Assembly (NCBI RefSeq): GCF_041248615.1
Contig: NZ_CP158426.1
Length of the DNA stretch: 64,000 nt
From: Escherichia coli
GTDB taxonomy: Bacteria > Pseudomonadota > Gammaproteobacteria > Enterobacterales > Enterobacteriaceae
Direction: 5' to 3' (one strand)
Positions 1 through 64,000 of the stretch are shown here, piece by piece. Numbering within the stretch: the first letter of the stretch is position 1; the number at the start of each line of letters is the position of its first letter. The notes below the pieces were generated by a model. That model was not told the origin of the DNA and did no database searches. It was given only the letters and a program-made list of their open reading frames with translations. A program made the position numbers and the translations under genes.

Positions 1-134
1 TGCATGGCGTTGCCTCATAATCATGTAATGGGATAACAGTTTACGAACCCGTTATGGCTTTATATGTGATCTGAATCTCATTAATTATGCAACGCGTGAA
101 ACTTACATCAAAAATGCGCGACGCATCGCAAATT

Positions 135-1261
<1,127 letters not shown>

Positions 1262-1355
1262 TTAATTCGTAAAACGTGCTACCGATCACATTAAGAATTC
1301 TCAGCATAGTTGAATTTTAGGGACGTAACCTCGGGCGAGCGCCCAGTTCAGCACA

Positions 1356-2264
1356 CTAATTCTGCTGTAAAAAGTGCAGAAACTGACTTAAAGCATAAGA
1401 AGGCGTTTCGTTATTGCGCCAGAACACACCGACGCTGCCTTTCTGTTCTATCTTTGGCAGGTTGAGGATCACCAGTTGTCCCTGGCTGGCATAACGTTGC
1501 GCCAGGCGTAATGACAAAATAGAGATCATATCGCTGCTTTGTAACAGGTTGGTACTGACGTTCATCGACGCCGACTCAATCGTGTTTTCTGGCAGCATCA
1601 CGCCGTGGTCTACCAGCGCATTATCAATACTGATGCGAATGGGGGTACCTGTCGGCCAGACTATCCACCGCCAGTTAGCAAGATCATTCCAACTGAGGGT
1701 GGCGTATTTCGCCAGTGGATGCTCAGCACGGGCGACAAAACACACCGGCTCGGTGTAGAGCACCTTATAATTCAGTGGCAGCTGCAAGGCGCGACCGCCA
1801 ATTCGCCCAACGACCACGTCGACAGAACCTGCCAACAGATCTTGCAGCAATGGGGTCATAACCTTCTCTTCAATATTCAGGTGTAGAGTTGGCATCTCCT
1901 TGAGCAAATGCAAAATCGCCTGGGATACGCAGTCAGTGGCGACGGGAGAACAGCCAATTTTCAGACTGCCGACCAGCCCACCTTGTTTAAAACGGGCCAG
2001 TTCATGTTGCGAGCGCTCCATGTCATTGATTAACCGCTGGGCATGTTGCAATAACAATCTACCGCCTTCGGTAGGGCGTAACCCTTTGCTGTGCCGCTCA
2101 AAGAGTGTGAGGCCGATCTCATCTTCGAGTTGTGACAACCATTTCGACAGCGCAGGCTGGGTGATATTCATCATCCGCGCGACATGGGTCAGATTGCCCT
2201 GTTCACCCAGCGCCACCAGCATTTGCAGGTGATGAAGCTTTAGTTTCTGCGCCCAGTTTGCCAT
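1356..2264 (-). CDS. mhbR: LysR-family transcriptional regulator, divergent from the catabolic operon (MhbR-like)
   Basis: N-terminal HTH (LKLHHLQMLVALGEQGNLTHVARMMNITQPALSKWL) followed by a LysR substrate-binding domain; divergent to the transporter gene; start set at Met17 of the ORF. Confidence 0.75.
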   Translation of the reverse strand: MANWAQKLKLHHLQMLVALGEQGNLTHVARMMNITQPALSKWLSQLEDEIGLTLFERHSKGLRPTEGGRLLLQHAQRLINDMERSQHELARFKQGGLVGSLKIGCSPVATDCVSQAILHLLKEMPTLHLNIEEKVMTPLLQDLLAGSVDVVVGRIGGRALQLPLNYKVLYTEPVCFVARAEHPLAKYATLSWNDLANWRWIVWPTGTPIRISIDNALVDHGVMLPENTIESASMNVSTNLLQSSDMISILSLRLAQRYASQGQLVILNLPKIEQKGSVGVFWRNNETPSYALSQFLHFLQQN

Positions 2265-2390
2265 TTGCCATAACCTCCAGGTTATCTCTCTGCCCGAAAT
2301 GCCATTGTACATTTCATCTCTTTAATCACAATATCGCAACATACATAAAACAAAAGAAACATCTACCTTACCTGCACTGAGGCATTTACT

Positions 2391-3749
2391 ATGACTCAAC
2401 GACGTGATTTACAAGCACTGATCGATGCTGCTCCGGTCGGCAAGATGCAGTGGCGCGTTATCATCTGCTGTTTTCTGGTGGTAATGCTCGATGGTTTAGA
2501 CACCGCGGCTATCGGCTTTATCGCCCCTGATATTCGCACTCACTGGCAACTCACCGCAGGCGATCTCGCCCCGCTTTTTGGCGCGGGTCTGCTGGGGTTA
2601 ACCGCAGGCGCACTGCTTTGTGGTCCGTTGTCCGATCGCTTTGGCCGCAAACGGGTGATTGAGCTGTGCGTCTTTTTGTTTGGCGCGTTAAGCCTCGCCT
2701 CGGCTTTCTCACCGGATCTGCAAACGCTGGTATTCCTGCGTTTCCTCACCGGCCTTGGGCTGGGTGGCGCGATGCCAAACACAATTACCATGACCTCGGA
2801 ATATCTGCCTGCCCGCCGCCGCGGCGCGCTGGTGACGCTGATGTTTTGCGGCTTTACCCTGGGTTCGGCGTTTGGCGGGATTGTCAGCGCGCAGCTGGTG
2901 CCGGTGATTGGCTGGCACGGGATCCTGGTGTTGGGTGGCGTATTACCGCTGATGCTGTTTGTTGCACTGCTGGTGGTTCTGCCGGAATCGCCACGCTGGC
3001 AAGTGCGCCGCCAGCTACCCCGGGCGGTGATTGCGAAAACCGTCAGCGCCATCACCCGCGAGCGTTATGTCGATACCCACTTTTATCTCATTGAATCAGC
3101 CTCCGTTACAAAAGGCAGCATTCGTCAACTGTTTATGGGGCGTCAGTTACCCATCACGTTGATGCTGTGGGTGGTGTTCTTTATGAGCTTGCTGATTATT
3201 TACCTGCTCTCAAGCTGGATGCCAACGCTGCTCAACCATCGCGGCATCGACCTGCAACATGCCTCCTGGGTTACCGCCGCGTTCCAGATTGGCGGTACGT
3301 TGGGCGCGCTGGCGCTGGGCGTGCTGATGGATAAGTTCAATCCTTTCCGCGTACTGGCGCTGAGCTATGCCATAGGCGCTGTATGCATCGTGATGATTGG
3401 CTTAAGCCAGGACGGATTATGGCTAATGGCGCTGGCGATTTTCGGCACCGGCATTGGCATCAGCGGATCGCAGGTGGGGCTGAATGCGCTGACCGCAACA
3501 CTTTATCCAACACAAAGTCGCGCCACGGGCGTGAGCTGGTCAAACGCCGTGGGCCGCTGCGGCGCGATTGTTGGCTCGCTGTCTGGCGGCGTGATGATGG
3601 CGATGAATTTCTCTTTCGACACCCTGTTTTTCATTATCGCTGTGCCCGCGGCGATCAGTGCGGTGATGTTAACCCTGCTGATCACCGTGGTTCGCCAGTC
3701 GACCTCTGTCCCTGACTCACTGCCTCACGCAGGTGTTGTGAACGAATAA
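2391..3749 (+). CDS. mhbT: MFS aromatic-acid transporter (3-hydroxybenzoate/gentisate type)
   Basis: 452 aa, about 12 TM segments, MFS signature motifs (GRKR after TM2); first gene of the catabolic operon. Confidence 0.8.
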
Positions 3750-3760
3750 GGAGCATCCCA

Positions 3761-4789
3761 ATGACTGATAACAATCAAAATAGCCGCGAGCAATTTTATC
3801 AGCATATTTCCGGGCAAAACCTGACCCCGCTGTGGGAGTCACTGCACCATCTGGTGCCAAAAACGCCCAACGCTAACTGTGCGCCAGCGTACTGGAATTA
3901 TCAGGAGATCCGCCCGCTGCTGCTGGAGAGCGGCAGCCTGATTGGCGCGAAAGAAGCCGTGCGCCGCGTGCTGGTGCTGGAAAACCCGGCGCTGCGCGGG
4001 CAGTCTTCCATCACCGCGACTTTATATGCCGGTTTGCAACTGATCATGCCGGGCGAAGTGGCACCGAGTCATCGCCATAACCAGTCGGCGCTGCGTTTTA
4101 TTGTTGAAGGTAAAGGGGCATTCACCGCCGTTGATGGCGAACGCACGCCAATGAATGAGGGCGATTTTATCCTGACTCCGCAGTGGCGCTGGCACGATCA
4201 CGGTAACCCTGGCGACGAACCGGTTATCTGGCTCGATGGGCTGGATCTGCCATTAGTGAACACTCTGGGCTGCGGTTTTGCCGAAGATTACCCGGAGGAG
4301 CAACAACCAGTAACGCGTAAAGAGGGCGATTACCTGCCGCGTTACGCTGCCAATATGTTGCCGCTGCGCCATCAGACCGGGAACTCCTCGCCCATCTTTA
4401 ACTACCGTTATGACCGTAGCCGCGAAGTGCTACACGATTTAACCCGCCTGGGCGATGCCGATGAGTGGGATGGCTACAAAATGCGCTACGTCAACCCGGT
4501 CACCGGTGGCTATCCGATGCCGTCGATGGGCGCTTTCCTGCAACTGCTGCCGAAAGGGTTTGCCTCACGCGTGGCGCGTACCACTGACAGCACCATCTAC
4601 CATGTAGTGGAAGGTAGCGGGCAGGTCACTATCGGCAATGAAACCTTCAGCTTTAGTGCAAAAGATATCTTCGTGGTGCCGACCTGGCACGGCGTGTCGT
4701 TCCAGACCACGCAAGATACCGTTTTATTTAGTTTTTCGGACAGACCGGTACAAGAAGCCCTGGGGCTGTTCCGCGAAGCGCGTTATTAA
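3761..4789 (+). CDS. mhbD: gentisate 1,2-dioxygenase (bicupin)
   Basis: 342 aa; cupin metal-binding His motifs ([11 protein letters not shown]...WHDHGN); operon context with fumarylpyruvate hydrolase and maleylpyruvate isomerase. Confidence 0.85.
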
Positions 4790-4804
4790 TTTGGGAGAGA
4801 GAAA

Positions 4805-5506
4805 ATGACTCAATACGTATTCGAACCACAAGCGCCCGTTACCGTACCGGTTGTTGGCAGTGATGAACAATTCCCCGTACGCCGCGTTTACTGCGTCGGA
4901 CGTAACTATGCCGCCCACGCCCGCGAAATGGGCTTTGATCCGGATCGTGAACCGCCATTCTTCTTCTGCAAACCGGCGGATGCCGTTGTTCCGGTTGCCG
5001 CTGGCGAAACGCTGGCGCTGCCGTATCCGGCGCAGACCGATAACTACCATTATGAAATTGAACTGGTGGTGGCGATTGGTAAAAAAGGCAGTGATATCCC
5101 GCTGGAAAACGCCCATGAATATGTCTGGGGTTATGCCACGGGTCTTGATATGACTCGCCGTGACCGTCAAATGGAAATGCGCCAGATGGGCCGCCCGTGG
5201 GAAATCGGCAAAGCGTTCGATCTCTCGGCCCCCATCGCGCCGCTGCACAAAGCCAGCGAAACTGGCGGTATTGATAACGCACCTATCTGGTTACAGGTTA
5301 ACGGCGAAGATCATCAGCGCAGCGATATTCGTCATCTCATCTGGTCAGTGAATGAAACCATCAGCTACCTGTCAGGCTTCTTTGAACTGCAACCGGGCGA
5401 TCTAATCTTTACCGGTACGCCGGAAGGGGTTGGCCCAGTAGTCAAAGGTGATGTGATCACGGGCAACGTCGAGGGCTTAACGCCTATCGCGGTGAAGATT
5501 GTCTGA
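4805..5506 (+). CDS. mhbH: fumarylpyruvate hydrolase (FAH family)
   Basis: 233 aa FAH-fold protein ([16 protein letters not shown]...GTPEGVG); position in gentisate operon. Confidence 0.8.
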
Positions 5507-5513
5507 GGTGATG

Positions 5514-6158
5514 ATGAAGCTGTACAGTTTTTTTAATAGTTCAGCGTCTTACCGGGTGCGCATTGCGCTGGCGCTGAAGGGTATCGATTACCAGACCGAA
5601 GGGGTGAATATCCGCATTGGTCAGCAAAACGAACTGGCCTACCGGCGGATGAATCCGGTCGGGCTGGTGCCGACGCTGCTGACCGACGAGGGCGAATCAC
5701 TCGGACAATCGCTGGCGATTATTGACTGGCTGGAGAGTCACTACCCGCAAGTTCCGCTGATGCCGCAGGAAGAACCGGCCCGCAACAAGGTGCTGGAAAT
5801 TGTCTATGCCATCGCCTGCGATATTCATCCATTGAATAACCTACGCGTGCTGCGCTACCTGACCGAAGAGCTGAACGTCAGTGAAGAAGATAAAAAACGC
5901 TGGTATGCGCACTGGATCCAGCAAGGGTTAAGCGCGGTGGAACAGCTACTGCGCCAGAGCCAGTCGGGGCAATTTTGTGTGGGCGAGACGCCGACGCTGG
6001 CAGATTGCTGCCTTGTTCCACAGTGGGCGAACGCGCTACGTATGAACTGCGATCTGAGCGGGTATCCGCGCTGCAAAGCGGTGTACGACGCCTGCACGCA
6101 GCTGCCAGCGTTCATTGCCGCAGCGCCAGAAAATCAACAAGATAAAATTTCAGCCTGA
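5514..6158 (+). CDS. mhbI: maleylpyruvate isomerase (glutathione S-transferase zeta-like)
   Basis: GST N-terminal thioredoxin-like fold (MKLYSFFNSSASYRVRIALALKGIDY); ORF begins at 5499 and overlaps the preceding gene, so start set at MKLYSF. Confidence 0.8.
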   Translation: MKLYSFFNSSASYRVRIALALKGIDYQTEGVNIRIGQQNELAYRRMNPVGLVPTLLTDEGESLGQSLAIIDWLESHYPQVPLMPQEEPARNKVLEIVYAIACDIHPLNNLRVLRYLTEELNVSEEDKKRWYAHWIQQGLSAVEQLLRQSQSGQFCVGETPTLADCCLVPQWANALRMNCDLSGYPRCKAVYDACTQLPAFIAAAPENQQDKISA

Positions 6159-6172
6159 CCAGGAGAACCATA

Positions 6173-7366
6173 ATGACTAAAGTGACACGCGCAGTAATTG
6201 TGGGAGGCGGGATCGGCGGTGCGGCAACTGCGTTGTCACTGGCCCGCCAGGGGATCAAAGTGGTGCTGCTGGAAAAGGCGCATGAGATCGGTGAGATTGG
6301 CGCAGGTATCCAGTTGGGGCCAAATGCGTTTTCGGCGTTGGATAGCCTCGGCGTCGGCGAAATCGCCCGCCAGCGCGCGGTATTCACCGATCACATCACC
6401 ATGATGGATGCGGTAAACGCCGAAGAAGTGGTGCGCATTGAAACCGGTCAGGCCTTTCGCGATCATTTCGGCGGCCCTTACGCGGTGATCCACCGGGTTG
6501 ATATTCACGCCTCGGTGTGGGAAGCGGTACTGACGCATCCGGACGTGGAATATCACACCTCCACCAACGTCGTGGATATTCGCGAGACAGAAGACGATGT
6601 CACCGTTTTCGACGATCGCGGCAATAGTTGGATCGGCGATATTCTGATTGGCTGTGACGGCGTGAAGTCAGTGGTGCGCCAGAGCTTATTGGGCGATGCG
6701 CCGCGTGTCACCGGGCATGTGGTCTACCGTGCGGTTATCGATTGTGCCGATATGCCGGAAGATTTGCGCATTAACGCACCAGTATTGTGGGCGGGGCCGT
6801 GCTGTCACTTGGTGCATTACCCTTTACGCGGCGGCAAGCAGTATAACCTGGTGGTGACATTCCACAGCCGCCAGCAGGAAGAGTGGGGCGTGAAGGATGG
6901 CAGTAAAGAGGAAGTGCTCTCTTACTTTGAAGGGATTCACCCCCGTCCGCGCCAGATGCTGGATAAACCGACCTCCTGGCGACGCTGGTCAACCGCCGAC
7001 CGTGAACCGGTAGCGAAGTGGGGAACGAAGCGCATTACGCTGGTGGGCGATGCGGCCCATCCGGTGGCGCAGTATATGGCGCAGGGTGCCTGTATGGCGC
7101 TGGAAGACGCGGTAACACTGGGTAAGGCGCTGGCGCAGTGTGAGGGTGATGCGGCACAAGCCTTTGCGCTGTATGAGTCGGTACGTATTCCGCGCACCGC
7201 GCGCATCGTCTGGTCGACCCGTGAAATGGGGCGGGTTTATCATGCCGCAGGAGTAGAGCGCCAGGTACGTAACCTGCTGTGGAAAGGGAAATCGCAGGCA
7301 GAGTTTTACCGCGGCATGGAGTGGCTGTACGGCTGGAAAGAAGATAACTGTTTGCAACCACGCTGA
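6173..7366 (+). CDS. mhbM: 3-hydroxybenzoate 6-hydroxylase (FAD-dependent monooxygenase)
   Basis: 397 aa; FAD-binding GxGxxG ([14 protein letters not shown]) and DG / GD flavoprotein monooxygenase motifs (GCDGVKS, GDAAH). Confidence 0.85.
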
Positions 7367-7387
7367 GTACTTTAATCCGTTGACCAT

Positions 7388-7415
7388 AGGCGCTAACATA
7401 GCGCCTCATTTTTTT
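7388..7415 (+). terminator. rho-independent terminator after mhbM
   Basis: hairpin AGGCGCT-aacat-AGCGCCT followed by a T7 tract, between the mhbM stop and the dusC start. Confidence 0.6.
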
Positions 7416-7427
7416 GCGGGTGATGAT

Positions 7428-8375
7428 ATGCGTGTGTTACTGGCACCGATGGAGGGAGTGCTTGACTCTCTGGTGCGTGAATTGCTGACCGAAGTTAACG
7501 ACTACGATCTGTGCATCACCGAGTTTGTCCGCGTGGTGGATCAACTGCTGCCGTTAAAAGTCTTTCATCGCATTTGCCCTGAGCTACAAAACGCCAGCCG
7601 GACACCATCTGGTACGCTGGTGCGCGTGCAGTTGTTAGGTCAGTTCCCACAATGGCTGGCAGAGAACGCCGCCCGTGCGGTGGAGTTAGGTTCCTGGGGC
7701 GTGGATCTCAATTGCGGCTGCCCGTCGAAAACGGTCAACGGTAGCGGTGGTGGGGCGACGTTACTCAAAGATCCTGAACTCATCTACCAGGGTGCAAAAG
7801 CGATGCGTGAAGCTGTACCGGCGCATTTGCCCGTCAGCGTGAAAGTGCGTCTGGGCTGGGACAGCGGTGAGAAGAAATTTGAAATCGCCGATGCGGTTCA
7901 ACAGGCTGGTGCTACGGAGCTGGTGGTGCATGGACGGACAAAAGAGCAGGGTTACCGCGCGGAGCATATTGACTGGCAGGCGATTGGCGAGATTCGCCAG
8001 CGGCTGAATATTCCGGTGATTGCCAACGGTGAAATCTGGGACTGGCAGAGTGCGCAACAATGTATGGCGATCAGCGGCTGCGACGCAGTGATGATTGGTC
8101 GCGGGGCGCTCAATATTCCCAACCTGAGCCGGGTGGTAAAATATAACGAACCGCGAATGCCGTGGCCGGAGGTGGTTGCTTTGCTGCAAAAATATACCCG
8201 TCTGGAAAAGCAGGGCGATACCGGGTTATATCACGTTGCGCGGATTAAACAGTGGTTGAGTTATTTGCGTAAAGAATACGATGAAGCAACGGAATTATTT
8301 CAGCATGTTCGGGTGTTGAATAATTCCCCTGATATTGCAAGGGCTATTCAGGCAATTGATATCGAGAAACTCTAA
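7428..8375 (+). CDS. dusC: tRNA-dihydrouridine(16) synthase C
   Basis: ORF 7380-8375; start set at [13 protein letters not shown] giving 315 aa; Dus TIM-barrel motifs; matches recalled DusC. Confidence 0.9.
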
Positions 8376-8416
8376 AAAACCATAGTGATGTTTTTTGACA
8401 ATGTGTTAGCTCTTTA

Positions 8417-8677
8417 TCAATAGGCCGCACGGTTGTTTGGTGGCGTCAAAATTGCCGAGGCGTTCCCTGAAGGCCGGGGCAGCCCACATGGATGTGGGCT
8501 GAGGGCGCGTTTTACAGGGATGTTACCTCGCGCCCGACCCGGTAGCCGTAAGGGATAAGCCGAGGGCACCGCGCAGCGGCGATTTTGTTCGCCAGAGCCC
8601 GGGGGTGCAGGGGGCGGCGGCGATTGGCCGCCCCCTGCGCGCTCCTTGCGCCAGTGATTATATGAAGCAATACACAT
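8417..8677. repeat. GC-rich palindromic intergenic element (not classic REP consensus)
   Basis: about 260 bp of very high GC with several perfect hairpins (CAGCCCACAT/ATGTGGGCTG; GCAGGGGGCGGC/GCCGCCCCCTGC); the 86-aa ORF on the minus strand is low-complexity Pro/Gly/Arg-rich and is probably not coding. Confidence 0.45.
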
Positions 8678-8747
8678 GACAGGAGCGCAACAGGATGAGA
8701 GACTGAAATATTCTCGTTATTTTCGGACCTGATGACATTAATTAATT

Positions 8748-8831
8748 TTAAAATATCATCTTAAATACGCCAGTCACCACCAGTAGCCCAATCAGGAAAA
8801 TAATCAATACAGCCCAGAGTATAATTTTCAT
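8748..8831 (-). CDS. yohP: 27-aa small membrane protein
   Basis: manual translation of the minus strand gives MKIILWAVLIIFLIGLLVVTGVFKMIF, identical to recalled YohP; below the ORF-track size cutoff. Confidence 0.85.
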   Translation of the reverse strand: MKIILWAVLIIFLIGLLVVTGVFKMIF

Positions 8832-9054
8832 TGGCGTTCCTTTATTTGTGAGTGCTGAATAAGTATAGGAAAAAACGAAGCCCTTTGCCGTTATCCATAA
8901 ACGATTAAGATAAATCGGAAGATATCATTCACTTAGTGTATATTTTTCTGGATATGTCGTTTTATTGCTACTGATGTATTGCCACGCGAAACTAAAAAAT
9001 ATATCGCAACACACGGTAATCTCCGCGCACCTTTTCTTACCTGATTATTCCCCC

Positions 9055-10491
9055 ATGAATCGTGATTCCTTTTATCCCGCCATCGCCTGTTTTCCGCTGT
9101 TACTGATGCTGGCCGGGTGTGCGCCTATGCATGAAACCCGCCAGGCGTTAAGCCAGCAAACGCCCGCTGCACAAGTTGACACCGCATTACCCACGGCGCT
9201 GAAAAATGGTTGGCCAGACAGCCAATGGTGGCTGGAGTATCACGATAATCAACTCACTTCCTTAATTAACAATGCACTACAGAACGCACCGGATATGCAG
9301 GTGGCTGAACAGCGCATTCAGCTAGCTGAAGCCCAGGCGAAGGCAATTGCTACTCAGGATGGTCCGCAGATCGACTTTTCTGCGGATATGGAGCGGCAAA
9401 AAATGTCGGCAGAAGGCTTAATGGGGCCGTTTGCTCTGAACGATCCGGCCGCAGGTACGACCGGTCCGTGGTACACCAACGGTACTTTTGGCTTAACGGT
9501 GGGCTGGCATCTCGATATCTGGGGAAAGAATCGGGCGGAGGTAACTGCTCGCCTGGGTACGGTTAAAGCACGAGCGGCGGAACGCGAGCAAACCCGCCAA
9601 TTGCTGGCTGGCAGCGTAGCCCGCCTGTACTGGGAGTGGCAGACCCAGGCGGCGTTAAACACGGTCTTGCAGCAAATCGAAAAAGAGCAGAACACTATTA
9701 TCGCGACCGATCGCCAGCTATATCAGAACGGGATTACTTCTTCAGTTGAAGGTGTGGAAACCGATATTAATGCCAGCAAAACCCGGCAGCAGCTCGACGA
9801 TGTCGCGGGGAAAATGAAAATTATTGAGGCACGGTTAAGCGCACTTACAAATCACCAGACAAAGGCATTGAAGCTTAATCCGGTCGCGTTGCCGAAAGTG
9901 GCAAGCCAGCTTCCTGATGAACTGGGGTACTCCTTACTGGCGCGGCGGGCAGATTTGCAGGCGGCGCACTGGTACGTTGAGTCATCGTTAAGCACTATTG
10001 ATGCGGCAAAAGCGGCATTTTATCCTGACATCAACCTGATGGCCTTCCTGCAACAGGATGCGTTGCACTTAAGCGATCTGTTCCGTCATTCCGCGCAGCA
10101 AATGGGCGTTACGGCAGGCCTGACGCTACCCATTTTCGATAGTGGTCGTCTTAACGCCAACCTCGATATCGCAAAAGCCGAAAGCAACTTGTCTATCGCC
10201 AGCTACAACAAAGCGGTGGTTGAAGCGGTGAATGACGTGGCGCGGGCAGCCAGTCAGGTTCAGACACTGGCGGAGAAAAACCAGCATCAGGCGCAAATTG
10301 AGCGCGATGCCTTGCGTGTAGTAGGTCTTGCGCAGGCGCGCTTTAACGCGGGCATCATTGCGGGTTCCCGCGTCAGCGAAGCCAGAATCCCCGCGCTGCG
10401 TGAGCGGGCCAATGGCCTGTTATTGCAAGGGCAGTGGCTGGATGCCTCCATTCAACTCACTGGTGCGTTGGGCGGGGGTTACAAACGTTGA
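9055..10491 (+). CDS. mdtQ: outer-membrane efflux lipoprotein (OMF/NodT family)
   Basis: ORF 8965-10491; start set at MNRDSF..., giving a lipobox LLMLAGC and 478 aa; OMF coiled-coil / beta-barrel architecture; intact single ORF. Confidence 0.8.
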   Translation: MNRDSFYPAIACFPLLLMLAGCAPMHETRQALSQQTPAAQVDTALPTALKNGWPDSQWWLEYHDNQLTSLINNALQNAPDMQVAEQRIQLAEAQAKAIATQDGPQIDFSADMERQKMSAEGLMGPFALNDPAAGTTGPWYTNGTFGLTVGWHLDIWGKNRAEVTARLGTVKARAAEREQTRQLLAGSVARLYWEWQTQAALNTVLQQIEKEQNTIIATDRQLYQNGITSSVEGVETDINASKTRQQLDDVAGKMKIIEARLSALTNHQTKALKLNPVALPKVASQLPDELGYSLLARRADLQAAHWYVESSLSTIDAAKAAFYPDINLMAFLQQDALHLSDLFRHSAQQMGVTAGLTLPIFDSGRLNANLDIAKAESNLSIASYNKAVVEAVNDVARAASQVQTLAEKNQHQAQIERDALRVVGLAQARFNAGIIAGSRVSEARIPALRERANGLLLQGQWLDASIQLTGALGGGYKR

Positions 10492-10543
10492 TGATATGCG
10501 CCTTCTATACTTAACGTTTATTCAGCGTTATGTGGAGAACTCG

Positions 10544-11305
10544 ATGGCACAGGTCGCGATTATTACCGCCTCCGATTCGGGGATCGGCAAAGAGTGCGCG
10601 TTATTACTGGCGCAGCAGGGGTTTGATATTGGTATTACCTGGCACTCTGATGAAGAAGGGGCAAAAGATACCGCGCGTGAGGTGGTTAGCCACGGCGTAC
10701 GTGCGGAGATCGTGCAGCTGGATCTCGGCAATCTACCAGAAGGGGCACTGGCGCTGGAGAAACTCATTCAACGGCTGGGGCGTATTGATGTGCTGGTGAA
10801 TAATGCGGGCGCAATGACCAAAGCGCCGTTTCTTGATATGGCTTTCGATGAGTGGCGCAAGATTTTTACCGTTGATGTCGATGGTGCATTTTTATGCTCG
10901 CAAATTGCTGCCCGCCAGATGGTGAAACAAGGGCAGGGTGGTCGCATCATCAACATTACGTCGGTGCATGAACATACGCCGTTGCCGGATGCCAGCGCTT
11001 ACACAGCCGCTAAACATGCGCTCGGTGGGTTAACTAAAGCGATGGCGCTGGAGCTGGTCAGGCATAAGATTTTGGTGAACGCAGTCGCACCTGGGGCGAT
11101 CGCCACGCCAATGAATGGCATGGATGACGGGGATGTGAAGCCCGATGCGGAGCCTTCGATTCCCTTGCGGCGTTTTGGCGCAACGCATGAGATTGCCAGC
11201 CTGGTGGTGTGGCTTTGTTCGGAGGGCGCAAATTACACCACTGGGCAGTCGTTGATAGTGGATGGCGGCTTTATGCTGGCGAATCCGCAGTTCAACCCAG
11301 AATAG
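10544..11305 (+). CDS. yohF: short-chain dehydrogenase/reductase
   Basis: start set at MAQVAIITASDSGIGKE (Rossmann TGxxxGxG), 253 aa; catalytic YxxxK (YTAAK). Confidence 0.85.
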   Translation: MAQVAIITASDSGIGKECALLLAQQGFDIGITWHSDEEGAKDTAREVVSHGVRAEIVQLDLGNLPEGALALEKLIQRLGRIDVLVNNAGAMTKAPFLDMAFDEWRKIFTVDVDGAFLCSQIAARQMVKQGQGGRIINITSVHEHTPLPDASAYTAAKHALGGLTKAMALELVRHKILVNAVAPGAIATPMNGMDDGDVKPDAEPSIPLRRFGATHEIASLVVWLCSEGANYTTGQSLIVDGGFMLANPQFNPE

Positions 11306-11334
11306 CGCAGTGAGGTGCGTGGATATTTCAATGG

Positions 11335-11420
11335 GTTAGGCCAGATAAGACACCAGCGTCGCATCAGGCATGGAACACCCGGTGCCGGATGTGGCGTGAA
11401 TGCTTATCTGTGGCAACTGC
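11335..11420. repeat. pair of REP elements (BIME-like) between convergent yohF and yohD
   Basis: one copy is the reverse complement of TGCCTGATGCGACGCTGGTGTCTTATCTGGCC; a second REP-like copy GCCGGATGTGGCGTGAATGCTTATCTGTGGC in opposite orientation. Confidence 0.7.
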
Positions 11421-11421
11421 T

Positions 11422-12000
11422 TTACGCCTGATTATCCGGCTTTTTCTTCCCGCGTCGTTTCAGCCACCAGCGCACGCCTACCACCAGAACCACGACCAGA
11501 ATCAACCAGACCCAGTGTTTCAAATGCTGGTCGAGATTGTGCAACCACGGCGCAATCACCTGACCACCAGCGTAACCGATAGTTGTAAAAATCAACGCCC
11601 AGGCAAATGCGCCAAGGATATTCAGTGGCAGAAAGATTTTCGGCGGCAGCTGGCTGGCACCAATCAGCGTCGGGCCAATCACCCGAAAGCCATACATAAA
11701 ACGCGTACCAATGACAAACAGATACGGATGGCGTTGGATCAGTTTCTGCGCCCGCTCAATTTTATCCTGATGCTTAGAGAAACGGCGTAATAGCTTGCCG
11801 CCAAACCGCCGCCCGCACAGATAAAGCACCTGGTCGCCAATCATGCCGCCAAGCGCCACAGAAAGTACCACCAGCGGGAACTTTAATAGCCCCTGATGTG
11901 CTGCAACGCCTCCCAGCAAAGTCACGGTTTCACCTTCCGCCAGGCTACCGATCACCAGCGCGGCATAACCATATTGTGAGATGAGTGTATTGAGATCCAT
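11422..12000 (-). CDS. yohD: DedA-family inner membrane protein
   Basis: 192 aa, DedA/SNARE-associated hydrophobic profile; matches recalled YohD. Confidence 0.85.
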   Translation of the reverse strand: MDLNTLISQYGYAALVIGSLAEGETVTLLGGVAAHQGLLKFPLVVLSVALGGMIGDQVLYLCGRRFGGKLLRRFSKHQDKIERAQKLIQRHPYLFVIGTRFMYGFRVIGPTLIGASQLPPKIFLPLNILGAFAWALIFTTIGYAGGQVIAPWLHNLDQHLKHWVWLILVVVLVVGVRWWLKRRGKKKPDNQA

Positions 12001-12169
12001 AGGCCAGTCTGTCTCCCTTTAGTTGCCTGTAAGCATACACCCTGTGAATAGTTCACGCTGAAAAAGGACGTACATCAGACGGTGCAAATTACATGAGCGA
12101 ACAAAAAATAATCACAAGCTGACTTATACTTGAACTGTCAGGTTCATGAACTCACAACAAGGGGGCGGT

Positions 12170-12757
12170 ATGAGCCATGTCTGGGGACTGTTTTCCCATC
12201 CCGATCGTGAAATGCAGGTGATTAATCGCGAAAACGAAACGATTTCTCACCATTACACCCACCACGTTTTGCTGATGGCGGCGATTCCGGTGATTTGCGC
12301 CTTCATTGGCACCACACAAATTGGCTGGAATTTTGGCGATGGCACTATTCTGAAGTTATCCTGGTTTACCGGACTGGCGCTGGCTGTCCTGTTTTATGGC
12401 GTTATGCTGGCTGGGGTCGCGGTGATGGGGCGGGTCATCTGGTGGATGGCGCGCAATTATCCGCAGCGTCCGTCACTTGCGCACTGCATGGTCTTTGCGG
12501 GCTACGTTGCAACTCCGCTGTTTTTAAGCGGTCTGGTGGCGCTTTATCCGCTGGTCTGGTTGTGTGCGCTGGTCGGCACGGTGGCGCTGTTTTACGCCGG
12601 CTACCTGCTTTATCTCGGTATTCCGAGCTTCCTGAATATCAACAAAGAGGAAGGCCTTAGCTTCTCCAGTTCGACGCTGGCGATTGGCGTGCTGGTGCTG
12701 GAAGTGCTGCTCGCCCTTACCGTTATACTATGGGGTTACGGTTATCGTTTGTTCTAG
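12170..12757 (+). CDS. yohC: Yip1-family inner membrane protein
   Basis: ORF 12146-12757; start set at MSHVWGLFSHP giving 195 aa; multi-TM. Confidence 0.8.
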   Translation: MSHVWGLFSHPDREMQVINRENETISHHYTHHVLLMAAIPVICAFIGTTQIGWNFGDGTILKLSWFTGLALAVLFYGVMLAGVAVMGRVIWWMARNYPQRPSLAHCMVFAGYVATPLFLSGLVALYPLVWLCALVGTVALFYAGYLLYLGIPSFLNINKEEGLSFSSSTLAIGVLVLEVLLALTVILWGYGYRLF

Positions 12758-12930
12758 AAAGTTCTTTTGTGTTGCATTGCTGGCGTAAATGTCAGCAATG
12801 CAGCATTTCCTCACGATTCTCCTTTGACGATCGCACTTTTTGCTCGTTATGATGGCGTCGCTAGCCTCAGTAAATCCTTACTCCGGCGGTGCGCAACCCG
12901 TGCGCGTGAACCACTATCTGAATGCTCATC

Positions 12931-13863
12931 ATGCCGAAATTTCGAGTTTCTTTATTTAGCCTGGCCCTGATGCTGGCTGTGCCTTTGGCACCGCAGGCCG
13001 TTGCGAAAACGGCAGCCGCTACCACCGCTTCACAGCCGGAAATTGCCTCCGGTAGCGCGATGATTGTTGATCTGAATACCAACAAAGTGATCTATTCGAA
13101 CCACCCGGATCTGGTGCGTCCGATTGCGTCTATCAGCAAATTAATGACCGCGATGGTCGTGCTGGATGCGCGACTGCCGCTGGATGAAAAACTAAAAGTG
13201 GATATCAGCCAGACGCCGGAGATGAAAGGGGTCTATTCGCGCGTACGACTGAACAGCGAAATCAGCCGTAAAGATATGCTGTTGCTGGCGCTGATGTCTT
13301 CAGAAAACCGCGCGGCGGCAAGCCTTGCGCACCATTATCCCGGTGGTTACAAAGCCTTTATTAAGGCGATGAATGCGAAAGCGAAATCGCTCGGAATGAA
13401 CAACACGCGCTTTGTTGAACCGACCGGATTGTCGGTGCATAACGTTTCAACCGCCCGTGACTTAACCAAACTGCTCATTGCCAGCAAACAATATCCGTTG
13501 ATCGGGCAGTTAAGTACTACCCGGGAAGATATGGCAACCTTCTCTAACCCGACGTATACGCTGCCGTTCCGCAATACTAACCATCTGGTGTATCGCGATA
13601 ACTGGAATATTCAGTTAACCAAAACGGGCTTTACCAATGCGGCGGGCCATTGTCTGGTGATGCGTACGGTTATCAATAATAAACCGGTGGCGCTGGTAGT
13701 GATGGACGCGTTTGGCAAATATACCCATTTTGCCGATGCCAGCCGTCTGCGTACCTGGATTGAGACCGGTAAAGTAATGCCTGTTCCGGCAGCAGCGTTG
13801 AGCTATAAAAAACAAAAAGCCGCCCAGATGGCGGCGGCGGGGCAGACGGCACAGAACGATTAA
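12931..13863 (+). CDS. pbpG: D-alanyl-D-alanine endopeptidase (PBP7)
   Basis: signal peptide [25 protein letters not shown]; SxxK active site (SISK), SxN (SEN) and KTG motifs; 310 aa. Confidence 0.9.
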
Positions 13864-13870
13864 ATGAATG

Positions 13871-13903
13871 ACGGATGGCGATACTCTGCCATCCGTAATT
13901 TTT
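13871..13903. terminator. bidirectional rho-independent terminator between pbpG and dld
   Basis: hairpin GACGGATGGC-gatactct-GCCATCCGT followed by AATTTTT. Confidence 0.6.
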
Positions 13904-15617
13904 ACTCCACTTCCTGCCAGTTTTTCCGCTTACTGGTTTTACCGATCCCCGGATTCATGCTGTTGGTCGGATCGTTCTCGCGATAAAACTTCTGCAACGT
14001 CTCCGGTGCTTTATACAAATGACCGACGTTATGCTCGGCAGGGTACTGCGCGCCGCGCTGCTGTAGCAGTTCCAGCATCTGTTCTTTCAACGCATGCACA
14101 TCCACGCCTTTTTTAACGATGTAATCCTGATGGAAGACATAGCACATAAAATGGCCGTAATAGAGCTTGTGCACCAGCTGGCTGTCGATGTCCGGCGGTA
14201 AATGCTCATACCACTCGGTGTCGTTACGCCGCAGAGCGATATCCAGTGCCAGAATGTCTTCGACTTCATCGGAATGCACCGCCTGATAACGAATTGCTGC
14301 GCCCGCAGCGGCGAAACGGTGTAAAAACGCTTTGCTACCTTCCTCCGGCGTACAGACAAAGAAATCGCCTTCGGCCTGTTTGAAATAATCCACCAGCCAC
14401 GATTTGGCTTCACCGACGCCATCGCCCGCCATTTTTAACAGCAGATGATGTTCATATTTATCGCGCCAGTTTTTCATGCGCGGCGGTAAATGGCTGGGGA
14501 ACAGGTGACCGAATTTTTGCATCGCACGGTCGGTAAAATGCGGACGGAAGAATTTCACTTTCTCCAGCATCGCATCGGTGCGCCCCTTGAGATTAAAGAA
14601 GAACGGCATCTTGTCGGTGCCTAACTTATCAATCATCAGGAAGGTGTCTTTGCCGTATTTTTCCGCAATATCGTAGATATCCCGGTGCATATATTCCCCG
14701 GCAACCGGCAGATTTTCGAAATTAGCCAGAATATGACGGCGGATTTCTGTCAGTACTTCCGGCTGGTTGGTGCCGATATAAAACACCTGCTGATTTTTTT
14801 CCGCTTCGAAGGTATCAAGACGTACCGCAAAGACGGCCAGCTTCCCGGCGCAACCAGAAGATTCAAATAACCGATCCGGATCGGCGTTATAACGTGCGGG
14901 CGTGTCGGCTTCAATATCACGAACGCGGTGGACATAGTCATAATCGTGGGCGTGACGGCCATCGTGACGCACATCGTCATCTTTGATGCGATCGTCATCC
15001 AGCTTGCTAAGGATCTGCTCCGGCGTTTCGCCCAGATCAATCCCGAGATGGTTAACCAGCGTCAGCTTGCCATCTTCATTTATACGCGCGAATAACGACA
15101 TTTCGGTATACGCCGGGCCACGTTGCACCAGCGAGCCGCCGGAGTTGTTACAAATACCGCCGATGACCGATGCGCCTATACACGATGATCCAATCACCGA
15201 GTGCGGTTCGCGTCCCAGCGGTTTGAGGGCTTTTTCCAGCGAATAAAGCGTTGTGCCCGGATAGGCCAGCACCTGTTCGCCCTTGCCAAGAACGTGCAGC
15301 TTGTCGAGACGCAGGGTGCTGATGATCACGATATCGCGATCATAGTCGTTACCGTTTGGCGTCGATCCTTCGGTCAGGCCTGTATTGGCAGCCTGCATGA
15401 GAATAATTTTGTCGGCGGTGACGCAGGCTTTCAGCACCCGCCACAATTCCAGTAGTGAGCCAGGGAAAACGACAGCCAGCGCGTCGCCCTGACCAGAACG
15501 GAAGCCCTTGCGATAGCGGGCCGTTTTTGCGGGATCGGTGAGCAGGTGTGAATGACCGACCAGACGGGCAAGTTCATTCAAAAAGGCTTTATTATCAGTT
15601 GTTGTCATGGAAGACAT
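13902..15617 (-). CDS. dld: FAD-dependent D-lactate dehydrogenase (membrane-associated)
   Basis: start set at MSSMTTTDNKAFLNELARLV, giving 571 aa; matches recalled Dld. Confidence 0.9.
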   Translation of the reverse strand: MSSMTTTDNKAFLNELARLVGHSHLLTDPAKTARYRKGFRSGQGDALAVVFPGSLLELWRVLKACVTADKIILMQAANTGLTEGSTPNGNDYDRDIVIISTLRLDKLHVLGKGEQVLAYPGTTLYSLEKALKPLGREPHSVIGSSCIGASVIGGICNNSGGSLVQRGPAYTEMSLFARINEDGKLTLVNHLGIDLGETPEQILSKLDDDRIKDDDVRHDGRHAHDYDYVHRVRDIEADTPARYNADPDRLFESSGCAGKLAVFAVRLDTFEAEKNQQVFYIGTNQPEVLTEIRRHILANFENLPVAGEYMHRDIYDIAEKYGKDTFLMIDKLGTDKMPFFFNLKGRTDAMLEKVKFFRPHFTDRAMQKFGHLFPSHLPPRMKNWRDKYEHHLLLKMAGDGVGEAKSWLVDYFKQAEGDFFVCTPEEGSKAFLHRFAAAGAAIRYQAVHSDEVEDILALDIALRRNDTEWYEHLPPDIDSQLVHKLYYGHFMCYVFHQDYIVKKGVDVHALKEQMLELLQQRGAQYPAEHNVGHLYKAPETLQKFYRENDPTNSMNPGIGKTSKRKNWQEVE

Positions 15618-15812
15618 TTTCCACTCCTTGTGGTGGCGAAAAAATATCACAAACTAGAATAGCGCCTTGTATGACAATTCAGCGAGTGAATATTTTGAAA
15701 ATTCAGACAATAAACTGAGCATTCTTTTTCTCTCTCCATCATGCTTATGGCAAACTACGGTTTTTGCACCATTTTCGCTGCCACGTCGGGCAACAAAGGA
15801 AGAAAAATCCAT

Positions 15813-18110
15813 ATGAAATGGCTATGTTCAGTAGGAATCGCGGTGAGTCTGGCCCTGCAGCCAGCACTGGCGGATGATTTATTCGGTAACCATCCATTAA
15901 CGCCTGAAGCGCGGGATGCGTTCGTCACCGAACTGCTTAAGAAAATGACGGTTGATGAGAAAATTGGTCAGCTGCGCTTAATCAGCGTCGGCCCGGATAA
16001 CCCGAAAGAGGCGATCCGCGAGATGATCAAAGACGGGCAGGTTGGGGCGATTTTCAACACCGTAACCCGTCAGGATATCCGCGCCATGCAGGATCAGGTG
16101 ATGGAATTAAGCCGCCTGAAAATTCCTCTTTTCTTTGCTTACGACGTGCTGCACGGTCAGCGCACGGTGTTCCCGATTAGCCTCGGTCTGGCCTCGTCTT
16201 TTAACCTCGATGCGGTGAAAACGGTCGGACGTGTCTCTGCTTATGAAGCGGCAGATGATGGCCTGAATATGACCTGGGCACCAATGGTAGATGTTTCGCG
16301 CGATCCGCGCTGGGGACGTGCTTCCGAAGGTTTTGGCGAAGATACGTATCTCACCTCAACAATGGGTAAAACCATGGTGGAAGCGATGCAGGGTAAAAGC
16401 CCGGCAGATCGCTACTCGGTGATGACCAGCGTCAAACACTTTGCCGCATACGGCGCGGTAGAAGGCGGTAAAGAGTACAACACCGTCGATATGAGTCCGC
16501 AGCGCCTGTTTAATGATTATATGCCGCCGTACAAAGCGGGGCTGGACGCAGGTAGCGGTGCGGTGATGGTGGCGCTGAACTCGCTGAACGGCACGCCAGC
16601 CACCTCCGATTCATGGCTGCTGAAAGATGTTCTGCGCGACCAGTGGGGCTTTAAAGGCATCACCGTTTCCGATCACGGCGCAATCAAAGAGCTGATTAAA
16701 CATGGCACGGCGGCAGACCCGGAAGATGCGGTGCGCGTGGCGCTGAAATCCGGCATCAACATGAGTATGAGCGACGAGTATTACTCGAAGTATCTGCCTG
16801 GGTTGATCAAATCCGGCAAAGTGACGATGGAAGAGCTGGATGACGCTGCCCGTCATGTACTGAACGTTAAATATGATATGGGGTTGTTTAACGACCCGTA
16901 CAGCCATCTCGGTCCGAAAGAGTCTGACCCGGTGGATACCAATGCCGAAAGCCGCCTGCACCGCAAAGAAGCGCGTGAAGTGGCACGCGAAAGCCTGGTG
17001 TTGCTGAAAAACCGTCTCGAAACGTTACCGCTGAAAAAATCAGCCACCATTGCGGTGGTTGGCCCGCTGGCAGACAGCAAGCGTGACGTGATGGGCAGCT
17101 GGTCCGCAGCCGGTGTTGCCGATCAATCCGTGACCGTACTGACCGGGATTAAAAATGCCGTCGGTGAAAACGGTAAAGTGCTGTACGCCAAAGGGGCGAA
17201 CGTCACCAGTGACAAAGGCATTATCGATTTACTGAATCAGTATGAAGAGGCGGTCAAAGTCGATCCGCGTTCGCCGCAAGAGATGATTGATGAAGCGGTG
17301 CAAACCGCGAAACAATCTGATGTGGTGGTGGCTGTGGTCGGTGAAGCTCAGGGGATGGCGCACGAGGCTTCCAGCCGTACCGATATTACTATTCCGCAAA
17401 GCCAACGTGACTTGATTGCGGCGTTGAAAGCCACTGGTAAACCGCTGGTGCTGGTGCTGATGAATGGGCGTCCGCTGGCGCTGGTGAAAGAAGATCAGCA
17501 GGCTGATGCGATTCTGGAAACCTGGTTTGCGGGGACTGAAGGCGGTAATGCAATTGCCGATGTATTGTTTGGCGATTACAACCCGTCCGGCAAGCTGCCA
17601 ATGTCCTTCCCGCGTTCTGTCGGGCAGATCCCGGTGTACTACAGCCATCTGAACACCGGGCGTCCGTATAATGCCGACAAGCCGAACAAATACACTTCGC
17701 GTTATTTTGATGAAGCTAACGGGGCGCTGTATCCGTTCGGCTATGGTCTGAGCTACACCACTTTCACCGTCTCTGATGTGAAACTTTCCGCGCCGACCAT
17801 GAAGCGTGACGGCAAAGTGACCGCCAGTGTGCAGGTGACGAACACCGGTAAGCGCGAAGGGGCGACGGTAGTGCAGATGTACTTGCAGGATGTGACGGCT
17901 TCCATGAGTCGTCCGGTGAAGCAGCTGAAAGGCTTTGAGAAAATCACCCTGAAACCGGGCGAAACTCAGACCGTCAGCTTCCCGATTGATATCGAGGCGC
18001 TGAAGTTCTGGAATCAACAGATGAAATATGACGCCGAGCCTGGCAAGTTCAATGTCTTTATCGGCACTGATTCCGCACGCGTTAAGAAAGGCGAGTTTGA
18101 GTTGCTGTAA
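15813..18110 (+). CDS. bglX: periplasmic beta-glucosidase (GH3)
   Basis: start set at MKWLCSVGIAVSLALQPALA (signal peptide), 765 aa; GH3 catalytic region. Confidence 0.9.
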   Translation: MKWLCSVGIAVSLALQPALADDLFGNHPLTPEARDAFVTELLKKMTVDEKIGQLRLISVGPDNPKEAIREMIKDGQVGAIFNTVTRQDIRAMQDQVMELSRLKIPLFFAYDVLHGQRTVFPISLGLASSFNLDAVKTVGRVSAYEAADDGLNMTWAPMVDVSRDPRWGRASEGFGEDTYLTSTMGKTMVEAMQGKSPADRYSVMTSVKHFAAYGAVEGGKEYNTVDMSPQRLFNDYMPPYKAGLDAGSGAVMVALNSLNGTPATSDSWLLKDVLRDQWGFKGITVSDHGAIKELIKHGTAADPEDAVRVALKSGINMSMSDEYYSKYLPGLIKSGKVTMEELDDAARHVLNVKYDMGLFNDPYSHLGPKESDPVDTNAESRLHRKEAREVARESLVLLKNRLETLPLKKSATIAVVGPLADSKRDVMGSWSAAGVADQSVTVLTGIKNAVGENGKVLYAKGANVTSDKGIIDLLNQYEEAVKVDPRSPQEMIDEAVQTAKQSDVVVAVVGEAQGMAHEASSRTDITIPQSQRDLIAALKATGKPLVLVLMNGRPLALVKEDQQADAILETWFAGTEGGNAIADVLFGDYNPSGKLPMSFPRSVGQIPVYYSHLNTGRPYNADKPNKYTSRYFDEANGALYPFGYGLSYTTFTVSDVKLSAPTMKRDGKVTASVQVTNTGKREGATVVQMYLQDVTASMSRPVKQLKGFEKITLKPGETQTVSFPIDIEALKFWNQQMKYDAEPGKFNVFIGTDSARVKKGEFELL

Positions 18111-18120
18111 TGCTTTAGTA

Positions 18121-18150
18121 AGGGCGCGACGTCTGCGCCCTTTAAGTATT
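18121..18150 (+). terminator. rho-independent terminator after bglX
   Basis: hairpin GGGCGC-gacgtct-GCGCCC followed by TTTAAGTATTT. Confidence 0.6.
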
Positions 18151-18258
18151 TATCTGATTCTGCAACTGAATCCGCCCAGACAGGCTAACCCTGTCATTAT
18201 CAACTATGCTTTTCTCTTAATTCGCTGAAAACAACAGTAAAAGAATGAGGAAAGCATC

Positions 18259-19176
18259 ATGCCACTCTCAAAGCTCTGGGCAGGTTCATTGGTTTTGTTG
18301 GCAGCCGTGAGCCTGCCGCTACAGGCGGCTTCCCCCGTTAAGGTTGGTTCAAAAATCGATACCGAAGGCGCGCTGCTCGGCAATATTATTTTGCAAGTGC
18401 TGGAAAGCCACGGCGTACCAACGGTCAATAAAGTGCAACTTGGAACGACTCCTGTGGTGCGCGGGGCGATCACTTCCGGTGAACTGGATATCTATCCGGA
18501 ATATACCGGCAATGGGGCGTTCTTCTTTAAAGATGAAAACGATGCTGCGTGGAAAAATGCCGGGCAAGGCTACGAGAAAGTCAAAAAGCTCGATGCAGAG
18601 CAAAACAAGTTAATCTGGCTGACGCCTGCGCCTGCAAATAACACCTGGACCATCGCCGTGCGTCAGGATGTGGCAGAGAAAAACAAACTCACTTCGCTTG
18701 CTGACCTGAGTCGTTATCTGAAAGACGGTGGCACCTTTAAACTGGCGGCCTCAGCAGAGTTTATCGAACGCGCCGATGCCTTACCCGCTTTTGAAAAAGC
18801 CTATGGCTTTAAGCTCGGTCAGGATCAGTTGCTTTCACTGGCTGGTGGCGACACGGCGGTGACGATCAAAGCCGCTGCCCAACAAACATCCGGCGTTAAT
18901 GCGGCGATGGCTTACGGCACTGACGGCCCGGTCGCGGCGCTGGGGCTGCAAACCTTAAGCGATCCGCAAGGCGTGCAACCTATCTACGCGCCTGCACCAG
19001 TGGTGCGTGAATCGGTGTTGAAGGAGTATCCGCAAATGGCACAGTGGCTACAGCCAGTCTTCGCCAGCCTCGATGAAAAAACATTGCAGCAACTGAATGC
19101 CAGCATTGCTGTGGAAGGACTGGATGCCAAAAAAGTGGCTGCCGACTACCTGAAACAAAAAGGGTGGACGAAGTAA
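18259..19176 (+). CDS. osmF: glycine betaine ABC transporter periplasmic binding protein
   Basis: 305 aa with signal peptide; first gene of a 4-gene ABC operon; matches recalled OsmF (YehZ). Confidence 0.9.
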   Translation: MPLSKLWAGSLVLLAAVSLPLQAASPVKVGSKIDTEGALLGNIILQVLESHGVPTVNKVQLGTTPVVRGAITSGELDIYPEYTGNGAFFFKDENDAAWKNAGQGYEKVKKLDAEQNKLIWLTPAPANNTWTIAVRQDVAEKNKLTSLADLSRYLKDGGTFKLAASAEFIERADALPAFEKAYGFKLGQDQLLSLAGGDTAVTIKAAAQQTSGVNAAMAYGTDGPVAALGLQTLSDPQGVQPIYAPAPVVRESVLKEYPQMAQWLQPVFASLDEKTLQQLNASIAVEGLDAKKVAADYLKQKGWTK

Positions 19177-19182
19177 TTTCCC

Positions 19183-20340
19183 GTGACTTATTTCCGTATT
19201 AATCCTGTTCTGGCGCTGCTGCTGTTGCTGACGGCAATCGCAGCGGCGCTGCCGTTTATCAGTTACGCGCCTAATCGTTTAGTTTCGGGTGAGGGGCGTC
19301 ATCTCTGGCAGCTGTGGCCGCAAACGATCTGGATGCTGGTGGGCGTTGGTTGCGCCTGGATGACAGCCTGTTTTATTCCCGCTAAAAAAGGCAGCATTTT
19401 TGCACTCATTCTGGCGCAATTCGTCTTCGTATTGCTGGTGTGGGGAGCAGGAAAGGCGGCGACACAACTGGCACAAAATGGCAGTGCGCTGGCGCGTACC
19501 AGCCTCGGCAGTGGTTTCTGGCTGGCTGCGGCGCTGGCATTGCTGGCCTGTAGTGATGCCATCCGCCGAATCTCCACGCATCCGCTGTGGCGCTGGTTGT
19601 TGCATATGCAGATTGCCATCATTCCGCTGTGGTTGCTGTACTCCGGCACGCTTAACGATCTCTCGCTAATGAAAGAATACGCCAACCGTCAGGATGTGTT
19701 TGACGACGCGCTGGCACAACATCTGACGTTGCTGTTTGGTGCGGTGCTGCCTGCGTTAGTGATTGGTGTGCCGCTGGGCGTCTGGTGCTACTTTTCCACT
19801 GCGCGGCAGGGGGCGATTTTTTCTCTGCTGAATGTCATTCAGACCGTGCCTTCGGTGGCGCTCTTTGGCCTGTTGATTGCGCCGCTTGCCGCACTGGTTA
19901 CGGCCTTTCCGTGGCTGGGTAAGCTCGGCATAGCAGGAACCGGAATGACACCCGCACTGATTGCGCTGGTGCTCTATGCCTTGCTGCCGCTGGTGCGCGG
20001 CGTGGTAGTCGGCTTGAACCAGATCCCGCGCGATGTGCTGGAGAGCGCCAGAGCGATGGGCATGAGCGGGGCGCAGCGATTCCTGCATGTTCAGTTACCG
20101 CTGGCGTTACCGGTATTTCTGCGTAGCCTGCGGGTGGTGATGGTGCAAACCGTCGGCATGGCGGTGATTGCGGCGTTAATCGGTGCAGGCGGTTTTGGGG
20201 CGCTGGTTTTCCAGGGGCTGCTAAGCAGCGCCATTGATTTAGTATTGCTGGGGGTGATCCCGGTAATTGTTCTGGCGGTGCTGATCGATGCGCTGTTCGA
20301 TTTGCTTATCGCACTGCTGAAGGTGAAACGTAATGATTGA
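19183..20340 (+). CDS. yehY: glycine betaine ABC transporter permease
   Basis: 385 aa multi-TM permease; 8-nt overlap with yehX. Confidence 0.85.
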
Positions 20341-21259
20341 ATTTAGCCATGTCAGCAAACTGTTCGGCGCACAAAAAGCCGTTAACGATCTCAATCTCAA
20401 TTTTCAGGAGGGGAGTTTTTCGGTGCTGATTGGTACATCAGGCTCCGGTAAATCCACCACTCTGAAAATGATTAACCGCCTGGTGGAGCATGACAGCGGC
20501 GTGATCCGCTTTGCCGGAGAAGAAATTCGCTCGCTGCCAGTGCTGGAGTTGCGCCGCCGGATGGGCTATGCCATTCAATCTATTGGCCTGTTTCCCCACT
20601 GGAGCGTGGCGCAAAACATCGCTACCGTGCCGCAATTACAAAAATGGTCACGGGCGCGGATCGACGATCGTATCGACGAATTAATGGCGCTACTGGGGCT
20701 GGAGCCAAATTTGCGTGAGCGTTATCCACATCAGCTTTCTGGCGGTCAGCAGCAACGTGTGGGAGTGGCGCGCGCACTGGCTGCCGATCCGCAAGTCTTA
20801 CTGATGGATGAACCTTTTGGCGCACTGGACCCGGTAACGCGCGGCGCGTTGCAACAAGAGATGACGCGCATTCACCGTTTGCTGGGGCGCACTATTGTGC
20901 TGGTCACTCATGATATTGATGAGGCGCTACGGCTGGCAGAACATCTGGTATTGATGGATCACGGTGAAGTGGTGCAGCAGGGCAATCCGCTGACGATGCT
21001 GACTCGTCCGGCAAACGATTTTGTCCGCCAGTTTTTTGGGCGCAGCGAACTGGGTGTCCGCCTGCTTTCGTTACGTAGTGTGGCGGATTACGTGCGTCGC
21101 GAAGAACGGGCAGAAGGTGAGGCACTGGCAGAAGAGATGACGCTACGCGATGCGCTCTCCCTGTTTGTCGCGCGGGGATGCGAGGTGCTGCCGGTGGTGA
21201 ACACGCAGGGCCAGCCTTGCGGCACGCTGCATTTTCAGGATCTGCTGGTGGAGGCGTAA
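20333..21259 (+). CDS. yehX: glycine betaine ABC transporter ATP-binding protein
   Basis: Walker [13 protein letters not shown] signature LSGGQQQRV, Walker B LLMDEP; 308 aa. Confidence 0.9.
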
Positions 21260-21263
21260 ACGT

Positions 21264-21995
21264 ATGAAGATGTTGCGCGATCCGCTGTTCTGGCTCATTG
21301 CTCTGTTTGTGGCGCTGATTTTCTGGCTGCCTTACAGCCAGCCGCTGTTTGCTGCCTTGTTCCCACAACTGCCACGACCCGTTTATCAGCAAGACAGTTT
21401 TGCTGCTCTGGCACTGGCTCATTTCTGGCTGGTGGGAATTTCGAGTTTGTTTGCGGTGCTCATTGGTACTGGTGCCGGAATTATTGTTACTCGCCCGTGG
21501 GGCGCGGAATTTCGCCCACTGGTGGAAACTATTGCCGCCGTTGGGCAGACTTTTCCGCCCGTTGCGGTGCTGGCGATTGCCGTTCCGGTGATTGGGTTTG
21601 GTCTGCAACCCGCGATTATCGCCTTGATCCTTTACGGTGTGCTGCCCATCCTGCAGGCGACACTTGCCGGGCTGGGAGCGATTGATGCCAGCGTGACAGA
21701 AGTTGCGAAAGGTATGGGAATGAGTCGAGGTCAGCGACTGCGTAAGGTCGAGCTACCGCTGGCGGCTCCGGTGATTCTGGCGGGCGTGCGAACTTCGGTG
21801 ATTATCAACATTGGTACGGCGACGATCGCCTCAACGGTAGGGGCCAGCACGCTGGGTACGCCCATCATCATCGGGCTTAGCGGATTTAATACCGCGTATG
21901 TGATCCAGGGGGCGTTACTGGTGGCACTGGCGGCGATCATTGCAGACCGCCTGTTTGAAAGGCTGGTGCAGGCGCTTAGCCAGCACGCAAAATAA
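21264..21995 (+). CDS. yehW: glycine betaine ABC transporter permease
   Basis: 243 aa multi-TM permease, last gene of the operon. Confidence 0.85.
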
Positions 21996-22083
21996 AGGTA
22001 TAACCTGCGAGCATGACGCCACCAATTCCGCCTAACGCCATAAACAGGAACAGGGCGATGACCCCAATTTTAGCTATGCGCAT
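21976..22083 (-). CDS. yohO: 35-aa small membrane protein
   Basis: manual translation gives [35 protein letters not shown] (recalled YohO); its 3' end overlaps the yehW 3' end convergently. Confidence 0.8.
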
Positions 22084-22142
22084 AATGCACTCCTTATGTT
22101 AACGAAAGGATTGTACAGTAAAGCGCATTTGTTAACGAATCA

Positions 22143-22874
22143 TTAAATGCCGAGTGGGAAAATATCATGGCCTTGTTCCTGCCAACTGGTGAGTTGCTGC
22201 TGTTGGGCGGAGGTTCGATTTTCACCGCACCACACCAGCAATGTACGGCCTTCGAACAGTTCAGGGCGTAGTTGATTGAGCGAGTGGGCGAGGACATCAA
22301 TGCGCCATCCTTGTTGACTGGCAATCCAGCCCTCTAGCCACAGACGGGTGGTATCATGAATATTCCAGCCAACTACCAGCGCATCTTTACCCTGTTTTTT
22401 ACGCGCCGAAGCCAGACAAATGGCGATGTAGTTGATCAGTACGCCGTCGAGGATCGCCAGCAGCGCCTGGAGAGTCGGTTGTTGGCACTGAAGTCGTCGG
22501 CGCAGAGGAATAAACAGATGCGTGGTGAGTGTCTGGGCGGGGTAATCCTGACCGCGCTCTTTGATCCACGTTCGCAGGCTATGCAGATTGCCGCTTTGCA
22601 GGTAAGTCAGTAATGTTTCTTGCTGATCGCGCCAGCCGTTCTGCACATCAACATTTTCATTACTGAGCAGCATTTTAACTTTGCTGACCTGCACGCCGTT
22701 GTCGATCCAGCGTTTGATCTCGCGGATCCGGTCAATATCGGCATCATTGAACAGCCGATGACCGCCGTCTGTCCGTTGCGGTTTCAGCAATCCGTAACGC
22801 CTCTGCCACGCGCGTAACGTGACAGGGTTAATATCACAAAGCAACGCCACTTCACCAATTGTGTAAAGCGCCAT
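22143..22874 (-). CDS. mlrA: MerR-family transcriptional regulator (activator of csgD)
   Basis: N-terminal MerR HTH (YTIGEVALLCDINPVTLRAWQRRYGLL); 243 aa. Confidence 0.9.
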   Translation of the reverse strand: MALYTIGEVALLCDINPVTLRAWQRRYGLLKPQRTDGGHRLFNDADIDRIREIKRWIDNGVQVSKVKMLLSNENVDVQNGWRDQQETLLTYLQSGNLHSLRTWIKERGQDYPAQTLTTHLFIPLRRRLQCQQPTLQALLAILDGVLINYIAICLASARKKQGKDALVVGWNIHDTTRLWLEGWIASQQGWRIDVLAHSLNQLRPELFEGRTLLVWCGENRTSAQQQQLTSWQEQGHDIFPLGI

Positions 22875-23095
22875 CGTCTCACCCTTGCTCGCGAGGTCCC
22901 GGTTTAACTTTAGACGCAGTTTTGCGAACCAGGTAGTTTTGCCCGTTTTTTGTGCATCTATAGGGTGATTTTATTTTTGCCAGGCGATTTTGAGTGATCG
23001 TACTCACGAATTCTCATTTTTCTGCAAGAGTTCAAAGAAAGTTAAACGCAGGCAATGTATGTTACGCGTTTTAAAGGGAAGTGTGGTTTGCGGGT

Positions 23096-24781
23096 ATGTA
23101 CGATTTTAATCTGGTGTTGCTGCTGCTTCAGCAGATGTGCGTTTTTTTAGTCATTGCGTGGTTAATGAGTAAAACGCCATTATTCATACCGTTAATGCAG
23201 GTCACGGTTCGTCTGCCGCATAAATTTCTCTGCTACATCGTCTTTTCCATCTTCTGCATCATGGGCACCTGGTTTGGGCTGCATATTGACGATTCTATTG
23301 CCAATACCCGTGCGATAGGCGCGGTAATGGGCGGCTTACTCGGCGGTCCGGTCGTCGGTGGGCTGGTTGGTCTGACCGGCGGGTTACATCGATATTCGAT
23401 GGGGGGCATGACCGCGCTAAGTTGCATGATCTCGACCATCGTTGAAGGATTGCTCGGCGGCCTGGTACACAGCATCCTGATCCGTCGCGGGCGCACTGAT
23501 AAAGTCTTTAACCCCATTACCGCCGGTGCCGTCACGTTCGTCGCTGAAATGGTGCAAATGTTGATCATCCTGGCGATCGCCCGACCTTATGAAGATGCGG
23601 TGCGTCTGGTGAGTAATATTGCTGCGCCAATGATGGTTACCAATACCGTCGGCGCGGCGCTGTTTATGCGTATATTGCTCGATAAACGCGCGATGTTTGA
23701 AAAATACACTTCGGCTTTTTCTGCCACTGCGCTAAAAGTGGCTGCCTCGACGGAAGGCATTTTGCGCCAGGGGTTTAACGAAGTGAACAGCATGAAAGTG
23801 GCACAGGTGCTGTATCAGGAGCTGGATATTGGTGCAGTCGCGATTACCGATCGAGAGAAATTGCTGGCCTTTACCGGAATTGGTGACGATCACCATTTAC
23901 CCGGCAAACCGATTTCTTCGACTTACACCTTAAAAGCGATTGAAACCGGTGAAGTGGTCTACGCTGATGGCAACGAAGTACCTTATCGTTGCTCTTTGCA
24001 TCCGCAATGCAAACTGGGGTCGACGCTGGTAATTCCGTTGCGTGGTGAAAATCAGCGGGTGATGGGCACCATCAAATTGTATGAAGCCAAAAACCGTTTA
24101 TTCAGTTCAATCAACCGCACGCTGGGCGAGGGGATTGCGCAACTGCTTTCGGCGCAGATCCTCGCCGGGCAATATGAGCGGCAAAAAGCGATGCTCACCC
24201 AGTCAGAGATCAAACTGCTTCACGCCCAGGTGAACCCCCATTTTTTGTTTAATGCGCTTAACACCATTAAAGCGGTGATCCGCCGCGACAGCGAACAGGC
24301 CAGCCAGCTGGTCCAGTATCTTTCCACTTTTTTCCGCAAAAACTTAAAGCGGCCTTCGGAGTTTGTTACTCTCGCAGACGAAATTGAACATGTGAACGCT
24401 TATCTGCAAATTGAAAAGGCGCGCTTCCAGTCGCGGTTGCAGGTCAACATTGCTATTCCGCAAGAATTATCCCAGCAGCAATTGCCCGCGTTTACCCTGC
24501 AACCGATAGTGGAAAACGCCATTAAACATGGGACATCACAACTGCTCGATACAGGGCGAGTGGCAATCAGCGCCCGACGTGAGGGGCAACATTTGATGCT
24601 GGAGATCGAAGACAATGCCGGTTTGTATCAACCGGTAACCAATGCCAGTGGGCTGGGGATGAATCTGGTGGATAAGCGTTTACGTGAACGGTTTGGCGAT
24701 GACTATGGGATAAGCGTCGCCTGTGAGCCTGATAGTTACACCCGAATAACGTTACGACTACCATGGAGGGACGAGGCATGA
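23096..24781 (+). CDS. btsS: LytS-type sensor histidine kinase (pyruvate sensing)
   Basis: start set at [13 protein letters not shown]; 5TM-LytS N-terminus, GAF domain, HisKA_3/HATPase ([12 protein letters not shown]...); 561 aa; overlaps btsR start. Confidence 0.9.
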
Positions 24782-25497
24782 TTAAAGTCTTAATTGTCGA
24801 TGATGAACCGTTAGCACGGGAGAACCTGCGCGTATTTTTGCAGGAGCAGAGCGATATTGAAATTGTTGGAGAGTGTTCAAACGCCGTGGAAGGGATCGGC
24901 GCGGTGCATAAACTGCGCCCGGATGTGCTGTTTCTTGATATCCAGATGCCGCGCATCAGTGGTCTGGAAATGGTGGGAATGCTCGACCCGGAACATCGTC
25001 CGTATATCGTTTTTCTCACCGCGTTTGACGAATACGCTATTAAAGCCTTTGAAGAACATGCCTTTGATTATCTGCTGAAGCCAATTGACGAAGCGCGACT
25101 GGAGAAAACGCTGGCGCGATTGCGTCTGGAGCGCAGCAAGCAGGATGTTTCGCTGTTACCGGAAAATCAACAGGCGCTGAAATTTATCCCTTGTACGGGG
25201 CATAGTCGGATTTATTTGCTGCAAATGAAAGATGTGGCATTTGTCAGCAGTCGGATGAGCGGTGTCTACGTTACCAGTCACGAAGGGAAAGAGGGCTTTA
25301 CCGAACTGACATTACGTACCCTGGAGAGTCGTACACCACTACTACGCTGCCATCGTCAGTATCTGGTTAACCTCGCGCATTTACAGGAGATTCGTCTGGA
25401 AGATAACGGCCAGGCCGAGTTGATTTTGCGTAATGGCTTAACCGTGCCGGTCAGCCGTCGTTATCTGAAAAGCTTAAAAGAGGCGATTGGCCTGTAA
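24778..25497 (+). CDS. btsR: LytTR-family response regulator
   Basis: receiver domain ([16 protein letters not shown]...) plus C-terminal LytTR DNA-binding domain; 239 aa. Confidence 0.9.
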
Positions 25498-25543
25498 AAG
25501 ACTGCTAAAATGGCTTTTTGCCTCATCAACACCTGAAGGCCTC

Positions 25544-26014
25544 ATGCTAAGTAACGATATTCTGCGCAGCGTGCGCTACATTTTGAAAGCCAATAATAAT
25601 GACCTGGTGCGTATTCTGGCGCTGGGTAATGTCGAAGCCACCGCGGAACAGATCGCCGTCTGGCTACGTAAAGAAGACGAAGAGGGTTTTCAGCGTTGTC
25701 CGGACATTGTTTTGTCTTCCTTCCTCAATGGCCTGATTTATGAAAAACGCGGCAAGGATGAGTCTGCTCCGGCACTGGAGCCGGAACGTCGCATTAATAA
25801 CAACATCGTGCTGAAAAAATTACGCATCGCGTTTTCGCTGAAGACCGATGACATTCTGGCGATCCTCACCGAACAGCAGTTCCGCGTTTCGATGCCGGAA
25901 ATTACGGCGATGATGCGTGCACCGGATCATAAAAACTTCCGCGAATGCGGCGATCAATTTTTACGTTATTTTCTGCGTGGACTGGCAGCGCGCCAGCATG
26001 TGAAGAAAAGCTAA
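25544..26014 (+). CDS. yehS: DUF1456-family protein
   Basis: start set at MLSNDILRSVRYILK giving 156 aa; internal duplication visible (LRSVRYIL... / LRIAFSL...). Confidence 0.8.
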   Translation: MLSNDILRSVRYILKANNNDLVRILALGNVEATAEQIAVWLRKEDEEGFQRCPDIVLSSFLNGLIYEKRGKDESAPALEPERRINNNIVLKKLRIAFSLKTDDILAILTEQQFRVSMPEITAMMRAPDHKNFRECGDQFLRYFLRGLAARQHVKKS

Positions 26015-26020
26015 GACGGG

Positions 26021-26050
26021 TATGGCGGCCATGCAAAAACATGGCCGCCG
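26021..26050. terminator. bidirectional terminator between yehS and yehR
   Basis: hairpin GGCGGCCATG-caaaaa-CATGGCCGCC. Confidence 0.55.
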
Positions 26051-26055
26051 ACAGA

Positions 26056-26517
26056 TTATTTCACTTCTTTAAAACCAGCGGCTTTCATCACCAGTTCCAT
26101 TTGCGCCATAGTGATACCTTTTTTGGCATCTTCAGCAGAAACGTTGATTCCTGAAATACCCTGCAGGGCTTTAAAATCCACTTTTTCCATATCGATAGTC
26201 ACGTTTTCCTGCGCGTAAGTATCGGTATAGGTTAATTTTTCTTCAACACCCGCGATGTTTTTGTATTTGGCGCTTAACGGCTCAAGTGTCTTGGCAGCAT
26301 CTTCTTTGGTGGTTGCACCAATGGAGGCAAATTGAATTTTGGTTTCAGAAGATTGCTTAAGCACCTTGTCACCTTTGTAGACATAGGTAATGGCAATTTC
26401 AGTGCCGTTCAGATTGGCGCTGAATTTCTTCGATTCTTCTTTGTCACCGCAGCCAGCAAGAGAGAAAACCAGAACAGATGCAACCACAAGGGAAAACAGC
26501 TTATTGAAAGCCTTCAT
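26056..26517 (-). CDS. yehR: DUF1307 lipoprotein
   Basis: start set at MKAFNKLFSLVVASVLVFSLAGC (lipobox); 153 aa. Confidence 0.85.
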   Translation of the reverse strand: MKAFNKLFSLVVASVLVFSLAGCGDKEESKKFSANLNGTEIAITYVYKGDKVLKQSSETKIQFASIGATTKEDAAKTLEPLSAKYKNIAGVEEKLTYTDTYAQENVTIDMEKVDFKALQGISGINVSAEDAKKGITMAQMELVMKAAGFKEVK

Positions 26518-26641
26518 GTAAAACTCCATTTTATTTAATCAAGGAACTGGTGACTCTCACCAGGGGCTATATAGGATATGCCTAATACTGTGGCGTGAGC
26601 AGTCCGGAACTGGAGTAGAACTCTTAGTAAAAAGCACTATT

Positions 26642-28642
26642 TCATCCTTGTTGCTGAAGCATGGGGAATAATTGTTCGCAAAGCAAAACACCGTTATTCA
26701 TTGCTTCTACCCGTGCCTCGCTTTCTGTATTACGAAATTGTGCCAACACATGTGCCAGCCGATAAAAACCGACCGCGGTGAGGTCATTCGCCAGCAACTC
26801 TGCCTGACCAATAGCACTCTGTTCCTGATAGCGCCAGCCGTTATGGAGCAGTTGAATAAGTAATGCCTGGCAGCGCATCAGCAACTGATGAGCGGTAGAC
26901 GGCACAGGCAAAACGCTGGCAGAAGGTAGCGGAGCCACAGGCGCAGTTTCTGCGTCCAGCGCCCAGGCGCGGGTTTTTGTCATCATCACCCGTGGTTCCA
27001 GTGTCAATTGCCCCTCTACAAAGCTGACAAAGCCAGAAACCAGACTCACGGGGTCGTCTGTTTGTTGCAACAGAGCTGCCATGCGTTCAACGGCAAAAGG
27101 AGAACAGGCAGATGCTGGAAGGGATAATGTCAGCACATTATCTTCCCCTTCGCCGCTAATGACCTGCGCATCCAGTGTCTGGCGGCTGCTATCCCAACCG
27201 AGCGAAATACACTCCGCTACCGGCAGAATAAATAAGTTATCGACCTGGTTGAGTGGTCGTATGCAGGCGGGGGGACGCTGGCGTAAATATTCCCGCAAAG
27301 CCACAATGCCCGGCTGGCGCAATGGCGCGCTCAACATTTGCCAGGCGTCTGGCGACAGCGGCACAACACTACTCAAGCGGTTGCGGGTAGCTAACAACAG
27401 CTCGCCATCGGCACTGCGTTTTGCTGCTTGTGAAACAATTTGCCCACCTGCCAGTGCGCCAGCCTGAAAACTAAATAGCCGACGTTTTGCCGCGGGAGCG
27501 TTTTCTTGTTCGCTTCTCGGCCAACTACGCGAAAGGTGCAAAATACTGCCGGTGTCGGGATCGGTGAACCAGATGCGTAAACCATACTGCTCAATATCCT
27601 GCCAGCAACGCATACCTAAAGACACCAGCCGCAGATGATCAAGCTTTGCTTCTCCGGCAATGCCAGCGCCAACGACCGTGCGCCACGGCACATGAGGAAC
27701 TTCACCAACACTGTCGCGCCGGGCCATCTCTTGTGCGCAATTTAATCGACTGTTTAATGCCGCAAGCTGACGTAAGCATTCCCCGGCATGATAGTGACTG
27801 GCGCGGGCGTGGAAGGCATCAACGCTGGCGCGCAGTTGCCGTAGCGATTCACTTACCCAGCGCCAGTTGCAGCGTTCCGCCGCTTGCTGCGCGCGGCTGA
27901 AAGCGGCCTCGTAGTGAATAAGCGGCTGGCTGATGCCGCCCAGCCATAATGCCTGGCTTAGTTGCTGAACATATTGACGACACGCGTTGCCCTTTTCGCT
28001 GGCAAACGGATCGTCAGATGATGTGACGTGTTCGCTGCGCATCTGCCAGATTAAATGAGTAAATTCCGCTTGCTGAGTTTTGGCCTCGAGGAAGGCCTGC
28101 ACAGCCAGTACGACATGTTCGCAAAGTGTGCCGTCAATACAATCACAACGGGCGAAACGAATACTGCTGCGGGAATAAAAACGCACATCGCTCATCGGTA
28201 AGCGGGCAGAGGGAATTTCGCCCGGCGTACAGAACAACTCAATGGTGATGCCTTTAGCGACCAGAGCCTGTGCGCGTTTGCGGGTGGCATCGGGAAGGGT
28301 AGCCAGTTCTTCCAGCCAGATTGCCGGATCCCATTCCTCTTCTTTTCCCGTAGGCTGGGCGGTAGCACAAAGTCGTTGATAACTTAACACCAGCATCACG
28401 CGATGACGGCACATGCCGCTGGCCCCGCAGGTGCACTGAGCCTCTTTCAGTGCCTGACCGTTCGCCAGCTGGGTACGGACACCGTCACTGAAGGTGGCGA
28501 TTAAAGCGCCGTTCTCATGGCTGATTTCCGGGACGTTGCCATTTTCCAGTTCCTTAAGGCTGCGCTTAACAAAACCGGCATTGCTTAACGCCGTCAGTGC
28601 CTGTGGTGTCAGTTCTAATAATTCCGGACGTAGTGAATTCAT
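26642..28642 (-). CDS. yehQ: SWIM zinc-finger protein, last gene of the MoxR/vWA operon
   Basis: two CxCx5CxH SWIM motifs (CTCGASGMCRH; CDCIDGTLCEH); start set at MNSLRPELLELT so that the ATG overlaps the yehP stop (ATGA coupling). Confidence 0.75.
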   Translation of the reverse strand: MNSLRPELLELTPQALTALSNAGFVKRSLKELENGNVPEISHENGALIATFSDGVRTQLANGQALKEAQCTCGASGMCRHRVMLVLSYQRLCATAQPTGKEEEWDPAIWLEELATLPDATRKRAQALVAKGITIELFCTPGEIPSARLPMSDVRFYSRSSIRFARCDCIDGTLCEHVVLAVQAFLEAKTQQAEFTHLIWQMRSEHVTSSDDPFASEKGNACRQYVQQLSQALWLGGISQPLIHYEAAFSRAQQAAERCNWRWVSESLRQLRASVDAFHARASHYHAGECLRQLAALNSRLNCAQEMARRDSVGEVPHVPWRTVVGAGIAGEAKLDHLRLVSLGMRCWQDIEQYGLRIWFTDPDTGSILHLSRSWPRSEQENAPAAKRRLFSFQAGALAGGQIVSQAAKRSADGELLLATRNRLSSVVPLSPDAWQMLSAPLRQPGIVALREYLRQRPPACIRPLNQVDNLFILPVAECISLGWDSSRQTLDAQVISGEGEDNVLTLSLPASACSPFAVERMAALLQQTDDPVSLVSGFVSFVEGQLTLEPRVMMTKTRAWALDAETAPVAPLPSASVLPVPSTAHQLLMRCQALLIQLLHNGWRYQEQSAIGQAELLANDLTAVGFYRLAHVLAQFRNTESEARVEAMNNGVLLCEQLFPMLQQQG

Positions 28643-29775
28643 GACTGAAGATTCTCCGCAAGCCATGATGCCAGCTCGCCCGGCGTCATGGCGGCTATTT
28701 GTGCGCCGACATTAACCAGCGCCTGGGCCGTATCGCGGTCATAGCAAGGCGTTGCTGTGCTATCGAGCGCTGCCAGTCCCAGCACTTTGATGCCGCTCTG
28801 GACACACTTTTTCACCTGATGCGTCAGCAATGATGATGAACCCCCTTCGTAAAAATCGCTCACGAGGATAATGACGCTTTTTGCAGGTTGTTCAATAAGT
28901 TGCCGACCATACTCCATGGCACTGGCGATATTGGTTCCGCCGCCTAATTGCACTTTCATTAATAACTCTACCGGATCGGCAACGTCGGCGGTGAGATCGA
29001 CGACGCTGGTGTCAAACGCCACCAGATGGGTACGAATGCCGGGTAACTGCCATAAACAGGCCGCCATCACCGCAGAGTGGATCACCGAGTCAACCATCGA
29101 TCCGCTTTGATCAACCAGTAAGACCAGTTGCCATTGATCGCTATGGCGCTTAATGCGGCTGTTAAAGCGGGGGGATTCGATATACAACTTGCCGTGTTGC
29201 GGATGCCAGTGTTGCAGGTTGGCACGCAGGGTACTTTTGAAATCGAAATTACGCGCCAGTGGAATAAATGAGCGGCGACGGCGATCGCGGACACCAGAAA
29301 AAGCCTGGCGAACGTCCTTTGCCAGTCGAGCCATAATTTCTTCAACAACCTGGCGTACTATCCGGCGGGCGGCAGCCAGTACTTCGGGATTCATCAGATG
29401 TTTGGTGTGCAAAACGGCGCGTAGCAGGCTTTCAGAAGGCTGCATACGTTCCAGCACGTCGAGATTCGTCACCACATCTTCAATGCCGTAGCGCAGTACG
29501 GCATCGCTTTCCAGCCGCTCAATCACCTGTTGCGGAAACAGCGTGTGAATACTGTTGATCCACTCAGGGGTGGTGAGATTTGAGCAACCTAATCCACCGG
29601 AGCGTTCACCACGCTGGAGCCGTTCAGGATCGCGCCCATACAGCCACTCCAGCGCGTGGTCTATCTGCCGGGCATTGTCATCCAGCCCACAAAGGGTCGT
29701 TTCTGCCGCTTCGCCAAGAATTAATCGCCAGCGTTGTAGCTCACGGGTGGTCAGAAGATCGTTCAGTTCAGACAT
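28639..29775 (-). CDS. yehP: von Willebrand factor A (vWA) domain protein with MIDAS motif
   Basis: start set at MSELNDLLTTRELQRW giving 378 aa; MIDAS DxSxS (LVDQSGSM); start overlaps the yehM stop by 8 nt. Confidence 0.85.
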   Translation of the reverse strand: MSELNDLLTTRELQRWRLILGEAAETTLCGLDDNARQIDHALEWLYGRDPERLQRGERSGGLGCSNLTTPEWINSIHTLFPQQVIERLESDAVLRYGIEDVVTNLDVLERMQPSESLLRAVLHTKHLMNPEVLAAARRIVRQVVEEIMARLAKDVRQAFSGVRDRRRRSFIPLARNFDFKSTLRANLQHWHPQHGKLYIESPRFNSRIKRHSDQWQLVLLVDQSGSMVDSVIHSAVMAACLWQLPGIRTHLVAFDTSVVDLTADVADPVELLMKVQLGGGTNIASAMEYGRQLIEQPAKSVIILVSDFYEGGSSSLLTHQVKKCVQSGIKVLGLAALDSTATPCYDRDTAQALVNVGAQIAAMTPGELASWLAENLQS

Positions 29776-32047
29776 GGAAAACTCCCCAGTGTTGCAGCGA
29801 TGCCAGTGCCTGCTGTTCGAGTTGTTGATGATGTGCAATGGCTTGCGGTGGACAATGCAACGGCATTTGCAGCGCTGAAACGGGAAGCTGTGCGAGCTGG
29901 TAATGCTCAAGCACCTGATGCGCCAGCGTCCCGCGTTCTCGTGGTGGTAGCCAGGCCATCGCCGCGCTTAAATCGGGCAGGGCGTTAATAAAATCGTCGT
30001 CACTCAGTTGATTTAAATGACTACTGAAACCGGCGATAAATGCCGGCTGACAGGCTAGTTGATGGCGGGCCAGCGCCAGCAAACCGTGCAGCGCTTCGCC
30101 GGATTGTGCCGGGGATAATTGCGCCAGCATTGTCAGCGCCGCTTCGGCACTGGCGTTGGGATGTTCCAGACGCATTAGTGCGCCAAGAGCCGCGCCGCGA
30201 TCCAGCGCCGGGGCATGAATCGCCTGACTGCGGCGCTCCAGTAAGGCTACCGCCGCAGAAAGCGAAACGCCGGATAAATTAACGCCGCTATGTAGATCGC
30301 GCAGGATATGGCAAAGCGCTTGCCAGCTATGCAGGTGAGCGTGAAACTCCTTTTCATCCGGTCTGCCGTTGGATTCACACAGCCACAGCGTGCGATCGAT
30401 AGCCGCGCATAACGTCGTCTGTAATATCTGCGCACCTTGCATACCGCTAATTTCATCCAGCCGCCATAAGGCATATAGCACTTCCAGCGCCGGGCCCATT
30501 TCGGCAAATTGATTTTCCTGGGCGATTAATAATGTGAGTTGCTCCAGTAATTGTTGACTGAAGGACGCCAGACCCGCTAACGCCGCCTGGCTAAGACATG
30601 TGGTGATGCAGCCGATTCCACCCGCGTCCAGCATATCGGCTTCTAATTTATGGCGTGCGGCTTCCTGGAGTGTTGCACCAAAGCAGGCGGCCTCAATCAA
30701 TGCCGCATGTTGGCTAAGCGGGCGGGTTAATTTCCAGCGTTCTTCACCGTTGCCTGCAAGTGTCAGTGTACTTCCCTGCTGGCGCACAACCCCTGGGATC
30801 TCCAGTATTACCAGCCGATGTAACACCTGACTTTGCGCCAGTCCATTGGAGTTAAAGCGATTTAAGGTAAGCTCCGCCGGAAGAGAGATTGCGGTACGTT
30901 CCAGTTCGCAGGTGACATCTTTTGGCAGAGGCGGTTGTGGCGTAGAAGGGGCAAGTTTACCGAATACGTCACCCGCTAATGTGTCTATCAACGTTAGCAG
31001 AATCGGATCGGTATCGGGATGAATAACGCCGCGATAGCTCCACGGCAACGGCGCATTCAGGGCTTCTTTAATCAGCGATCCTGCTATGGCATCCAGCCAG
31101 TCAGTGCGTAACGGTAGTGTATGACCGCGCAACTGTGCCAGTGCCATCGCATGCAGATGAGCGGCAGCCATATCCGCGGTCGAAGCAGGCAACTTGTGCT
31201 GGCGCAAACGGGTGAGAACCGTTTTTAGCAGTTGTTCTCCCGCCTGCTGTAAGCCCCACTGCCAGCACCAGTTTTGCCAGACCGGGGCAGGCATTCCTGA
31301 AAGGTATCCTGCCAGCACATCAAGGCGCTTTTCACTGTAGGGGGTGAGATAACAACCTGTAACGGCATCATCCAGTAAGAGCAATTCTGGCGTGTTAATT
31401 ACCTGCAGACATTCGCGCCACATTTTTGCCAGTGCCGGAGCGTGCCAGCCACCGCAGACAACTAACACGTCGCCATTATTTTGCTGCATCGCCCATCCAA
31501 TCCAGCGGGCCATAAAGGCTTCGCGCTGACGATTGAGAGCATCTCCGGGGGAGTCGCCCCGCAGTTGGGCAAAATAGTGCGCAAGTGCAGAGGGTAATGC
31601 AGTTTGCTGGCTTTCATCTTCGAACAAGTGATCCCACAGGGTGTCGCTGTTATCCATGCGGGTGGCACGCAGCAGCAAGGTCTGGCTTTCCTCTTGCGTA
31701 TCAGGCGAATCGTCCTCTTCTTCACTCTGCGCCCAGCAAGGCAAATCGATGAAGTAAGTTTGTGCCTGAATACGACGAGCGGCTTGTAGCGCCTGCCACT
31801 CCGGCGAAAATTCAGCAAATGGCGTCCAGGCACCACGCCCGGGGGCCGCACCGTCCTGATACTGGCAATAACTGTAAATAGCTACCGGAAGCTGGTGAGC
31901 TAACAACAGTTCGTCTACCCGGTCATTAAAATCAGCCGGGCCTTCAATCAACACGTATCGTGGCCGCTGGCTTTCGATTAACGATTTCACCAGCCGGGCG
32001 CAGGCCGGACTATGATGCCGGATGCCGACAATTAACGGCTCGCTCAT
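29768..32047 (-). CDS. yehM: uncharacterized 759-aa protein of the MoxR/vWA operon
   Basis: start set at MSEPLIVGIRHHSPACARL; no motif I can assign; 10-nt gap to yehL. Confidence 0.8.
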   Translation of the reverse strand: MSEPLIVGIRHHSPACARLVKSLIESQRPRYVLIEGPADFNDRVDELLLAHQLPVAIYSYCQYQDGAAPGRGAWTPFAEFSPEWQALQAARRIQAQTYFIDLPCWAQSEEEDDSPDTQEESQTLLLRATRMDNSDTLWDHLFEDESQQTALPSALAHYFAQLRGDSPGDALNRQREAFMARWIGWAMQQNNGDVLVVCGGWHAPALAKMWRECLQVINTPELLLLDDAVTGCYLTPYSEKRLDVLAGYLSGMPAPVWQNWCWQWGLQQAGEQLLKTVLTRLRQHKLPASTADMAAAHLHAMALAQLRGHTLPLRTDWLDAIAGSLIKEALNAPLPWSYRGVIHPDTDPILLTLIDTLAGDVFGKLAPSTPQPPLPKDVTCELERTAISLPAELTLNRFNSNGLAQSQVLHRLVILEIPGVVRQQGSTLTLAGNGEERWKLTRPLSQHAALIEAACFGATLQEAARHKLEADMLDAGGIGCITTCLSQAALAGLASFSQQLLEQLTLLIAQENQFAEMGPALEVLYALWRLDEISGMQGAQILQTTLCAAIDRTLWLCESNGRPDEKEFHAHLHSWQALCHILRDLHSGVNLSGVSLSAAVALLERRSQAIHAPALDRGAALGALMRLEHPNASAEAALTMLAQLSPAQSGEALHGLLALARHQLACQPAFIAGFSSHLNQLSDDDFINALPDLSAAMAWLPPRERGTLAHQVLEHYQLAQLPVSALQMPLHCPPQAIAHHQQLEQQALASLQHWGVFHV

Positions 32048-32057
32048 GCATCTTTCC

Positions 32058-33146
32058 TCACGGCAGGCGGTGGCGAGCTTGATAATAAGCCTGCCAGTGA
32101 GCTTCTTTATGTGTGGCGACGCGCTGTTCGAAGTAACGGCGCAGACGCGCGCGATCTTCTTCGTTATCTTTAACGATGGTTCCGGCAATACAGTCCACCA
32201 GGTCGGCAGGCTCCCCCGCGCGATTCGCTAAAAACCAGGCGCGGACGCCCACTGCGTGGGCCACGTTCACGGCTTCAGCGGTGGACATAATTGCCGTCAG
32301 GGTATCCATTGACGTTTTCTTTTCGCCGTTGGCACGCAGATCGCGGAAGGTGCGGACCAGTAACTCCAGTACCGCGTCAGGCACTTTATGCGGAATACCG
32401 CTATGGGCCAGCAAACGCGCCGAAGCACTGGCGACCAGTTCCAGCTCCTGGGCGAAATCCATAATCGGAAAGACGGTTTCAAAATCGAAGCGACGCTTTA
32501 GCGCGGCACTCATCTCATTGACGCCGCGATCGCGGGTATTGGCAGTGGCAATAATATTAAAGCCTTCCCGCGCATAGAGCTGACTGGCTTCACCGGTGAG
32601 TTCCGGCACCGTCATCACCCTGTCAGAAAGCATACCTAACAGACAGTCTTGTACTTCCAGCGGTGTACGTGTTATCTCTTCAAAACGGACGATTTTGCCG
32701 TCGCGCATTCCCTGGTAAAGCGGGGCAGGGACCAGTGCTTCCGTTGACGGACCATGGTTGATAAGCAGGGCGTAGTTCCAGCCGTACTTGATTTGATCTT
32801 CAGTAGTAGATGCGCCGCCCTGGATGGTTAACCCGGCATCGCCGCTAATAGCGGTTGCCAGTAATTCAGACAGGAGAGATTTTGCGGTGCCAGGTTCCCC
32901 CACCAACATCAAACCGCGCCCGGTGGCAAGAGTGACTAACATACGTTCGACAGCGGAGGGACTAATCACCACTTTACGGCTAATATTTTGCGCTCTATCG
33001 CCAAGGATAAAAGCACGGGCCGCAGGCAAACTTAACTGCCAACCGGGCGGGCAAGGTGCGTTATCATTTTGTTTTAATTTTGCCAGTTCATCGGCGTATA
33101 ACACAGCAGCAGGCGGACGCTGCAGATGATTATTCTGCGGTGACAT
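32058..33146 (-). CDS. yehL: MoxR-type AAA+ ATPase
   Basis: start set at MSPQNNHLQRPP giving 362 aa; Walker A LVGEPGTAKS; AAA+ sensor regions. Confidence 0.85.
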   Translation of the reverse strand: MSPQNNHLQRPPAAVLYADELAKLKQNDNAPCPPGWQLSLPAARAFILGDRAQNISRKVVISPSAVERMLVTLATGRGLMLVGEPGTAKSLLSELLATAISGDAGLTIQGGASTTEDQIKYGWNYALLINHGPSTEALVPAPLYQGMRDGKIVRFEEITRTPLEVQDCLLGMLSDRVMTVPELTGEASQLYAREGFNIIATANTRDRGVNEMSAALKRRFDFETVFPIMDFAQELELVASASARLLAHSGIPHKVPDAVLELLVRTFRDLRANGEKKTSMDTLTAIMSTAEAVNVAHAVGVRAWFLANRAGEPADLVDCIAGTIVKDNEEDRARLRRYFEQRVATHKEAHWQAYYQARHRLP

Positions 33147-33576
33147 ATATTCATCCCTGAAATGTATTAATGAAATAAACGATATTTTACGCGCAATAAA
33201 TGTTTGGCGCATTAGTTGTTTGAGCGAAAAATATCTGGAAAGCAGATCACAGTAAATAAAAAAACCTGCTGGTGAGGCAGGTTCTTTTATTTACTACAGT
33301 GACGCTAACTTGCTGATTGTGCAACATTTCGTACCAACGAATAAATTATAACCATATCCACACTCCATTGCAATTCAGTGAATGAGATTTATAATCCTGC
33401 CCGTTGGGAGGTTGTGCCGGATCGGACCAATTTTAAGTCCTGGCTGCTGGACGGGTGGTGCCGCAGGCGGTGCCCTGATCCGGAGAGCAACGTTTCGTAC
33501 CAACATACGTAAACCAGTATCGACAGGCAGTGTAAGGGTAAGGTGCTGGTGTTGCGCTCCTTAATAAGGAGAGCGG

Positions 33577-33666
33577 ATGGACACGCTGACACAAAAGTTA
33601 ACCGTGCTCATTGCTGTACTGGAGCTATTAGTGGCTCTGTTACGGTTGATTGATTTGTTGAAGTAA
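33577..33666 (+). CDS. candidate 29-aa hydrophobic peptide (type I toxin-like, DinQ-like composition); unannotated
   Basis: ATG with AAGGAG Shine-Dalgarno 5 nt upstream; translation MDTLTQKLTVLIAVLELLVALLRLIDLLK; SD lies in a CTCCT/AGGAG hairpin; terminator-like hairpin follows; below the ORF-track cutoff. Confidence 0.4.
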   Translation: MDTLTQKLTVLIAVLELLVALLRLIDLLK

Positions 33667-33687
33667 CGGGCAAATTGAAACGCATCT

Positions 33688-33719
33688 AAGGGGGAATACC
33701 GTTTCCCCCTTTAATAAAG
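33688..33719. terminator. hairpin terminator shared by the small ORF (+) and yehK (-)
   Basis: AAGGGGGAA-taccgtt-TCCCCCTT followed by TAATAAA. Confidence 0.5.
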
Positions 33720-34025
33720 CTATTTTTCTATTTGTTGGTTGAATATATTTTGTAGTTCGCGATTAAAAATTGCTATTACAGTTTCAGGTGATTCACCTCG
33801 TAATTTTCGCTCATCAATAAACTCATCTCTTATATAAATCAACGCATCATTTATTAGCGGGTCAGCATCATTAAATGTTGGACGTAGCCGGAATCGTTCC
33901 AGTCGATAGACGGAACCTGTAAATAATTCAGAGCGTTTATGGATCTCAAGCCTGAAGGAAAACGGCTCTTCAGGTACAGGGGCCTCATAATCGTAAATAG
34001 TGATCAGCTCTTTTTGCACGATCAT
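33720..34025 (-). CDS. yehK: uncharacterized small protein
   Basis: 101-aa ORF directly downstream of yehI on the same strand; matches recalled YehK. Confidence 0.7.
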   Translation of the reverse strand: MIVQKELITIYDYEAPVPEEPFSFRLEIHKRSELFTGSVYRLERFRLRPTFNDADPLINDALIYIRDEFIDERKLRGESPETVIAIFNRELQNIFNQQIEK

Positions 34026-34085
34026 CGCTTTTCCCGGTGGCAGGTCGTGTTAATAACGAGCAGTCGCATCACTGCCCGCTGTGTT

Positions 34086-37000
34086 TTAATGGAAAATGAC
34101 GTCGGGTGCGCTTAACGCCTCACTCAAATCAAACACATCAAGTTCGGCAAAAGTGACGGATTTATTCTCACGGTATACATGAAGAGAACGGAAGCTCATT
34201 AGCGCTTTGCTATCAACATTGTAGTGGTTAAAACCGGATGAAAACTTAAGGACCAGCCGGTACTCGCCCAAGTCATAGACAAATGCGTTCTCATAGCCTG
34301 ACTCCCAGCCTTTGTATCGCAATCCCATAAGTTGCCCAACGGTAGCAGATTTACCTTCCCAGCGATTCAAACTATTACTGGCTGACTCGTCAGGCGTGAG
34401 CAGCACCGTGCGGCGCGACAATTGGCGAAAAGGCGACATAATTTCGTAATCGGCAAAAAGCTGTGCAAATTCACTGCGCATTTCTGCTGTCATTTCTAAC
34501 GGGTGGGCAATGCCAATCAGAGCATCGGCAGGCAGGTCAATTGGCTCATCTTGCTCATTGCAGAACTCCCCCTCAGCGGCCACACGAAAGGCGTTGAGTA
34601 AACAACGCGGTTCATTTGCCGGATAAACACCCCATATCAATCGCTGAGTAACCAGGCGGGTAAAGGGATGATTAATAAACAGAGAATGAAAATCTGCCAG
34701 CGACCAGCGTCGGGTGGTGCGCAGGGCAGTTTCAAGACGCGGGAGCAGGTTTTTGCTCACCTGAGTAGCATCTTTTTTTAGCCCTTTTAGTCGGGCCAGT
34801 GCCTCGGGTGCTTTCAGTTGATCGTCATCGGCGCGCAACCGGGGAACGCTTTTCTGGCGAACGTTTTGCTGATCAAAGATAACCGGGTTGAGGTTTTCAT
34901 CGAAGCGAACGGTAAATTGCCGTGGACCAAAATCAAAAATCAACGCCTGCGGATCATCAAGACCCAGTGTTGGGACTAATCTGTCCGCTAACTGTTCCTG
35001 GCTTAGCCCGCGATTTTCTGCGACCACCTGAAGAAATTCCGCCGCGTTATCACGTAAGGGGCGGGATTTCGCCCGTTGCGATATATGATGCAGCTGCATC
35101 AGCGCCATATCATTATTCATCAGGGTAAGGATGTTCAGGCCACTGACAGCACGGGCAGATTTGCCTTCTTGTGGCCAGGCGAGGATCTGTGTCGTTAGAT
35201 CCCGTGTCGTGCTTTCGTCACCAAAGAGACTTAACGCCAGAAATGCCCAGTTGTCTTTTGCGGGGGCACCAGCTTGTTGCCACGCAGTGAAGAGATCCCA
35301 GGCAAAAGCTGCCAGCGTTTGTGGCTGGCAGAACGTTTTCAGTTGTTCCAGCCCGCTATAAAAACGTCCGCCTTGGGTAAAGCGCAGCATTTCGCCGATA
35401 ATTTCCAGAGCGTCATCGGTAACAGGCTGATTATTTGTGATAAGGCGCGGCCTGGACCGCATTTGCGGCTGCCAGAAATCAGGGGCTTTTGGAATGCGTG
35501 TCGGGTAAATCTCTATTGGACTCTGTTTAAGTAATTGCTCCAGGGCAGGCCATACATCTGTACGCTGCCAGCGGTTTGCCACGGTTTGCAGTAACTCGCC
35601 ATGTCCCTGTTCGTAAAGTAAACGCAGGGCAAGTAATGCAGCTTCGCTATTATCGCTGGATTTGGTGAAGACAAGAGGGATAAGTGCAGTAGCTGTATGT
35701 TCCGGCCAATGTAAAATCCACTGGCGAGCCAGATCACGCTGCGCCGCGAAACGTCGCCAGACGCGGGCAACGGGCAGGGCCAGTTCTGTTGCGCCAAAAT
35801 TTAAAATTAACGGAAATGTTTCTTTTGGACGATGTGAAAAAGCCAACAGCAGACCTGGTAGAGCATCCAATCCGAAGATACTGAGAAAATAGTCCTCACC
35901 CGCAGACAGATGCTTTTTCTCATTGATACGTAGCCAGAAAGTCAAAGCCATCTCACGCGGCAACTGCGCCAATAAATACAGGTTCCAGATACTCTTTTCC
36001 CGACGATAGCGTGAGTAGCTGTCATTTTCCCATATGTTAATGAACACTTCTACGTGACCGTTGCGAAGCGCCTGTTCTGCTAATTGAGCTTCCGGGGAGC
36101 TCCAGCCATTCATGATCTCTTCAACCCGCCCTGGGTAGTAATGCCACTGAACAATGAGTGAATTGCGTGCAGCATCCAGTTTTCCGGGGAGTATATAATT
36201 CAAAAACAGCCATACATCATCTCCAAAACCCAGCTCCTGTAATACAACTCGTCCACTTTTTTGTTCCATGCGTTCCGCAAGAGATTCCGTGCTGAAATAA
36301 CGGGCAGACTCAGTGGCGGCAAGCCTCTCTTGTTCGCCTGGTTGCCAGTAAACTTGCGGGGTTAATTCGAGCGGTGCCAAATCAAGACGTGGAGCTGTCA
36401 TTTTTTTCTTACTACGCCACGGTGGTGAAACGAGGATTTCAGGCAGATTGCTGTTATCGGTGCCATCAATAACCGGTTTGGGCGGTGCCGATAAATAACT
36501 ATTCAGCACTGCCCGGGCTTGAGTACTTAACCACGGCATCACTTCTGCTGCCAGTTGTGGCTGCGATGCCATCAGCGTTTGTAACAGCGTACGCCAGTAT
36601 TCATCACGTGCTTTTTGCTGTGCAGGCAGCTTTTTGTCTTCGATGATTGGATAACCAGGGCGCGTAGGTGGTTCTTTTAGCGCCAGCAGTTCTGCCAGTG
36701 CGGCAAGCGTCGCATGGGGGAAATTTTTACTGTATTTAGCTACACGTTGCAGGCTGGGTTTGTTTTTATCAGCAACTAACAGCAGGGTGCGGATGACCTG
36801 CGGATGGTTAATTTGTACCAGCAGACTGCCGCAATCTTCTTTATGGGCATACATTGCCAGGCGTGGAACGGCTGCCAGTCCTTGTTCGCGCAAAAGGGCA
36901 GCGCAGGCCGCGTAGCCGAAGTGGTTTTCATGCGACATGTAGCTGGCTTCCCGATCGCTAAATATATCCTGGCTCCAGTAGCGTTCGAGTTTTCTCACCG

Positions 37001-37718
37001 CTCTGGGGTCAATAGCAACAACTTTTAACCACTCCTTAGAATGAAAATGAGTCCACGGGCATTCAAGGCTTACCAACTCATTGGCGATTTCTGGTTTTTC
37101 CGGGAGGATCAGAGCAATAAAAGGGCGGCGAACTTTGGTTATTCCTGGCAGTGCGGCAATGAGTTTGTCGGCGCAACGCTGCCAGCTGCTTTCCTCTGCC
37201 AGAGAGAGATGCTTACGCAGTCGGAGATCGAATTCGTTATAGGTTTCTGATCGATAACCATAGCCATAATCCTCGTTCTGATACTGCAATGTCACTAGCA
37301 GAGGATCACTTTCATAACATCGTGTAATAAACTGGCGTGCAATCACCACCTCAGTCGCATATTCCAGTCCCTCTTGTTGGACGATTTCGTCGAGCAACTG
37401 TTGGCTATCATTTTGCGCGATACAGGCTAGCGCCGCCATTGTCCGGGCCGGAACTGAGGGTTTGTGTTCGCCAATCAAGTTGATGGCCTGCGTAATGGCC
37501 GACTGCCACTCCAGTGAAAAATTATCATAACGCCAGACAATGTTTTTTTTCTTCTCAGCTTTTTGTAGCAATTCATCACCCAGTGTCTGGATGAGGCTTT
37601 CAGTGATAACAGGCACCGGTTCGCCCGGCCAACTGCGATGGCTGAGCGGCGTTTTGCCTTTTTTATATTTCAGTTCCACTTGGGCGTTATCCGCCAGCCA
37701 CGGTAATTCCTTGTCCAT
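34086..37718 (-). CDS. yehI: 1210-aa DUF4132-family protein, paralog of MolR
   Basis: long ORF; C-terminal region clearly paralogous to the next gene (FAWDLFTAWQ.AGAP.K..WAF; LFADYE...PFRQL). Confidence 0.85.
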   Translation of the reverse strand: MDKELPWLADNAQVELKYKKGKTPLSHRSWPGEPVPVITESLIQTLGDELLQKAEKKKNIVWRYDNFSLEWQSAITQAINLIGEHKPSVPARTMAALACIAQNDSQQLLDEIVQQEGLEYATEVVIARQFITRCYESDPLLVTLQYQNEDYGYGYRSETYNEFDLRLRKHLSLAEESSWQRCADKLIAALPGITKVRRPFIALILPEKPEIANELVSLECPWTHFHSKEWLKVVAIDPRAVRKLERYWSQDIFSDREASYMSHENHFGYAACAALLREQGLAAVPRLAMYAHKEDCGSLLVQINHPQVIRTLLLVADKNKPSLQRVAKYSKNFPHATLAALAELLALKEPPTRPGYPIIEDKKLPAQQKARDEYWRTLLQTLMASQPQLAAEVMPWLSTQARAVLNSYLSAPPKPVIDGTDNSNLPEILVSPPWRSKKKMTAPRLDLAPLELTPQVYWQPGEQERLAATESARYFSTESLAERMEQKSGRVVLQELGFGDDVWLFLNYILPGKLDAARNSLIVQWHYYPGRVEEIMNGWSSPEAQLAEQALRNGHVEVFINIWENDSYSRYRREKSIWNLYLLAQLPREMALTFWLRINEKKHLSAGEDYFLSIFGLDALPGLLLAFSHRPKETFPLILNFGATELALPVARVWRRFAAQRDLARQWILHWPEHTATALIPLVFTKSSDNSEAALLALRLLYEQGHGELLQTVANRWQRTDVWPALEQLLKQSPIEIYPTRIPKAPDFWQPQMRSRPRLITNNQPVTDDALEIIGEMLRFTQGGRFYSGLEQLKTFCQPQTLAAFAWDLFTAWQQAGAPAKDNWAFLALSLFGDESTTRDLTTQILAWPQEGKSARAVSGLNILTLMNNDMALMQLHHISQRAKSRPLRDNAAEFLQVVAENRGLSQEQLADRLVPTLGLDDPQALIFDFGPRQFTVRFDENLNPVIFDQQNVRQKSVPRLRADDDQLKAPEALARLKGLKKDATQVSKNLLPRLETALRTTRRWSLADFHSLFINHPFTRLVTQRLIWGVYPANEPRCLLNAFRVAAEGEFCNEQDEPIDLPADALIGIAHPLEMTAEMRSEFAQLFADYEIMSPFRQLSRRTVLLTPDESASNSLNRWEGKSATVGQLMGLRYKGWESGYENAFVYDLGEYRLVLKFSSGFNHYNVDSKALMSFRSLHVYRENKSVTFAELDVFDLSEALSAPDVIFH

Positions 37719-37727
37719 GCTCTTTCC

Positions 37728-40700
37728 TTATTCAAACAGGGCTTCAATATCGTTAATGAGTTCGCTGGCGGTGATGTCGTCGAGCACGGAGAACTGCGCT
37801 TCCTGAGTTGAATTACTCCCCCAGCCATAGCTTTCCGCTTTGCCTTCCCATAGCCACAGCTTGCTTAAGACCTGCTCAGCGCTAAGATCGGCTGGTGACA
37901 TACCCACCGCAAAACCTTCGTCGATTTCCATGATTAACGACCAGCGACCGAGAGGTTTGATCATCCATCCGATCCAGCCTCCATCCTGTGGTTCGCCCTT
38001 TATCCAGCCTTTATTTGCCAGCCCCATGACCCGGCCGCTCGGGCATTTTCTGCCTGCCCAGCGGGTCAGTTCGCTGGCGTTGCGCTCGGCTTCTGTCAGG
38101 GCGTAACTGTTACGTTCAAGCTGACGGAACGGTGGTAGCAGTTCGTAGTCGGCAAAAAGCTGACCAAAGGCGACAGCATCCGTCGGTGATATTTCCAGAA
38201 CGTGAGGAATGCCGATAGAGATATCGCCTTCCTGCAAGGTGAAAAGATCATCGTCAGCGGTGCTGTAGCTGTTATCTTCCGCCACCCTAAAGCACGCCTG
38301 TAGCTGGTTTTCGGCGCTATAAACGCCCCAAATCAGACGGCGGGTTAAGTGACGAACCAGCGGATGCTCAACCAGGAAGAGCTGAAAGTTTTCCGGCGAC
38401 CAGCGGCGGCGCAGGCACATGGCGGATTCCAGCCTTGCTACCTGCTGGGCGGCGACGGTACGCGCATCTTTTTTCAGCAATTTGTAGCGGTTAACAGCAT
38501 CGTTTGCCTGTGATTCATCATCGCTTTTATTGGGTTTAGGTAAGTCTTTCAGGCGGCTGCCGGAAACATCGCGCACAAACGGTTTTAAGGTTTCATCAAA
38601 GCTGACGGTGAACTGCCGTGGGCCAAAATCCAGCAGCAGCGAACCGTTATCATCCAGACCGAGATCCGGTGCTAACCGGTCTTCAAGCTCCGGCACCGTG
38701 AGTTCGCGGCTCTCGGCAATGTCGGCAATTTTCTCTTTCGCCCGCTCCTGTAAGGCTTTGAATTTCAGTTTCTGGGCGATGCCGTTAAGCTGCATCAGGG
38801 CGATATCGCTGCCGATAGCGGCGAGAATATCCAACCCAACGGTGGCACGTTTATGCTGAGATTCGCCAGGCCAGGCGCGGATTAATGGCGTCAGTTTGCG
38901 GGCGGTGTCATCGTTACCGAGAACGCCTAACGCAGTGAACGCCCAACTTTCTTTCGACGGCGCGCCAGCGGTCTGCCAGGCGGTAAACAGATCCCAGGCA
39001 AATTCAGCCAGTGAGTCGGCGGTACAGGCATCTTTCACCTGCAATAATCCCGGATACAGCGCCTCCTCCTGATGGAAGCGGAGCATTTCACCGAGGTGGA
39101 GGAGGGCGCTATCTGGCAGTGATTGGGCATTTGCTTTTAATACCGGGCGGGTCCAGATCGATGGCTGATAAAAGGCCGGAAGAGTGGGGATTTTTGTCGG
39201 GTGATTATCTAAGGGATCGAGCGCAAGCATAGCGTTCACCGCATCTGTTACTTCCGGCTGGTTATAACGCCGGGCGATTTCTTGCAGTAATGGCTGATGA
39301 TCGTTTTCGATAAGCATACGCAAGGCAGCGCGGGCGTTATCCTGGGCTTCACCGGCTTTGCCGAGCGCCGCAGGCAGTAGGCCGGTAATGGCGTGTTCCG
39401 GGTATTTCAGCAGCCAGGTGCGGGCGTCTTGTCGTAGGGTTTTGAGTTTGTTGAAGGCGCGGGCGATCAGTGGCGCTAATTCGATAGCCGCAAAATATTG
39501 TGCTACAGGCAGAGCTTCTTGTGGATAGCGTGAAAAGGAGTGAATAAAACCCTGTAACCCAGCGAGTTGCAGGTGCGTCATGACAAACTCGACACCGACG
39601 TGTGGCTCTTTACTGAGGACATTCCACGCCTGCGCTGTTTTTTCGATAGGCAGGGCGGCTAACATGTAAAGCTGCCATTCCCGTTGATAGGAGTGCCAGA
39701 AGGTTTTAAATTCGCTGATTAGCGCAGAATAATCTCCCCTCTGCCAGAGTTCTACAACAGCATCAGACGCTTTCATATACTGGCCATTATTCCAGCGATT
39801 GAAACCCAGACGTGTCAGGTAGTTCTGAATATCCTCTTTTTGGCCGATGTCTATTTGATGTGCGTGCCAGCGATGCCTTGCATGAATCTCTTTTTCTGCC
39901 GTCTCGGTCAATGTGCAGCATGACTCCAGCGGTAATGGCGTTAAATCCAATACCGGCATTACAGATTTTTTCTTTTTCGAAAGCCAGGGCGGTGAGACTA
40001 ATACGGCAGGCAGCATATCGGCGCTGGCATGGTTTGAGGGCTGTGTCAGTTGTTGCTGGCATGATTTCAGCACTGCAACTGCGGGTGTTGAGAGCCAGGG
40101 AGTGACCTGTTCTGCTAGTGCCGGTTGCGAGATAAGCATCGTCATCAGCATAATGCGCCAACTATTCTCTTCTTTTTGCGCAAGAAGTTCCGCCAGTGCA
40201 GCCAGTGCTGCGTGTGGGAACGCAGCGCAAGCCTTAGTCATTCGTTCATGGCAGCGTTTAGTTTTGCCAGACACACGTATAAGTAGCATTAATGCTTGTG
40301 GGTGATTGATCTCTTCGAGAATACTTCCACAAAGATCAGCATAAGCATAGGGGGCGAAGCGAGCGATTCCGGCAATCCCTTGCTCCTGCAAAACGGTGAC
40401 ATTCCAGATGCAACCATGGTAATAGTCATTAAAAAGGTCGTACGCGCAATAAGATTCCAGCGCTTTGAGTAAGAAAGATTCTTGAACAACAAGTTTCAGC
40501 CATTCAACAGTTTGGACATTTTTCTGCTTCAGTAACCGTCGTGCGACTTCTTCTGCAATCTCCGGGCGTTCCGGTAGCATTAGCGCTACCATCGGTTGTT
40601 GAACGGGAGGAATATCAGGTAAAGCTGTAATGAATTTATCTACACAGCGTTGCCACAAAGTTTCTTCTGCAAGAGCCAAATGCTTACGCAGTCGAACGTC

Positions 40701-41477
40701 AAAGGGGGTAACACAATGTGCATGGTTTAATAATGGCTGAAAAGTAATGTGTATGCTTGTTCTGTGATAAGTGCAATCGAACGAGATATATTGCATGGCA
40801 ATAAACATATCCACGGCAAATTCTAGTCCGTAGACATAGACAATTTCATCCATGAGTTCAGGGCATTCGCCCCAGAATTTACGTGAAACCAGAACAACCT
40901 GTACAGCCAACGCAGCAGGAGAAAGTGGACCATTAGCGAGAGCTTCATTGATATTCTGCTGCCAGTTAGCAGAACATGCACTGAAATCGTATGTTGTTAT
41001 TTTTCCTGATAGATTATGAATATCCTGACCTAAATTCATAAGGAGGCTGTCTTGTGGTTCGCTTACAGCATCCCCAGGAAAACGTCGGGAAGGTAAGGCC
41101 TCCTGAGACTTTTTCTCCGATAGATGGATAGGGGAATCATCTGTCAGCCACGGGCATGGTGTCTCAGCAGGTTCAACAACCATACTTTGGTCAAATACGA
41201 CTGTGGTTTCTGCCACGCCAGTTGTATCTACTTCGATCGTTTCTATTTTGATTGCGGGTTGGGATGGCGAAGATAATTCTTCCACATACCCCTTCTTCAC
41301 CTTCTCCGCAATCAGCTTCAGTTCCGCTTTTTCCGCCGCCGCAGCATCTGCAAAGCTTTTTACCTGACTTTGCCCGTTAGTGCCGACTTTACCCCAGTTA
41401 ATATGCAGCTCGTTTCCCTGCTGCTCCACCGCCCAGAATTTATGTGATTTTTCGTCCTGATAGATAAAGTGTTTCAT
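37728..41477 (-). CDS. molR: 1249-aa WGR-domain plus DUF4132 protein (intact MolR/YehH)
   Basis: N-terminal WGR motif (KFWAVEQQGNELHINWGKVGTNGQ); C-terminal DUF4132 region paralogous to yehI; single uninterrupted ORF. Confidence 0.85.
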   Translation of the reverse strand: MKHFIYQDEKSHKFWAVEQQGNELHINWGKVGTNGQSQVKSFADAAAAEKAELKLIAEKVKKGYVEELSSPSQPAIKIETIEVDTTGVAETTVVFDQSMVVEPAETPCPWLTDDSPIHLSEKKSQEALPSRRFPGDAVSEPQDSLLMNLGQDIHNLSGKITTYDFSACSANWQQNINEALANGPLSPAALAVQVVLVSRKFWGECPELMDEIVYVYGLEFAVDMFIAMQYISFDCTYHRTSIHITFQPLLNHAHCVTPFDVRLRKHLALAEETLWQRCVDKFITALPDIPPVQQPMVALMLPERPEIAEEVARRLLKQKNVQTVEWLKLVVQESFLLKALESYCAYDLFNDYYHGCIWNVTVLQEQGIAGIARFAPYAYADLCGSILEEINHPQALMLLIRVSGKTKRCHERMTKACAAFPHAALAALAELLAQKEENSWRIMLMTMLISQPALAEQVTPWLSTPAVAVLKSCQQQLTQPSNHASADMLPAVLVSPPWLSKKKKSVMPVLDLTPLPLESCCTLTETAEKEIHARHRWHAHQIDIGQKEDIQNYLTRLGFNRWNNGQYMKASDAVVELWQRGDYSALISEFKTFWHSYQREWQLYMLAALPIEKTAQAWNVLSKEPHVGVEFVMTHLQLAGLQGFIHSFSRYPQEALPVAQYFAAIELAPLIARAFNKLKTLRQDARTWLLKYPEHAITGLLPAALGKAGEAQDNARAALRMLIENDHQPLLQEIARRYNQPEVTDAVNAMLALDPLDNHPTKIPTLPAFYQPSIWTRPVLKANAQSLPDSALLHLGEMLRFHQEEALYPGLLQVKDACTADSLAEFAWDLFTAWQTAGAPSKESWAFTALGVLGNDDTARKLTPLIRAWPGESQHKRATVGLDILAAIGSDIALMQLNGIAQKLKFKALQERAKEKIADIAESRELTVPELEDRLAPDLGLDDNGSLLLDFGPRQFTVSFDETLKPFVRDVSGSRLKDLPKPNKSDDESQANDAVNRYKLLKKDARTVAAQQVARLESAMCLRRRWSPENFQLFLVEHPLVRHLTRRLIWGVYSAENQLQACFRVAEDNSYSTADDDLFTLQEGDISIGIPHVLEISPTDAVAFGQLFADYELLPPFRQLERNSYALTEAERNASELTRWAGRKCPSGRVMGLANKGWIKGEPQDGGWIGWMIKPLGRWSLIMEIDEGFAVGMSPADLSAEQVLSKLWLWEGKAESYGWGSNSTQEAQFSVLDDITASELINDIEALFE

Positions 41478-41577
41478 TCTGCATCCCTGTAATTTTATCC
41501 AGTTGAATGCTGATGCTACCAGTATTTATGCGGGTTAGAGAGAGACAAAATCGCAAGAAAACAAATTTAGGAATTTA

Positions 41578-41607
41578 TAAAGAAAAGGCGCTGTCGATGC
41601 AGCGCCT
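41578..41607 (-). terminator. rho-independent terminator of metG
   Basis: minus-strand hairpin AAGGCGCTG-catcga-CAGCGCCTT followed by TTCTTT. Confidence 0.6.
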
Positions 41608-41617
41608 TGAAGGGGGA

Positions 41618-43651
41618 TTATTTCACCTGATGACCCGGTTTAGCACCGGCATCCGGGCTTAGCAGGAAAATATCTTTCCCGCCAGGACCGGCAGCCATCA
41701 CCATGCCTTCAGAGATACCGAAGCGCATTTTACGTGGTGCCAGGTTAGCCACCATAATGGTGTGACGACCAATCAGTGCCTGCGGATCCGGGTAGGCAGA
41801 ACGAATGCCGGAGAAGACATTGCGTTTTTCACCGCCGAGATCCAGCGTCAGGCGCAGCAGTTTGTCAGAACCTTCAACAAACTCTGCGTTTTCGATCAAC
41901 GCCACGCGCAGGTCAACTTTGGCGAAGTCGTCAAAGGTGATGGTTTCCTGAATCGGATCATCTGCCAGTGGGCCAGTTACTGGCGCGGCAGTGGCTTTCA
42001 CTTCTTCTTTAGAGGCTTCCACCAGTGCTTCAACCTGCTTCATGTCGATGCGGTTATACAGCGCTTTGAACGGATTCACTTTATGGCCCAACAGCGGTTG
42101 TTGGATACCATCCCAGGTCAGTTCCGTATTAAGGAATGCTTCTGCACGCTCGGTCAGTTTCGGCAGTACCGGCTTCAGGTAAGTCATCAGCACGCGGAAC
42201 AGGTTTATGCCCATCGAGCAAATTGCCTGCAGGTCGGCATCGCGGCCTTCCTGTTTTGCGACTACCCACGGAGCCTGTTCATCGACATAACGGTTAGCAA
42301 GATCAGCCAGCGCCATGATTTCGCGGATCGCTTTACCAAATTCGCGGCTTTCCCACGCTTCACCAATCACTTCAGCGGCATCAGTGAAGGTTTTGTACAG
42401 TTGCGGGTCAGCCAGTTCGCTTGCCAGCACACCGTCAAAACGCTTGTTGATAAAGCCCGCGTTACGGGAGGCCAGGTTAACCACTTTATTCACGATATCG
42501 GCATTCACACGCTGAACGAAATCTTCCAGGTTGAGATCGATATCATCAATGCGCGAAGAGAGTTTCGCAGTGTAGTAGTAACGCAGGCTGTCGGCGTCAA
42601 AATGATTCAGCCAGGTGCTGGCCTTAATAAAGGTACCGCGAGACTTAGACATCTTCGCGCCGTTCACCGTCACATAGCCATGAACAAACAGGTTAGTCGG
42701 CTTGCGGAAGTTGCTGCCTTCCAGCATTGCTGGCCAGAACAGGCTGTGGAAGTAAACAATATCTTTGCCGATGAAGTGATACAGCTCGGCGGTGGAATCT
42801 TTCTTCCAGTATTCATCGAAGCTGGTGGTGTCGCCGCGTTTGTCGCACAGATTCTTGAAGGAACCCATGTAGCCAATCGGCGCATCCAGCCAGACGTAGA
42901 AATATTTGCCCGGTGCGTTCGGAATTTCAAAACCGAAGTATGGCGCATCGCGGGAGATATCCCACTGTTGCAGGCCAGATTCAAACCACTCCTGCATTTT
43001 GTTTGCCACTTGCTCCTGCAACGCGCCGCTGCGGGTCCATGCCTGCAACATTTCGCTGAAAGAGGGCAGATCAAAGAAGAAGTGTTCAGAATCACGCATT
43101 ACCGGCGTAGCACCAGAAACCACCGATTTAGGCTCGATCAGCTCAGTCGGGCTGTAGGTCGCGCCACAAACTTCACAGTTATCGCCGTATTGATCCGGGG
43201 ATTTACATTTCGGGCAGGTGCCTTTTACAAAACGGTCCGGCAGGAACATGCCTTTTTCCGGATCGTACAGCTGAGAGATAGTGCGGTTTTTAATAAAACC
43301 GTTCTCTTTCAGGCGAGAATAAATAAGTTCTGAGAACTGGCGGTTCTCTTCGCTGTGCGTCGAGTGATAGTTGTCATAGCTGATGTTAAAGCCTGCGAAA
43401 TCAGTCTGATGCTCCTGACTCATTTCGCCAATCATCTGCTCCGGGGTGATACCAAGCTGCTGAGCTTTCAGCATGATCGGTGTGCCGTGGGCATCGTCGG
43501 CGCAAATGAAGTTGACCTCGTGGCCGCGCATTCGCTGGTAACGGACCCAGACATCAGCCTGGATGTGCTCCAGCATATGGCCGAGGTGGATTGAGCCGTT
43601 AGCGTACGGCAGTGCGCACGTCACCAGAATTTTCTTCGCGACTTGAGTCAT
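41618..43651 (-). CDS. metG: methionyl-tRNA synthetase
   Basis: start set at [25 protein letters not shown] (HIGH motif), KMSKS present, 677 aa; matches recalled MetG. The 523-aa plus-strand ORF 41762-43333 is its antisense shadow. Confidence 0.95.
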
Positions 43652-43782
43652 AGTAGGCATTACTTCTTAATAGTGAAAAGGGGTTAGATAGTACCAAATG
43701 GGAAAATGTTAAGTAAGTACTTCTCTATATTCTTCAGGTAAACTATCAGCTGATGGTTTATCTATACAAAAAAGGAGTCGGG

Positions 43783-44892
43783 ATGAACGAACAATCCCAG
43801 GCCAAATCACCAGAAGCCTTGCGCGCAATGGTCGCCGGGACACTGGCCAATTTTCAGCACCCAACCCTGAAGCATAACCTCACCACGCTGAAAGCGTTGC
43901 ACCATGTCGCCTGGATGGACGACACGTTGCATGTGGAACTGGTTATGCCATTCGTCTGGCATAGCGCGTTCGAAGAGTTAAAAGAGCAATGTAGCGCCGA
44001 ACTGCTGCGCATCACCGGGGCGAAAGCTATCGACTGGAAACTGTCGCACAATATCGCCACCTTAAAACGCGTGAAGAATCAGCCGGGAATTAACGGCGTG
44101 AAGAACATCATTGCGGTCAGCTCCGGTAAAGGCGGCGTGGGTAAATCTTCCACGGCGGTAAACCTGGCGTTGGCACTCGCGGCGGAAGGGGCGAAAGTCG
44201 GCATTCTGGACGCCGATATCTACGGCCCATCAATCCCCACCATGCTGGGCGCAGAAAATCAGCGTCCAACTTCGCCGGACGGTACCCATATGGCACCGAT
44301 TATGTCTCATGGACTGGCAACCAATTCAATTGGTTATCTGGTCACTGACGACAATGCGATGGTGTGGCGTGGTCCGATGGCGAGCAAGGCGTTAATGCAG
44401 ATGTTGCAGGAAACCTTGTGGCCGGATCTCGACTATCTGGTGCTTGATATGCCGCCAGGCACCGGTGACATTCAATTGACACTGGCACAAAACATTCCAG
44501 TAACTGGCGCGGTAGTGGTCACCACCCCGCAGGACATTGCGTTGATCGATGCGAAAAAAGGCATTGTGATGTTCGAGAAAGTCGAGGTTCCGGTGCTCGG
44601 TATTGTCGAGAACATGAGTGTGCATATTTGCAGTAACTGTGGTCACCATGAACCGATTTTCGGTACCGGTGGTGCTGAGAAACTGGCTGAAAAATACCAC
44701 ACACAGCTGCTGGGGCAGATGCCGTTACACATCTCCTTACGTGAGGATCTCGATAAAGGCACGCCAACGGTTATCAGCCGTCCGGAGAGCGAATTTACCG
44801 CTATCTACCGCCAGCTGGCTGACCGCGTTGCAGCTCAGCTCTACTGGCAGGGTGAAGTCATTCCAGGCGAGATTTCCTTCCGCGCGGTCTAA
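43783..44892 (+). CDS. apbC: Fe-S cluster carrier P-loop ATPase (Mrp/ApbC)
   Basis: start set at MNEQSQAKSP giving 369 aa; deviant Walker A SGKGGVGKSS; CxxC (CSNCGHH). Confidence 0.9.
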   Translation: MNEQSQAKSPEALRAMVAGTLANFQHPTLKHNLTTLKALHHVAWMDDTLHVELVMPFVWHSAFEELKEQCSAELLRITGAKAIDWKLSHNIATLKRVKNQPGINGVKNIIAVSSGKGGVGKSSTAVNLALALAAEGAKVGILDADIYGPSIPTMLGAENQRPTSPDGTHMAPIMSHGLATNSIGYLVTDDNAMVWRGPMASKALMQMLQETLWPDLDYLVLDMPPGTGDIQLTLAQNIPVTGAVVVTTPQDIALIDAKKGIVMFEKVEVPVLGIVENMSVHICSNCGHHEPIFGTGGAEKLAEKYHTQLLGQMPLHISLREDLDKGTPTVISRPESEFTAIYRQLADRVAAQLYWQGEVIPGEISFRAV

Positions 44893-44921
44893 CGCCTATT
44901 AACCATTCTGGTTATTCTTCA

Positions 44922-44963
44922 TACACCGCAGAGATGTTACATTGATGCGGTGTATTTGTTTTT
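44922..44963 (+). terminator. rho-independent terminator after apbC
   Basis: ATACACCGCA-(loop)-GCGGTGTAT followed by TTGTTTTT. Confidence 0.6.
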
Positions 44964-45154
44964 GCCGCATTAATGAACACTTATTTAATACTGCGAATAT
45001 TCTGCGGACCTTCGTCCGAAACTCTACAAAGTCGATTGATCGTACAGGCAATGCTTCATTATCATCCTTCGTGGCTGTGTAGTGGATGTACAGCTATAGT
45101 TTGTTATGCACTCATTCTATCCAGGCATAACCTTTACTACAGGGATAACGTTCA

Positions 45155-45436
45155 ATGAATAAGTATTGGCTGTCAGGAATTATTTTTCTTGCCTATGGAT
45201 TGGCTTCTCCCGCATTCTCTTCAGAGACTGCCACATTAGCGATTAATGGCAGGATCAGTCCCCCAACATGCAGTATGGCTATGGTTAATGGTCAACCTCA
45301 ACAGCATTGTGGTCAGTTAACGTATGATGTTGATACCCGTCATCAGGTTTCTTCGCCAGTCAAAGGTGTAACGACAGAAGTGGTTGTTGCAGGTAGCGAT
45401 AGCAAACGTCGAATCGTGTTAAATCGCTACGATTAA
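45155..45436 (+). CDS. yehE: small secreted protein
   Basis: 93 aa with signal peptide; matches recalled YehE. Confidence 0.8.
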   Translation: MNKYWLSGIIFLAYGLASPAFSSETATLAINGRISPPTCSMAMVNGQPQQHCGQLTYDVDTRHQVSSPVKGVTTEVVVAGSDSKRRIVLNRYD

Positions 45437-45469
45437 TTTGCCACCCTGGTTTTTTAATCGAATTTAGAA

Positions 45470-45507
45470 AGCTGAAATCATCCGTGTGAATGATTTCAGC
45501 TTTTTTA
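45470..45507 (+). terminator. rho-independent terminator after yehE
   Basis: AGCTGAAATCA-(loop)-TGATTTCAGCT followed by TTTTTT. Confidence 0.65.
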
Positions 45508-45730
45508 TTGATATCAATAATACCATTTACAAAAATCTGCATTAATTAATAGATGTGATAAATATTTAATATGCTTAAGTATTTGTTGTATTTATATTGC
45601 AATAGTTAATTTGTTTTAAATCAATAAAACAATATGTTTACATTGCTGCAACTTTTTTGATGTGAGAAATTTGTTTCCAAGAGATACAGACTCTTAACAA
45701 CCAAAAATAAATTTTATTAAGGAACATATT

Positions 45731-46273
45731 ATGAAACGTTCAATTATTGCTGCCGCTGTCTTTTCTTCTTTTTTTATGAGCGCTGGGGTATTTGCCGCAG
45801 ACGTTGATACCGGAACATTAACCATTAAAGGGAATATTGCAGAATCTCCGTGTAAATTCGAAGCGGGTGGCGATTCAGTAAGTATTAATATGCCAACTGT
45901 ACCAACCACTGTCTTTGAAGGTAAAGCTAAATACTCGACCTATGATGATGCAGTCGGTGTAACCAGCAGCATGTTAAAAATTAGCTGTCCGAAAGAAGTT
46001 GCTGGTGTAAAACTCTCGTTGATTACCAACGATAAAATAACCGGAAACGATAAGGCGATAGCCAGTAGCAACGATACCGTGGGGTACTATCTCTATTTAG
46101 GTGATAACAGCGATGTCCTGGATGTTTCTGCACCTTTTAACATTGAGAGTTATAAGACAGCGGAAGGTCAATATGCTATTCCGTTTAAAGCAAAATACCT
46201 GAAGCTGACAGATAATTCAGTGCAATCAGGTGATGTGTTATCTTCTCTGGTTATGCGTGTGGCGCAGGATTAA
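45731..46273 (+). CDS. yehD: fimbrial major subunit (chaperone-usher pilus)
   Basis: 180 aa, signal peptide, fimbrial subunit fold with a Cys pair; first gene of the yehDCBA operon. Confidence 0.85.
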   Translation: MKRSIIAAAVFSSFFMSAGVFAADVDTGTLTIKGNIAESPCKFEAGGDSVSINMPTVPTTVFEGKAKYSTYDDAVGVTSSMLKISCPKEVAGVKLSLITNDKITGNDKAIASSNDTVGYYLYLGDNSDVLDVSAPFNIESYKTAEGQYAIPFKAKYLKLTDNSVQSGDVLSSLVMRVAQD

Positions 46274-46309
46274 TAAATAAAATTTCAAGTTTCTCCAGGT
46301 AATAAACAT

Positions 46310-46336
46310 GGCCGCTATCCCCATGGCGGCCTTTTA
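46310..46336 (+). terminator. intra-operon attenuator hairpin between pilin and chaperone genes
   Basis: GGCCGC-(10 nt)-GCGGCC followed by TTTT; typical of fimbrial operons after the major subunit gene. Confidence 0.5.
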
Positions 46337-46353
46337 ATTTAAGAGGCATTAAG

Positions 46354-47028
46354 ATGAAAGGATTATTTGCTTTACTCATTTCTTCTATGGTCCTTCCTGC
46401 ACATGCCGGTATTGTTATCTACGGGACGCGCATTATTTACCCGGCAGAAAATAAAGAAGTGATGGTGCAGTTGATGAATCAGGGAAACCGTTCTTCGCTG
46501 CTGCAGGCGTGGATTGATGATGGCGATACGTCGTTACCACCAGAAAAAATTCAGGTTCCTTTCATGTTAACGCCACCAGTGGCAAAAATAGGGGCAAATT
46601 CCGGGCAGCAAGTAAAAATCAAAATTATGCCGAATAAACTGCCCACTAATAAAGAGAGCATTTTTTATCTGAATGTTCTGGATATTCCACCAAATAGTCC
46701 AGAGCAAGAGGGCAAGAATGCACTGAAATTTGCAATGCAAAACAGAATCAAATTGTTTTACCGGCCTGCGGGTATTGCACCGGTAAATAAAGCGACATTT
46801 AAAAAGTTACTGGTAAATCGCAGTGGCAATGGATTGGTGATAAAAAATGACTCAGCAAATTGGGTGACGATTTCGGATGTCAAAGCTAATAATGTCAAAG
46901 TCAATTATGAAACTATTATGATTGCCCCCTTAGAAAGTCAGAGTATTAATGTCAAAAGTAATAATGCGAATAACTGGCATCTGACCATTATCGATGACCA
47001 TGGCAACTATATTAGTGACAAAATTTAA
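46354..47028 (+). CDS. yehC: periplasmic pilus chaperone (PapD-like)
   Basis: 224 aa, signal peptide MKGLFALLISSMVLPAHA, chaperone motifs (RIIYP...). Confidence 0.85.
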   Translation: MKGLFALLISSMVLPAHAGIVIYGTRIIYPAENKEVMVQLMNQGNRSSLLQAWIDDGDTSLPPEKIQVPFMLTPPVAKIGANSGQQVKIKIMPNKLPTNKESIFYLNVLDIPPNSPEQEGKNALKFAMQNRIKLFYRPAGIAPVNKATFKKLLVNRSGNGLVIKNDSANWVTISDVKANNVKVNYETIMIAPLESQSINVKSNNANNWHLTIIDDHGNYISDKI

Positions 47029-47043
47029 TTGCAGGAGCTGCCT

Positions 47044-49524
47044 ATGTTGAGAATGACCCCACTTGCATCAGCAATCGTAGCGTTATTGCTCGGCATTGAA
47101 GCTTATGCAGCTGAAGAAACCTTTGATACCCATTTTATGATAGGTGGAATGAAAGACCAGCAGGTTGCAAATATTCGTCTTGATGATAATCAACCCTTGC
47201 CGGGGCAGTATGACATCGATATTTATGTCAATAAGCAATGGCGCGGGAAATATGAGATTATTGTTAAAGAAAACCCGCAAGAAACATGTTTATCAAGGGA
47301 AATTATCAAGCGGTTAGGCATTAATACCGATAACTTTTCCAGCGGTAAGCAATGTTTAACATTTAAGCAACTTATTCAGGGCGGGAGCTATACCTGGGAT
47401 ATCGGAGTTTTTCGTCTCGATTTCAGTGTCCCGCAAGCCTGGGTGGAAGAACTGGAAAGTGGCTATGTACCACCTGAAAACTGGGAGCGGGGTATTAATG
47501 CGTTTTATACCTCTTATTATATGAGTCAGTATTACAGCGATTATAAAGCGTCCGGTAATAGCAAGAGTACATATGTACGTTTTAACAGCGGGTTAAACTT
47601 ACTGGGGTGGCAACTGCATTCTGATGCCAGTTTCAGTAAAACAAATAACAATCCAGGGGTGTGGAAAAGCAATACCCTGTATCTGGAACGTGGATTTGCC
47701 CAACTTCTCGGCACGCTTCGCGTGGGTGATATGTACACATCAAGCGATATTTTTGATTCTGTTCGCTTCAGCGGTGTGCGGTTGTTTCGTGATATGCAGA
47801 TGTTGCCTAACTCGAAACAGAATTTTACTCCACGGGTGCAGGGGATTGCTCAGAGTAACGCGCTGGTAACTATTGAACAGAACGGCTTTGTGGTTTATCA
47901 GAAAGAGGTTCCTCCTGGCCCGTTTGCGATTACAGATTTGCAGTTGGCCGGTGGTGGAGCAGATCTTGATGTCAGCGTGAAAGAGGCGGACGGTTCGGTA
48001 ACCACCTATCTGGTGCCTTATGCAGCGGTGCCGAATATGCTGCAACCTGGCGTGTCGAAATATGATTTTGCGGCGGGTCGTAGCCATATTGAAGGGGCGA
48101 GCAAACAAAGTGATTTTGTCCAGGCGGGTTATCAGTATGGTTTTAATAACTTATTGACGCTGTATGGCGGATCGATGGTCGCGAATAATTATTACGCGTT
48201 CACTTTGGGGACTAGCTGGAATACACGCATTGGTGCCATTTCCGTCGATGCCACGAAGTCGCATAGTAAACAAGACAACGGCGATGTGTTTGACGGGCAA
48301 AGTTATCAAATTGCCTACAACAAATTTGTGAGCCAAACGTCGACGCGTTTTGGTCTGGCGGCCTGGCGTTATTCGTCGCGTGATTACCGGACATTTAACG
48401 ATCACGTTTGGGCAAACAATAAAGATAATTATCGCCGTGATGAAAACGATATCTATGACATTGCCGATTATTACCAGAACGATTTTGGCCGTAAAAATAG
48501 CTTTTCTGCCAATATGAGCCAGTCATTGCCAGAAGGCTGGGGTTCTGTGTCCTTAAGTACGTTATGGCGAGATTACTGGGGGCGTAGCGGCAGCAGTAAG
48601 GATTATCAGTTGAGTTATTCCAACAACCTGCGACGGATAAGCTATACCCTCGCGGCAAGCCAGGCTTATGACGAGAATCATCATGAAGAGAAACGTTTTA
48701 ATATTTTTATATCGATTCCCTTTGATTGGGGTGATGACGTTACGACGCCTCGTCGGCAAATATATATGTCTAACTCAACGACGTTTGATGATCAGGGTTT
48801 TGCCTCAAATAATACGGGATTATCGGGAACCGTTGGAAACCGGGATCAATTTAACTATGGGGTCAACCTGAGTCATCAGCATCAGGGAAATGAAACAACA
48901 GCTGGAGCGAATTTAACCTGGAACGCGCCGGTGGCAACGGTGAATGGCAGTTATAGTCAGTCGAGTACTTATCGACAGGCTGGAGCCAGTGTTTCAGGGG
49001 GCATTGTCGCCTGGTCGGGTGGCGTTAATCTGGCGAACCGTCTTTCCGAAACGTTTGCAGTGATGAATGCGCCAGGAATTAAAGATGCTTATGTCAATGG
49101 GCAAAAATATCGCACAACAAACCGTAATGGAGTGGTGGTATACGACGGAATGACACCTTATCGGGAAAATCACCTGATGCTGGATGTGTCGCAAAGCGAT
49201 AGCGAAGCAGAATTGCGCGGTAACCGGAAAATTGCCGCACCTTATCGCGGCGCGGTTGTACTGGTTAATTTTGATACCGATCAGCGCAAGCCCTGGTTTA
49301 TAAAAGCGTTAAGAACGGATGGGCAACCATTAACGTTTGGTTATGAAGTCAATGATATCCATGGTCATAATATTGGCGTTGTCGGCCAGGGAAGCCAGTT
49401 ATTTATTCGCACCAATGAAGTTCCGCCATCGGTTAATGTAGCAATTGATAAGCAACAAGGACTTTCATGCACAATCACCTTCGGTAAAGAGATTGATGAA
49501 AGTAGAAATTATATTTGCCAGTAA
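47044..49524 (+). CDS. yehB: outer-membrane fimbrial usher
   Basis: start set at MLRMTPLASAIVALLLGIEAYA; 826 aa usher. Confidence 0.9.
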   Translation: MLRMTPLASAIVALLLGIEAYAAEETFDTHFMIGGMKDQQVANIRLDDNQPLPGQYDIDIYVNKQWRGKYEIIVKENPQETCLSREIIKRLGINTDNFSSGKQCLTFKQLIQGGSYTWDIGVFRLDFSVPQAWVEELESGYVPPENWERGINAFYTSYYMSQYYSDYKASGNSKSTYVRFNSGLNLLGWQLHSDASFSKTNNNPGVWKSNTLYLERGFAQLLGTLRVGDMYTSSDIFDSVRFSGVRLFRDMQMLPNSKQNFTPRVQGIAQSNALVTIEQNGFVVYQKEVPPGPFAITDLQLAGGGADLDVSVKEADGSVTTYLVPYAAVPNMLQPGVSKYDFAAGRSHIEGASKQSDFVQAGYQYGFNNLLTLYGGSMVANNYYAFTLGTSWNTRIGAISVDATKSHSKQDNGDVFDGQSYQIAYNKFVSQTSTRFGLAAWRYSSRDYRTFNDHVWANNKDNYRRDENDIYDIADYYQNDFGRKNSFSANMSQSLPEGWGSVSLSTLWRDYWGRSGSSKDYQLSYSNNLRRISYTLAASQAYDENHHEEKRFNIFISIPFDWGDDVTTPRRQIYMSNSTTFDDQGFASNNTGLSGTVGNRDQFNYGVNLSHQHQGNETTAGANLTWNAPVATVNGSYSQSSTYRQAGASVSGGIVAWSGGVNLANRLSETFAVMNAPGIKDAYVNGQKYRTTNRNGVVVYDGMTPYRENHLMLDVSQSDSEAELRGNRKIAAPYRGAVVLVNFDTDQRKPWFIKALRTDGQPLTFGYEVNDIHGHNIGVVGQGSQLFIRTNEVPPSVNVAIDKQQGLSCTITFGKEIDESRNYICQ

Positions 49525-49539
49525 TAGTCAGGTGGTTCT

Positions 49540-50574
49540 ATGAAAATTCGCATAATGCTATTTATATTAATGATGATGGTTATGCCAGTGAGCTATGCAG
49601 CATGTTATAGTGAGTTATCTGTTCAGCACAATTTGGTTGTTCAGGGGGATTTTGCACTTATTCAAACACAAATAGCGACATATGAGCATAATTTTAATGA
49701 TTCGTCATGCGTGAGTACAAATACTATCACCCCTATGAGCCCGTCGGATATTATTGTTGGACTTTATAACGATACCATTAAATTAAATTTACATTTTGAA
49801 TGGACCAATAAAAACAACATCACGTTGTCAAATAATCAGACCAGTTTCACCAGTGGTTATTCGGTAACGGTGACACCTGCGGCCAGTAATGCAAAAGTGA
49901 ATGTTTCTGCGGGGGGCGGCGGTTCAGTAATGATTAATGGTGTTGCAACATTATCCAGTGCTTCATCATCGACACGCGGGAGTGCTGCAGTACAATTTTT
50001 ACTGTGTTTATTCGGTGGCAAGTCATGGGATGCATGTGTAAATAGCTACAGAAATGCATTGGCACAAAATGCAGGTGTCTATTCCTTTAATCTGACATTG
50101 TCATACAACCCGATAACCACAACCTGCAAACCGGACGATTTATTAATTACTTTAGAGAGTATTCCCGTTTCACAATTACCAGCCAAAGGTAACAAAGCAA
50201 CAATAAATAGTAACAAAGGGGATATTGTTCTGCGTTGTAAAAACTTATTAGGTCAACAAAATCAAACATCACGGAAAATGCAGGTGTATTTATCAAGTTC
50301 TGACTTGTGGGGCAGTAGTAACACGATCCTGAAAGGTGCGGAAGATAATGGCGTAGGATTTATTCTTGAAAGTAATGGTTCGCCAGTCACACTTTTAAAT
50401 ATCACTAACAGCAGTAAAGGATATACAAATTTAAAGGAAGTTGCTGCGAAGTCAAAACTTACAGATACAACGGTTTCAATTCCGATAACTGCCAGTTACT
50501 ACGTCTACGATACAAACAAAGTTAAATCTGGCGCACTGGAGGCAACCGCATTAATCAACGTGAAATACGACTAA
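49540..50574 (+). CDS. yehA: fimbrial adhesin-like tip protein
   Basis: 344 aa with signal peptide; last gene of the chaperone-usher operon. Confidence 0.8.
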   Translation: MKIRIMLFILMMMVMPVSYAACYSELSVQHNLVVQGDFALIQTQIATYEHNFNDSSCVSTNTITPMSPSDIIVGLYNDTIKLNLHFEWTNKNNITLSNNQTSFTSGYSVTVTPAASNAKVNVSAGGGGSVMINGVATLSSASSSTRGSAAVQFLLCLFGGKSWDACVNSYRNALAQNAGVYSFNLTLSYNPITTTCKPDDLLITLESIPVSQLPAKGNKATINSNKGDIVLRCKNLLGQQNQTSRKMQVYLSSSDLWGSSNTILKGAEDNGVGFILESNGSPVTLLNITNSSKGYTNLKEVAAKSKLTDTTVSIPITASYYVYDTNKVKSGALEATALINVKYD

Positions 50575-50629
50575 TAACAAGCAAGACGAGCAAGTGGCTA
50601 ATAATAAAAATAATAAGGTGTCTGCATTT

Positions 50630-50657
50630 CCCCCTCTCTTCGAGGGGGCTTTTTTTC
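50630..50657 (+). terminator. rho-independent terminator after yehA (convergent with rcnB)
   Basis: CCCCCTC-tcttc-GAGGGGG followed by CTTTTTTT. Confidence 0.65.
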
Positions 50658-50994
50658 AGCGATGATAAAAAATCTCACCGTCGTAGGCTTTAATGATTTT
50701 ACCGTCGGTGTCGTTGATCAACACGTACGCGCCACCCATATAGGTCCAGTGTGTCCCGGCATCAGGCGCGGGCAGGTTACGTAACTGCCACTGCTTAATG
50801 TTGTACTCATCGGTGCGGTACATCTCTGGGACGGTATCGCCTGGTTTGAAATGCTTAAAGTCAGCAATGAAACTGCTTAACTCATACTTAGAAATTCCCG
50901 AGGTATTGGTCGAACCCGCGGTGGCTGGTGCGGCCCAGGCGGCACTGGTAACCAGCAAAAGCACACCCAGCAACATCTTATTTTTAATGGTCAT
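50656..50994 (-). CDS. rcnB: periplasmic nickel/cobalt homeostasis protein
   Basis: ORF 50656-51174; start set at MTIKNKMLLGVLLLVTSAAWA giving 112 aa as recalled for RcnB (YohN). Confidence 0.85.
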   Translation of the reverse strand: MTIKNKMLLGVLLLVTSAAWAAPATAGSTNTSGISKYELSSFIADFKHFKPGDTVPEMYRTDEYNIKQWQLRNLPAPDAGTHWTYMGGAYVLINDTDGKIIKAYDGEIFYHR

Positions 50995-51212
50995 AAACTC
51001 TCCACTTTGGGGATCTGTAATATCAGTCGCATATCTTTCCTGCCATACAATATAACTGACAAGCGATATTTTGTTAGTGATCCCATGATTTCGTAAAAAG
51101 TGTAAATGAAAGGATGCCCTAAAAGCATCCTTAGCGAGCAGAGAGTCAGCGGAAATAGCTGATTTAAGAATCATCCTGGGCTGAAGATAACATGCAAGCC
51201 TAAAGGATTGAG

Positions 51213-52037
51213 TTATCGCATTATGCCCATGAAGCCATGTACGCCCATATACACACCAACTAAGCCAATCAACAGACTGGAAAAATAGGGGGCGCGTTTA
51301 GCGAGAGTGTTAAATCCGCTCCAGCGTTTTGCGACCTGCTGAACGCTGATTGCTGCGCCAACGCCTACGGTGACCAGCGTTAACGCCAGGCCAATGCTGA
51401 AACTGACGACCAGTGTTGCGCCCAGTGTCAGGGCTTTCAACTGAATGCAAATCAACAGCACGGTAATTGCTGCCGGGCAGGGGATAAGGCCACCGGTTAA
51501 GCCAAATAACAAAATTTGCCAGTTGGTGACCTCTCTACCATCAAAGCGTCGTTTAATGTCATTGGCATGGGCTCGTGCATGGGCATCCTGATACTCGCCA
51601 TGTTCGTGATGGTGATGATGTCCATGGTCGTGGTGATCTTCGTGATCGTGGTGATGATGCTCATGATCATGCTCGTGCATATTCTCCAGCCAGTTTCGTT
51701 CGCCGCGCCAGGTACGCCAGAACATCCAGAACGCGGTGCCAATAATGATCACTGCGGAAATCAACTGGAGCCACGGTTCTGCTGATTGAGCAGTAAAGCG
51801 CTTGCTGATCACCATCCCGCCAAAGGCAATCAACCAGACCACTGCGGTATGCGAAATGGTTGCTGCCAGTCCGAGCATCACCGCCTGTTTAATGGTGCCT
51901 TTGATGGCGATGATAAACGCCGCCATCATCGTTTTTGAGTGCCCTGGTTCCAGGCCATGAAGCGCACCAAGTAAGATGGCGCTGGGGATGAAGAACCAGG
52001 CGTTTCCTTGCTGAAGAAGAGTTGTAAATTCGGTCAT
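51213..52037 (-). CDS. rcnA: nickel/cobalt efflux permease with histidine-rich loop
   Basis: 274 aa; His-rich loop HEHDHEHHHHDHEDHHDHGHHHHHEHGE between TM segments. Confidence 0.9.
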   Translation of the reverse strand: MTEFTTLLQQGNAWFFIPSAILLGALHGLEPGHSKTMMAAFIIAIKGTIKQAVMLGLAATISHTAVVWLIAFGGMVISKRFTAQSAEPWLQLISAVIIIGTAFWMFWRTWRGERNWLENMHEHDHEHHHHDHEDHHDHGHHHHHEHGEYQDAHARAHANDIKRRFDGREVTNWQILLFGLTGGLIPCPAAITVLLICIQLKALTLGATLVVSFSIGLALTLVTVGVGAAISVQQVAKRWSGFNTLAKRAPYFSSLLIGLVGVYMGVHGFMGIMR

Positions 52038-52074
52038 GATAATAATTCTTAGTATTAATTCGGCAATCTGATTC

Positions 52075-52109
52075 TACTCCCCCCCAGTACCTGATACTAC
52101 CCCCCAGTA
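52075..52109. promoter_or_regulatory. two RcnR operator sites (TACT-G6-N-AGTA) in the rcnA-rcnR divergent promoter region
   Basis: plus strand reads TACTCCCCCCCAGTA and TACTACCCCCCAGTA 5 bp apart; matches the published RcnR recognition motif. Confidence 0.8.
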
Positions 52110-52157
52110 GATTAATAGTGCTATGATTTTTCATATTCTTATTAACCAGGTGTTGCC

Positions 52158-52430
52158 ATGTCTCATACCATCCGTGATAAACAGAAACTGAAAGCGCGTG
52201 CCAGTAAGATTCAGGGCCAGGTCGTGGCGCTCAAGAAAATGCTCGACGAGCCGCACGAATGCGCTGCAGTTTTACAACAGATTGCTGCTATCCGTGGCGC
52301 GGTAAACGGTCTGATGCGGGAAGTGATTAAAGGTCATCTGACGGAACACATCGTTCACCAGGGGGATGAGCTAAAACGTGAAGAAGATCTGGATGTCGTT
52401 CTGAAGGTGCTGGATTCTTATATCAAATAA
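52158..52430 (+). CDS. rcnR: Ni/Co-responsive transcriptional repressor (CsoR/RcnR family)
   Basis: 90 aa; matches recalled RcnR; divergent from rcnA. Confidence 0.9.
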
Positions 52431-52519
52431 TTTATTAACGCTATTGTAAAACTGCCGTTTTTCCTCGTTTACAACGCGTGCGCTGGACATTACCATCCTC
52501 CTCTGCGATTTATCATCGC

Positions 52520-52600
52520 AACCAAACGACTCGGGGTGCCCTTCTGCGTGAAGGCTGAGAAATACCCGTATCACCTGATCTGGATAATGCCAGCGTAGGT
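52520..52600 (+). ncRNA. TPP riboswitch aptamer (thi-box) of the thiM leader
   Basis: AACCAAACGACTCGGGGTGCCCTTCTGCGTGAAGGCTGAGAAATACCCGTATCACCTGATCTGGATAATGCCAGCGTAGG matches the recalled E. coli thiM TPP aptamer; similarity ends at about 52600. Confidence 0.85.
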
Positions 52601-52654
52601 TGCCAACATTCTGATTAGTATTCATGTGGTTACATTTCTTTTTGTCCGTGTGTA

Positions 52655-53986
52655 ATGCACCTAATGTACAAAAAGAGCGTAAACATGAGGTACAAAACTC
52701 TTCCATACACGTTTCAAAGAAACGGTAATTACTATCTACAGATTCGGCTTTCGAATGGTCGGATGTATAAAAAATCACTTCTCACTGACAGCTATCGTGA
52801 AGTCTCTGCTTTGATGATTGGTGTTGCTCCGTACATTCCTTTTGTTAAATCATTAGCCATCACAATCCCGATGTTTGATGCCTTTGTTTCAAACCTGATT
52901 ATGTCAAAACTTAGGGCTGTAAAAGTTCCGCTGCTATCACATCAGTCGGTAATTACCCCTGCTACATTCGAGGAACCAGCGACACAAGCCGAACCGCAAA
53001 ACATGCTAACTCTTTCTGATGCGTGGGCTATGTATAAAGCGGAAAAGGGTAAAACATGGACAAAGTCGATCTCAAGGGCGAATGAGCGTTACATGGAAGT
53101 CTTGATGGTTGTCTTGGGAGAGACAACTGACGTAGTTGCGATTTCTAAGCAGGACATCAAGCAGGTGATGGAAGTTGTTGAGAATTTGCCTAAGCGTGTT
53201 GTCCAACCGTATCGCTCAATGAACATCCAGCAACTGATTGAATGTGATGATGTATCACCGAATGAGTTAGTAGGAGTGGAAGCCATTCATAAGCATCTCA
53301 AAATCTACAAATCGCTTTTCAAGACTTTTCTAACAGAAAACAAAGATATTTTGATTAAATCCCCAACTGATGGGGTAGTAGCAGCACCATCTAAAGCAAG
53401 GTTTGGAGCATACAGTTCGGCGGAGATGAAGAAGTTTGTAGAGTGGGCACTTAAGCAGCCAGATGGCTGGCAGAAGTGGATAACATTGTTGTTGGCATAC
53501 ACAGGAGCCAGAAGGGGAGAAATTGCCAAACTGGAAAAATCACAAATAAAATATGATGAGGATAGCCATCGGTATTATTTCCTGATTGCAGAAGGAGGGC
53601 AGGGGAAAACCGAAAATGCTACCCGACAAGTAGTGATACACCCTAAGTTGATCGAATGGGGTTTCATGGAATACGTTGATCGCCAGTGGAAAGAACGGAT
53701 TTTTTCAGAAGTGGCTGGTACAAACATGACGAAGATCGGTAAAGAATTTGCTGATGTGCGTGACCAGCTTGACATTCCGTACTTAGACGATTTTGGACAG
53801 CGGAGGCTTTTGCATAGCATTCGTCATTCTGTTTGCTCTACTGCGATGGCTGGATGGGTAAAGAACATCTTGCATCTGCAACAAACAGTAGGCCATGAGA
53901 AAAGTGGAGGGATCACTAAACGCTACTTACATACGTTCCCACTATCATCAATTTGTTATGTTATTGATGGGATTAGTTGGGTCTGA
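52655..53986 (+). CDS. tyrosine-type site-specific integrase (island integrase)
   Basis: C-terminal catalytic box LHSIRHS...GH...Y (R-H-R-Y tyrosine recombinase motif); true start may be the Met at 52685. Confidence 0.75.
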   Translation: MHLMYKKSVNMRYKTLPYTFQRNGNYYLQIRLSNGRMYKKSLLTDSYREVSALMIGVAPYIPFVKSLAITIPMFDAFVSNLIMSKLRAVKVPLLSHQSVITPATFEEPATQAEPQNMLTLSDAWAMYKAEKGKTWTKSISRANERYMEVLMVVLGETTDVVAISKQDIKQVMEVVENLPKRVVQPYRSMNIQQLIECDDVSPNELVGVEAIHKHLKIYKSLFKTFLTENKDILIKSPTDGVVAAPSKARFGAYSSAEMKKFVEWALKQPDGWQKWITLLLAYTGARRGEIAKLEKSQIKYDEDSHRYYFLIAEGGQGKTENATRQVVIHPKLIEWGFMEYVDRQWKERIFSEVAGTNMTKIGKEFADVRDQLDIPYLDDFGQRRLLHSIRHSVCSTAMAGWVKNILHLQQTVGHEKSGGITKRYLHTFPLSSICYVIDGISWV

Positions 53987-54203
53987 AACTGCTAAGAATG
54001 ATAGGAAAAGCTACTTAATGATCCTTAGTTTTGGATGAAATTGAAGATTACAAAGATCTTGAGCGAATAAGAGCGTTTTTTAATCAAAAAAGCCATAAAA
54101 ACTTTTCTTGACTGTATATTAACACAGTGCTTCTACTATGTAGAAGAAATCGACATGAAAAATTTGATATGGTAAATTTTATCCATGATAACAAAAAGGT
54201 ATT

Positions 54204-55106
54204 GTGGATATGTTACTACCAATACGAGTTCATAAACGATTTCTAACTTTATTTAAGACTTTGCAAATTGACGATTGCCCACCGCAATCAACTTTAAATA
54301 TTCATGTACTTAATATCGAAAGCAATGAATTTATATACTGTAAATTAGTTGAAGAATTACGTGACATAATAATTACTTATGTACATTCGAATAGAAGGCT
54401 TGAGGAGTTTAAGGAAAGTTATCCTTCGTATAGCCCTAAACCTTTTTTCGAAGCAATACAAAAATTTCGCAATTATACGTCAAACGAAGGTGAGTTAGGT
54501 GAACTGCTTTTATACGCTTTTCTTGAAACAGGACTAAATGCTCCGAAATTACTTTCCAAAATGCAATTGAAAACAGATTCTAATGATTACATTAAGGGTT
54601 CTGATGGTGTACATCTGTTAGAATTAGATGATGGTTATCAATTAATATTTGGAGAATCAAAGCTCTATGCCGATCTTTTAGAAGGTGCTCGAGAAGCGTT
54701 TGATTCTATTTTAGATTTTAAAAGTAATGGAATGGCATTTGAAAGAGGGCTGATAGATACACACGTTATAAATGAAATGGTTTCAGAAGAAGGTTATGAG
54801 AAAATAAAATCAATTCTTCTTCCTTCTTCTGGCGATGATGGGCCAGATCTTGATTTATCCTTTGGTATATTTCTTGGTTTTGAATTGAAAATAGATAGCT
54901 CACAGTTATCATTGAAAAACAAAGAGTTTAGAGATTGGGTTAATGAGTCCGTGAAACAACATGCTACTCGCGTGGTCAGTACGATACGAAGGAAAATTAT
55001 TAATCATAAATTATATGGTCACGAATTCCACATATATATAGTTCCTTTTACCGATATTGATGTTACACGAAAAAAATTAATTCATGAAATGCTAACAATT
55101 AAGTGA
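54204..55106 (+). CDS. PD-(D/E)xK-like putative nuclease, HamA-like (Hachiman-type effector candidate)
   Basis: 300 aa; motif ELDDGYQLIFGESK (D...ExK); stop overlaps the start of the downstream helicase gene by 4 nt; low GC, island context. Confidence 0.5.
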   Translation: MDMLLPIRVHKRFLTLFKTLQIDDCPPQSTLNIHVLNIESNEFIYCKLVEELRDIIITYVHSNRRLEEFKESYPSYSPKPFFEAIQKFRNYTSNEGELGELLLYAFLETGLNAPKLLSKMQLKTDSNDYIKGSDGVHLLELDDGYQLIFGESKLYADLLEGAREAFDSILDFKSNGMAFERGLIDTHVINEMVSEEGYEKIKSILLPSSGDDGPDLDLSFGIFLGFELKIDSSQLSLKNKEFRDWVNESVKQHATRVVSTIRRKIINHKLYGHEFHIYIVPFTDIDVTRKKLIHEMLTIK

Positions 55107-57691
55107 ACACTATGAATGAATTAAATTCAAGTAAAAACATTCATTTGGCAGCTCGTCTTGCAGATGATGCTTTTGAAAGTGCTTATTTTAAAGAAATCAA
55201 TAAGTTTATAAGTGGTTTATACAATTACAGTTTATTTAACTGCGATTCAGATGTTAGTCTCTCCGAGAGTGATAACAATAAAATAGCACACGCTTTGCGT
55301 TTTGCAGATATATTTTCACATTCTTCAAAAGAAAATCATAGATCATGTGCATTTGAAATTATAAGTAGAATAGCCTTATTAAAAAAACATGATCCTTATT
55401 TTAAATTTATAGGTACTGCTGTTATTAATCGGCTTGGGGTTTATGCAGCAGAAAAACTCATATCAAAAGGGGTAAAATTACCCTTAGATAGAGAAGTTGA
55501 TTCTATTATTAAAAAATCAGTTCAGAAAACAGATGAAGATGGAGTATATTTCACTGATAAACAACATGAGTTATACAAACTTTTAAAAAGTAGCAAAACA
55601 ATTAGTTTTGCTGGTCCCACTTCGATGGGAAAGTCATTTGTTATTAATGCATACATTAAGGAAATAACTCTTAAAAAAGAGCTTAAAAATATAGCTTTAA
55701 TTGTTCCTACACGGGCTTTAATAAGCCAAAATGCACTTAAGTTAAAAATTGATATTGCATTGTATAAGAATGAAAGCCCTTATAAAGTTGTTACGACATC
55801 CTACATTATTAATGGTGATGAAAGTAAAAATAAAGGCTATATTTTTATTCTCACCCCAGAAAGGCTGGTTAGTCTCATAAGCACTATTCCTGGACTAATG
55901 ATTGATTATGTTTTTGTAGATGAAGCTCAAAAGTTAACAACAAAAAATGATTCGAGGAGTCTTGTTACTTATTCAGCTATAGAGCAAACAATTAGTAAAA
56001 ATCCTGAGGCAAGATTATTCTTCTCTTCACCTAATTTATCTAATCCTGAAATATTTAATATTTTGTTTGATAGAAAAGACGCTTCGGTATATAGAAATAC
56101 AGAAGGTGCAACTACTCAGAATATGTATTTTATTGATCTTTTAAATAGCAGCTTTAGCTATGTTAATACCGAGAAAAGGACGCTTGAAAAAATAGATGAG
56201 ATCTCTAATACTTACACGAATACAAATGATGTTATCTATAAATTAAATAATGGTAAAAGTAAAATAATTTATTGTGGGGGGATAGAAAGCACGCTTGAGA
56301 GAACACGTAGCTTTATCAATTATCTCAAAATTAATAAGAAAAAAAGAAAGCATTTAAATTTAGAAATATCTTCTGAGATAAGAAACTTTGTTCATGATAA
56401 CTATGAACTTGCAGAAGCCATCAACTATGGTGTTGCTTTCCACTTTGGAAACTTGCCTCAATCGATTCGAGATTTAATTGAGCATCATTTCAAAATAGGA
56501 AATATTGACTATCTATTCTGTACATCAACCCTACTTGAGGGAGTCAATTTACCTGCAAGATCCGTATTTATTCTTACGCATAAAAAAGGCCCCAGTCCAT
56601 TAGAGTCGGTTGATTTTTGGAATCTGGCTGGGAGAGCTGGGCGATTATCTATGGAATTGTCAGGGGATATTTTTTGTATTAGGGATGATAATAAGCTTTG
56701 GAATAAAAAAGCTGTTGATAATATCCTTCTGTCTGACAAAAATAACATTTCATTAAAGCCAAGCTTCTATATTGAAGACGAAAAAAGATTGAACGATTTA
56801 CACCATATAATTACGACTGGTAAAACAGGGAATATTAAAAATGCTGAGTTCCTTAGAACTTTAGGAGATATGATAAGAATAGACACTCTGAGGGATTCTA
56901 AAGAACTTCCTCTTATTAGTTATTTCCAAAGCAGTGGAAAATCAGAAATTTTGTTAAGTGCAGAAAAAAGCACTGAAAATATTACCATGCCAATGAATAT
57001 CCTTTTGGCAAATAGTCATATTGCGATTGATTCGCAGTATCATGCTTTTAAAAAAATAAAAAGCCTTACAGTTAAGGAACTGAAATTATCATGGCAGCCT
57101 ACATACGAAGAAATTAAAGAAAAATTGAATTTGATATTCGATATTTACCAAGTTGAAAAGTTTGCAACAGGTAGAGAACGTCTTTATTTAAATTCAATTC
57201 CATATTATGCAGTATTACTGTTTCAATGGATTCGTGGAAATAGTCTACAGGAAATTATCTCGGGGGCAATTGCTTATAGAAAGAACAAAAGTATATATAT
57301 TAAAAATACACCTGTTCTTTTTGACAGCGAAAACCCAGCTCATTTAACTGCATTAGTTAATGAAACTATAAAAGACATTGAGTTGCGTGTAGGTTACCAG
57401 TTACAAAATTATTTTTCACATTACTGTCAGCTTCTGAATTATGTGTTACAAGGAAATCCAGGGGCAAACTGGTCTCAGTTCATTGAGTTTGGCTCTAATG
57501 AGCCAATAGTATGGCACCTACAAATGATGGGCTTTTCAAGGGATAGTGCAGTTTTTCTCAAGAAGAATTTTTCAAAACATCTTAAACTTGATAATGAAAT
57601 GAATAAACTCATCATAATGGATAAGGAACTGATCAAGCGTTCTTTCAAAAAAGATGGACTACATTACTTAGAAATCCAATCGTTATTATAA
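55103..57691 (+). CDS. SF2 helicase, HamB-like (Hachiman-type helicase candidate)
   Basis: 862 aa; Walker A AGPTSMGKS, Walker B FVDEAQK, SSP motif, motif V TSTLLEGVNLP and motif VI AGRAGR. Confidence 0.55.
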   Translation: MNTMNELNSSKNIHLAARLADDAFESAYFKEINKFISGLYNYSLFNCDSDVSLSESDNNKIAHALRFADIFSHSSKENHRSCAFEIISRIALLKKHDPYFKFIGTAVINRLGVYAAEKLISKGVKLPLDREVDSIIKKSVQKTDEDGVYFTDKQHELYKLLKSSKTISFAGPTSMGKSFVINAYIKEITLKKELKNIALIVPTRALISQNALKLKIDIALYKNESPYKVVTTSYIINGDESKNKGYIFILTPERLVSLISTIPGLMIDYVFVDEAQKLTTKNDSRSLVTYSAIEQTISKNPEARLFFSSPNLSNPEIFNILFDRKDASVYRNTEGATTQNMYFIDLLNSSFSYVNTEKRTLEKIDEISNTYTNTNDVIYKLNNGKSKIIYCGGIESTLERTRSFINYLKINKKKRKHLNLEISSEIRNFVHDNYELAEAINYGVAFHFGNLPQSIRDLIEHHFKIGNIDYLFCTSTLLEGVNLPARSVFILTHKKGPSPLESVDFWNLAGRAGRLSMELSGDIFCIRDDNKLWNKKAVDNILLSDKNNISLKPSFYIEDEKRLNDLHHIITTGKTGNIKNAEFLRTLGDMIRIDTLRDSKELPLISYFQSSGKSEILLSAEKSTENITMPMNILLANSHIAIDSQYHAFKKIKSLTVKELKLSWQPTYEEIKEKLNLIFDIYQVEKFATGRERLYLNSIPYYAVLLFQWIRGNSLQEIISGAIAYRKNKSIYIKNTPVLFDSENPAHLTALVNETIKDIELRVGYQLQNYFSHYCQLLNYVLQGNPGANWSQFIEFGSNEPIVWHLQMMGFSRDSAVFLKKNFSKHLKLDNEMNKLIIMDKELIKRSFKKDGLHYLEIQSLL

Positions 57692-57697
57692 AACTGC

Positions 57698-57727
57698 CGA
57701 ATCAGAGTCTTTTATTGATTCTGATTC
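57698..57727 (+). terminator. hairpin downstream of the helicase gene (no clear U-tract)
   Basis: CGAATCAGA-(loop)-TCTGATTCG. Confidence 0.35.
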
Positions 57728-57999
57728 GCACTTATATAGTTAAATCAAAAGGAGCATTAAAATTTTTCAGTAGCGATTTAGTATGCTAAATCGCTGCATA
57801 ACGAATCTGCTTCTAAATCTTGATTAAGTGTTTCGAACTGCCTTGATTGTTTATTGCTACACTTTATAATTAATCGCAACACACAAAACAATACAATGTA
57901 GGCAGTTGCACAGAATTAATTACAGGCACATTATGGATATCGAGAGGATTCGAACAGTTTTAAACTGCAAGCCCTTTGACTTTATCCCCTCCTACTATA

Positions 58000-58575
58000 T
58001 CAGCGTTTGATGCCGCTAATACTGGCAAGCATTTCTTTCTTCACACGAAAAACTGTAGCCCTGCCGCAATCACATAACTTTGCTATCTCGTCTGGTGTAT
58101 TCTTCCCGGCCTGTAACATATCGATAATCTTGTTATGTAGCTCTTTGTTCTTTTGCTTGCCCTTGTACTTCTTAGCCTCTTTAGCAAGAGCAATCCCCTC
58201 ATTGCGACGAGATGCGATCATACCCCGCTCAAATTCTGCAGCGGCTCCCATCATGGTTAGGATAAGGCGTGATTGTGGGGAATTATCAAAACTCATAGAG
58301 TTTGCAAGGAATTGAACAGTGATTCCACGAGCCACGAGGTTATCAATCATTTCCAGCAAATCGCGGGTATTACGTGCAAGGCGATCAATCGAGTGAGTAA
58401 CGAGCGTGTCACCTTCGCGGAGGTGTGAAAGCAGGTTCAACAATTCAGGTCTTTCGCTGGTGGACTTACCTGATTCTTTCTCTGCCACAATTTTGTCACA
58501 AACAGGTTCCAGCACTGCCAACTGACGCTCAAGATTTTGATCCTTTGTTGAGACTCTCGCGTAACCAAAAATCAT
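58000..58575 (-). CDS. serine recombinase (resolvase/invertase family)
   Basis: N-terminal catalytic domain MIFGYARVSTKDQ with catalytic Ser, C-terminal HTH; 191 aa. Confidence 0.85.
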   Translation of the reverse strand: MIFGYARVSTKDQNLERQLAVLEPVCDKIVAEKESGKSTSERPELLNLLSHLREGDTLVTHSIDRLARNTRDLLEMIDNLVARGITVQFLANSMSFDNSPQSRLILTMMGAAAEFERGMIASRRNEGIALAKEAKKYKGKQKNKELHNKIIDMLQAGKNTPDEIAKLCDCGRATVFRVKKEMLASISGIKR

Positions 58576-58589
58576 TTTCCTGCCCTCAC

Positions 58590-58665
58590 TTACGTGAAAA
58601 GTATCATTTGAATTTACTTAATGATACAGTATCATTTAAATGCATTCAACATCTAAATGATACTA
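58590..58665. promoter_or_regulatory. res-like recombinase binding site (imperfect inverted repeats) upstream of the serine recombinase gene
   Basis: repeated TATCATTT(A/G)AAT half-sites in inverted orientation (GTATCATTTGAAT...ATGATACA; TATCATTTAAATG...ATCTAAATGATAC). Confidence 0.5.
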
Positions 58666-59125
58666 AACGAGACGAGAAAAGCGAGTATCGTTAGGGAGTA
58701 CCCAAAAGAGATTTTTGATCGTGCGTTTTTTAGTCAATGTAGGGTTAGTGAAAAGTTCAGTACCGAGATCTGAGTTCACGGCATTTTGTCGACGGGGTTG
58801 AACCTGATTAGGCGAACGAGATTTTAAATCAGGCGGAATAAAACAAGTTGTACTTTTATCTGAGTAAAAGATCCCTTTAACTTTTTAGTCAGAAATCGTG
58901 ATACTAGGGGTTTGGTTATTTTGTGTCCTTAAGGCCAGTACTTTTAGCGAGGACGAAAAAACGGCCTACATGAGAACGCTTACAGTAACTTAAGTATATT
59001 ATCCAAAAAGTCACTTAACTTAAATCAATTTGGATGCAAAATCGCCACACTTTGCAAGTGAACACATACCGGGCAACAAGCAAATAAAAAAGGCCACTTT
59101 CGCGACCTTGTACCAGTACAAACAC

Positions 59126-59485
59126 TCATTCAGAACGATCAAGTACCATATATGCTGGCTGACACATGCTGCCCCGCTCCTGTAGCCAGTAGTAATCAAG
59201 ATCGGCAACACGCACGTCCAATCCAGAATCTACACGGTTGATCTGTAACCGTAGCCCTACAGTATCCTTGTACGATAAACCAGATTTAACATTGTATTTG
59301 TACTTAACACCGTTTTCCTGTTCAAACTGTTTAAGGAAAGGCGTCATTTGTTTCTGAATTTCTTTCAAACAAATAACCTCATTATCAATAGCAAAGGGGG
59401 GTTCTGTTTTTCCATCAGGTACAGCAGCCTGTAAATGAAAGGAAGTACTCAACAATAACAGCATTGCAACAGAAGTCTTTTTCAT
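59126..59485 (-). CDS. small secreted protein of unknown function
   Basis: 119 aa; cleavable signal peptide MKKTSVAMLLLLSTSFHLQA; 43 nt downstream of the membrane protein gene. Confidence 0.6.
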   Translation of the reverse strand: MKKTSVAMLLLLSTSFHLQAAVPDGKTEPPFAIDNEVICLKEIQKQMTPFLKQFEQENGVKYKYNVKSGLSYKDTVGLRLQINRVDSGLDVRVADLDYYWLQERGSMCQPAYMVLDRSE

Positions 59486-59528
59486 TTTAATTCCTTATTA
59501 AAGAACAGTACATTATATTTCAATGGAC

Positions 59529-60569
59529 TTAATAACAATATTTTATATTTCCTTCGGGTTTTCTCATGCATTTAATTCCTTCAGGAATATAATCAGTTAC
59601 GGGAGCAGGTCTGGCATCAGGTCTTGAAAGACGATTGGATATAGAAGACAACAGACTGAAAACACACTCATTAAATGATTTTTGATATTTATTTTTTTCA
59701 TAAAAGTACTGCATGGTGATTTTATCTCTTTCGTATTGCAATTCTTTGCCAAGCTGAATCCTATCCATATCAATTCCATTTCTCATAGCATTAAATCTTT
59801 CGTTCAATAAATTAAATTGAGATTTATTCCATTCATTTAAAGGAAATAAAGAATTGTTAAGCCTTTGCCTACAATTAGATTGCTCGATAGCTGACATGTA
59901 TTCTTTCATACTAACGCCAATATCTAAGTATGTGAGTTGTCCAGCAGTTCTATCAACTGAGTTATTAGGGTAAGATTTAATTTCAGTAAGTATTGACTCT
60001 GTTAATACTGCATTTTCTTCTAAATCTTTGCTAATAGTTATTTGAGCTTGTTCTCTTTTATCCTTATCAAATATTGAAATGTATTTCTTTACTATATCCT
60101 GATTAGCTTTCTCGGCTGCTACTAACGCATCTTGAACCTTCTTTTCCGCCGCTTTAACTCGTTGTTCTTCTACAAATTTCGCGTAGTCATCAGTATTTGT
60201 AATGTGATTTTCACGAGCGATAGAAAACTCTTTACTATCTTTAAAACCAAGTTTTTGTGCTCTGGCTCCATCGCTTGAAGATCGGGCAGAACTTGCCACG
60301 AAAGCGAGCACAATGATCAGTACAGGAACCGTATAATTATTAACGAGTTTATAGGGTAAGAACTTCGCTTTAAGCGTACCATAACCCAAAACAGCCCAGC
60401 CTATCGCGGCAGTACTTGCCAGTAGCTGGCACAATCCAGCGACGGAAAGCATGATTACCGACCAGAAGCCTGTACCGACTGCGAAAAGATCACCAAATTT
60501 CTCCATTGACGCAAGGAATAAAAACACTCCCCAAATGCCATAAAATCCTATTTTCAAATATTTACTCAC
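59529..60569 (-). CDS. 3-TM membrane protein with large charged coiled-coil-like C-terminal domain, unknown function
   Basis: 346 aa; three N-terminal hydrophobic helices followed by a K/E/Q-rich soluble domain. Confidence 0.6.
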   Translation of the reverse strand: MSKYLKIGFYGIWGVFLFLASMEKFGDLFAVGTGFWSVIMLSVAGLCQLLASTAAIGWAVLGYGTLKAKFLPYKLVNNYTVPVLIIVLAFVASSARSSSDGARAQKLGFKDSKEFSIARENHITNTDDYAKFVEEQRVKAAEKKVQDALVAAEKANQDIVKKYISIFDKDKREQAQITISKDLEENAVLTESILTEIKSYPNNSVDRTAGQLTYLDIGVSMKEYMSAIEQSNCRQRLNNSLFPLNEWNKSQFNLLNERFNAMRNGIDMDRIQLGKELQYERDKITMQYFYEKNKYQKSFNECVFSLLSSISNRLSRPDARPAPVTDYIPEGIKCMRKPEGNIKYCY

Positions 60570-60779
60570 CGCAATTATCCTTTAATAATTTTCCAAATCG
60601 ATGGTTCGTTCTATTTGTATTATCGACAATAATTCGTTTGCCTTTAGGTAGATCCCTTAAAAAGGAATCCCCCCAAAATTTATAGATTAGCAGTTGTACC
60701 ACTCTCACTGTTTTGTCACTCCCATTATCTTCTCTCAGGTCAAAAGTACGGACTTAAAGCCGTCCGTGTTCAGGTGCTC

Positions 60780-60900
60780 AAGAGTAGCACGCATATCAAT
60801 AAATGATCGATAAAAACGATCAATTAATGGCTTATTGATCGCTATAACCTATCAATGACTATTAATTCAATACAAATCAATAGGTAAAATCGATCAAGAG
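60780..60900. repeat. AT-rich cluster of ATCAAT/ATTGAT repeats with GATC sites (iteron/origin-like or protein-binding array)
   Basis: five ATCAAT/ATTGAT copies and four GATC sites within about 120 bp, in an ORF-free region. Confidence 0.45.
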
Positions 60901-61552
60901 GATTCGTCATCCATGAAAGGGGTTATGTATCTGATTTCAATACAGGGAGTATTAGCGATACCATCACGCAAACGCTCTTAAAGCGTAGCTACGGCGTTTT
61001 GTAGGGTTTTTGGTCATTCATGTGTGTCAGTAATGAACATCGCATTCAGGGGCTTCCTGTGCGTTTTGTCCGAAACACCATCATGAAGGGGGACAGATCG
61101 GATCGGGGTCGCTTCGCTCTGGTCAGTACTGGATAGTTCTTTTCCAGTAACTGAAACCGCAGATACCCCACTAAGTACACAAAGGAATTATTTGTAGAAT
61201 AAGTAATGAAATAACAGTCAGTTATGTACTTACTGACAGAACTAAAAACGCGATTAGGTTCGCTCTGTCAGTGACCGAAGGGAACGCAACAGTAGAATCT
61301 AATCCAGCGAACAGTACACGCAAGCGGGTGCTGTTTAATTGTTTTATCTATGTAAACAATGGGATAGCTATCAAGTACTCACTGCGTGAGCACTCTCACT
61401 AACTACCCGAAACAGTTCGCTTGCTTCGCCGCTCCTACTTTCAGGTAGTTAATTCGCTTTCGCTCGTTGTGATGTCCGAAATTTATTACCTATAGTATTA
61501 TAAGGTATTATTTTCCGGACATTTATGTATTTTTATGATGGTGTTCTGGACA

Positions 61553-63028
61553 TCATTTTTTGCTTTTTTGTACTTCCTTTTCGTATTTGTTCCACATAGC
61601 CTTTTGCTCTTCGGGACTGAGTGCTGTATTACCACTGGCAAGAAACACCTTGAACGCTTCTAACTCAAGCCCTGGGTTGCGGCTTTTCCAGCGGCGAAAA
61701 CGCTTAGCGTGATTATCATCAAGAGTGAAACGCTTTTGCTTATTCTTTGAACCTTGCGGCCTGCCTCTCGACCTCTGCTCATCATCAATACCGATATCTA
61801 TATACTCAATATTATCTGTAAGAGATCTGGCTTGCCATTCATCAAAAACATAAACAGTCTGTGTTTCAGTACTGTCAAAATCCCTTGAAATTCCTCGTAG
61901 TACGAACTGGTGTAAACTTTCGTACTCCCTCGCAACATGTATCGCCTCGCCGTCAATCTCAAAGAACAATTCGCACTGTTTAGCCTCTGTTTCAGAGGGA
62001 CGCATACAAGCGAGCCAGACGCACGTGAGCAAGTGTTGGTACTGGTTAAACCCTCTGGCATCCGGGCTTATCTCTGTGCCGTTTTTGAGGCTCTGAGAAT
62101 CGCTTTTGTTCTTCGTCCAGTAGAAATCCTGTCCCTCAAGTTTTTTATCAATAAATGAGTATATTTTTTGTACTTTATCAGGGTTATTAGTCTTCCATGT
62201 CTTCGATAGTTTTTGATTTTTTGAGAAGTAATAAACCTTTAATCTGTCTTTGAGAGCTGTTTTTCGTGTCAGTAATCCTCCAAGTTCAGTACTTTCAAAG
62301 AGTTCTTTATTGCCTTTATAGATCAATGAATTTTCGAAATTAGCTCCGAGAAAGGTGATTGATACGTCTTTGTACTTACTGAGATCTTTCCATGCGGTAA
62401 TATTAAGCTGTTCCTTTTTCGCATCGGTAAAGTACTCATTATTCATGATGAACATATCATTTTCGTTAATTGCTGGTAGCTGGTTCAAAATATTCTTCAG
62501 TACTTCCCCTTGTATTTCTGGTTTTCTTTCTGCCGCAATATACATATTTTTATCATCTAATGTCAGTACATTGTGTATTAATGAATTAAGAATTGTATTT
62601 TTTATATTAGTATCACCCTCATTAATATTCTGAAAAGAGTGAAAATTAGTAACGTCGTCAATATAAATATTACAGTCAGATAACAATTCAGGAGGAATTT
62701 TGAAAAACGTTTTATCTGTTATGAGTAATGTTTTATTACTTCCAGATGAAAGAAAGTTAATAACTGAATTAATAACACTTTCATCTTTTGGTACTGTATC
62801 TGTAATTATATACTCGCAATTATTGATTTGCTTTGCTGTCTGCTTAATAAGTTCTTGAGTGTTCTGTACTAAAATATATTTTTCAGTACTGTTATTGATT
62901 ATATTGCATATAGCAGTAGTTTTACCTGAACCACAAGGGGCGGAGACATACTTAAATTTATTATAAATAGGTGTGGGATTAATCATTTGTACACGCTCCA
63001 TATTGATTAATGTAGAAAGGTCAGCCAT
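61553..63028 (-). CDS. P-loop NTPase with C-terminal AT-hook (RGRP-GSKNK) DNA-binding tail, unknown family
   Basis: 491 aa; Walker A APCGSGKTT near the N-terminus, candidate Walker B NIYIDDV; C-terminal RSRGRPQGSKNKQKR matches the AT-hook consensus. Confidence 0.6.
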   Translation of the reverse strand: MADLSTLINMERVQMINPTPIYNKFKYVSAPCGSGKTTAICNIINNSTEKYILVQNTQELIKQTAKQINNCEYIITDTVPKDESVINSVINFLSSGSNKTLLITDKTFFKIPPELLSDCNIYIDDVTNFHSFQNINEGDTNIKNTILNSLIHNVLTLDDKNMYIAAERKPEIQGEVLKNILNQLPAINENDMFIMNNEYFTDAKKEQLNITAWKDLSKYKDVSITFLGANFENSLIYKGNKELFESTELGGLLTRKTALKDRLKVYYFSKNQKLSKTWKTNNPDKVQKIYSFIDKKLEGQDFYWTKNKSDSQSLKNGTEISPDARGFNQYQHLLTCVWLACMRPSETEAKQCELFFEIDGEAIHVAREYESLHQFVLRGISRDFDSTETQTVYVFDEWQARSLTDNIEYIDIGIDDEQRSRGRPQGSKNKQKRFTLDDNHAKRFRRWKSRNPGLELEAFKVFLASGNTALSPEEQKAMWNKYEKEVQKSKK

Positions 63029-63359
63029 TCCAGTGTCTGGCCTTTCGTTGTTTTAGTTATTAGTCTTTTTGAGTTGCGACAACTGCAAGAGAATGTTTAT
63101 AAACAAGTGAAATAAGCAGTTTTACCGCCTCAAAAGCTACAGTCAGTTTCGTAATTATTTTCGAAAGCATCGTAAATTTCACTTCGCTATCTTCTATGCA
63201 AAAATTAGCAGCCTGAGGTATTTAATGATTGAGATGTGGCCTGTTGATAAGAGGGTTTGTATTGCTTGTTCTGCTCTTTGTTAATTTGTGACTTATTCCT
63301 TTCACAATGATCGGCTATGTTTGATAACTCTGTTAGGAAATCACCTATGGCTACCATAT

Positions 63360-64000
63360 TGGATTTGCCCCTATATTTCCAGACACCTGTTATCACTTAA
63401 CCCATTACTGGCCTGCTGCCGCAGATATTCCCGTGGCGAGCGATAACCCAGTGCACTATGCGGATGCCATTCGTTATAATGCTCGAACGCCTCTGCAAGG
63501 TTCTTTGCTGCCGTTAACCCGTCTGGTTTAGGCATGATACTGATGTAGTCACGCTTTATCGTTTTCACGAAGCTCTCTGCTATGCCGTTACTCTCCGGAC
63601 TCCGCACCGCCGTGTTCTTCGGTTCAAGCCCCAATATCCGGGCAAACTGCCGTGTTTCATTAGCCCGGTAGCATGAACCATTATCCGTCAGCCACTCTAC
63701 TGGAGACGCCGGAAGCTCGTTGCCGAAGCGGCGTTCCACCGCTCCCAGCATGACGTCCTGTACTGTTTCACTGTCGAAGCCGCCCGTAGTGACTGCCCAG
63801 TGCAGTGCCTCACGGTCACAGCAGTCCAGCGCGAACGTGACTCGCAGTTTTTCTCCGTTATCACAGCGGAACTCGAACCCGTCAGAGCACCATCGTTGAT
63901 TGCTTTCTTTCACGGCCACTTTGCCAGTATGTGCCCGTTTCGATGGCGGTACAGCGGTTTTTCGCTCAAGCAACAGCGCATTCTGGCGCATGATCCGGTA
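63360..64000 (-). mobile_element. IS2 (IS3 family), partial; right terminal inverted repeat at about 63360, element runs past the window end
   Basis: terminus TGGATTTGCCCCTATATTTCCAGACA matches the recalled IS2 end; encoded protein matches the recalled IS2 InsD (OrfB) C-terminus. Confidence 0.85.
63371..64000 (-). CDS. insD: IS2 transposase OrfB (InsD), 3' portion; 5' end beyond the window
   Basis: translation ...[39 protein letters not shown]...[19 protein letters not shown] matches recalled InsD (DDE integrase core). Confidence 0.85.

Follow-up and report, generated by a model that had tools for sequence, protein, structure and literature searches.

An intact 3-hydroxybenzoate/gentisate catabolic locus between yohJ and dusC of Escherichia coli, most likely an old enterobacterial locus lost by K-12

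The stretch of Escherichia coli DNA analysed here (64,000 nucleotides; the window) contains an intact mhbR/mhbTDHIM locus. Very probably this locus has been inherited vertically among enterobacteria, in synteny between yohJ and dusC, and is retained in a minority of the lineages of E. coli. Most likely it is old and has disappeared from K-12 and the majority of E. coli, rather than being a new insertion. The K-12 allele without the cluster therefore represents the derived state, and the strain of the window keeps the ancestral locus. That E. coli O157:H7 has this pathway is already established, as are the pathway itself and its enzymes, and all are annotated in RefSeq; an earlier note on this DNA had rightly called the pathway a known one.

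Gene organization

Junction alignments delimit a strain-variable segment of 6,072 bp at positions 1298-7369, within which all six open reading frames (1356-7366) are intact. The core flanks are yohJ, a member of the CidA/LrgA family at 827-1225 (minus strand), on the left and dusC, coding for a tRNA dihydrouridine(16) synthase at 7428-8375 (plus strand), on the right, both identified by profile matches and RefSeq annotation. E. coli NRZ14408 (NZ_LT599825.1) has a sequence identical to that of the window, and its RefSeq annotation shows these six genes. The regulatory gene mhbR (1356-2264, minus strand; RefSeq CDS) codes for a 302 aa LysR-type protein with the Pfam domains HTH_1 and LysR_substrate; its raw open reading frame reaches 2312, and the RefSeq start is the ATG at 2264. 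The remaining genes are transcribed rightwards on the plus strand and are separated by gaps of 7-15 nt: mhbT (2391-3749), mhbD/gtdA (3761-4789), mhbH (4805-5506), mhbI/maiA (5514-6158, with a raw open reading frame starting at 5499) and mhbM (6173-7366), with the sole strong terminator-like site located 3' of mhbM. Both content and order are of the mhbRTDHIM type, with a divergent LysR gene followed by those for a transporter, dioxygenase, hydrolase, isomerase and 6-hydroxylase. Together with family profiles and structure matches, this gene order confirms the description in the earlier note of a complete mhbRTDHIM-type 3-hydroxybenzoate/gentisate cluster.

Enzymes and transporter

MhbD is a bicupin gentisate 1,2-dioxygenase that scores 601 bits against TIGR02272 (cut-off 442) and matches the O157:H7 enzyme (PDB 2D40) with E = 1.4e-238. 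Its translation contains His104, His106 and His145, which we take to be the three iron ligands of gentisate dioxygenase. MhbM, an FAD-containing 3-hydroxybenzoate 6-monooxygenase with a GGGIGG dinucleotide-binding motif in its translation, matches NF006021 (755.8 bits, cut-off 459) and the PDB 4BJY group (E = 2.9e-78). MhbI is a GST-zeta, glutathione-dependent isomerase that scores 308.6 bits against TIGR01262 (cut-off 171) and matches PDB 2V6K/2JL4, labelled 'maleylpyruvate isomerase' (E = 3.5e-48); 6JWK is also among the structures of its close relatives, and context suggests that its substrate is maleylpyruvate, not maleylacetoacetate. MhbH, an FAH-family hydrolase and predicted fumarylpyruvate hydrolase, matches Pfam FAA_hydrolase (185.7 bits) and no NCBIfam equivalog at cut-off, and its best PDB matches are 6J5Y (E = 2.5e-113) and 4MAQ, a 'putative fumarylpyruvate hydrolase'. 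MhbT is an MFS protein (Pfam MFS_1; RefSeq name MhbT) and putative aromatic-acid:H+ symporter with a predicted role in 3-hydroxybenzoate uptake; it scores 378.8 bits against the NCBIfam AAHS subfamily and 427 bits against PcaK, under the respective cut-offs of 418.55 and 770. Because MhbT and MhbH do not reach the NCBIfam cut-offs (equivalog or subfamily), their substrates are assigned from context. The DGLD in TMH1 of the MhbT translation corresponds to the DGXD motif described in PMC5566891, where Xu 2012 is cited for MhbT as a 3-hydroxybenzoate transporter.

Substrate flow, regulation and growth phenotype are predicted here by homology to the O157:H7 enzyme and to the characterised system of Klebsiella M5a1. 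MhbT would import 3-hydroxybenzoate, a plant phenolic, and MhbM would hydroxylate it at C6 to gentisate, whose ring would be opened by MhbD, an Fe2+ bicupin dioxygenase, to yield maleylpyruvate; MhbI would then use glutathione to isomerise maleylpyruvate to fumarylpyruvate, which MhbH would hydrolyse to fumarate and pyruvate. The predicted function as a 3-hydroxybenzoate/gentisate catabolic locus is well supported, and the cluster is under purifying selection, with dN/dS of 0.02-0.09 and internal stops in none of the alleles compared. Our literature search found no paper on an E. coli growth phenotype with 3-hydroxybenzoate or on the polymorphism described below. Since MhbT scores under the curated transporter cut-offs and the lower pathway (D, I and H) is common to many upper pathways, the cluster could be imagined to serve mainly gentisate or some other substituted hydroxybenzoate, such as plant or drug metabolites, and not 3-hydroxybenzoate. 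This is improbable given that the same operon contains a dedicated 3-hydroxybenzoate 6-monooxygenase equivalog scoring far above its cut-off, that RefSeq names the transporter MhbT, and that 3-hydroxybenzoate is the substrate of the systems in Klebsiella and Salmonella.

Regulator and divergent control region

The best NCBIfam match of MhbR is to the PcaQ-type LysR regulators, but its score (188.6 bits) is under the PcaQ cut-off of 303.8; it is 84-85% identical to the syntenic regulator of Klebsiella oxytoca/michiganensis and differs from PcaQ-type regulators in that it would control mhb genes, not pca genes. A 16-sequence multi-genus alignment of the mhbR/mhbT divergent control region (2265-2390) reveals a palindrome, ATAACCTCCAGGTTAT, at 2270-2285, together with the invariant sequences CCATTGTAC at 2302-2310 and CAACATA at 2337-2343. 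Read on the minus strand, the first of these invariant sequences provides the TACAAT -10 element of an mhbR promoter-like site, TTGTGA-16-TACAAT, at 2331-2304, and on the other side a Shine-Dalgarno sequence for mhbT, GAGG, is present at 2379-2382. The ATAACC-N4-GGTTAT palindrome resembles the ATAAC/GTTAT half-sites of PcaQ-type operators, for which the consensus ATAAC-N5/6-GTTAT is quoted in PMC3572157. We infer that MhbR, as a PcaQ-like protein, probably binds this conserved predicted site and would activate mhbTDHIM when substrate is present.

Hairpin upstream of dusC

A terminator-like hairpin is located at 7388-7416 (plus strand), consisting of AGGCGCTA-ACA-TAGCGCCT and a T-run and ending 11 nt upstream of the dusC ATG. 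Positions 7388-7406 with the T-run constitute the best terminator-like site in the region, with a folding energy of -18.8 kcal/mol (z = -2.8). The earlier note had placed a terminator hairpin at the right edge of an insertion; the hairpin is real, but it does not mark an island edge, being part of the shared flank outside the variable segment and present in K-12 as well. Its core, GGCGCTA-NNN-TAGCGCC, is invariant and always adjoins dusC in 36 loci from more than ten genera. A search for known RNA families across positions 1-9000, hairpin included, gave only a sub-threshold TwoAYGGAY match at 8433-8584, and a consensus scan of the K-12 yohJ-dusC spacer gave no promoter for dusC.

Distribution in E. 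coli

Among 5426 complete E. coli genomes, the cluster is present somewhere in 611 (about 11%) and at yohJ-dusC in 504 (9%), such that its strain-variable nature, asserted beforehand, is confirmed. At the same site 4918 genomes (about 91%), K-12 included, have an unrelated 109-bp filler, and with the two alleles accounting for 5422 of the 5426 genomes the site is cleanly biallelic. In the K-12 derivative ER2683, yohJ and dusC are adjacent and divergent, 238 bp apart and without the cluster, just as the earlier note had stated for K-12. Secondary copies of the cluster are found in genomic islands beside cadC or yghD and in IS1/IS1414-flanked plasmid segments. In a rare mosaic, O157:H7 TR01, the cluster is flanked by the outer parts of the filler, with recombination breakpoints right at the junctions.

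The filler was considered as a deletion scar made of the ends of mhbR and mhbM, and this was rejected; blastn-short against all loci gave only 12-13-mers, and in an anchored spliced alignment to the cluster ends, shuffled sequences scored as high in 15.7% of cases for the middle 48 nt and in 14.5% for the entire filler. The 109-bp filler thus has no demonstrable homology to the cluster ends, and a deletion scar is not recognisable in it. A discrete mobile cassette was likewise rejected. The left end of the island copy is at window position 1304, at most 7 bp from the K-12 breakpoint (1298), but this is a weak sign because any functional copy has to break somewhere in the 130-bp yohJ-mhbR spacer, so that a coincidence of this kind would arise in roughly 10% of cases.

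Synteny and phylogeny

The order yohK-yohJ-mhbR/mhbTDHIM-dusC is kept in more than ten genera, including Escherichia albertii, the divergent Escherichia E69, Citrobacter, Klebsiella, Kluyvera, Raoultella, Pseudocitrobacter, Pluralibacter, Shimwellia, Entomohabitans and others, as seen among the best 80 of 267 relatives, a set to which Salmonella and cluster-less outgroups do not belong. A neighbor-joining tree of the cluster is congruent with trees of the flanking core genes, and the distances match: for the cluster and for yohKJ respectively, they are 17.5% and 18-19.5% to Citrobacter, 21% and 21% to K. oxytoca, 9% and 11.8% to E. albertii, and 8% and 6.9% to E69. All E. coli copies of the cluster group together in a single clade that excludes E. 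albertii and E69. Within E. coli, the cluster alleles differ by 3-5% at the nucleotide level and the flanks by 1-2%, with dS of 0.13-0.24 among cluster alleles versus about 0.07 in the flanks; between the window and O157 there is a step in divergence close to the junctions.

Relationship to known systems

PMC3572157 deals with the mhb genes of K. pneumoniae M5a1 and their LysR activator MhbR, and also with the Salmonella gentisate pathway. The mhbRTDHIM cluster of Klebsiella pneumoniae/oxytoca M5a1 agrees with the present locus in its six genes, their order and their orientation, including a divergent LysR regulator. The comparison was made via K. oxytoca NBRC 105695 and K. michiganensis DSM 25444; the K. 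oxytoca/K. michiganensis loci are syntenic, also lying between yohJ and dusC, and their proteins are 84-92% identical. The Klebsiella mhb cluster is an orthologue in another genus, with a nucleotide divergence of about 21%. The E. coli O157:H7 gentisate 1,2-dioxygenase locus (PDB 2D40; Adams et al. 2006) is the same locus at the same site, although its allele shows a nucleotide divergence of 4.4%, its dioxygenase differs from that of the window at 4 residues, and its mhbM is followed, before the dusC hairpin, by an additional repeat-like element of 98 bp; the biochemistry of this dioxygenase is credited to Adams 2006 in PMC4585797. The nagIKL genes of Ralstonia sp. U2 (NagI dioxygenase, NagL GSH-dependent maleylpyruvate isomerase and NagK fumarylpyruvate hydrolase) perform the same three lower-pathway chemistries, and MhbI matches the NagL structures 2V6K and 2JL4, but they are part of a naphthalene/salicylate operon with another upper pathway and regulator and are only a distant relative.

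Ancestral or inserted

The earlier note took the six genes for an insertion into a K-12-like site, and the evidence does not support this interpretation. It is true that horizontal acquisition of an accessory island, which would have entered an originally empty yohJ-dusC site, would fit the absence of the cluster from the site in K-12 and nine-tenths of the genomes, the capacity of the cluster to move (as seen in its island and plasmid copies), the position of the cluster between the outer filler parts in TR01, and a somewhat raised G+C content; the cluster has 55.6% G+C, just over the 55.4% that is the highest local value among equally long segments, against 48% in the rest of the window and 53.6% in dusC. 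Such an acquisition is nonetheless highly improbable, being largely refuted already by identical position and orientation in so many genera and by cluster trees and distances that agree with those of the core flanks, and the placement of E. albertii and E69 outside a single E. coli clade also speaks against it. Moreover, the open reading frame list and profile searches gave no integrase or transposase and no tRNA in 1298-7369, there are no direct or inverted repeats or target-site duplications at 1298 and 7369, and the two junctions have no k-mer of at least 7 bases in common, sharing a single 6-mer, below chance expectation. Same-site synteny, the congruent tree and distances, and the lack of boundary repeats, integrase and transposase thus argue that the cluster is ancestral and was lost from most E. 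coli.

The greater divergence of the cluster alleles relative to the flanks raises the further prospect that allelic replacement may have returned the cluster to some lineages. In its full form, the locus would be ancestral in the genus but regained after loss, in the strain of the window or in other E. coli lineages, by homologous recombination through the yohJK/dusC flanks from another Escherichia lineage, in keeping with the deeper coalescence of the cluster alleles, the TR01 breakpoints exactly at the junctions, and the nearby step in divergence between the window and O157. We regard this as an unlikely alternative to uninterrupted inheritance, since the E. coli alleles form a clade apart from E69 and E. 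albertii, so that no foreign donor is identified, and deeper coalescence is also expected for a segment open to exchange in only about 10% of the population. A more speculative proposal, which we put forward with similarly low confidence, is that yohJ-dusC is a long-lived two-allele polymorphism under niche-dependent selection (e.g. by plant phenolics in habitats associated with ruminants or plants), in which the hairpin would be a dusC leader or insulator rather than simply an mhb terminator. If true, this would explain why the cluster alleles coalesce two to three times deeper than the flanks.

Implications

What this analysis adds is polarity, with K-12 as the derived, reduced state and the cluster as core-like across the Enterobacteriaceae. 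Beyond correct bookkeeping the result is of little consequence. It is relevant where K-12 serves as the reference against which an 'island' is defined, and also to metabolic models of E. coli other than K-12, in which the use of 3-hydroxybenzoate and gentisate should be included.

Organization of the mhb cluster

The interval between the core genes yohJ (827-1225, minus strand) and dusC (7428-8375, plus strand) contains a 3-hydroxybenzoate/gentisate cluster of six genes, and ORF calls in the window confirm the six reading frames listed in the earlier note. The LysR regulator gene mhbR (1356-2264) is transcribed leftwards, its raw reading frame extending to 2312 and its RefSeq start being the ATG at 2264. 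Transcribed rightwards are mhbT (2391-3749), coding for an MFS transporter, mhbD/gtdA (3761-4789) for gentisate 1,2-dioxygenase, mhbH (4805-5506) for an FAH-family hydrolase, mhbI/maiA (5514-6158) for a GST-zeta isomerase, and mhbM (6173-7366) for 3-hydroxybenzoate 6-monooxygenase. The chromosome of E. coli NRZ14408 matches the window at 100% identity, and its RefSeq annotation lists the identical gene set (mhbT, gtdA, maiA and so forth) in the yohJ-dusC interval. Because the gaps from mhbT through mhbM are only 7-15 nt and a scan of the region finds one strong terminator-like site, 3' of mhbM, mhbTDHIM fits a single operon. No allele compared has a disrupted copy of any of the six genes, and their dN/dS values of 0.02-0.09 are similar to those of the flanking core genes.

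Predicted pathway

The cluster is the orthologue of the characterized Klebsiella mhbRTDHIM genes, and the pathway scheme was established in Klebsiella pneumoniae M5a1 and Salmonella (PMC3572157). Three products score well above their NCBIfam equivalog cut-offs: the dioxygenase (601 bits against 442), the isomerase (maiA model; 309 against 171) and the monooxygenase (756 against 459). For the dioxygenase the structural match is 2D40 (E = 1.4e-238), the solved enzyme of O157:H7, which comes from the same locus and whose biochemistry is credited to Adams et al. 2006 in a passage of PMC4585797; the isomerase matches NagL maleylpyruvate isomerase structures, the hydrolase matches structures 6J5Y and 4MAQ ('putative fumarylpyruvate hydrolase'), and the monooxygenase matches the 4BJY group. 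The MhbT translation contains the DGXD motif of aromatic-acid:H+ symporters (as described in PMC5566891). In the predicted pathway, MhbT would take up 3-hydroxybenzoate, MhbM would hydroxylate it to gentisate, MhbD would cleave the ring to yield maleylpyruvate, MhbI with glutathione would convert this to fumarylpyruvate, and MhbH would hydrolyze the latter to fumarate and pyruvate; the substrates of MhbT and MhbH are assigned from context, since both proteins score under their NCBIfam equivalog/subfamily cut-offs. Apart from these two substrates, every cluster-defining feature testable in silico was found and none was contradicted.

Predicted regulation

Alignment of the 126-bp divergent region between mhbR and mhbT from 16 sequences (~10 genera) reveals three nearly invariant elements: the palindrome ATAACCTCCAGGTTAT (2270-2285), the segment CCATTGTAC (2302-2310), corresponding to the -10 of a promoter-like site that would serve mhbR on the minus strand, and CAACATA (2337-2343). 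The best family match of MhbR is PcaQ, although under the PcaQ cut-off. The half-sites of the palindrome, ATAAC/GTTAT, agree with the consensus that PMC3572157 quotes for PcaQ recognition, and Klebsiella MhbR is a LysR-type activator of mhbTDHI (PMC3572157); for these reasons the likeliest arrangement is a classical LysR one, in which MhbR would bind a predicted recognition site ~70 bp 5' of the mhbT start and overlapping the mhbR leader.

The hairpin upstream of dusC and other features of the window

Past the right end of the variable segment, at a distance of 19 bp, comes a terminator-like hairpin with a T-run (7388-7416). It had been described as a terminator at the right edge of an inserted segment; the hairpin is real and probably terminates mhbTDHIM, but it does not mark an island edge, since it lies in the shared flank and K-12 has it in identical form. 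The 36 loci in which it was found all share the invariant core GGCGCTA-NNN-TAGCGCC, and at each of them the hairpin immediately precedes the dusC ATG, including those (O157:H7, C. amalonaticus) in which repeat elements separate it from mhbM. With its invariant core, its constant place and its position outside the variable segment, the hairpin is thus a dusC-proximal core element. RNA folding pairs AUCCGU (7376-7381) with GCGGGU (7416-7421), adjoining the likely dusC ribosome-binding site, and the hairpin may be a dusC leader or an insulator.

The hairpin and T-run end 11 nt before the dusC ATG (7388-7427; 1924-1963 in comparison locus L002), leaving no promoter space between them; transcription of dusC must therefore either pass through the hairpin or start inside it. 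Some alleles, but not the window, have an extra GGG/CCC-rich, boxC/REP-like element of ~98 bp between the mhbM stop and the hairpin (7667-7786 in the O157:H7 locus L085, 8571-8690 in locus L089), of which the island copies described below share the first ~55 bp.

To the right of dusC, the dusC-yohP spacer (8401-8700) aligns poorly, with ~49% identity both to O157 and to the divergent Escherichia E69, and is probably a variable repeat region; an Rfam TwoAYGGAY match at 8433-8584 is sub-threshold (30.9 bits against 43). The mdtQ gene (9055-10491) is an intact 478-aa reading frame in the window and in NRZ14408; the annotation of ER2683, a K-12 derivative, lists it as a pseudogene with a frameshift. 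Within 7370-64000 some 6-kb stretches have a G+C content as low as 34% (mean 48%), and these may be genuinely foreign islands.

A two-state polymorphism

Junction alignments place the variable segment at 1298-7369 (6,072 bp). In the K-12 derivative yohJ and dusC are adjacent and divergent and the cluster is absent, in line with the earlier note; the segment is replaced by 109 bp of unrelated filler, in which a separate hairpin with an 11-bp stem occurs. In a set of 5426 complete E. coli genomes the native site is occupied by the cluster in 504 and by the filler in 4918 (together 5422), and the polymorphism is thus clean and two-state. The fillers of K-12 and a B2 APEC strain are the same (99% identity), and comparison with the cluster ends did not identify the filler as a recognizable scar.

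A mosaic is seen in O157:H7 TR01 (locus L091), where an O157-type cluster lies between outer pieces of filler, nt 1-46 of the filler query (46 nt; 12001-12046) to the left and nt 95-126 (32 nt; 18157-18188) to the right; the strain has the K-12 versions of the cdd and yohK proteins. Such mosaics occur in at most 3 of the 5426 genomes, and TR01 is evidence that recombination can have its breakpoints at the very junctions of the cluster.

Secondary copies

The cluster is present anywhere in the genome in 611 of the 5426 genomes. Chromosomal secondary copies (loci L003 and L090) lie on genomic islands bearing IS66/ISEc60, adjoining yghD in LAU-OXA; in O145 RM8843 the neighbour is cadC and an integrase remnant is present. 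Large plasmids carry the other copies, flanked by IS1A and IS1414, at 26 plasmid places; one such plasmid, the 186-kb pOkiPb01676_1 from bovine faeces, also carries S6 peptidase and F4-type fimbrial genes. The secondary copies group with the O157-type allele within the E. coli clade and are therefore derived from the native locus. A contig from a metagenome-assembled genome labelled Collinsella sp. (L048) is 99.9% identical to the LAU-OXA island copy save for a 1.39-kb internal deletion removing the 3' end of mhbD, mhbH and the 5' end of mhbI; it almost certainly comes from E. coli through mis-binning and carries a degraded copy.

Ancestry of the cluster

The earlier note interpreted the cluster as an accessory insertion. 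Polarity was assessed among cluster-bearing relatives, by scanning one genome per species for the dioxygenase (best 80 of 267 relatives) followed by tblastn of the flanks. The order yohK-yohJ-mhbR/mhbTDHIM-dusC is present in E. albertii and E69 (labelled E. coli), in at least seven Citrobacter species, in Klebsiella oxytoca, K. michiganensis, K. grimontii and K. spallanzanii, and in Kluyvera, Raoultella, Pseudocitrobacter, Pluralibacter, Shimwellia, Entomohabitans and further Enterobacteriaceae. The neighbour-joining tree of the cluster agrees with the yohKJ and dusC trees, and the distances of cluster and flanks are similar: 17.5% and 18-20% to Citrobacter, 21% and 21-22% to K. oxytoca, 9% and 11.8% (yohKJ) to E. 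albertii, and 8% and 6.4-6.9% to E69. Neither mobility genes within the cluster segment nor repeats at its two junctions were found, and no mark of a horizontally inserted island in gene content, junctions, position or phylogeny was seen at the native site. Given this shared synteny, the congruent trees and distances, and a segment free of mobility genes and junction repeats, insertion is not borne out. The simplest reading of these sequence comparisons is that the whole segment has been vertically inherited since before the split of these genera, and would have been lost or replaced on the branch or branches that gave rise to K-12 and the majority of E. coli.

Some observations temper this reading: the filler is no recognizable scar, the cluster has a mildly raised G+C content (55.6%), and its E. 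coli alleles differ by 3-5% where their flanks differ by 1-2%. This last contrast fits either less homogenizing recombination among the ~10% of strains that carry it or occasional regain via allelic replacement. The presence of the cluster is confirmed, though it was known before and its annotation is complete; the sole correction is that K-12, not the window strain, is the derived state at yohJ-dusC.

Follow-up and report, generated by a model that had tools for sequence, protein, structure and literature searches.

The GC-rich element located between dusC and yohP in the 64,000-nucleotide stretch of Escherichia coli DNA that was analysed (the window; contig NZ_CP158426.1 of assembly GCF_041248615.1) is, with near certainty from its sequence, TRIP1c, the dusC(yohI)-yohP copy of the Escherichia TRIP1 repeat family. 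The explanation that best accounts for the results as a whole, with a probability of about 0.6, is that TRIP1c would act as a folded RNA of its + strand; that this RNA may serve as a CsrA-binding module is the more tentative part of it. The element is already known and named, being a catalogued repeat of K-12. The new information is the covariation support for its fold, the strand that is likely to act, the resemblance to TwoAYGGAY RNA and a set of extra TRIP1 loci.

Over 301 nt TRIP1c shares 99.7% identity with the element found at the same locus in K-12, and its identity to K-12 TRIP1a is 93.8%. Of 5426 complete E. coli genomes, 5425 have matches to the region 8400–8700 (megablast), at a median of three places and a maximum of eight per genome, the upper figure being 8–10 when the more sensitive search described below is counted as well; the 64-kb window holds a single TRIP1 copy. 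The sequence-only reading had proposed both a search for additional copies and a comparison with the K-12 dusC-yohP spacer, and these are the results they yielded. Its suggestion of an uncharacterized intergenic repeat family is right for the dispersed and intergenic character of the repeat and wrong for its novelty, as the element had been named TRIP1c (Rudd 1999; PMC10888264). Another of its suggestions, a remnant of a small insertion, is wrong as regards a strain-specific one because K-12 carries the element in the same place with the identity given above. TRIP1 was named by Rudd in 1999 from three K-12 copies, TRIP1a, TRIP1b and TRIP1c (via PMC10888264). Li et al. (2024) surveyed the repeat in 6725 genomes, defined types a to e, predicted GC-rich “double-Y” folds, reported no function and found that both orientations occur at the TRIP1a and TRIP1c loci (PMC10888264). 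The published TRIP1c has 273 bp and lies 43–44 bp past the yohI (dusC) stop codon in the dusC/yohI-yohP-mdtQ/yohG spacer (PMC10888264). Its placement in the window fits this description, with dusC ending at 8375, homology among copies starting at ~8419–8424 and yohP followed by mdtQ.

The upstream gene dusC (7429–8375, + strand) is co-oriented with the strand of TRIP1c that carries the GGA loops, while yohP (8748–8831, - strand), coding a small membrane protein, is convergent with dusC and has mdtQ and yohF next to it. In 100-nt windows the GC content of the spacer is 0.64–0.73 at 8450–8699 against 0.34–0.40 in both flanks. The alignment of copies delimits TRIP1c to ~8424–8693, that is ~270 bp. 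The initial description of about 260 bp of strikingly high GC with perfect inverted repeats is confirmed: repeats of 12 nt (8607–8618/8627–8638), 10 nt (8480–8489/8492–8501) and 8 nt (8639–8646/8681–8688) are 100% complementary. They are accompanied by a long-range inverted pair of 16 nt with 81% complementarity (8447–8462/8572–8587) and by an internal direct repeat that is 72% identical (8462–8479/8587–8604). The span of 8417–8677 initially given to the element does cover a GC-rich element, but it is exactly the span of an 86-aa Pro/Gly-rich ORF on the - strand; since the element reaches ~8693, the right end of this span leaves out the last helix's 3' arm (8681–8688). No sigma-70-like promoter was predicted beside TRIP1c in a promoter scan. 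No intrinsic terminator, in the sense of a GC-rich hairpin with a U tract after it, was found on either strand between 8250 and 9100, hairpin H3 (see below) being followed by GCGCUCC, and the same scan found no terminator-like site between the dusC stop codon and the element.

The predicted minimum free energy of the TRIP1c + strand is -143.8 kcal/mol (z -4.9), which is 10.7 kcal/mol below that of the - strand (-133.1 kcal/mol, z -5.5); on each strand 0 of 200 dinucleotide-preserving shuffles reached as low a value. The consensus fold computed with RNAalifold from 10 full-length copies of 8 loci has 74 pairs in 14 helices. The 5' domain (8437–8595, + strand), which is TwoAYGGAY-like, is supported by the match to Rfam RF01731 and by RNAalifold helices with compensatory changes. 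Its nested closing helices (8437–8441/8591–8595, 8447–8454/8580–8587, 8455–8461/8559–8565, 8464–8468/8551–8555 and 8472–8478/8538–8547) enclose two hairpins. Hairpin A (8480–8501) has a 9-bp GC-rich stem (CAGCCCACA/UGUGGGCUG) within the perfect inverted repeat of 10 nt and the apical sequence ACAUGGAUGU (8486–8495) with its GGA at 8490–8492. Most copies have CCCAC/GUGGG in this stem; those at alx and proX have CGCGC/GCGCG instead, with compensatory change at three pairs. Hairpin B (8503–8535) has the stem GGGCGCG/CGCGCCC and the apical sequence UUACAGGGAUGUUA, with the loop motif ACAGGGAUGU at 8514–8523 and its GGA at 8518–8520. A small hairpin inside the closing helix (CCGC-GCA-GCGG, 8569–8579) is invariant and therefore uninformative about structure. 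The 3' domain is formed by two hairpins of the + strand. H3 (8607–8638) pairs GCAGGGGGCGGC with GCCGCCCCCUGC, the perfect 12-nt inverted repeat, around the conserved loop GGCGAUUG; its stem shows CGGC/GCCG versus AGGA/UCCU in the B2-type TRIP1c and is compensatory also in the yegH and proX copies. H4 (8639–8688) pairs GCGCUCCU with AGGAGCGC around a variable 34-nt loop and has four of eight pairs compensatory, with CGCUCCU/AGGAGCG giving way to CGUUCAC/GUGAACG in copies from yegH-asmA and proX. Note that in the latter version the Shine-Dalgarno-like AGGAG is gone and pairing is retained.

Over the 10-copy alignment 97.4% of the cells are paired. Pairs with both sides changed amount to 21, compared to 10.8 ± 2.1 after shuffling (0 of 500 shuffles as high), figures that are not to be read as probabilities because the 10 sequences are few and related and the shuffle control carries no correction for shared ancestry. 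When the 3' partners were slid by 1–3 columns just 1–4 pairs had compensatory change. The case is nevertheless convincing in view of this control and of how many distinct pairs are compensated. The proposal of a structured RNA, also made in the sequence-only reading, is a good one in the light of this covariation. Substitutions are paired across helices and do not follow silent sites, and among copies the stems vary with hardly any variation in the unpaired loops. An A-C mismatch on one strand corresponds to a G-U pair on its complement. The alignment has 49 cells with G-U pairs versus 7 with A-C mismatches on the + strand, which points to the + strand as the one that would act as RNA; this excess and the better fold of that strand favour a + strand RNA over a symmetric DNA cruciform. 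Selection has thus probably maintained TRIP1 in the form of a folded single strand, the + strand RNA being the likeliest.

Compensatory change would also be compatible with a DNA hairpin or cruciform. The alternative that TRIP1 is a palindrome at the DNA level, selfish or neutral, able to form a cruciform and without RNA function, which serves as substrate for inversions between copies, keeps a minor but real chance. Cruciform formation was suggested by Rudd (via PMC10888264), and 156 rearrangements between TRIP1 copies have been reported, including a 1.3-Mb inversion in SMS-3-5 (PMC10888264). Both strands fold well (z about -5), the orientation at a given locus flips between lineages, and signals of a promoter, a terminator, CLIP-seq and Term-seq are all absent from the scans and tables. 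A cruciform is, however, symmetric between strands, which does not agree with the G-U versus A-C count nor with the better folding of the GGA strand across a wider class of elements (see below). A pure palindrome would moreover leave its loops unconstrained, whereas those of TRIP1 hardly vary while stems change, and recombination requires sequence identity alone and no conserved structure.

A search of 1.2 kb (8000–9200) against Rfam gave a full-length match of 8433–8584 to RF01731 (TwoAYGGAY) with 30.9 bits (E=0.015). TRIP1d, the alx-sstT copy, scores 29.9 bits against the same model. By its predicted architecture TRIP1 resembles a TwoAYGGAY element to which a 3' domain has been added; Rfam's criterion does not admit it to the family, as the TRIP1c score is lower than the gathering score of 43 bits, and the two loops contribute a large share of that score. 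Loop A, AUGGAU, fits AYGGAY; loop B, AGGGAU, has G for Y at position 2, and copies carry A-GGAC or AAGGAC. A P1 stem of RF01731 type is present (8437–8441/8591–8595 and 8447–8454/8580–8587), with compensatory changes in the inner helices. The Psychromonas sequences aligned by Weinberg et al. (2010) have ACAUGGAUGU and ACAGGGACGU loops and very long P1 stems. Besides TwoAYGGAY a permissive scan of 8000–9200 gave only chance-level matches to other Rfam families, and no model reached its gathering score at the TRIP1c site.

The two-loop pattern was found elsewhere in a scan of representative genomes, in at least 120 DNA stretches and often many times per genome. The matches listed belong to Gammaproteobacteria (Vibrio, Shewanella, Parashewanella, Acinetobacter, Pseudoxanthomonas and several MAGs), Firmicutes and Lachnospiraceae, and among them the stems share no sequence and the loops are identical. 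A Parashewanella two-loop element among these matches passes the RF01731 cut-off with 47 bits. Of the 98 comparable non-Escherichia elements among the matches listed, 79 have a GGA strand with a better fold than the complementary strand. Some genomes have ~20 two-loop elements each among the matches listed, as at loci L069–L085 (MAG SB0675_bin_1) and L092–L112; their closing stems of 30–35 bp differ in sequence from copy to copy, each of them being almost perfectly complementary. Tandem arrays of ACAUGGAUGU and ACAGGGAUGU hairpins were observed in Colwellia, Thalassotalea, Alteromonadaceae and Oceanospirillales (n=11: L016, L017, L029, L056, L057, L089, L113, L117–L120). No Rfam family was detected at E≤0.01 in 8/11 of these loci scanned, and they look like unannotated CsrB-type sponge RNAs. 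A link to phages was considered and rejected: the 29 matches of viral contigs to the two-loop pattern are mostly repeated coding sequence without stems.

In the mechanism proposed, TRIP1c RNA would be transcribed together with dusC by read-through and then fold, dusC being the likely source of any transcript because it is upstream, co-oriented and separated from the element by no terminator. The long closing helices of the 5' domain would surround two hairpins presenting ACAUGGAUGU and ACAGGGAUGU, and the two GC-rich hairpins of the TRIP1-specific 3' domain may stabilise the RNA end and could block 3' exonucleases. The two GGA loops, 28 nt apart, would jointly dock one CsrA dimer, and TRIP1 RNA would be a small module that either titrates CsrA or delivers it to the preceding gene's transcript, at the 3' end. 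This docking and the role as CsrA-binding module are put forward tentatively, as a possibility that we infer from loop sequence and spacing. The CsrA SELEX consensus is RUACARGGAUGU, in which ACA and GGA are invariant and GGA is found in a hairpin loop (PMC7652899). The TRIP1c tips CCACAUGGAUGU and UUACAGGGAUGU have GGA in the hairpin loop in an ACA..GGA..GU context, near this consensus, and the apical sequence of hairpin B agrees with it at 11 of 12 positions. One CsrA dimer can span two sites 10–63 nt apart (PMC7652899), a range that includes the 28 nt between the GGAs at 8490 and 8518. The hairpins of K-12 csrB follow the same design as the TRIP1c tips (stem, CA(N)GGAUG, stem). TwoAYGGAY was proposed by Gardner and Eldai to bind CsrA on motif grounds (PMC4333381). 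SELEX ligands mostly have four or fewer stem pairs and very stable stems may hinder CsrA binding (PMC7652899); the 9-bp GC-rich stem of hairpin A may be too stable. In K-12, CsrA CLIP-seq peaks are absent from both TRIP1a and TRIP1c, the loops occur in none of the peak sequences, and dusC and ybjE are “No” in every CsrA-target column (PMC5694010). No 3' end was mapped at the K-12 TRIP1 coordinates in the Term-seq tables examined.

The REP consensus GCCKGATGCGRCGY sits in imperfect palindromic units of ~35 bp. REP/BIME was rejected as an identity for the element, the consensus being absent from 8400–8700 with up to two mismatches allowed, in agreement with the initial remark that the classic REP consensus is not matched. 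The closest genuine REPs form a pair at 11356–11397, after yohF. An element that is REP-like in function, whose stable hairpins, transcribed in either orientation as the end of the upstream gene's mRNA, protect it from 3'–5' exonucleases or separate neighbouring or convergent transcription units and whose loops play no specific role, is an unlikely alternative with several observations in its favour. Every copy examined lies 38–96 nt past a stop codon, there is no terminator between dusC and the element, convergent genes flank it at dusC/yohP and yegH/asmA, H3 with its 12 GC-only base pairs is highly stable, and a function that tolerates either orientation fits the observed flips. This explanation leaves unaccounted for the conserved loops, matching a motif that extends from Firmicutes to Gammaproteobacteria, and the strand asymmetry. 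It is also at odds with the placement of TRIP1a by Rudd beyond the apparent aqpZ terminator (via PMC10888264) and with the Term-seq result above. The DNA-palindrome and REP-like alternatives both remain live, and neither of them excludes the RNA reading.

Further TRIP1 copies are found in the aqpZ-lysO/ybjE, alx-sstT (TRIP1d) and putP-efeU spacers, and the TRIP1e locus is copA-ybaP (PMC10888264). A more sensitive search used as query a divergent E. albertii copy (L014, ~363–632). TRIP1 is full length at yegH-asmA in some E. coli (L130, 2001–2276) and in E. albertii (L014), while the K-12 yegH-asmA spacer has a fourth TRIP1-like copy that is cut down to the 3' 183 nt (L134, 7972–8154) and followed by a REP. 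Another copy is found at proX-ygaY, between proX and a gene for an MFS transporter (L133, 2001–2260), and a full-length one at putP-efeU (L132, 2001–2258), where K-12 has the deleted TRIP1b. The yegH-asmA, proX-ygaY and full-length putP-efeU copies are three additions to the five types defined in 2024. The full-length putP-efeU copy gave rise to K-12 TRIP1b by internal deletion; the end points of its 125-bp deletion fall, in the alignment row of K-12 TRIP1b, in the direct repeat 8462–8479/8587–8604, a coincidence that suggests recombination or slippage between repeat copies. The few plasmid matches of the repeat are explained by the 243-kb plasmid pEC16-AU-EG1 (L006, 2947–3085), which carries a chromosomal efeUOB-putP segment including TRIP1b. 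Outside E. coli TRIP1 itself was recovered only in E. albertii among the matches listed from representative genomes, with copies at orthologous loci across the two species.

In favour of the RNA reading, the GGA strand is in sense orientation, less than 100 nt past the stop codon, in six of the eight arrangements examined (after dusC, alx, yegH and proX, after aqpZ of O157 and after yohP of B2 strains). Against it, this strand runs antisense to the genes on either side in K-12 TRIP1a and in the putP copies. Two of the loci come after TerC-family genes (alx and yegH). In B2-type strains TRIP1c is inverted and sense with yohP (L002, 2430–2820 versus window 8360–8750). The flanks of the B2-type and K-12-type dusC-yohP regions differ throughout, including the last dusC codons, and there is no simple inversion. 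Between alx and sstT, strain 21F61 has TRIP1d and K-12 has a different repeat of CCCTCTCCC/GGGAGAGGG type (L127, 3714–4111 versus L005, 2425–3039), so that these spacers appear to be hot spots of repeat turnover. The most specific form of the proposal would make TRIP1 the branch that the widespread TwoAYGGAY class of dispersed structured RNAs has in Escherichia, a GGA-strand 3' tail of mostly transporter-gene mRNAs that binds one CsrA dimer through its two loops; it is speculative and rather doubtful as a whole.

The variability of TRIP1 raises the alternative of a decaying non-autonomous MITE-like element or insertion remnant whose hairpins are sites of a lost transposase, which is quite improbable. 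The repeat is indeed multi-copy and intergenic, varies among strains in presence, absence and orientation, has shortened or internally deleted copies (TRIP1b, K-12 yegH-asmA) and lies in spacers that host other repeats (K-12 alx-sstT versus TRIP1d), and related two-loop elements reach ~20 copies in some genomes among the matches listed. Against this, no terminal inverted repeats or target-site duplications were seen at the homology boundaries in the copy alignments, no associated transposase was seen, the loci are orthologous across E. coli and E. albertii, and compensatory change maintains the structure with no decay. Note that no target duplication, terminal inverted repeat or other insertion signature was readable in K-12 alx-sstT, which is not empty, or in the comparison of the K-12-type with the B2-type dusC-yohP. 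There is virtually no chance that the element is a protein-coding gene, as the 86-aa Pro/Gly-rich ORF (8417–8677, - strand) exists as an open frame but has no NCBIfam match, indels among copies shift the longest open frame and its strand as expected of GC-rich non-coding DNA, and substitutions follow helices; the ORF, initially noted as the only coding potential and of low complexity, is accordingly judged a meaningless product of high GC.

Other features of the window are listed for completeness. A 3-hydroxybenzoate/gentisate catabolic cluster (1356–7366) lies between yohK and dusC and codes for a LysR regulator, a PcaK-like transporter, gentisate 1,2-dioxygenase, a FAH-family hydrolase, maleylpyruvate isomerase and 3-hydroxybenzoate 6-monooxygenase. 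In K-12 yohJ/yohK adjoin dusC directly, without the cluster between them. The known RNA features are a Peptidase-S11 RNA motif (12846–12926, + strand), an OrzO-P type I antitoxin RNA (33258–33331, - strand) and a TPP riboswitch (52522–52617, + strand); no tRNA or tmRNA was found in the 64 kb.

As found, the element has little at stake, as it is a catalogued K-12 repeat that can be annotated as TRIP1c. It is modestly interesting as a known element with a functional lead: 25 years after TRIP1 was named, the question of its function gains a concrete and testable form, since compensatory change among the copies points to one strand and TRIP1 shares two GGA loops with a motif class predicted to bind CsrA. 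If the reading of TRIP1 as a CsrA-binding RNA is true, E. coli would carry up to ~8–10 previously unrecognised CsrA-docking modules and would offer an easy system for studying what TwoAYGGAY RNAs do. Differences between lineages in the presence, orientation and integrity of TRIP1 would then tie local mRNAs, or the pool of free CsrA, to strain-specific repeat content, and polymorphisms of presence and orientation would be candidates for strain differences in post-transcriptional control.

Compared with known systems, TRIP1c is closest to its K-12 counterpart, with which it shares locus, ~270 bp length, GC content and the predicted “double-Y” fold and from which it has no difference at the locus. 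TRIP1 is like REP/BIME elements in being GC-rich, extragenic, palindromic and repeated, in lying just past stop codons and in being a substrate of rearrangements. REP/BIME elements differ, however, in forming clusters of 35-bp units with hundreds of copies, whereas TRIP1 is one composite structure of 270 bp with fewer than 10 copies, a conserved loop sequence and no REP consensus. The CsrA-sequestering RNAs (CsrB/CsrC/McaS, RsmX/Y/Z) share with the predicted TRIP1c RNA the GGA in hairpin loops, the CA(N)GGAUG context and a two-site spacing suited to one dimer. TRIP1c departs from them in having no recognisable promoter or terminator of its own, no K-12 CLIP-seq peak and a much longer hairpin A stem, and csrB has 22 GGA motifs against two exposed predicted sites in TRIP1c. 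From TwoAYGGAY RNAs TRIP1c differs by its GC-rich stems, by the extra nested helices between P1 and the hairpins and by a ~95-nt 3' domain of two hairpins that is absent from the Rfam model. It shares with them two adjacent hairpins with A(Y/R)GGAY terminal loops, a long closing P1 stem and a multi-copy intergenic distribution, and its loops ACAUGGAUGU and ACAGGGAYGU are identical to those of Psychromonas members.

Follow-up and report, generated by a model that had tools for sequence, protein, structure and literature searches.

The window, by which we mean the whole 64,000-nucleotide stretch of Escherichia coli DNA analysed here, carries mdtQ (yohG) in the gene order dusC, yohP, mdtQ, yohF, yohD, yohC, pbpG. 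The same order is found in K-12 and in a twin of the window genome, E. coli isolate 362 (NZ_OW967178.1), which is 100% identical over the 1701-nt mdtQ region. The mdtQ coding sequence occupies positions 9055..10491 on the plus strand, from an ATG at 9055 to a TGA stop at 10489–10491 (478 codons and the stop), and is assigned to an OMF lipoprotein from this open reading frame, from profile matches and from the annotation of the identical genome. An earlier note on this DNA had called a single 478-codon frame here, and its coordinates and length agree with both the ORF call and the RefSeq start. Upstream and divergent lies yohP (8748..8831, minus strand), a gene for a small membrane protein, placed from the annotation of the identical genome and arranged in the same way in K-12. 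Downstream, after a gap of 52 nt and on the same strand, yohF (10544..11305, plus strand, from the same annotation) has its own Shine-Dalgarno sequence and encodes an SDR-family oxidoreductase, not a pump component. A DedA protein gene, yohD, is also part of the neighbourhood.

The mdtQ frame remains open upstream of the ATG as far as a TTG at 8965, and some records annotate the resulting 508-aa form. We rejected this longer form, as the aligned orthologues from other genera start at Met-Asn-Arg (MNR) and as its signal peptide would end up 30 residues inside the protein. The MNR start is common to 14/14 orthologues with a full-length start in an alignment of E. albertii, Salmonella and Citrobacter, and ATG 9055 is the RefSeq start in the isolate 362 genome. 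The N-terminus that follows from it, MNRDSFYPAIACFPLLLMLAGCAPMHE, includes the motif LLMLAGC, and codons 1–22 (9055..9120, plus strand) are predicted from the translation to encode a lipoprotein signal peptide with the lipobox L19-A20-G21-C22 and Ala23 at position +2. This lipobox had previously been read as intact, and the translation bears that out. Cys22 is invariant in 127 homologues, and the tetrad G21-C22-A23-P24 is invariant among the MdtQ orthologues aligned.

Against the NCBIfam model NF008524, the MdtQ equivalog, the protein scores 1019 bits (cut-off 650) over residues 1–478 of 478. It also passes TIGR01845, the NodT/OprM-type OMF lipoprotein subfamily, with 274 bits (cut-off 210), and contains two tandem repeats of Pfam OEP (PF02321, 108 bits). 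Its scores on the NCBIfam models for MdtP, CusC-type proteins, AdeK/AdeC and TolC fall below every cut-off. The two family models, the paired OEP repeats and the synteny together bear out the earlier assignment of mdtQ to an outer-membrane efflux lipoprotein; we count it among the four TolC-like outer-membrane factors (OMFs) of the species. The genes beside mdtQ are yohP, yohF and yohD, none of which encodes an adaptor or an inner-membrane pump, and a 2025 review likewise describes the gene as encoded independently (PMC11762307). Because no such partner is adjacent, assembly into a tripartite pump is something that we infer. TolC, too, is encoded apart from its pumps, and the solitary position of mdtQ therefore does not exclude a tripartite mechanism.

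Structural prediction with AF2 from 16 close orthologues, a shallow alignment, returned an unusable model (pLDDT 39.6), and an alignment of 127 diverse homologues returned one with pLDDT 89.7 and pTM 0.85. This confident model predicts a canonical OMF protomer of the VceC/OprM/CusC fold. It places strands at residues 105–116, 139–153, 325–336 and 348–357, long helices at 158–224, 230–265, 365–431 and 437–471, and tight turns at 225–229 (N-G-I-T-S) and 432–436 (A-G-I-I-A) that bear the conserved glycines G226 and G433. A Foldseek search against the PDB placed OMFs at the top (VceC, CmeC, CusC, OprJ, OprN, OprM, SilC, TOprJ1 and MtrE), with E-values of 1e-21 to 3e-24 and TM scores of 0.76–0.89, followed by TolC at about 1e-14.

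The earlier note had taken mdtQ of K-12 MG1655 to be annotated as a pseudogene, and this is correct: b2139 (mdtQ) is annotated as 'pseudogene' with a length of 1436 nt, and the alignment agrees. The mdtQ copy of K-12 ER3413, annotated as 'frameshifted', is identical in sequence to that of MG1655. Pairwise alignment of the window to K-12 mdtQ, a comparison that had been proposed for locating the damage, revealed a single lesion, in which one A is lost from a run of five at 9202..9206 (plus strand; four in K-12). The run lies in codons K50 (AAA) and N51 (AAT), within the context CTG AAA AAT GGT, or L49 K50 N51 G52. This 1-bp deletion is the only indel that separates the window from either MG1655 b2139 or ER3413. 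The alignment to K-12 mdtQ holds 25 differences in total; the 24 substitutions divide into 18 synonymous and 6 non-synonymous changes (I98V, V149A, D248N, H267N, A271S and N275K, window to K-12). Over the locus the nucleotide identity is 98.4%, and the flanking genes are identical.

The consequence of the deletion is that the frame of the K-12 start codon is cut short by a stop once 69 codons have been read; the other 428 codons lie out of that frame and have neither a start nor a signal peptide. The K-12 gene (b2139; formerly yohG/yohH, b2138-b2139) is thus an orthologous locus that is frameshifted, whereas the window gene is in frame. We considered rescue of the K-12 A4 run by programmed -1 frameshifting or transcriptional slippage and rejected it, since the run is too short and a slippery heptamer is absent. 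Translated in the A5 frame, the lesion site encodes ALKNGWPDSQWW, which is invariant across genera in the orthologue alignment, and the surrounding peptide A48–W59 does not vary among the four genera aligned. This invariance indicates that the A5 frame is the ancestral state. With the missing base restored, K-12 mdtQ differs from that of BL21 by one synonymous and no non-synonymous changes, indicating that the K-12 frameshift is recent and has been followed by no further decay.

The frequency of the intact state was assessed from exact-match counts of short queries at the lesion site and from a sample of annotated records. A search of 5426 complete E. coli genomes recovered the 1701-nt mdtQ region at 95–100% identity in 5421, and in 5407 with at least 80% query coverage. 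Exact matches to an 81-nt query with the A5 run at its centre were found in 3046 genomes, and the 81-nt length was kept in 19 other full-coverage rows sampled that were not of K-12 type, so that these differ only by SNPs; two K-12-type rows measured 80 nt. By contrast, the 80-mer carrying the K-12 A4 run was exact in 355 records, and among the matches listed 60/60 were K-12 laboratory derivatives, including MG1655, DH5alpha, DH1, C600, J53, NCM3722, RR1 and HST04. A sample spread over the matches gave the same picture for the whole region: 36/36 full-length non-K-12 rows span 1701 nt, and three K-12-type rows span 1700.

Annotated records agree with these counts. Six non-K-12 genomes picked across the identity range (O157:H7 SS17, UPEC BH100N, APEC MS1170, MRSN346647, BL21 and the river isolate AVS0935) all carry a 1437-nt mdtQ CDS free of a pseudogene flag. 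The exact window protein, which is that of isolate 362 (WP_024190061.1), occurs on 470 public contigs under the name MdtQ. The review describes mdtQ as conserved in the core genome despite its pseudogene label (PMC11762307). K-12 is therefore the exception and intact mdtQ is normal in almost all E. coli, as databases and the same review already document, and the earlier hint that this strain is exceptional in retaining the gene does not hold: the genome counts and annotations make the intact gene the norm of the species and K-12 the outlier. We put the probability at roughly 0.9 that the ORF is an ordinary wild-type mdtQ (yohG) allele encoding a NodT/OprM-type OMF lipoprotein, with the K-12 pseudogene a peculiarity of that laboratory lineage.

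Loss of mdtQ has occurred outside K-12 as well. A few of the 5426 complete E. coli genomes, for example H40, are without the mdtQ region, and in-frame internal deletions in other E. coli give forms of 435, 454 and 420 aa, the first of which is missing residues 243–285 and is found on 43 contigs. Independent truncations have been reported in Salmonella Typhi and Paratyphi A (PMC9241588). Taken with the K-12 frameshift, these deletions, truncations and absences clearly mark mdtQ as dispensable in some lineages or settings.

Where it is kept, mdtQ is under purifying selection. Across 28 pairs drawn from eight E. coli alleles the Nei-Gojobori dN/dS is 0.07, with 0.06–0.12 for pairs that include the window allele, and full-length orthologues of 478–479 aa are found in E. 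albertii (94% identity), Salmonella (81%) and Citrobacter (79–81%).

The region directly 5' of the start codon is a pyrimidine-rich leader (8970..9054, plus strand) that lacks a Shine-Dalgarno sequence, as judged from anti-SD energies and an alignment of upstream sequences. No anti-Shine-Dalgarno pairing was found in the 25 nt before ATG 9055 (CCTTTTCTTACCTGATTATTCCCCC), and the best anti-SD duplex of mdtQ reaches +0.6 kcal/mol, compared with -6.4 for yohF and -6.8 for dusC. The last 85 nt upstream of mdtQ are identical in 8/8 E. coli compared, which makes the SD-less start a property of the species and not of this strain. A consensus scan of 8350–11450 detected no sigma-70 consensus in the yohP–mdtQ spacer and no terminator-like site between mdtQ and yohF; because the scan matched no more than shuffled sequence, it says nothing on expression. 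An Rfam scan of 8000–11500 found no riboswitch or leader RNA upstream of mdtQ, the sub-threshold matches (TwoAYGGAY, 30.9 bits against 43, and naRNA4, 41 against 59.5) lying outside the gene.

These features raise the question of whether the ORF, though intact, might be cryptic, that is, translated hardly or not at all, in which case an intact frame would not equate to a working channel in this strain. Such a reading draws on the missing SD pairing (against about -6.5 kcal/mol in the neighbouring genes), on the absence of a promoter-like site from the spacer, and on the review's statement that the mdtQ promoter is without experimental confirmation (PMC11762307), and the repeated loss of the gene, seen in several lineages, suggests that it adds little to fitness. 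We nevertheless judge it unlikely. A dN/dS of 0.07 and conservation at full length in four genera require the protein to be produced, and to be under selection, in some conditions, and a perfectly conserved leader suggests function and not decay. In addition, the Salmonella orthologue is transcribed and is induced by hypochlorite (1.6 log2; PMC9065344). As far as sequence can indicate, the SD-less leader combined with the low dN/dS makes it more likely that the gene is expressed weakly or conditionally than not at all.

We then turn to the substitutions of the window allele itself, which differs from seven other E. coli alleles at 3–11 amino acids. At two positions that are nearly invariant among close orthologues the window stands alone. 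Codon 149 (9499..9501, plus strand) encodes Val, where the other E. coli, Salmonella and Citrobacter compared have Ala, and codon 248 (9796..9798, plus strand) encodes Asp, where the other orthologues have Asn. This isolation would be the basis for a disguised pseudogene, inactivated by the private missense changes A149V in strand S2 and N248D in helix H4. Both changes are conservative, though, and in 123 distant homologues (25–59% identity) column 149 holds F/A/G/L/I/V and column 248 holds A/E/V/L/S/I, so that Val is itself seen at the first and an acidic Glu at the second. The two columns being variable at this distance, we judge V149 and D248 benign. In the AF2 model V149 falls in the predicted barrel strand S2 (139–153) and D248 in the predicted helix H4 (230–265), about 18 residues above the periplasmic tip, which puts neither at the tip constriction.

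The remainder of the protein gives no further support to inactivation. Taking as conserved those columns with at least 80% agreement in the distant homologues, the window keeps 57 of 61, including the helical-tip glycines G226 and G433. The four exceptions (L222, N266, Q333 and A354) are the same in three close orthologues, those of E. albertii, Salmonella and Citrobacter, with L222, N266 and Q333 invariant in all 16 sequences of the close-orthologue alignment; they are therefore features of the MdtQ clade and not lesions of this allele. Every invariant family residue is present, the AF2 model folds confidently, and the identical protein on 470 contigs points to a stable lineage allele. Inactivation by missense changes thus appears very improbable, and no hidden damage is apparent in the window allele at the level of sequence and model. 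The earlier note had named two findings that would count against its proposal, an intact K-12 gene and inactivating substitutions in conserved channel residues; we checked for both and found the K-12 copy broken and no allele-specific change at family-conserved positions. That the intact frame is an assembly artefact, a homopolymer miscount hiding a frameshift as in K-12, has in its favour that the difference sits in a homopolymer, where sequencing errors are classically found, and is highly improbable given the exact A5 81-mer in 3046 genomes, the same length in 19 further non-K-12-type rows, the invariance of ALKNGWPDSQWW across genera and the restriction of A4, among the matches listed, to K-12 derivatives.

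On the preferred reading of an ordinary wild-type allele, the mechanism can be sketched from the better-known relatives. We infer lipidation, trimerisation and channel function for MdtQ by analogy with the family members OprM, CusC, VceC and TolC. Sec would export the precursor, Cys22 would be lipidated and the protein would then be sorted to the outer membrane in a Lol-dependent manner, as the Ala at +2 would permit. Three protomers would together form a beta-barrel of 12 strands continued by a long periplasmic alpha-helical tunnel, and the tip, formed by the glycine-containing turns at 225–229 and 432–436, would dock tip-to-tip onto the hairpin of a periplasmic adaptor belonging to an inner-membrane pump encoded elsewhere. 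Opening of the tunnel would then allow small toxic molecules delivered by the inner-membrane transporter to be expelled.

[quoted passage not shown] The strain background used for 'mdtQ null mutant' phenotypes needs checking: if the deletion was made in K-12, one would have to explain how removing an already frameshifted gene gives a phenotype. The frameshift also means that work on MdtQ function is better done in a non-K-12 strain, such as the window strain, BL21 or O157:H7. As a speculation from the sequence, and a long shot, the leader might be a post-transcriptional switch, for example through stress-dependent initiation mediated by S1 or an sRNA, which would make MdtQ a conditional alternative exit duct. 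If this were true, the absence of MdtQ from the model strain K-12 would explain why the role has gone unnoticed. The putative switch could possibly be coordinated with the divergent, stress-induced yohP.

Compared with known systems, the window gene has its nearest counterparts in the species itself. MdtQ of other E. coli (for example O157:H7, UniProt Q8X659) corresponds to the window gene in identity, locus and length, and WP_024190061.1 from isolate 362 is identical to the window protein at 100%. Against the other E. coli MdtQ alleles compared, the window differs by the private conservative residues V149 and D248 and in nothing of substance. As an intact gene annotated MdtQ in thousands of genomes, with an NCBIfam equivalog of its own, it carries little weight as a discovery.

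Among paralogues, the closest NCBIfam model is that of MdtP (YjcP, of the mdtNOP operon), NF007390, which MdtQ matches with an E-value of 1.8e-104 and 350 bits; the cut-off is 597, so that MdtQ is not MdtP. Both proteins are poorly characterised. According to the review they have the same reported null-mutant phenotype, and mdtP shares its operon with genes for an adaptor and a pump of MFS type whereas mdtQ is solitary (PMC11762307). The closest solved structure by sequence is VceC of Vibrio cholerae (PDB 1yc9; E 1.2e-39 over residues 51–477), the OMF of the VceAB pump. It is also the closest by the predicted MdtQ fold, with an E-value of 2.8e-24, a TM score of 0.88 and about 26% identity. VceC is a lipoprotein OMF with a strand and helix layout like that predicted for MdtQ; it is encoded together with its pump, whereas mdtQ stands alone. 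TolC (PDB 1ek9) has the same overall architecture as the MdtQ model (Foldseek E 3e-14, TM about 0.7) but shares only 12–13% identity with it, and MdtQ reaches 56.8 bits on the TolC subfamily model TIGR01844 against a cut-off of 225. TolC is a non-lipoprotein of a different subfamily.

The mdtQ-region allele of this strain is uncommon among complete E. coli genomes. When we searched with the 1701 nt spanning window 8900-10600, only 2 of the 5421 matching records reached at least 99% identity, the remainder falling between 95 and 99%. The best match, at 100% identity over that region, was a Madrid hospital isolate, 362 (NZ_OW967178.1), whose annotated gene coordinates equal those of the window across its first 9.6 kb.

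Elsewhere in the species the protein is found in shortened forms. We identified in-frame internal deletions of MdtQ in some E. coli, yielding proteins of 435, 454 and 420 amino acids (P0013, P0004 and P0024), of which the 435-residue form lacks residues 243-285 and is carried on 43 contigs, the longest being 4.8 Mb. The deletions would take out parts of long helices, and these forms look like independent inactivations. Annotation pipelines give them no pseudogene flag.

Comparison with the wider outer-membrane factor (OMF) family revealed that the MdtQ orthologues compared, from E. coli, E. albertii, Salmonella and Citrobacter, differ from the family consensus at four columns, with leucine for arginine at 222, asparagine for glycine at 266, glutamine for glycine at 333, and alanine or glycine for proline at 354. 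These columns are 80-93% conserved among distant homologues, and part of the departure may reflect a local shift in the alignment. As cited in reviews, Sulavik 2001 reported raised drug susceptibility for "mdtQ null mutants in E. coli" (PMC11762307); if the strain was K-12, the deleted gene was already frameshifted and this phenotype would be puzzling.

Upstream of the start codon, the mdtQ leader (window 8970-9054) is rich in pyrimidines and contains no Shine-Dalgarno sequence, and its final 85 nt show no differences among the E. coli compared (8 of 8). These features may be a sign of unusual translational control.

The stretch at window 8417-8677, between dusC and yohP, is repeat-like and high in G+C; it produces a spurious proline/glycine-rich ORF of 86 aa on the minus strand and overlaps a sub-threshold Rfam match to TwoAYGGAY (window 8433-8584; 30.9 bits against 43). 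A TRIP1c repeat, a site of chromosomal rearrangement, has been described between yohI (dusC) and yohG (PMC10888264), and the stretch corresponds to it in position. In the yohF-yohD intergenic region, the Rfam family naRNA4 matched both strands at window 11339-11441, likewise below threshold (41.1 bits, where the gathering score is 59.5), and this element is probably a palindrome of the REP/BIME type.

A 3-hydroxybenzoate/gentisate catabolic island occupies window 1356-7366. It encodes a LysR regulator on the minus strand, together with mhbT, gtdA, a FAH-family hydrolase, maiA and a 3-hydroxybenzoate 6-monooxygenase. Among 5426 complete E. coli genomes, 613 carry the island, with 26 locations on plasmids; only 71 records reach an identity of 99% or more. 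Its carriers include O157:H7, at approximately 95.6% identity. In K-12, by contrast, yohJ directly adjoins dusC and the island is absent, whereas here it lies between these two genes.

Follow-up and report, generated by a model that had tools for sequence, protein, structure and literature searches.

A phase-locked convergent overlap between the coding sequences of yohO and yehW in Enterobacteriaceae

There are a number of described systems with which a pair of convergent, overlapping genes can be compared. Tail-to-tail overlapping genes share a short stretch at their 3' ends, with each stop codon embedded in the other gene, and the common convergent overlaps are of 4 nt. Several small membrane proteins of Escherichia coli, KdpF, AcrZ, MgtS, and CydX, bind transporters. 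They are enterobacterial proteins of about 30-50 amino acids with a single transmembrane helix, and their genes adjoin a transporter operon. Overlap at the level of the transcript has been surveyed with ExcludonFinder, and 165 convergent excludons were listed for E. coli MG1655, each of them seen in no fewer than half of the 58 transcriptomes (NAR 2025, PMC12288877). Excludon pairs in general showed higher synteny than control pairs in that survey. A functional excludon is defined by reciprocal expression and by RNase III processing. For transcripts that end by the action of Rho, the general rule is trimming as far as a protective stem-loop (Dar and Sorek, 2018, PMC6061677). Such ends have a stem-loop that lacks a U tract, the 3' end immediately after it, and C-rich, bicyclomycin-sensitive RNA downstream. 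Bidirectional intrinsic terminators, as outlined by Ju et al. (2019), are found between convergent genes with little or no spacing.

The pair formed by yohO and yehW of E. coli is itself listed among the 165 convergent excludons. The two genes are tail-to-tail neighbours on opposite strands and their transcripts overlap, which is unavoidable because the coding sequences overlap. This goes beyond the typical convergent excludon, where the transcripts overlap at their 3' ends; here 20 nt of coding sequence are shared in addition to the untranslated regions. The match to a functional excludon is one of geometry only. Compared with the common convergent overlaps, that of yohO and yehW is longer, it is in a phase that has no doubly silent sites, and it is kept in all genera sampled. 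YohO is like KdpF, AcrZ, MgtS, and CydX in size, in its single helix, and in its position beside a transporter operon, but yohO lies on the strand opposite that operon.

The window is a stretch of 64,000 nucleotides of E. coli (contig NZ_CP158426.1, assembly GCF_041248615.1), and the locus within it is osmF-yehY-yehX-yehW / yohO / mlrA / btsS-btsR. The genes osmF, yehY, and yehX (annotated at 18259..21259, plus strand) precede the terminal gene of the operon, yehW, which is found at 21264..21995 on the plus strand, encodes 243 amino acids, and ends with a TAA at 21993-21995. The product of the operon is a glycine betaine ABC transporter according to the EcoCyc summary, which cites Lang 2015, and osmF is one of the RpoS-dependent core genes. 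yohO occupies 21976..22083 on the minus strand, begins with ATG, encodes 35 amino acids, and also ends with TAA. Its same-strand upstream neighbour, mlrA (22143..22874, minus strand), is separated from it by 59 nt. For both yohO and yehW, the list of open reading frames and the RefSeq annotation agree. The preliminary description had named these two genes, had placed a 35-codon yohO on the minus strand against yehW on the plus strand, and had counted by hand an overlap of about 20 nt. The names are borne out by the family match given below and by RefSeq, the strands and lengths are as given, and the overlap, calculated from the coordinates of the reading frames, is exactly 20 nt (21976..21995, both strands). 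RefSeq annotates identical coordinates in E. coli isolate 362 (NZ_OW967178.1), whose sequence around the locus is 100% identical, and among 5426 complete E. coli genomes a 1.9-kb query that spans the locus found a match in 5425. No other pair among the seven annotated convergent pairs in the window overlaps; the remaining six are separated by gaps of 38-372 nt.

On the yehW side, the overlap runs from base 2 of codon L238 through S239, Q240, H241, A242, and K243 to the stop codon. On the yohO side, it holds the last two bases of F30, then I31, L32, R33, A34, G35, and the stop codon. The start coordinates of both genes are multiples of three and thus positions 1, 2, and 3 of the yehW codons stand opposite positions 1, 3, and 2 of the yohO codons. 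In this arrangement there is no base that wobbles in both genes. The pair, its overlap, the 3' end of yohO, the excludon class, and the idea of a regulatory link are already in public records, since the annotation, the Term-seq end, and the excludon listing are all public. What is added here is that the overlap is universal and phase-locked over the approximately 20 genera sampled, that it follows yehW and not mlrA, and that the constraint on it is set by the 35-residue YohO and not by the tail of the transporter. The overlap has little importance outside the annotation of E. coli. It does provide a clean natural test case for the regulatory effect of a conserved convergent coding overlap, and its conservation offers one lead to the function of YohO.

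An open reading frame of this size proves nothing in itself, because 3 kb of this region contain 47 open reading frames of at least 20 amino acids. Chance frames similar in size to yohO are thus abundant, and no family was matched by YohO in a profile search of the Pfam copy used. Both observations would fit yohO as a chance reading frame and the overlap as an artefact of annotation. That reading is hardly credible. YohO matches the NCBIfam profile NF010225, 'protein YohO', with 80.1 bits against a cut-off of 57, and residues 1-35 align with positions 1-35 of the profile. The match is full-length and above the curated cut-off, which places the protein in the UPF0387/YohO family. Precomputed hits for a collection of contigs also assign PF27791 (UPF0387_membrane) to YohO orthologues. 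The protein is hydrophobic, 35 amino acids long, and single-pass; in 87 loci it is 34-37 amino acids long, and it has the single hydrophobic helix and the conserved core expected of the family. In 82 distinct orthologous DNA sequences of yohO, the entropies at codon positions 1, 2, and 3 were 0.60, 0.25, and 1.21, respectively, and in the core codons 14-28 they were 0.29, 0.05, and 1.11. Residues G19, G22, V23, M24, L25, G27, and Y28 are invariant in these 82 sequences. The protein has been seen by top-down mass spectrometry (PMC12529367) and the gene by ribosome profiling in the correct frame (bioRxiv 10.1101/2020.05.05.079178). The latter source cites Hemm 2008 for YohO being membrane-bound. 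The chance reading frame is refuted by the family match, the mostly third-position substitutions, the reading frame that is intact in nearly every locus, and the published detection by mass spectrometry and ribosome profiling. yohO evolves as a coding sequence and is a real gene.

The conservation of the overlap was explored through a scan anchored on MlrA, with one genome per species, which gave 80 loci. The set includes 18 named genera: Escherichia, Citrobacter, Salmonella, Silvania, Enterobacter, Leclercia, Lelliottia, Phytobacter, Kosakonia, Pluralibacter, Pseudenterobacter, Yokenella, Huaxiibacter, Buttiauxella, Cedecea, Pseudescherichia, Atlantibacter, and Franconibacter. Eight further loci brought the set to 88, and two more (L092-L093) to 90 loci in about 20 genera. 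The order mlrA, yohO, and convergent yehW was found in all 80 of the anchored loci. yohO is intact in 79 of these and in 87 of the 88. In the one exception, L008, it is disrupted by one additional T within a run of T, which is probably a sequencing error. The overlap is 20 nt long in 42 of the 88 loci, 26 nt in 41, 23 nt in four, and 17 nt in one. These lengths differ by whole codons and the phase is therefore the same throughout. In the larger set, the overlap is present, with the codon phase constant, in 90 of 90 related loci. Thus, the overlap is ancient and phase-locked.

The gene upstream of yohO is not as constant. In loci L082-L085 it is metG or a regulator with an HTH_5 domain, and in loci L086-L089 it is a TonB-dependent receptor adjoining an enterochelin esterase; the 20-nt overlap with yehW is retained in both groups. 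In the last two loci, L092-L093, there is no mlrA, yohO is divergent from btsS, and the overlap is 26 nt. Since it is kept with metG, the regulator, the TonB receptor, or btsS upstream, the overlap goes with yehW and not with mlrA. What is conserved as a unit is yohO together with the 3' end of yehW; mlrA lies outside of it. A search with YohO of 1.8 billion representative proteins returned 17 clusters, most of which were frameshifted or fused calls of yohO itself; divergent representatives came from Mangrovibacter and Shimwellia blattae, the genomes that hold loci L082-L089. A search for homologues of YehW returned relatives that were all at least 78% identical and within the clade that bears yohO.

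The constraint within the overlap can be explored through the sequences in the two larger length classes. The 21 distinct DNA sequences of the 26-nt class encode three YohO tails and 19 YehW tails. The 22 distinct sequences of the 20-nt class encode eight YohO tails and 16 YehW tails. Among pairs of sequences, differences that are silent in YohO and change YehW numbered 516 in the 26-nt class, compared with 80 that change YohO and are silent in YehW, and in the 20-nt class the corresponding numbers were 499 and 265; such pairwise counts are phylogenetically non-independent, but the direction is clear. The wobble bases of yohO are opposite the second codon bases of yehW, with the result that synonymous changes in yohO alter the tail of YehW. 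The C-terminus of YohO (FILRAG or FIVRGGVG) is protected, and YehW drifts over its final 6-8 residues. These drifting residues are at the extreme end of the permease domain, as the Pfam BPD_transp_1 match covers residues 68-239 of YehW. Selection within the overlap chiefly guards the C-terminus of YohO and not the tail of YehW.

yohO has signals of its own. A Shine-Dalgarno sequence, AAGGAG, is found at 22090..22095 on the minus strand, 6 nt before the ATG, with no more than one mismatch in 88 of 88 loci. A -10-like hexamer, TACAAT, at 22110..22115 on the minus strand, belongs to a predicted promoter. It is TATAAT in most genera; the exact TATAAT was found in 63 of the 88 loci, and 87 have at most one mismatch. 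In 84 of the 88 loci, with five upstream gene contexts among them, the hexamer ends at a distance of 25-28 nt from the ATG. A conserved -10 at a fixed distance in five contexts points to a promoter that belongs to yohO. From the sequence, transcription would start near 22103, and the leader would be approximately 20 nt long. A scan of the yohO strand with a promoter consensus found no sigma-70 site, because the -35 is poor. No entry near yohO was found in the published Cappable-seq supplement. A weak peak in sigma SELEX data lies within yehW and is uninformative. In E. coli, yohO may also be co-transcribed with mlrA, since the 59-nt gap between these genes contains no terminator.

The preliminary description had proposed that the 3' ends of both transcripts be mapped by Term-seq, and for yohO such an end is already published. 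The dominant 3' end is at MG1655 position 2215813 on the plus strand (Adams 2021, eLife, PMC7815308, Supplementary file 1), where it is classed as 'primary' for yohO and 'antisense' for yehW. The 61-nt flank of this position aligns, with a single mismatch, to the minus strand of the window at 21977..21917, which places the 3' end at 21917. The 3' untranslated region of yohO (21917..21975, minus strand) is thus 59 nt long and wholly antisense to yehW codons. Supplementary file 1, which covers three growth conditions, has three entries for yohO; two of these have scores of 861 and 1115, which are assigned to LB at OD 0.4 and OD 2.0, respectively, from their position in the list only. The lists of the same study contain no 3' end in the yehW sense. 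Supplementary file 2 gives a region of Rho termination in the yohO sense at 2215995, with a Rho score of 5.64 and p = 9.4e-16 (PMC7815308). In the window this bicyclomycin-sensitive region is at 21735 on the minus strand, 182 nt beyond the mapped 3' end and about 240 nt downstream of the stop codon of yohO. The RNA that follows the stop codon is rich in C and poor in G, as is expected of rut-like RNA, with C:G ratios of 1.27-1.47. In 50-nt windows at 21751-21677, near 21735, the counts of C and G were 20:7 and 18:7.

A stem-loop, GGCGGUC-UGCAAU-GAUCGCC, is found at 21932..21951 on the minus strand. It has a 7-bp stem, is not followed by a U tract (the sequence after the stem is GCCAGUGCCACCAGU), and lies 15 nt 5' of the mapped end. 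It is probable that this stem-loop blocks exonuclease trimming. In its lack of a U tract before the 3' end, and in the C-rich, bicyclomycin-sensitive RNA downstream, the end of yohO is like those of Dar and Sorek (PMC6061677). It differs in two respects: the stem-loop is inside the coding sequence of another gene, with a stability that does not exceed that of shuffled sequences, and 15 nt separate its inner stem from the 3' end, which in the rule follows immediately. The folding z-score is -0.29, which is not beyond that of shuffled sequence. Its conservation is moderate: in 84 sequences, 78% of the cells in the stem are paired, and the five inner pairs are formed in 64-84 of the 84, with covariation that is barely above that of shuffles. 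A comparison of the strands gave 54 cells of the G-U type and 44 of the A-C type, with no asymmetry, and the mean folding energies are -7.5 kcal/mol for the yohO strand and -7.8 kcal/mol for the yehW strand. Selection on the stem-loop in the yohO RNA was rejected on the basis of the z-score, the weak covariation, and the equivalence of the strands. Without a strand asymmetry, the stem-loop is best taken as incidental to the yehW codons for A-A-I...D-R.

No intrinsic terminator was found for either gene by a scan. Between 21900 and 22150, where an A/U-flanked, GC-rich hairpin that could serve as a bidirectional terminator was sought, there was no site on the plus strand. The only hit on the minus strand, at 22066-22051, is inside the yohO coding sequence and is dependent on G-U pairs, and the number of hits was not above that expected from shuffled sequence. 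A terminator for yehW was also sought at 21996-22145; none was found, and the folded structure in that interval was not significant. A search with Rfam gave no match at the yohO/yehW locus. The two genes resemble the pairs that share a bidirectional terminator (Ju et al., 2019) in being convergent with little or no spacing, but they have no A/U-flanked hairpin, and the termination of yohO is associated with Rho. The preliminary description had proposed that the two genes could be coupled, in termination or in expression, by their convergent overlap. This finds partial support, limited to the geometry of the transcripts, with the 3' end of yohO inside yehW and the pair listed as an excludon. 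A shared or bidirectional terminator was not found.

The most probable explanation, with a probability of about 0.72, is that a gene for a small membrane protein, with its own signals, is convergent on the last gene of osmF-yehYXW and that the overlap is kept by dual coding. Transcripts of yohO run into yehW, as the published ends show, and would be terminated by Rho about 240 nt past the stop codon. The RNA would then be trimmed in the 3'-to-5' direction as far as the stem-loop, leaving the 3' end of yohO that is seen at steady state. As this end is 59 nt inside yehW, the yohO RNA would always be antisense to at least 79 nt of the yehW mRNA. Transcription in the yehW sense probably continues across yohO, because there is no recognisable terminator. 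The geometry of a convergent excludon would permit reciprocal interference, possibly through collision of polymerases or cleavage by RNase III. The persistence of the overlap is most likely due to dual coding under a dominant YohO constraint, which is hard to reverse, rather than to function as a switch.

A different reading takes the overlap for a true excludon, that is, for a selected switch. yohO and osmF-yehYXW would repress each other and be expressed exclusively, by polymerase collision together with RNase III cleavage of the duplex, and the overlap would be conserved for this reason. The pair is in the excludome of E. coli, where excludon pairs are more syntenic than controls, the overlap is universal in the 90 loci, and the yohO transcript necessarily extends over at least 79 nt of yehW. 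Also in its favour, the osmF operon is dependent on RpoS, whereas yohO has a -10 of the housekeeping type. However, the dual-coding constraint explains the conservation equally, and the tail of YehW drifts freely. The two Term-seq scores of yohO, 861 and 1115 in the order given above, are of the same order, with no later drop of the kind that strong exclusion in stationary phase predicts. The stem-loop does not appear to be under selection on the yohO strand, and the literature searched gave no sign that yohO and osmF-yehYXW are expressed reciprocally or in a coupled way. A selected switch is thus doubtful, and retention through dual coding is the preferred reading. It is quite unlikely that YohO is an accessory or inhibitory transmembrane peptide of OsmF-YehYXW and that the overlap ensures the joint inheritance of the two. 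In its favour, yohO is joined to the 3' end of yehW in all genomes examined, with any upstream gene. The invariant core of YohO, MA(I/L)..., resembles a small-residue helix-packing motif, and several small membrane proteins of E. coli (KdpF, AcrZ, and MgtS) do bind transporters. The linkage is no evidence of a shared function, though, because co-inheritance is forced by the overlap alone. The genes are on opposite strands and hence are not co-transcribed, which would be one mark of an accessory small protein, and literature searches found no interaction or phenotype data for YohO. A selected device that unites the two ideas, in which YohO modulates the OsmF-YehYXW importer while the dual-coding and antisense overlap locks the genes together and makes their expression reciprocal, is decidedly improbable.

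It can also be considered that YohO is a hydrophobic peptide like a type I toxin, and that antisense RNA from the convergent operon restrains it. YohO is hydrophobic and has 35 amino acids, the convergent transcript covers the 3' part of its gene, and a genuine type I system (OrzO-P RNA) is present elsewhere in the window. Type I systems combine a small antisense RNA of their own with repressed translation of a toxic peptide, and at this locus neither such an RNA nor an Rfam antitoxin RNA was found. The Shine-Dalgarno sequence of yohO is strong, its -10 conforms to the consensus, and YohO has been detected in cells growing normally. In contrast to the usual type I toxin gene, yohO is a single-copy gene that keeps its synteny and its sequence over the approximately 20 genera sampled. 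A toxin is therefore extremely unlikely here, and the data are better served by a small membrane-protein gene with its own signals.

One further element is possibly among those signals. A conserved 15-bp palindrome with the consensus TTAATGnnnCATTAA is found at 22132..22146, 16 nt 5' of the -10 hexamer, where it overlaps the stop codon of mlrA. It has no more than two mismatches in 76 of the 88 loci, and the 16-nt spacer to the -10 is kept in 65. The palindrome also occurs in Shimwellia, where mlrA is not adjacent. It is a candidate site for a regulator.

A conserved 15-bp palindrome with the consensus TTAATGnnnCATTAA is located 16 nt upstream of the -10-like hexamer of yohO, at window 22132-22146, and overlaps the stop codon of mlrA. 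It is retained with two mismatches or fewer in 76 of the 88 loci from the conservation survey. Shimwellia, where mlrA is not adjacent, is among these 76. The palindrome looks like a putative regulator binding site.

The promoter predicted for yohO is possibly independent of mlrA. In Citrobacter portucalensis (survey locus L016, 4733-4931), an insertion of about 140 nt separates mlrA from yohO. Both the -10-like TACAAT and the Shine-Dalgarno sequence are retained downstream of this insertion, which argues for a yohO promoter that would not depend on mlrA. Another variant locus is found in Escherichia sp. MOD1-EC7003 (L002:4880-5100), where an in-frame fusion at an EGALL repeat joins the 5' end of osmF to the 3' end of yehW. 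This removes most of the transporter operon, and yohO and its 20-nt overlap with yehW are still intact.

The labels of two survey records can be questioned. The record titled Chryseobacterium sp. 18061 (L055) contains a typical Enterobacteriaceae mlrA-yohO-yehW locus that is the same as that of Citrobacter sp. 18056 (L054) in YohO sequence, overlap length, and spacing. Judging from this match, the L055 assembly is probably mislabelled or contaminated. The sequence of L009, which is labelled as an uncultured Raoultella MAG, is Citrobacter-like.

A 3' end within mlrA was identified by Term-seq at MG1655 position 2214904, 48 nt past the A of the mlrA ATG (Adams et al., 2021; PMC7815308). It coincides with a terminator-like hairpin with a T-rich tail that was found by the terminator scan at 22870..22848; the published end and the hairpin together occupy window 22826-22870 on the minus strand. 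This could represent premature termination or attenuation of mlrA.

There are other RNA elements represented in the window. An OrzO-P antitoxin RNA (Rfam RF02083, 88.8 bits) is located at 33258-33331 on the minus strand, with yehL on one side and a hypothetical gene on the other. Its presence indicates a zor-orz type I toxin-antitoxin locus that is absent from the window's CDS annotation table. A Peptidase-S11 RNA motif (RF03039, 72.8 bits) is present directly upstream of pbpG, at 12846-12926 on the plus strand.

An inserted island at 52520-63942 contains genes for an integrase, HamA and a DEAD/DEAH helicase, a recombinase, a second helicase, and hypothetical proteins. The HamA and DEAD/DEAH helicase pair is Hachiman-like and would serve in defence. 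The island is flanked by two TPP riboswitches upstream of thiM, both annotated in RefSeq. Thus, integration appears to have duplicated the thiM leader. Of the two riboswitch copies, only the first (52522-52617) meets the Rfam gathering threshold.

Between yohJ and dusC, a gentisate pathway cluster (1356-7366) encodes a LysR regulator, MhbT, GtdA, a fumarylacetoacetate hydrolase, MaiA, and a 3-hydroxybenzoate 6-monooxygenase. The cluster is accessory and is not known from K-12. In addition, the annotation of the source strain lists yehI (34086-37716) as a frameshifted pseudogene.

What the first reader, a model, noticed from the sequence alone, without database searches (positions are those of the whole stretch)
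26642..33146. Translationally coupled MoxR AAA+ / unknown / vWA-MIDAS / double-SWIM operon (yehLMPQ) of unknown function
Four same-strand genes with 10-nt, 8-nt-overlap and ATGA-overlap junctions: an AAA+ MoxR ATPase (Walker A GEPGTAKS), a 759-aa protein with no recognizable motif, a vWA protein with an intact MIDAS (DQSGSM), and a protein with two CxCx5CxH SWIM zinc fingers. MoxR-vWA pairs act as ATP-driven remodelling or sensor modules, and the SWIM fingers suggest nucleic-acid or protein targeting. No function is established to my knowledge. Together with the adjacent giant paralogs it forms a 15-kb block; it lies near the centre of the window.
Basis: partly seen in the sequence, partly recalled or inferred. 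Interest (0 to 1): 0.7.

Follow-up and report, generated by a model that had tools for sequence, protein, structure and literature searches.

The report
Damage-linked MoxR–vWA remodelling gene cluster
The four genes are the real but uncharacterised E. coli yehLMPQ operon, and comparison with other bacteria shows they are part of a larger conserved gene set related to a radiation-induced Deinococcus operon, so they most likely build an ATP-driven machine that acts on damaged DNA or proteins bound to it.

Summary
The window is E. coli chromosome, and the coordinates, junctions and motifs of yehL, yehM, yehP and yehQ are exactly as described. The locus matches in 5415 of 5426 complete E. coli genomes.

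1. The conserved unit has five gene families, not four. In 80 loci from Proteobacteria, Myxococcales and Actinobacteria, one to five DUF4132 genes (often WGR-fused, like the upstream molR-like gene and yehI) accompany L-M-P-Q. In Sinorhizobium the DUF4132 gene lies inside the operon.
2. The "motif-less" YehM (DUF5682) has an N-terminal TraB/ChaN/erythromycin-esterase-like fold with invariant His, Glu and Arg residues, followed by a HEAT-like scaffold. It occurs naturally fused to YehP.
3. YehQ carries one invariant SWIM finger, a second dispensable one, and a tandem OB-like domain resembling RPA70 and HIN DNA binders.
4. YehL, YehM and YehP are homologues of DdrV, DdrW and DdrX of the Deinococcus ddrTUVWX operon, which is reported to be induced more than 10-fold by radiation. 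E. coli molR is listed in the LexA regulon.

No defence-system model matches, and the genes are almost absent from plasmids and phages.

Best reading (confidence about 0.4): a DNA-damage-associated, Midasin-like AAA+/MIDAS remodelling complex. It is a new variant of a known kind, with moderately high interest.

The parts
37728..41477 (-). Intact molR-like gene (1249 aa). It has an N-terminal WGR domain (aa 7-67, nt 41277-41459), a long helical middle region, and a DUF4132 domain (aa 973-1158, nt 38004-38561).
   Evidence: Pfam gives WGR 8e-18 and DUF4132 3.7e-51. A profile of 20 homologues matches the PARP3 WGR domain at 1.7e-4 and PDB 2ra8 at 3e-23. It is co-conserved with L-M-P-Q. In K-12 it is split into yehF plus the yehH pseudogene.
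41487..41502 (.). LexA-box-like palindrome CTGGATAAAATTACAG (one mismatch to CTGT-N8-ACAG), 10 nt upstream of the molR-like start codon.
   Evidence: Sequence read, and identical in K-12. molR is listed among LexA-regulated genes with a known SOS box in PMC6590174. The sequence alone is near chance level (26 one-mismatch matches against 17.6 expected), and the box is not conserved in 79 other loci.
34086..37718 (-). yehI (1210 aa), a second DUF4132 paralog without a recognisable WGR domain.
   Evidence: RefSeq annotation. It is 38% identical to the molR-like protein in alignment A6. DUF4132 genes occur in 1 to 3 copies per locus in the domain-level count, and up to 5 in one locus in the gene-order listing.
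33720..34025 (-). yehK-like small ORF (101 aa). It is probably not part of the conserved system.
   Evidence: No family hit in PADLOC or NCBIfam. No homologue was found in any of the 80 related loci.
32058..33146 (-). yehL, a MoxR-type AAA+ ATPase of the AAA_5 (dynein/midasin-related) family. Walker A lies at nt 32877-32900.
   Evidence: Pfam AAA_5 2.6e-34. The best solved-structure sequence matches are Midasin AAA modules, at 7.7e-10. Walker A, a VRFEE Walker B, the IATANTRD sensor and the ALKRRF arginine finger are conserved at 95% or more in 79 homologues.
29768..32047 (-). yehM (DUF5682). Residues 1-245 (nt 31313-32047) form a TraB/ChaN/HopBA1/erythromycin-esterase-like domain. Residues from about 255 to 759 form a HEAT/ARM-like helical scaffold.
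28639..29775 (-). yehP, a VWA_CoxE-type von Willebrand A protein with a complete MIDAS (DQSGS at nt 29098-29112, then GGGT, then DFxEG).
   Evidence: Pfam VWA_CoxE 4.3e-71. All MIDAS positions are conserved at 95% or more in 76 homologues.
28902..28917 (-). +1 ribosomal frameshift cassette inside yehP (ATGGAGTATGGTCGGC here, GTGGAG... in K-12).
   Evidence: Found. Frameshifting at this site was shown with reporters and mass spectrometry in PMC2790909. Its role is unknown.
26642..28642 (-). yehQ. It has SWIM finger 1 (ligands at nt 28403-28435), SWIM finger 2 (nt 28115-28147), helical bundles, a beta-rich tandem OB-like region (aa 331-560, nt 26963-27652), and C-terminal helices.

Best explanation
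yehLMPQ and the upstream DUF4132/WGR genes (molR-like, yehI) encode one multi-subunit, ATP-driven remodelling machine that works on damaged DNA or on proteins bound to it.

Proposed roles:
- YehL forms the AAA+ ring that acts as the motor.
- YehP supplies a MIDAS site that grips an acidic residue of a client protein.
- YehM is a HEAT-like scaffold joined to YehP. Its N-terminal TraB/ChaN/erythromycin-esterase-like domain is a probable metal-dependent hydrolase that processes the captured client.
- YehQ (SWIM plus tandem OB-like domain) and the WGR domain of the MolR-type proteins bring the complex to DNA or to DNA lesions.

The layout is that of eukaryotic Midasin/Rea1 (AAA_5 ring, helical linker, MIDAS) split over separate polypeptides.

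Shown here: the domain identities, the co-conservation, the M-P fusions, and the homology of L, M and P to DdrV, DdrW and DdrX.
Taken from papers: radiation induction of ddrTUVWX, molR in the LexA regulon, and H-NS silencing of yehL and yehM.
Inferred: complex formation, DNA binding, hydrolase activity, and the nature of the client.
For: (1) Co-conservation. In 80 loci that encode a YehM relative, YehL is present in 79, YehP in 77, YehQ in 75 and DUF4132 proteins in about 70. The dominant same-strand order is DUF4132(x1-3)-L-M-P-Q. In Sinorhizobium the order is L-M-DUF4132-P-Q.
(2) Physical coupling. Genes overlap by 4-8 nt, and independent natural M+P fusions exist.
(3) Motor and grip are intact. 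The AAA_5 motifs are conserved in 79 homologues, the MIDAS is complete in 76, and YehL's closest solved relatives by sequence are Midasin AAA modules.
(4) Nucleic-acid modules. The WGR domain matches PARP3 WGR at 1.7e-4 with a family profile. YehQ has an RPA70/HIN-like tandem OB region found by two methods. SWIM finger 1 is invariant.
(6) Link to DNA damage. The D. taeanensis ddrTUVWX locus (identified as such in PMC9510100) encodes an AAA protein 41% identical to YehL (8e-78), a DUF5682 protein 28% identical to YehM (3e-34), and a VWA protein 33% identical to YehP (5e-69). In D. deserti, ddrTUVWX is induced more than 10-fold by radiation, depends on IrrE/DdrO, and is preceded by an RDRM (PMC5552922). 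D. radiodurans DUF4132 (DRA0166) and WGR (DR2173) genes are derepressed when DdrO is depleted (PMC8533742). E. coli molR is listed with a known SOS box (PMC6590174), and the box is present here and in K-12.
Against: - No experiment links yehLMPQ itself to DNA damage.
- In E. coli the operon is separated from molR-yehI by yehK, a terminator and a zor-orz toxin-antitoxin insertion. It appears to be H-NS-silenced from its own upstream region (PMC3686432), so LexA control of molR need not reach it.
- The LexA-like box has one mismatch. Such matches are near chance frequency, and none was found upstream of 79 other loci.
- The Deinococcus operon is a different architecture. It has DUF5691 and a different SWIM protein, and no detectable homology to YehQ or DUF4132.
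- The YehM N-domain resemblance is at fold level only. Pfam and PDB sequence profiles are not significant, and some members of that fold are not enzymes (ChaN binds haem).
- The OB-like matches have low TM-scores (0.26-0.46 on the target) and high rmsd.
Confidence: 0.4

Rival explanations
1. A biological-conflict system: either anti-phage or anti-mobile-element defence, or a damage-triggered suicide module. The DUF4132/WGR paralogs and YehQ would sense foreign or abnormal nucleic acid. The MoxR-vWA pair would then activate the YehM hydrolase as a toxic effector.
For: - The copy number of the large DUF4132 paralogs varies from 1 to 5 per locus, which is typical of diversifying sensors.
- The operon is H-NS-silenced in E. 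coli, as horizontally acquired genes often are.
- A type I toxin-antitoxin pair sits inside the cluster.
- Some type-B loci lie beside toxin-antitoxin genes, IS elements, recombinases, an Imm26 immunity gene or a PDDEXK nuclease.
- Induction by DNA damage would also fit sensing of prophage induction. Prolonged DdrO depletion causes apoptosis-like death in D. radiodurans by unidentified genes (PMC6300522).
Against: - None of the seven proteins hits any of the 5027 PADLOC models.
- The genes are nearly absent from plasmids (38 of 72,556 records, mostly megaplasmids or mislabelled chromosomes) and from phages (1 of 50,697).
- In E. coli the locus is core and sits at a fixed position.
- Flanks are mostly conserved between species of a genus.
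- No recognisable toxin or effector domain of the usual kinds is present.
Confidence: 0.25
2. A generic MoxR-vWA chaperone for a protein client unrelated to DNA, working as an independent four-gene operon in E. coli. The neighbouring DUF4132 genes would be only loosely associated.
For: - yehLMPQ has its own upstream region after a terminator.
- H-NS binds that intergenic region, and yehL and yehM rise in hns/stpA mutants.
- MoxR-vWA pairs are known remodellers of diverse clients. This rests on established knowledge of RavA-ViaA, CbbQ-CbbO and NorQ-NorD.
Against: - The DUF4132 genes are co-conserved and sometimes internal to the operon.
- The gap between the DUF4132 genes and yehL in E. coli is explained by secondary insertions. 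yehK is absent elsewhere, zor-orz is absent from K-12, and other Enterobacterales have gaps of about 20 nt.
- The conserved partners carry nucleic-acid-type domains.
Confidence: 0.15
3. A metal or cofactor insertion system, or enzyme activase, of the CoxD/CoxE, NorQ/NorD, CbbQ/CbbO or CobS/CobT type. The old name of molR, 'molybdate metabolism regulator', would fit this.
For: - YehP belongs to the VWA_CoxE Pfam family.
- YehL gives weak NCBIfam hits to GvpN, and YehP to a cobaltochelatase subunit.
- The YehM N-domain fold includes the haem-binding ChaN.
Against: - No metalloenzyme or chelatase substrate-subunit gene is conserved next to the cluster in 80 loci.
- The D. radiodurans paper notes that molybdenum-cofactor genes did not respond together with the DUF4132 and WGR genes.
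- molR is a pseudogene in K-12, which weakens the old genetic assignment.
Confidence: 0.1

Closest known systems
Deinococcus ddrTUVWX operon (Deide_18730-18690; RDR regulon)
   Same: Both share a MoxR AAA_5 ATPase, a DUF5682 protein and a VWA_CoxE protein in the same order, with 41%, 28% and 33% identity to YehL, YehM and YehP. Both also include a SWIM-finger protein. ddrTUVWX is reported as radiation-induced and IrrE/DdrO-controlled, which parallels the LexA listing of molR.
   Different: In ddrTUVWX the SWIM protein comes first and is followed by a DUF5691 protein, and there is no DUF4132/WGR gene. YehQ shows no detectable full-length homology to DdrT or DdrU. No function is known for ddrTUVWX either.
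Midasin / Rea1 (eukaryotic ribosome-assembly AAA+ with a C-terminal MIDAS)
   Same: Both have AAA_5 modules (the best solved-structure matches of YehL), a long helical linker and a MIDAS domain that grips a client. ATP-driven extraction of a protein from a nucleoprotein particle is the working model for Midasin.
   Different: Midasin is one giant polypeptide with six fused AAA modules. Here the parts are separate genes. They come with an added TraB/ChaN-like domain, a SWIM/OB protein and WGR/DUF4132 proteins. The client is unknown.
CoxD/CoxE, NorQ/NorD, CbbQ/CbbO and RavA/ViaA (bacterial MoxR-vWA pairs)
   Same: These are also MoxR-family ATPases paired and translationally coupled with a vWA/MIDAS protein. 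YehP is in the same Pfam family as CoxE.
   Different: Those pairs sit next to their client enzyme and serve metal-centre maturation or enzyme reactivation. Here there is no client enzyme gene, and there are three further conserved partners (DUF5682, SWIM/OB, DUF4132/WGR).
TIKI / TraB / PrgY / ChaN / erythromycin esterase / RRSP / HopBA1 superfamily
   Different: There is no significant sequence-profile match. The domain is fused to a roughly 500-residue HEAT-like scaffold and embedded in a MoxR-vWA system. Catalysis is untested.
PARP WGR domain and RPA70 / HIN200 tandem OB DNA binders
   Same: The MolR-type N-terminus is a WGR domain. The YehQ beta-region resembles RPA70 DBD-A/B and HIN domains bound to DNA.
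   Different: There is no PARP catalytic domain. The OB-like similarity is structural only, with modest scores. DNA binding is untested.

Membership tests
MoxR / AAA_5 AAA+ ATPase (YehL) | Pfam AAA_5 domain with a Walker A P-loop | tested here: met
   AAA_5 at 2.6e-34. GEPGTAKS is conserved in 79 homologues.
MoxR / AAA_5 AAA+ ATPase (YehL) | Walker B acidic pair, sensor 1 and arginine finger | tested here: met
   VRFEE (Glu-Glu instead of the usual Asp-Glu), IATANTRD and ALKRRF are each conserved at 95% or more. The non-canonical first acidic residue is noted.
MoxR / AAA_5 AAA+ ATPase (YehL) | Hexamer with ATPase activity | not testable with these tools
   Needs biochemistry.
vWA / MIDAS, VWA_CoxE type (YehP) | Pfam VWA_CoxE domain | tested here: met
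   4.3e-71 over the full model length.
vWA / MIDAS, VWA_CoxE type (YehP) | Complete MIDAS (DxSxS ... T ... D) | tested here: met
   DQSGS 222-226, GGGT (T281) and DFxEG (D307) are conserved in 76 homologues.
SWIM zinc finger (YehQ) | CxCxnCxH ligand pattern | tested here: met
   Two copies are present. The first is invariant in 46 of 46 homologues and the second is present in 27 of 46. Pfam E-values are weak, at 1.3e-3 and 0.11.
SWIM zinc finger (YehQ) | Zinc binding | not testable with these tools
   Needs metal analysis.
TIKI/TraB/ChaN/EreA-like superfamily (YehM N-domain) | Shared fold | tested here: met
TIKI/TraB/ChaN/EreA-like superfamily (YehM N-domain) | Significant sequence-profile match to a member family | tested here: not met
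   Only faint Pfam hits: ChaN in 2 of 19 members at about 0.06, and Erythro_esteras in 1 of 19 at 0.03. The PDB profile search found nothing.
TIKI/TraB/ChaN/EreA-like superfamily (YehM N-domain) | Conserved His/Glu(/Arg) constellation at the active site | tested here: inconclusive
   H11, H12, E35, H51, E83, E143, R175, E176 and H202 are invariant or nearly so. Residue-by-residue superposition on a known enzyme could not be done.
ddrTUVWX-type operon | Homologues of DdrV (AAA), DdrW (DUF5682) and DdrX (VWA) in that order | tested here: met
   blastp E-values of 8e-78, 3e-34 and 5e-69 against the D. taeanensis operon.
ddrTUVWX-type operon | DdrT-type SWIM protein and DdrU (DUF5691) | tested here: not met
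   hhalign of YehQ against DdrT-like proteins gives probability 13%. YehQ and the DUF4132 proteins against DUF5691 give below 1%. No DUF5691 gene is annotated in the E. coli cluster.
ddrTUVWX-type operon | Induction by DNA damage | not testable with these tools
   Only the literature listing of molR in the LexA regulon is available. The box is present but weak.
Known anti-phage defence systems (PADLOC-DB 2.0) | Match to a defence-protein model | tested here: not met
   No family matched any of the seven proteins at E <= 0.01.
Known anti-phage defence systems (PADLOC-DB 2.0) | Variable, mobile genomic location | tested here: not met
   It is core in E. coli, rare on plasmids and phages, and has mostly conserved flanks within genera. 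Actinomadura shows at least three different contexts.
CoxD/CoxE-type enzyme maturation systems | Conserved adjacency to a client metalloenzyme gene | tested here: not met
   No such gene appears in the E. coli, Sinorhizobium, Streptomyces, Hymenobacter, Deinococcus or Rhizobium loci.
Midasin/Rea1 | Six AAA_5 modules and a MIDAS in one polypeptide | tested here: not met
   There is a single AAA module per YehL chain, and the MIDAS is on a separate protein. This is resemblance of parts only.

The most novel reading that the evidence does not exclude
A bacterial 'split Midasin' for genome maintenance: a DNA-damage-induced AAA+/MIDAS extraction machine. It would be recruited to lesions by WGR and SWIM/OB modules, pull trapped or crosslinked proteins off DNA, and cleave them with the TIKI-like YehM domain. 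That would make it a prokaryotic counterpart of Cdc48-Wss1/SPRTN-type repair of DNA-protein crosslinks, conserved from E. coli to Deinococcus.
Probability: 0.12. Interest if true: 0.85.

Novelty: new variant of a known kind. Interest (0 to 1): 0.6.

Why it matters
This is a 15-kb cluster of seven genes. It matches in 5415 of 5426 complete E. coli genomes (5202 carry at least 80% of the 7-kb yehLMPQ stretch) and still has no known function.

Tying it to the radiation-induced ddrTUVWX operon and to a LexA-listed gene turns an anonymous MoxR-vWA operon into a concrete, testable candidate for a new DNA-damage-response machine. The work predicts which subunit is the motor, which the grip, which the scaffold and hydrolase, and which the DNA binder.

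It also explains why screens may have missed it. In K-12, the strain used for most genome-wide phenotyping, yehQ is truncated and molR is broken, and the operon is reported to be H-NS-silenced.

Tried and rejected
- PADLOC, NCBIfam and PHROG scans gave no informative names. The PHROG hits are near-identical singletons, probably host DNA in phage records.
- Sequence searches of YehM, YehQ and the YehM N-domain profile against solved structures found nothing.
- Literature searches on the gene names were swamped by author names (Yehl, Yeh P) and gave no functional study.
- A third homologue search with the Hymenobacter DUF5682 protein returned only Hymenobacter relatives and did not reach Deinococcus. 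Deinococcus was reached through the plasmid collection instead.
- Profile-profile tests for homology between YehQ and DdrT-like proteins, YehQ and DUF5691, and DUF4132 proteins and DUF5691 were negative.
- A scan for E. coli-type LexA boxes upstream of the first DUF4132 gene in 79 other loci found none. ORF starts in high-GC genomes are uncertain, and other phyla use other LexA motifs, so this is weak negative evidence.
- I considered that the RDRM-like sequence TTACGCCAGAAACATAA upstream of D. taeanensis ddrT confirms DdrO control. The consensus I compared it with comes from memory, so I do not count it as evidence.

Full report
**1. Observation.**

The window is E. coli chromosome. It is 100% identical over 7 kb to strain NRZ14408.

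The four genes lie on the minus strand exactly at the stated limits:
- yehL 32058-33146
- yehM 29768-32047
- yehP 28639-29775
- yehQ 26642-28642

The junctions are a 10-nt gap, an 8-nt overlap and an ATGA overlap. Walker A (GEPGTAKS), the MIDAS (DQSGS) and two CxCx5CxH SWIM patterns are present.

Pfam results:
- AAA_5, 2.6e-34
- VWA_CoxE, 4.3e-71
- DUF5682, 1.6e-94
- two weak SWIM hits

The 7-kb stretch matches in 5415 of 5426 complete E. coli genomes, and 5202 of them cover at least 80% of it.

**2. The unit is larger than four genes.**

Upstream on the same strand lie:
- an intact molR-like gene (37728-41477) with WGR at 8e-18 and DUF4132 at 3.7e-51;
- yehI (34086-37718), a second DUF4132 paralog;
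- a small yehK-like ORF.

A scan of one genome per species found at least 551 loci that encode a YehM relative. The best 80 were analysed. They come from gamma- and beta-Proteobacteria, Myxococcales and Actinobacteria.

| Partner | Loci with it (of 80) |
|---|---|
| YehL | 79 |
| YehP | 77 |
| YehQ | 75 |
| DUF4132 proteins | about 70 |

The dominant same-strand order is DUF4132(x1-3)-L-M-P-Q. At least one DUF4132 protein carries a WGR domain in 45 of 71 loci. On a Sinorhizobium plasmid the DUF4132 gene sits between M and P. A Streptomyces plasmid shows I-L-M-P-Q with 4-nt overlaps.

In E. coli the gap between yehI and yehL is secondary. yehK has no homologue in the other loci. The spacer also carries a zor-orz type I toxin-antitoxin insertion (Rfam OrzO-P 88.8 bits; a ZorO-like 29-aa ORF). 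K-12 lacks that insertion.

**3. The parts.**

*YehL.* All AAA+ motifs are conserved in 79 homologues, with an unusual Glu-Glu Walker B. Its closest solved relatives by sequence are the AAA modules of Midasin.

*YehP.* It has a complete, conserved MIDAS.

*YehM.*
- The model is confident (pLDDT 91.6).
- The remainder is a HEAT/ARM-like solenoid with symplekin, TAF6 and Vps35 matches.
- R10, H11, E35, H51, E83, D101, W138, E143, R175, E176 and H202 are invariant in 46 homologues of 29-64% identity.
- Sequence profiles do not reach significance against Pfam or the PDB. The assignment is therefore at fold level.
- Independent natural YehM-YehP fusions exist.

*YehQ.*
- The model is confident (pLDDT 91.7).
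- SWIM finger 1 is invariant. Finger 2 is lost as a whole in 19 of 46 homologues.

*MolR-type proteins.* A family profile matches the PARP3 WGR domain at 1.7e-4.

**4. Link to DNA damage.**

A second architecture shares the L-M-P core. It runs SWIM protein, DUF5691, AAA, DUF5682, VWA. It occurs in Deinococcus taeanensis, Rhizobium and Methylosinus. In Hymenobacter the SWIM and DUF5691 parts are fused.

The D. taeanensis locus is explicitly the ddrTUVWX operon (PMC9510100). Its AAA, DUF5682 and VWA proteins match YehL, YehM and YehP at 8e-78, 3e-34 and 5e-69.

Published evidence:
- In D. deserti, ddrTUVWX is among the most strongly radiation-induced genes. Induction depends on IrrE/DdrO, and an RDRM precedes the operon in several species (PMC5552922, PMC2669436, PMC4007540).
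- In D. radiodurans, a DUF4132 gene (DRA0166) and a WGR gene (DR2173) are derepressed when DdrO is depleted (PMC8533742).
- In E. coli, molR is listed among LexA-regulated genes with a known SOS box (PMC6590174).

The box CTGGATAAAATTACAG lies 10 nt upstream of the start codon here and in K-12.

Caveats:
- The box has one mismatch, and such matches are near chance frequency.
- It is not found upstream of 79 other loci.
- yehLMPQ in E. coli appears to have its own H-NS-silenced upstream region (PMC3686432).
- YehQ and the DUF4132 proteins show no detectable homology to DdrT, DdrU or DUF5691.

**5. Mechanism.**

The best-supported model is a Midasin-like machine split into subunits:
- a YehL ring as the motor;
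- the YehP MIDAS as the grip on a client;
- YehM as a scaffold that also carries a probable hydrolase;
- YehQ and the WGR/DUF4132 proteins as DNA- or lesion-targeting subunits.

The domain composition, co-conservation and fusions are shown here. Damage induction of relatives comes from papers. Complex formation, DNA binding, catalysis and the client are inferred. Confidence is about 0.4.

**6. Rivals.**

*Conflict or defence system, about 0.25.* In favour: the variable number of DUF4132 paralogs, H-NS silencing, and toxin-antitoxin, IS or nuclease neighbours in some loci. Against:
- no PADLOC hit;
- near-absence from plasmids and phages;
- core status in E. coli;
- flanks mostly conserved within genera.

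*Generic four-gene chaperone unrelated to DNA, about 0.15.* The co-conservation of the DUF4132 genes argues against it.

*Metal-centre maturation system of the CoxD/E type, about 0.1.* No client enzyme gene is conserved nearby.

**7. Novelty.**

The operon itself is annotated and is known to be uncharacterised. MoxR-vWA pairs are a known kind.

In the searchable literature I found no paper that does any of the following:
- connects yehLMPQ with ddrTUVWX;
- describes the DUF5682 fold;
- describes the OB-like domain of YehQ;
- notes the obligatory DUF4132/WGR partner.

I class it as a new variant of a known kind.

One practical point stands out. K-12 carries a truncated yehQ (614 against 666 codons, a nonsense change) and a broken molR. 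Negative results from K-12 screens therefore say little.

Noticed in passing
window 33258-33331 (-) and 33577-33666 (+): A zor-orz type I toxin-antitoxin pair sits in the yehK-yehL spacer. It consists of an OrzO-P antitoxin RNA (Rfam 88.8 bits) and a 29-aa ZorO-like ORF (MDTLTQKLTVLIAVLELLVALLRLIDLLK) with a strong Shine-Dalgarno. There are divergent promoter-like sites at about 33345-33395 and an 18-nt complementary repeat. K-12 lacks the insertion; its spacer is 306 nt against 573 nt here.
   Followed up: partly
L086 (E. coli K-12 MG1655, 2196474-2210944), compared with window 26642-41477: The K-12 copy of the system is damaged. yehQ ends at codon 614 because of a nonsense change (666 codons here), and the molR-like gene is split into yehF (the WGR part) and the yehH pseudogene. 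Phenotype screens in K-12 may therefore be uninformative.
   Followed up: yes
window 28902-28917 (-), inside yehP: The +1 ribosomal frameshift cassette reported for K-12 yehP (GTGGAGTATGGTCGGC) is present as ATGGAGTATGGTCGGC. Frameshifting there would yield a product shorter by 75 residues, truncating the end of the vWA domain. Its role is unknown.
   Followed up: partly
window about 52500-58000: After a TPP riboswitch and a tyrosine recombinase/integrase gene, the G+C content falls to 31-33% at 54-58 kb. This is probably an integrated island. Two perfect CTGT-N8-ACAG palindromes lie in it, at 54112 and 57312.
   Followed up: no
window 27058-27073, inside yehQ: A perfect LexA-type palindrome, CTGTTTGTTGCAACAG, lies within the yehQ coding sequence. 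It is likely a chance match: 3 perfect matches in the window against 0.7 expected.
   Followed up: no
PHROG families phrog_30700, 33984, 31592, 29006, 36295, 20839: These 'phage' families are essentially identical to the E. coli chromosomal proteins YehM (in two pieces), YehP, YehQ, YehK and YehI. They probably derive from host DNA included in a phage or prophage record. Only one of 50,697 phage records has even a distant YehM match.
   Followed up: partly
metG / DUF4132 / yeh region (window about 34000-41600): According to PMC9334617, a major ST131 sublineage (L1a, 184 isolates) carries the blaCTX-M-15 transposon TnMB1860 inserted in this DUF4132 region. The locus can therefore be disrupted in successful clinical clones.
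   Followed up: no
L085 3741-3757 (Deinococcus taeanensis plasmid, upstream of ddrT): The sequence TTACGCCAGAAACATAA lies between a TACAAT-like -10 element and the ribosome-binding site of the SWIM gene. The consensus was not available in the tools, so this is unverified.
   Followed up: partly
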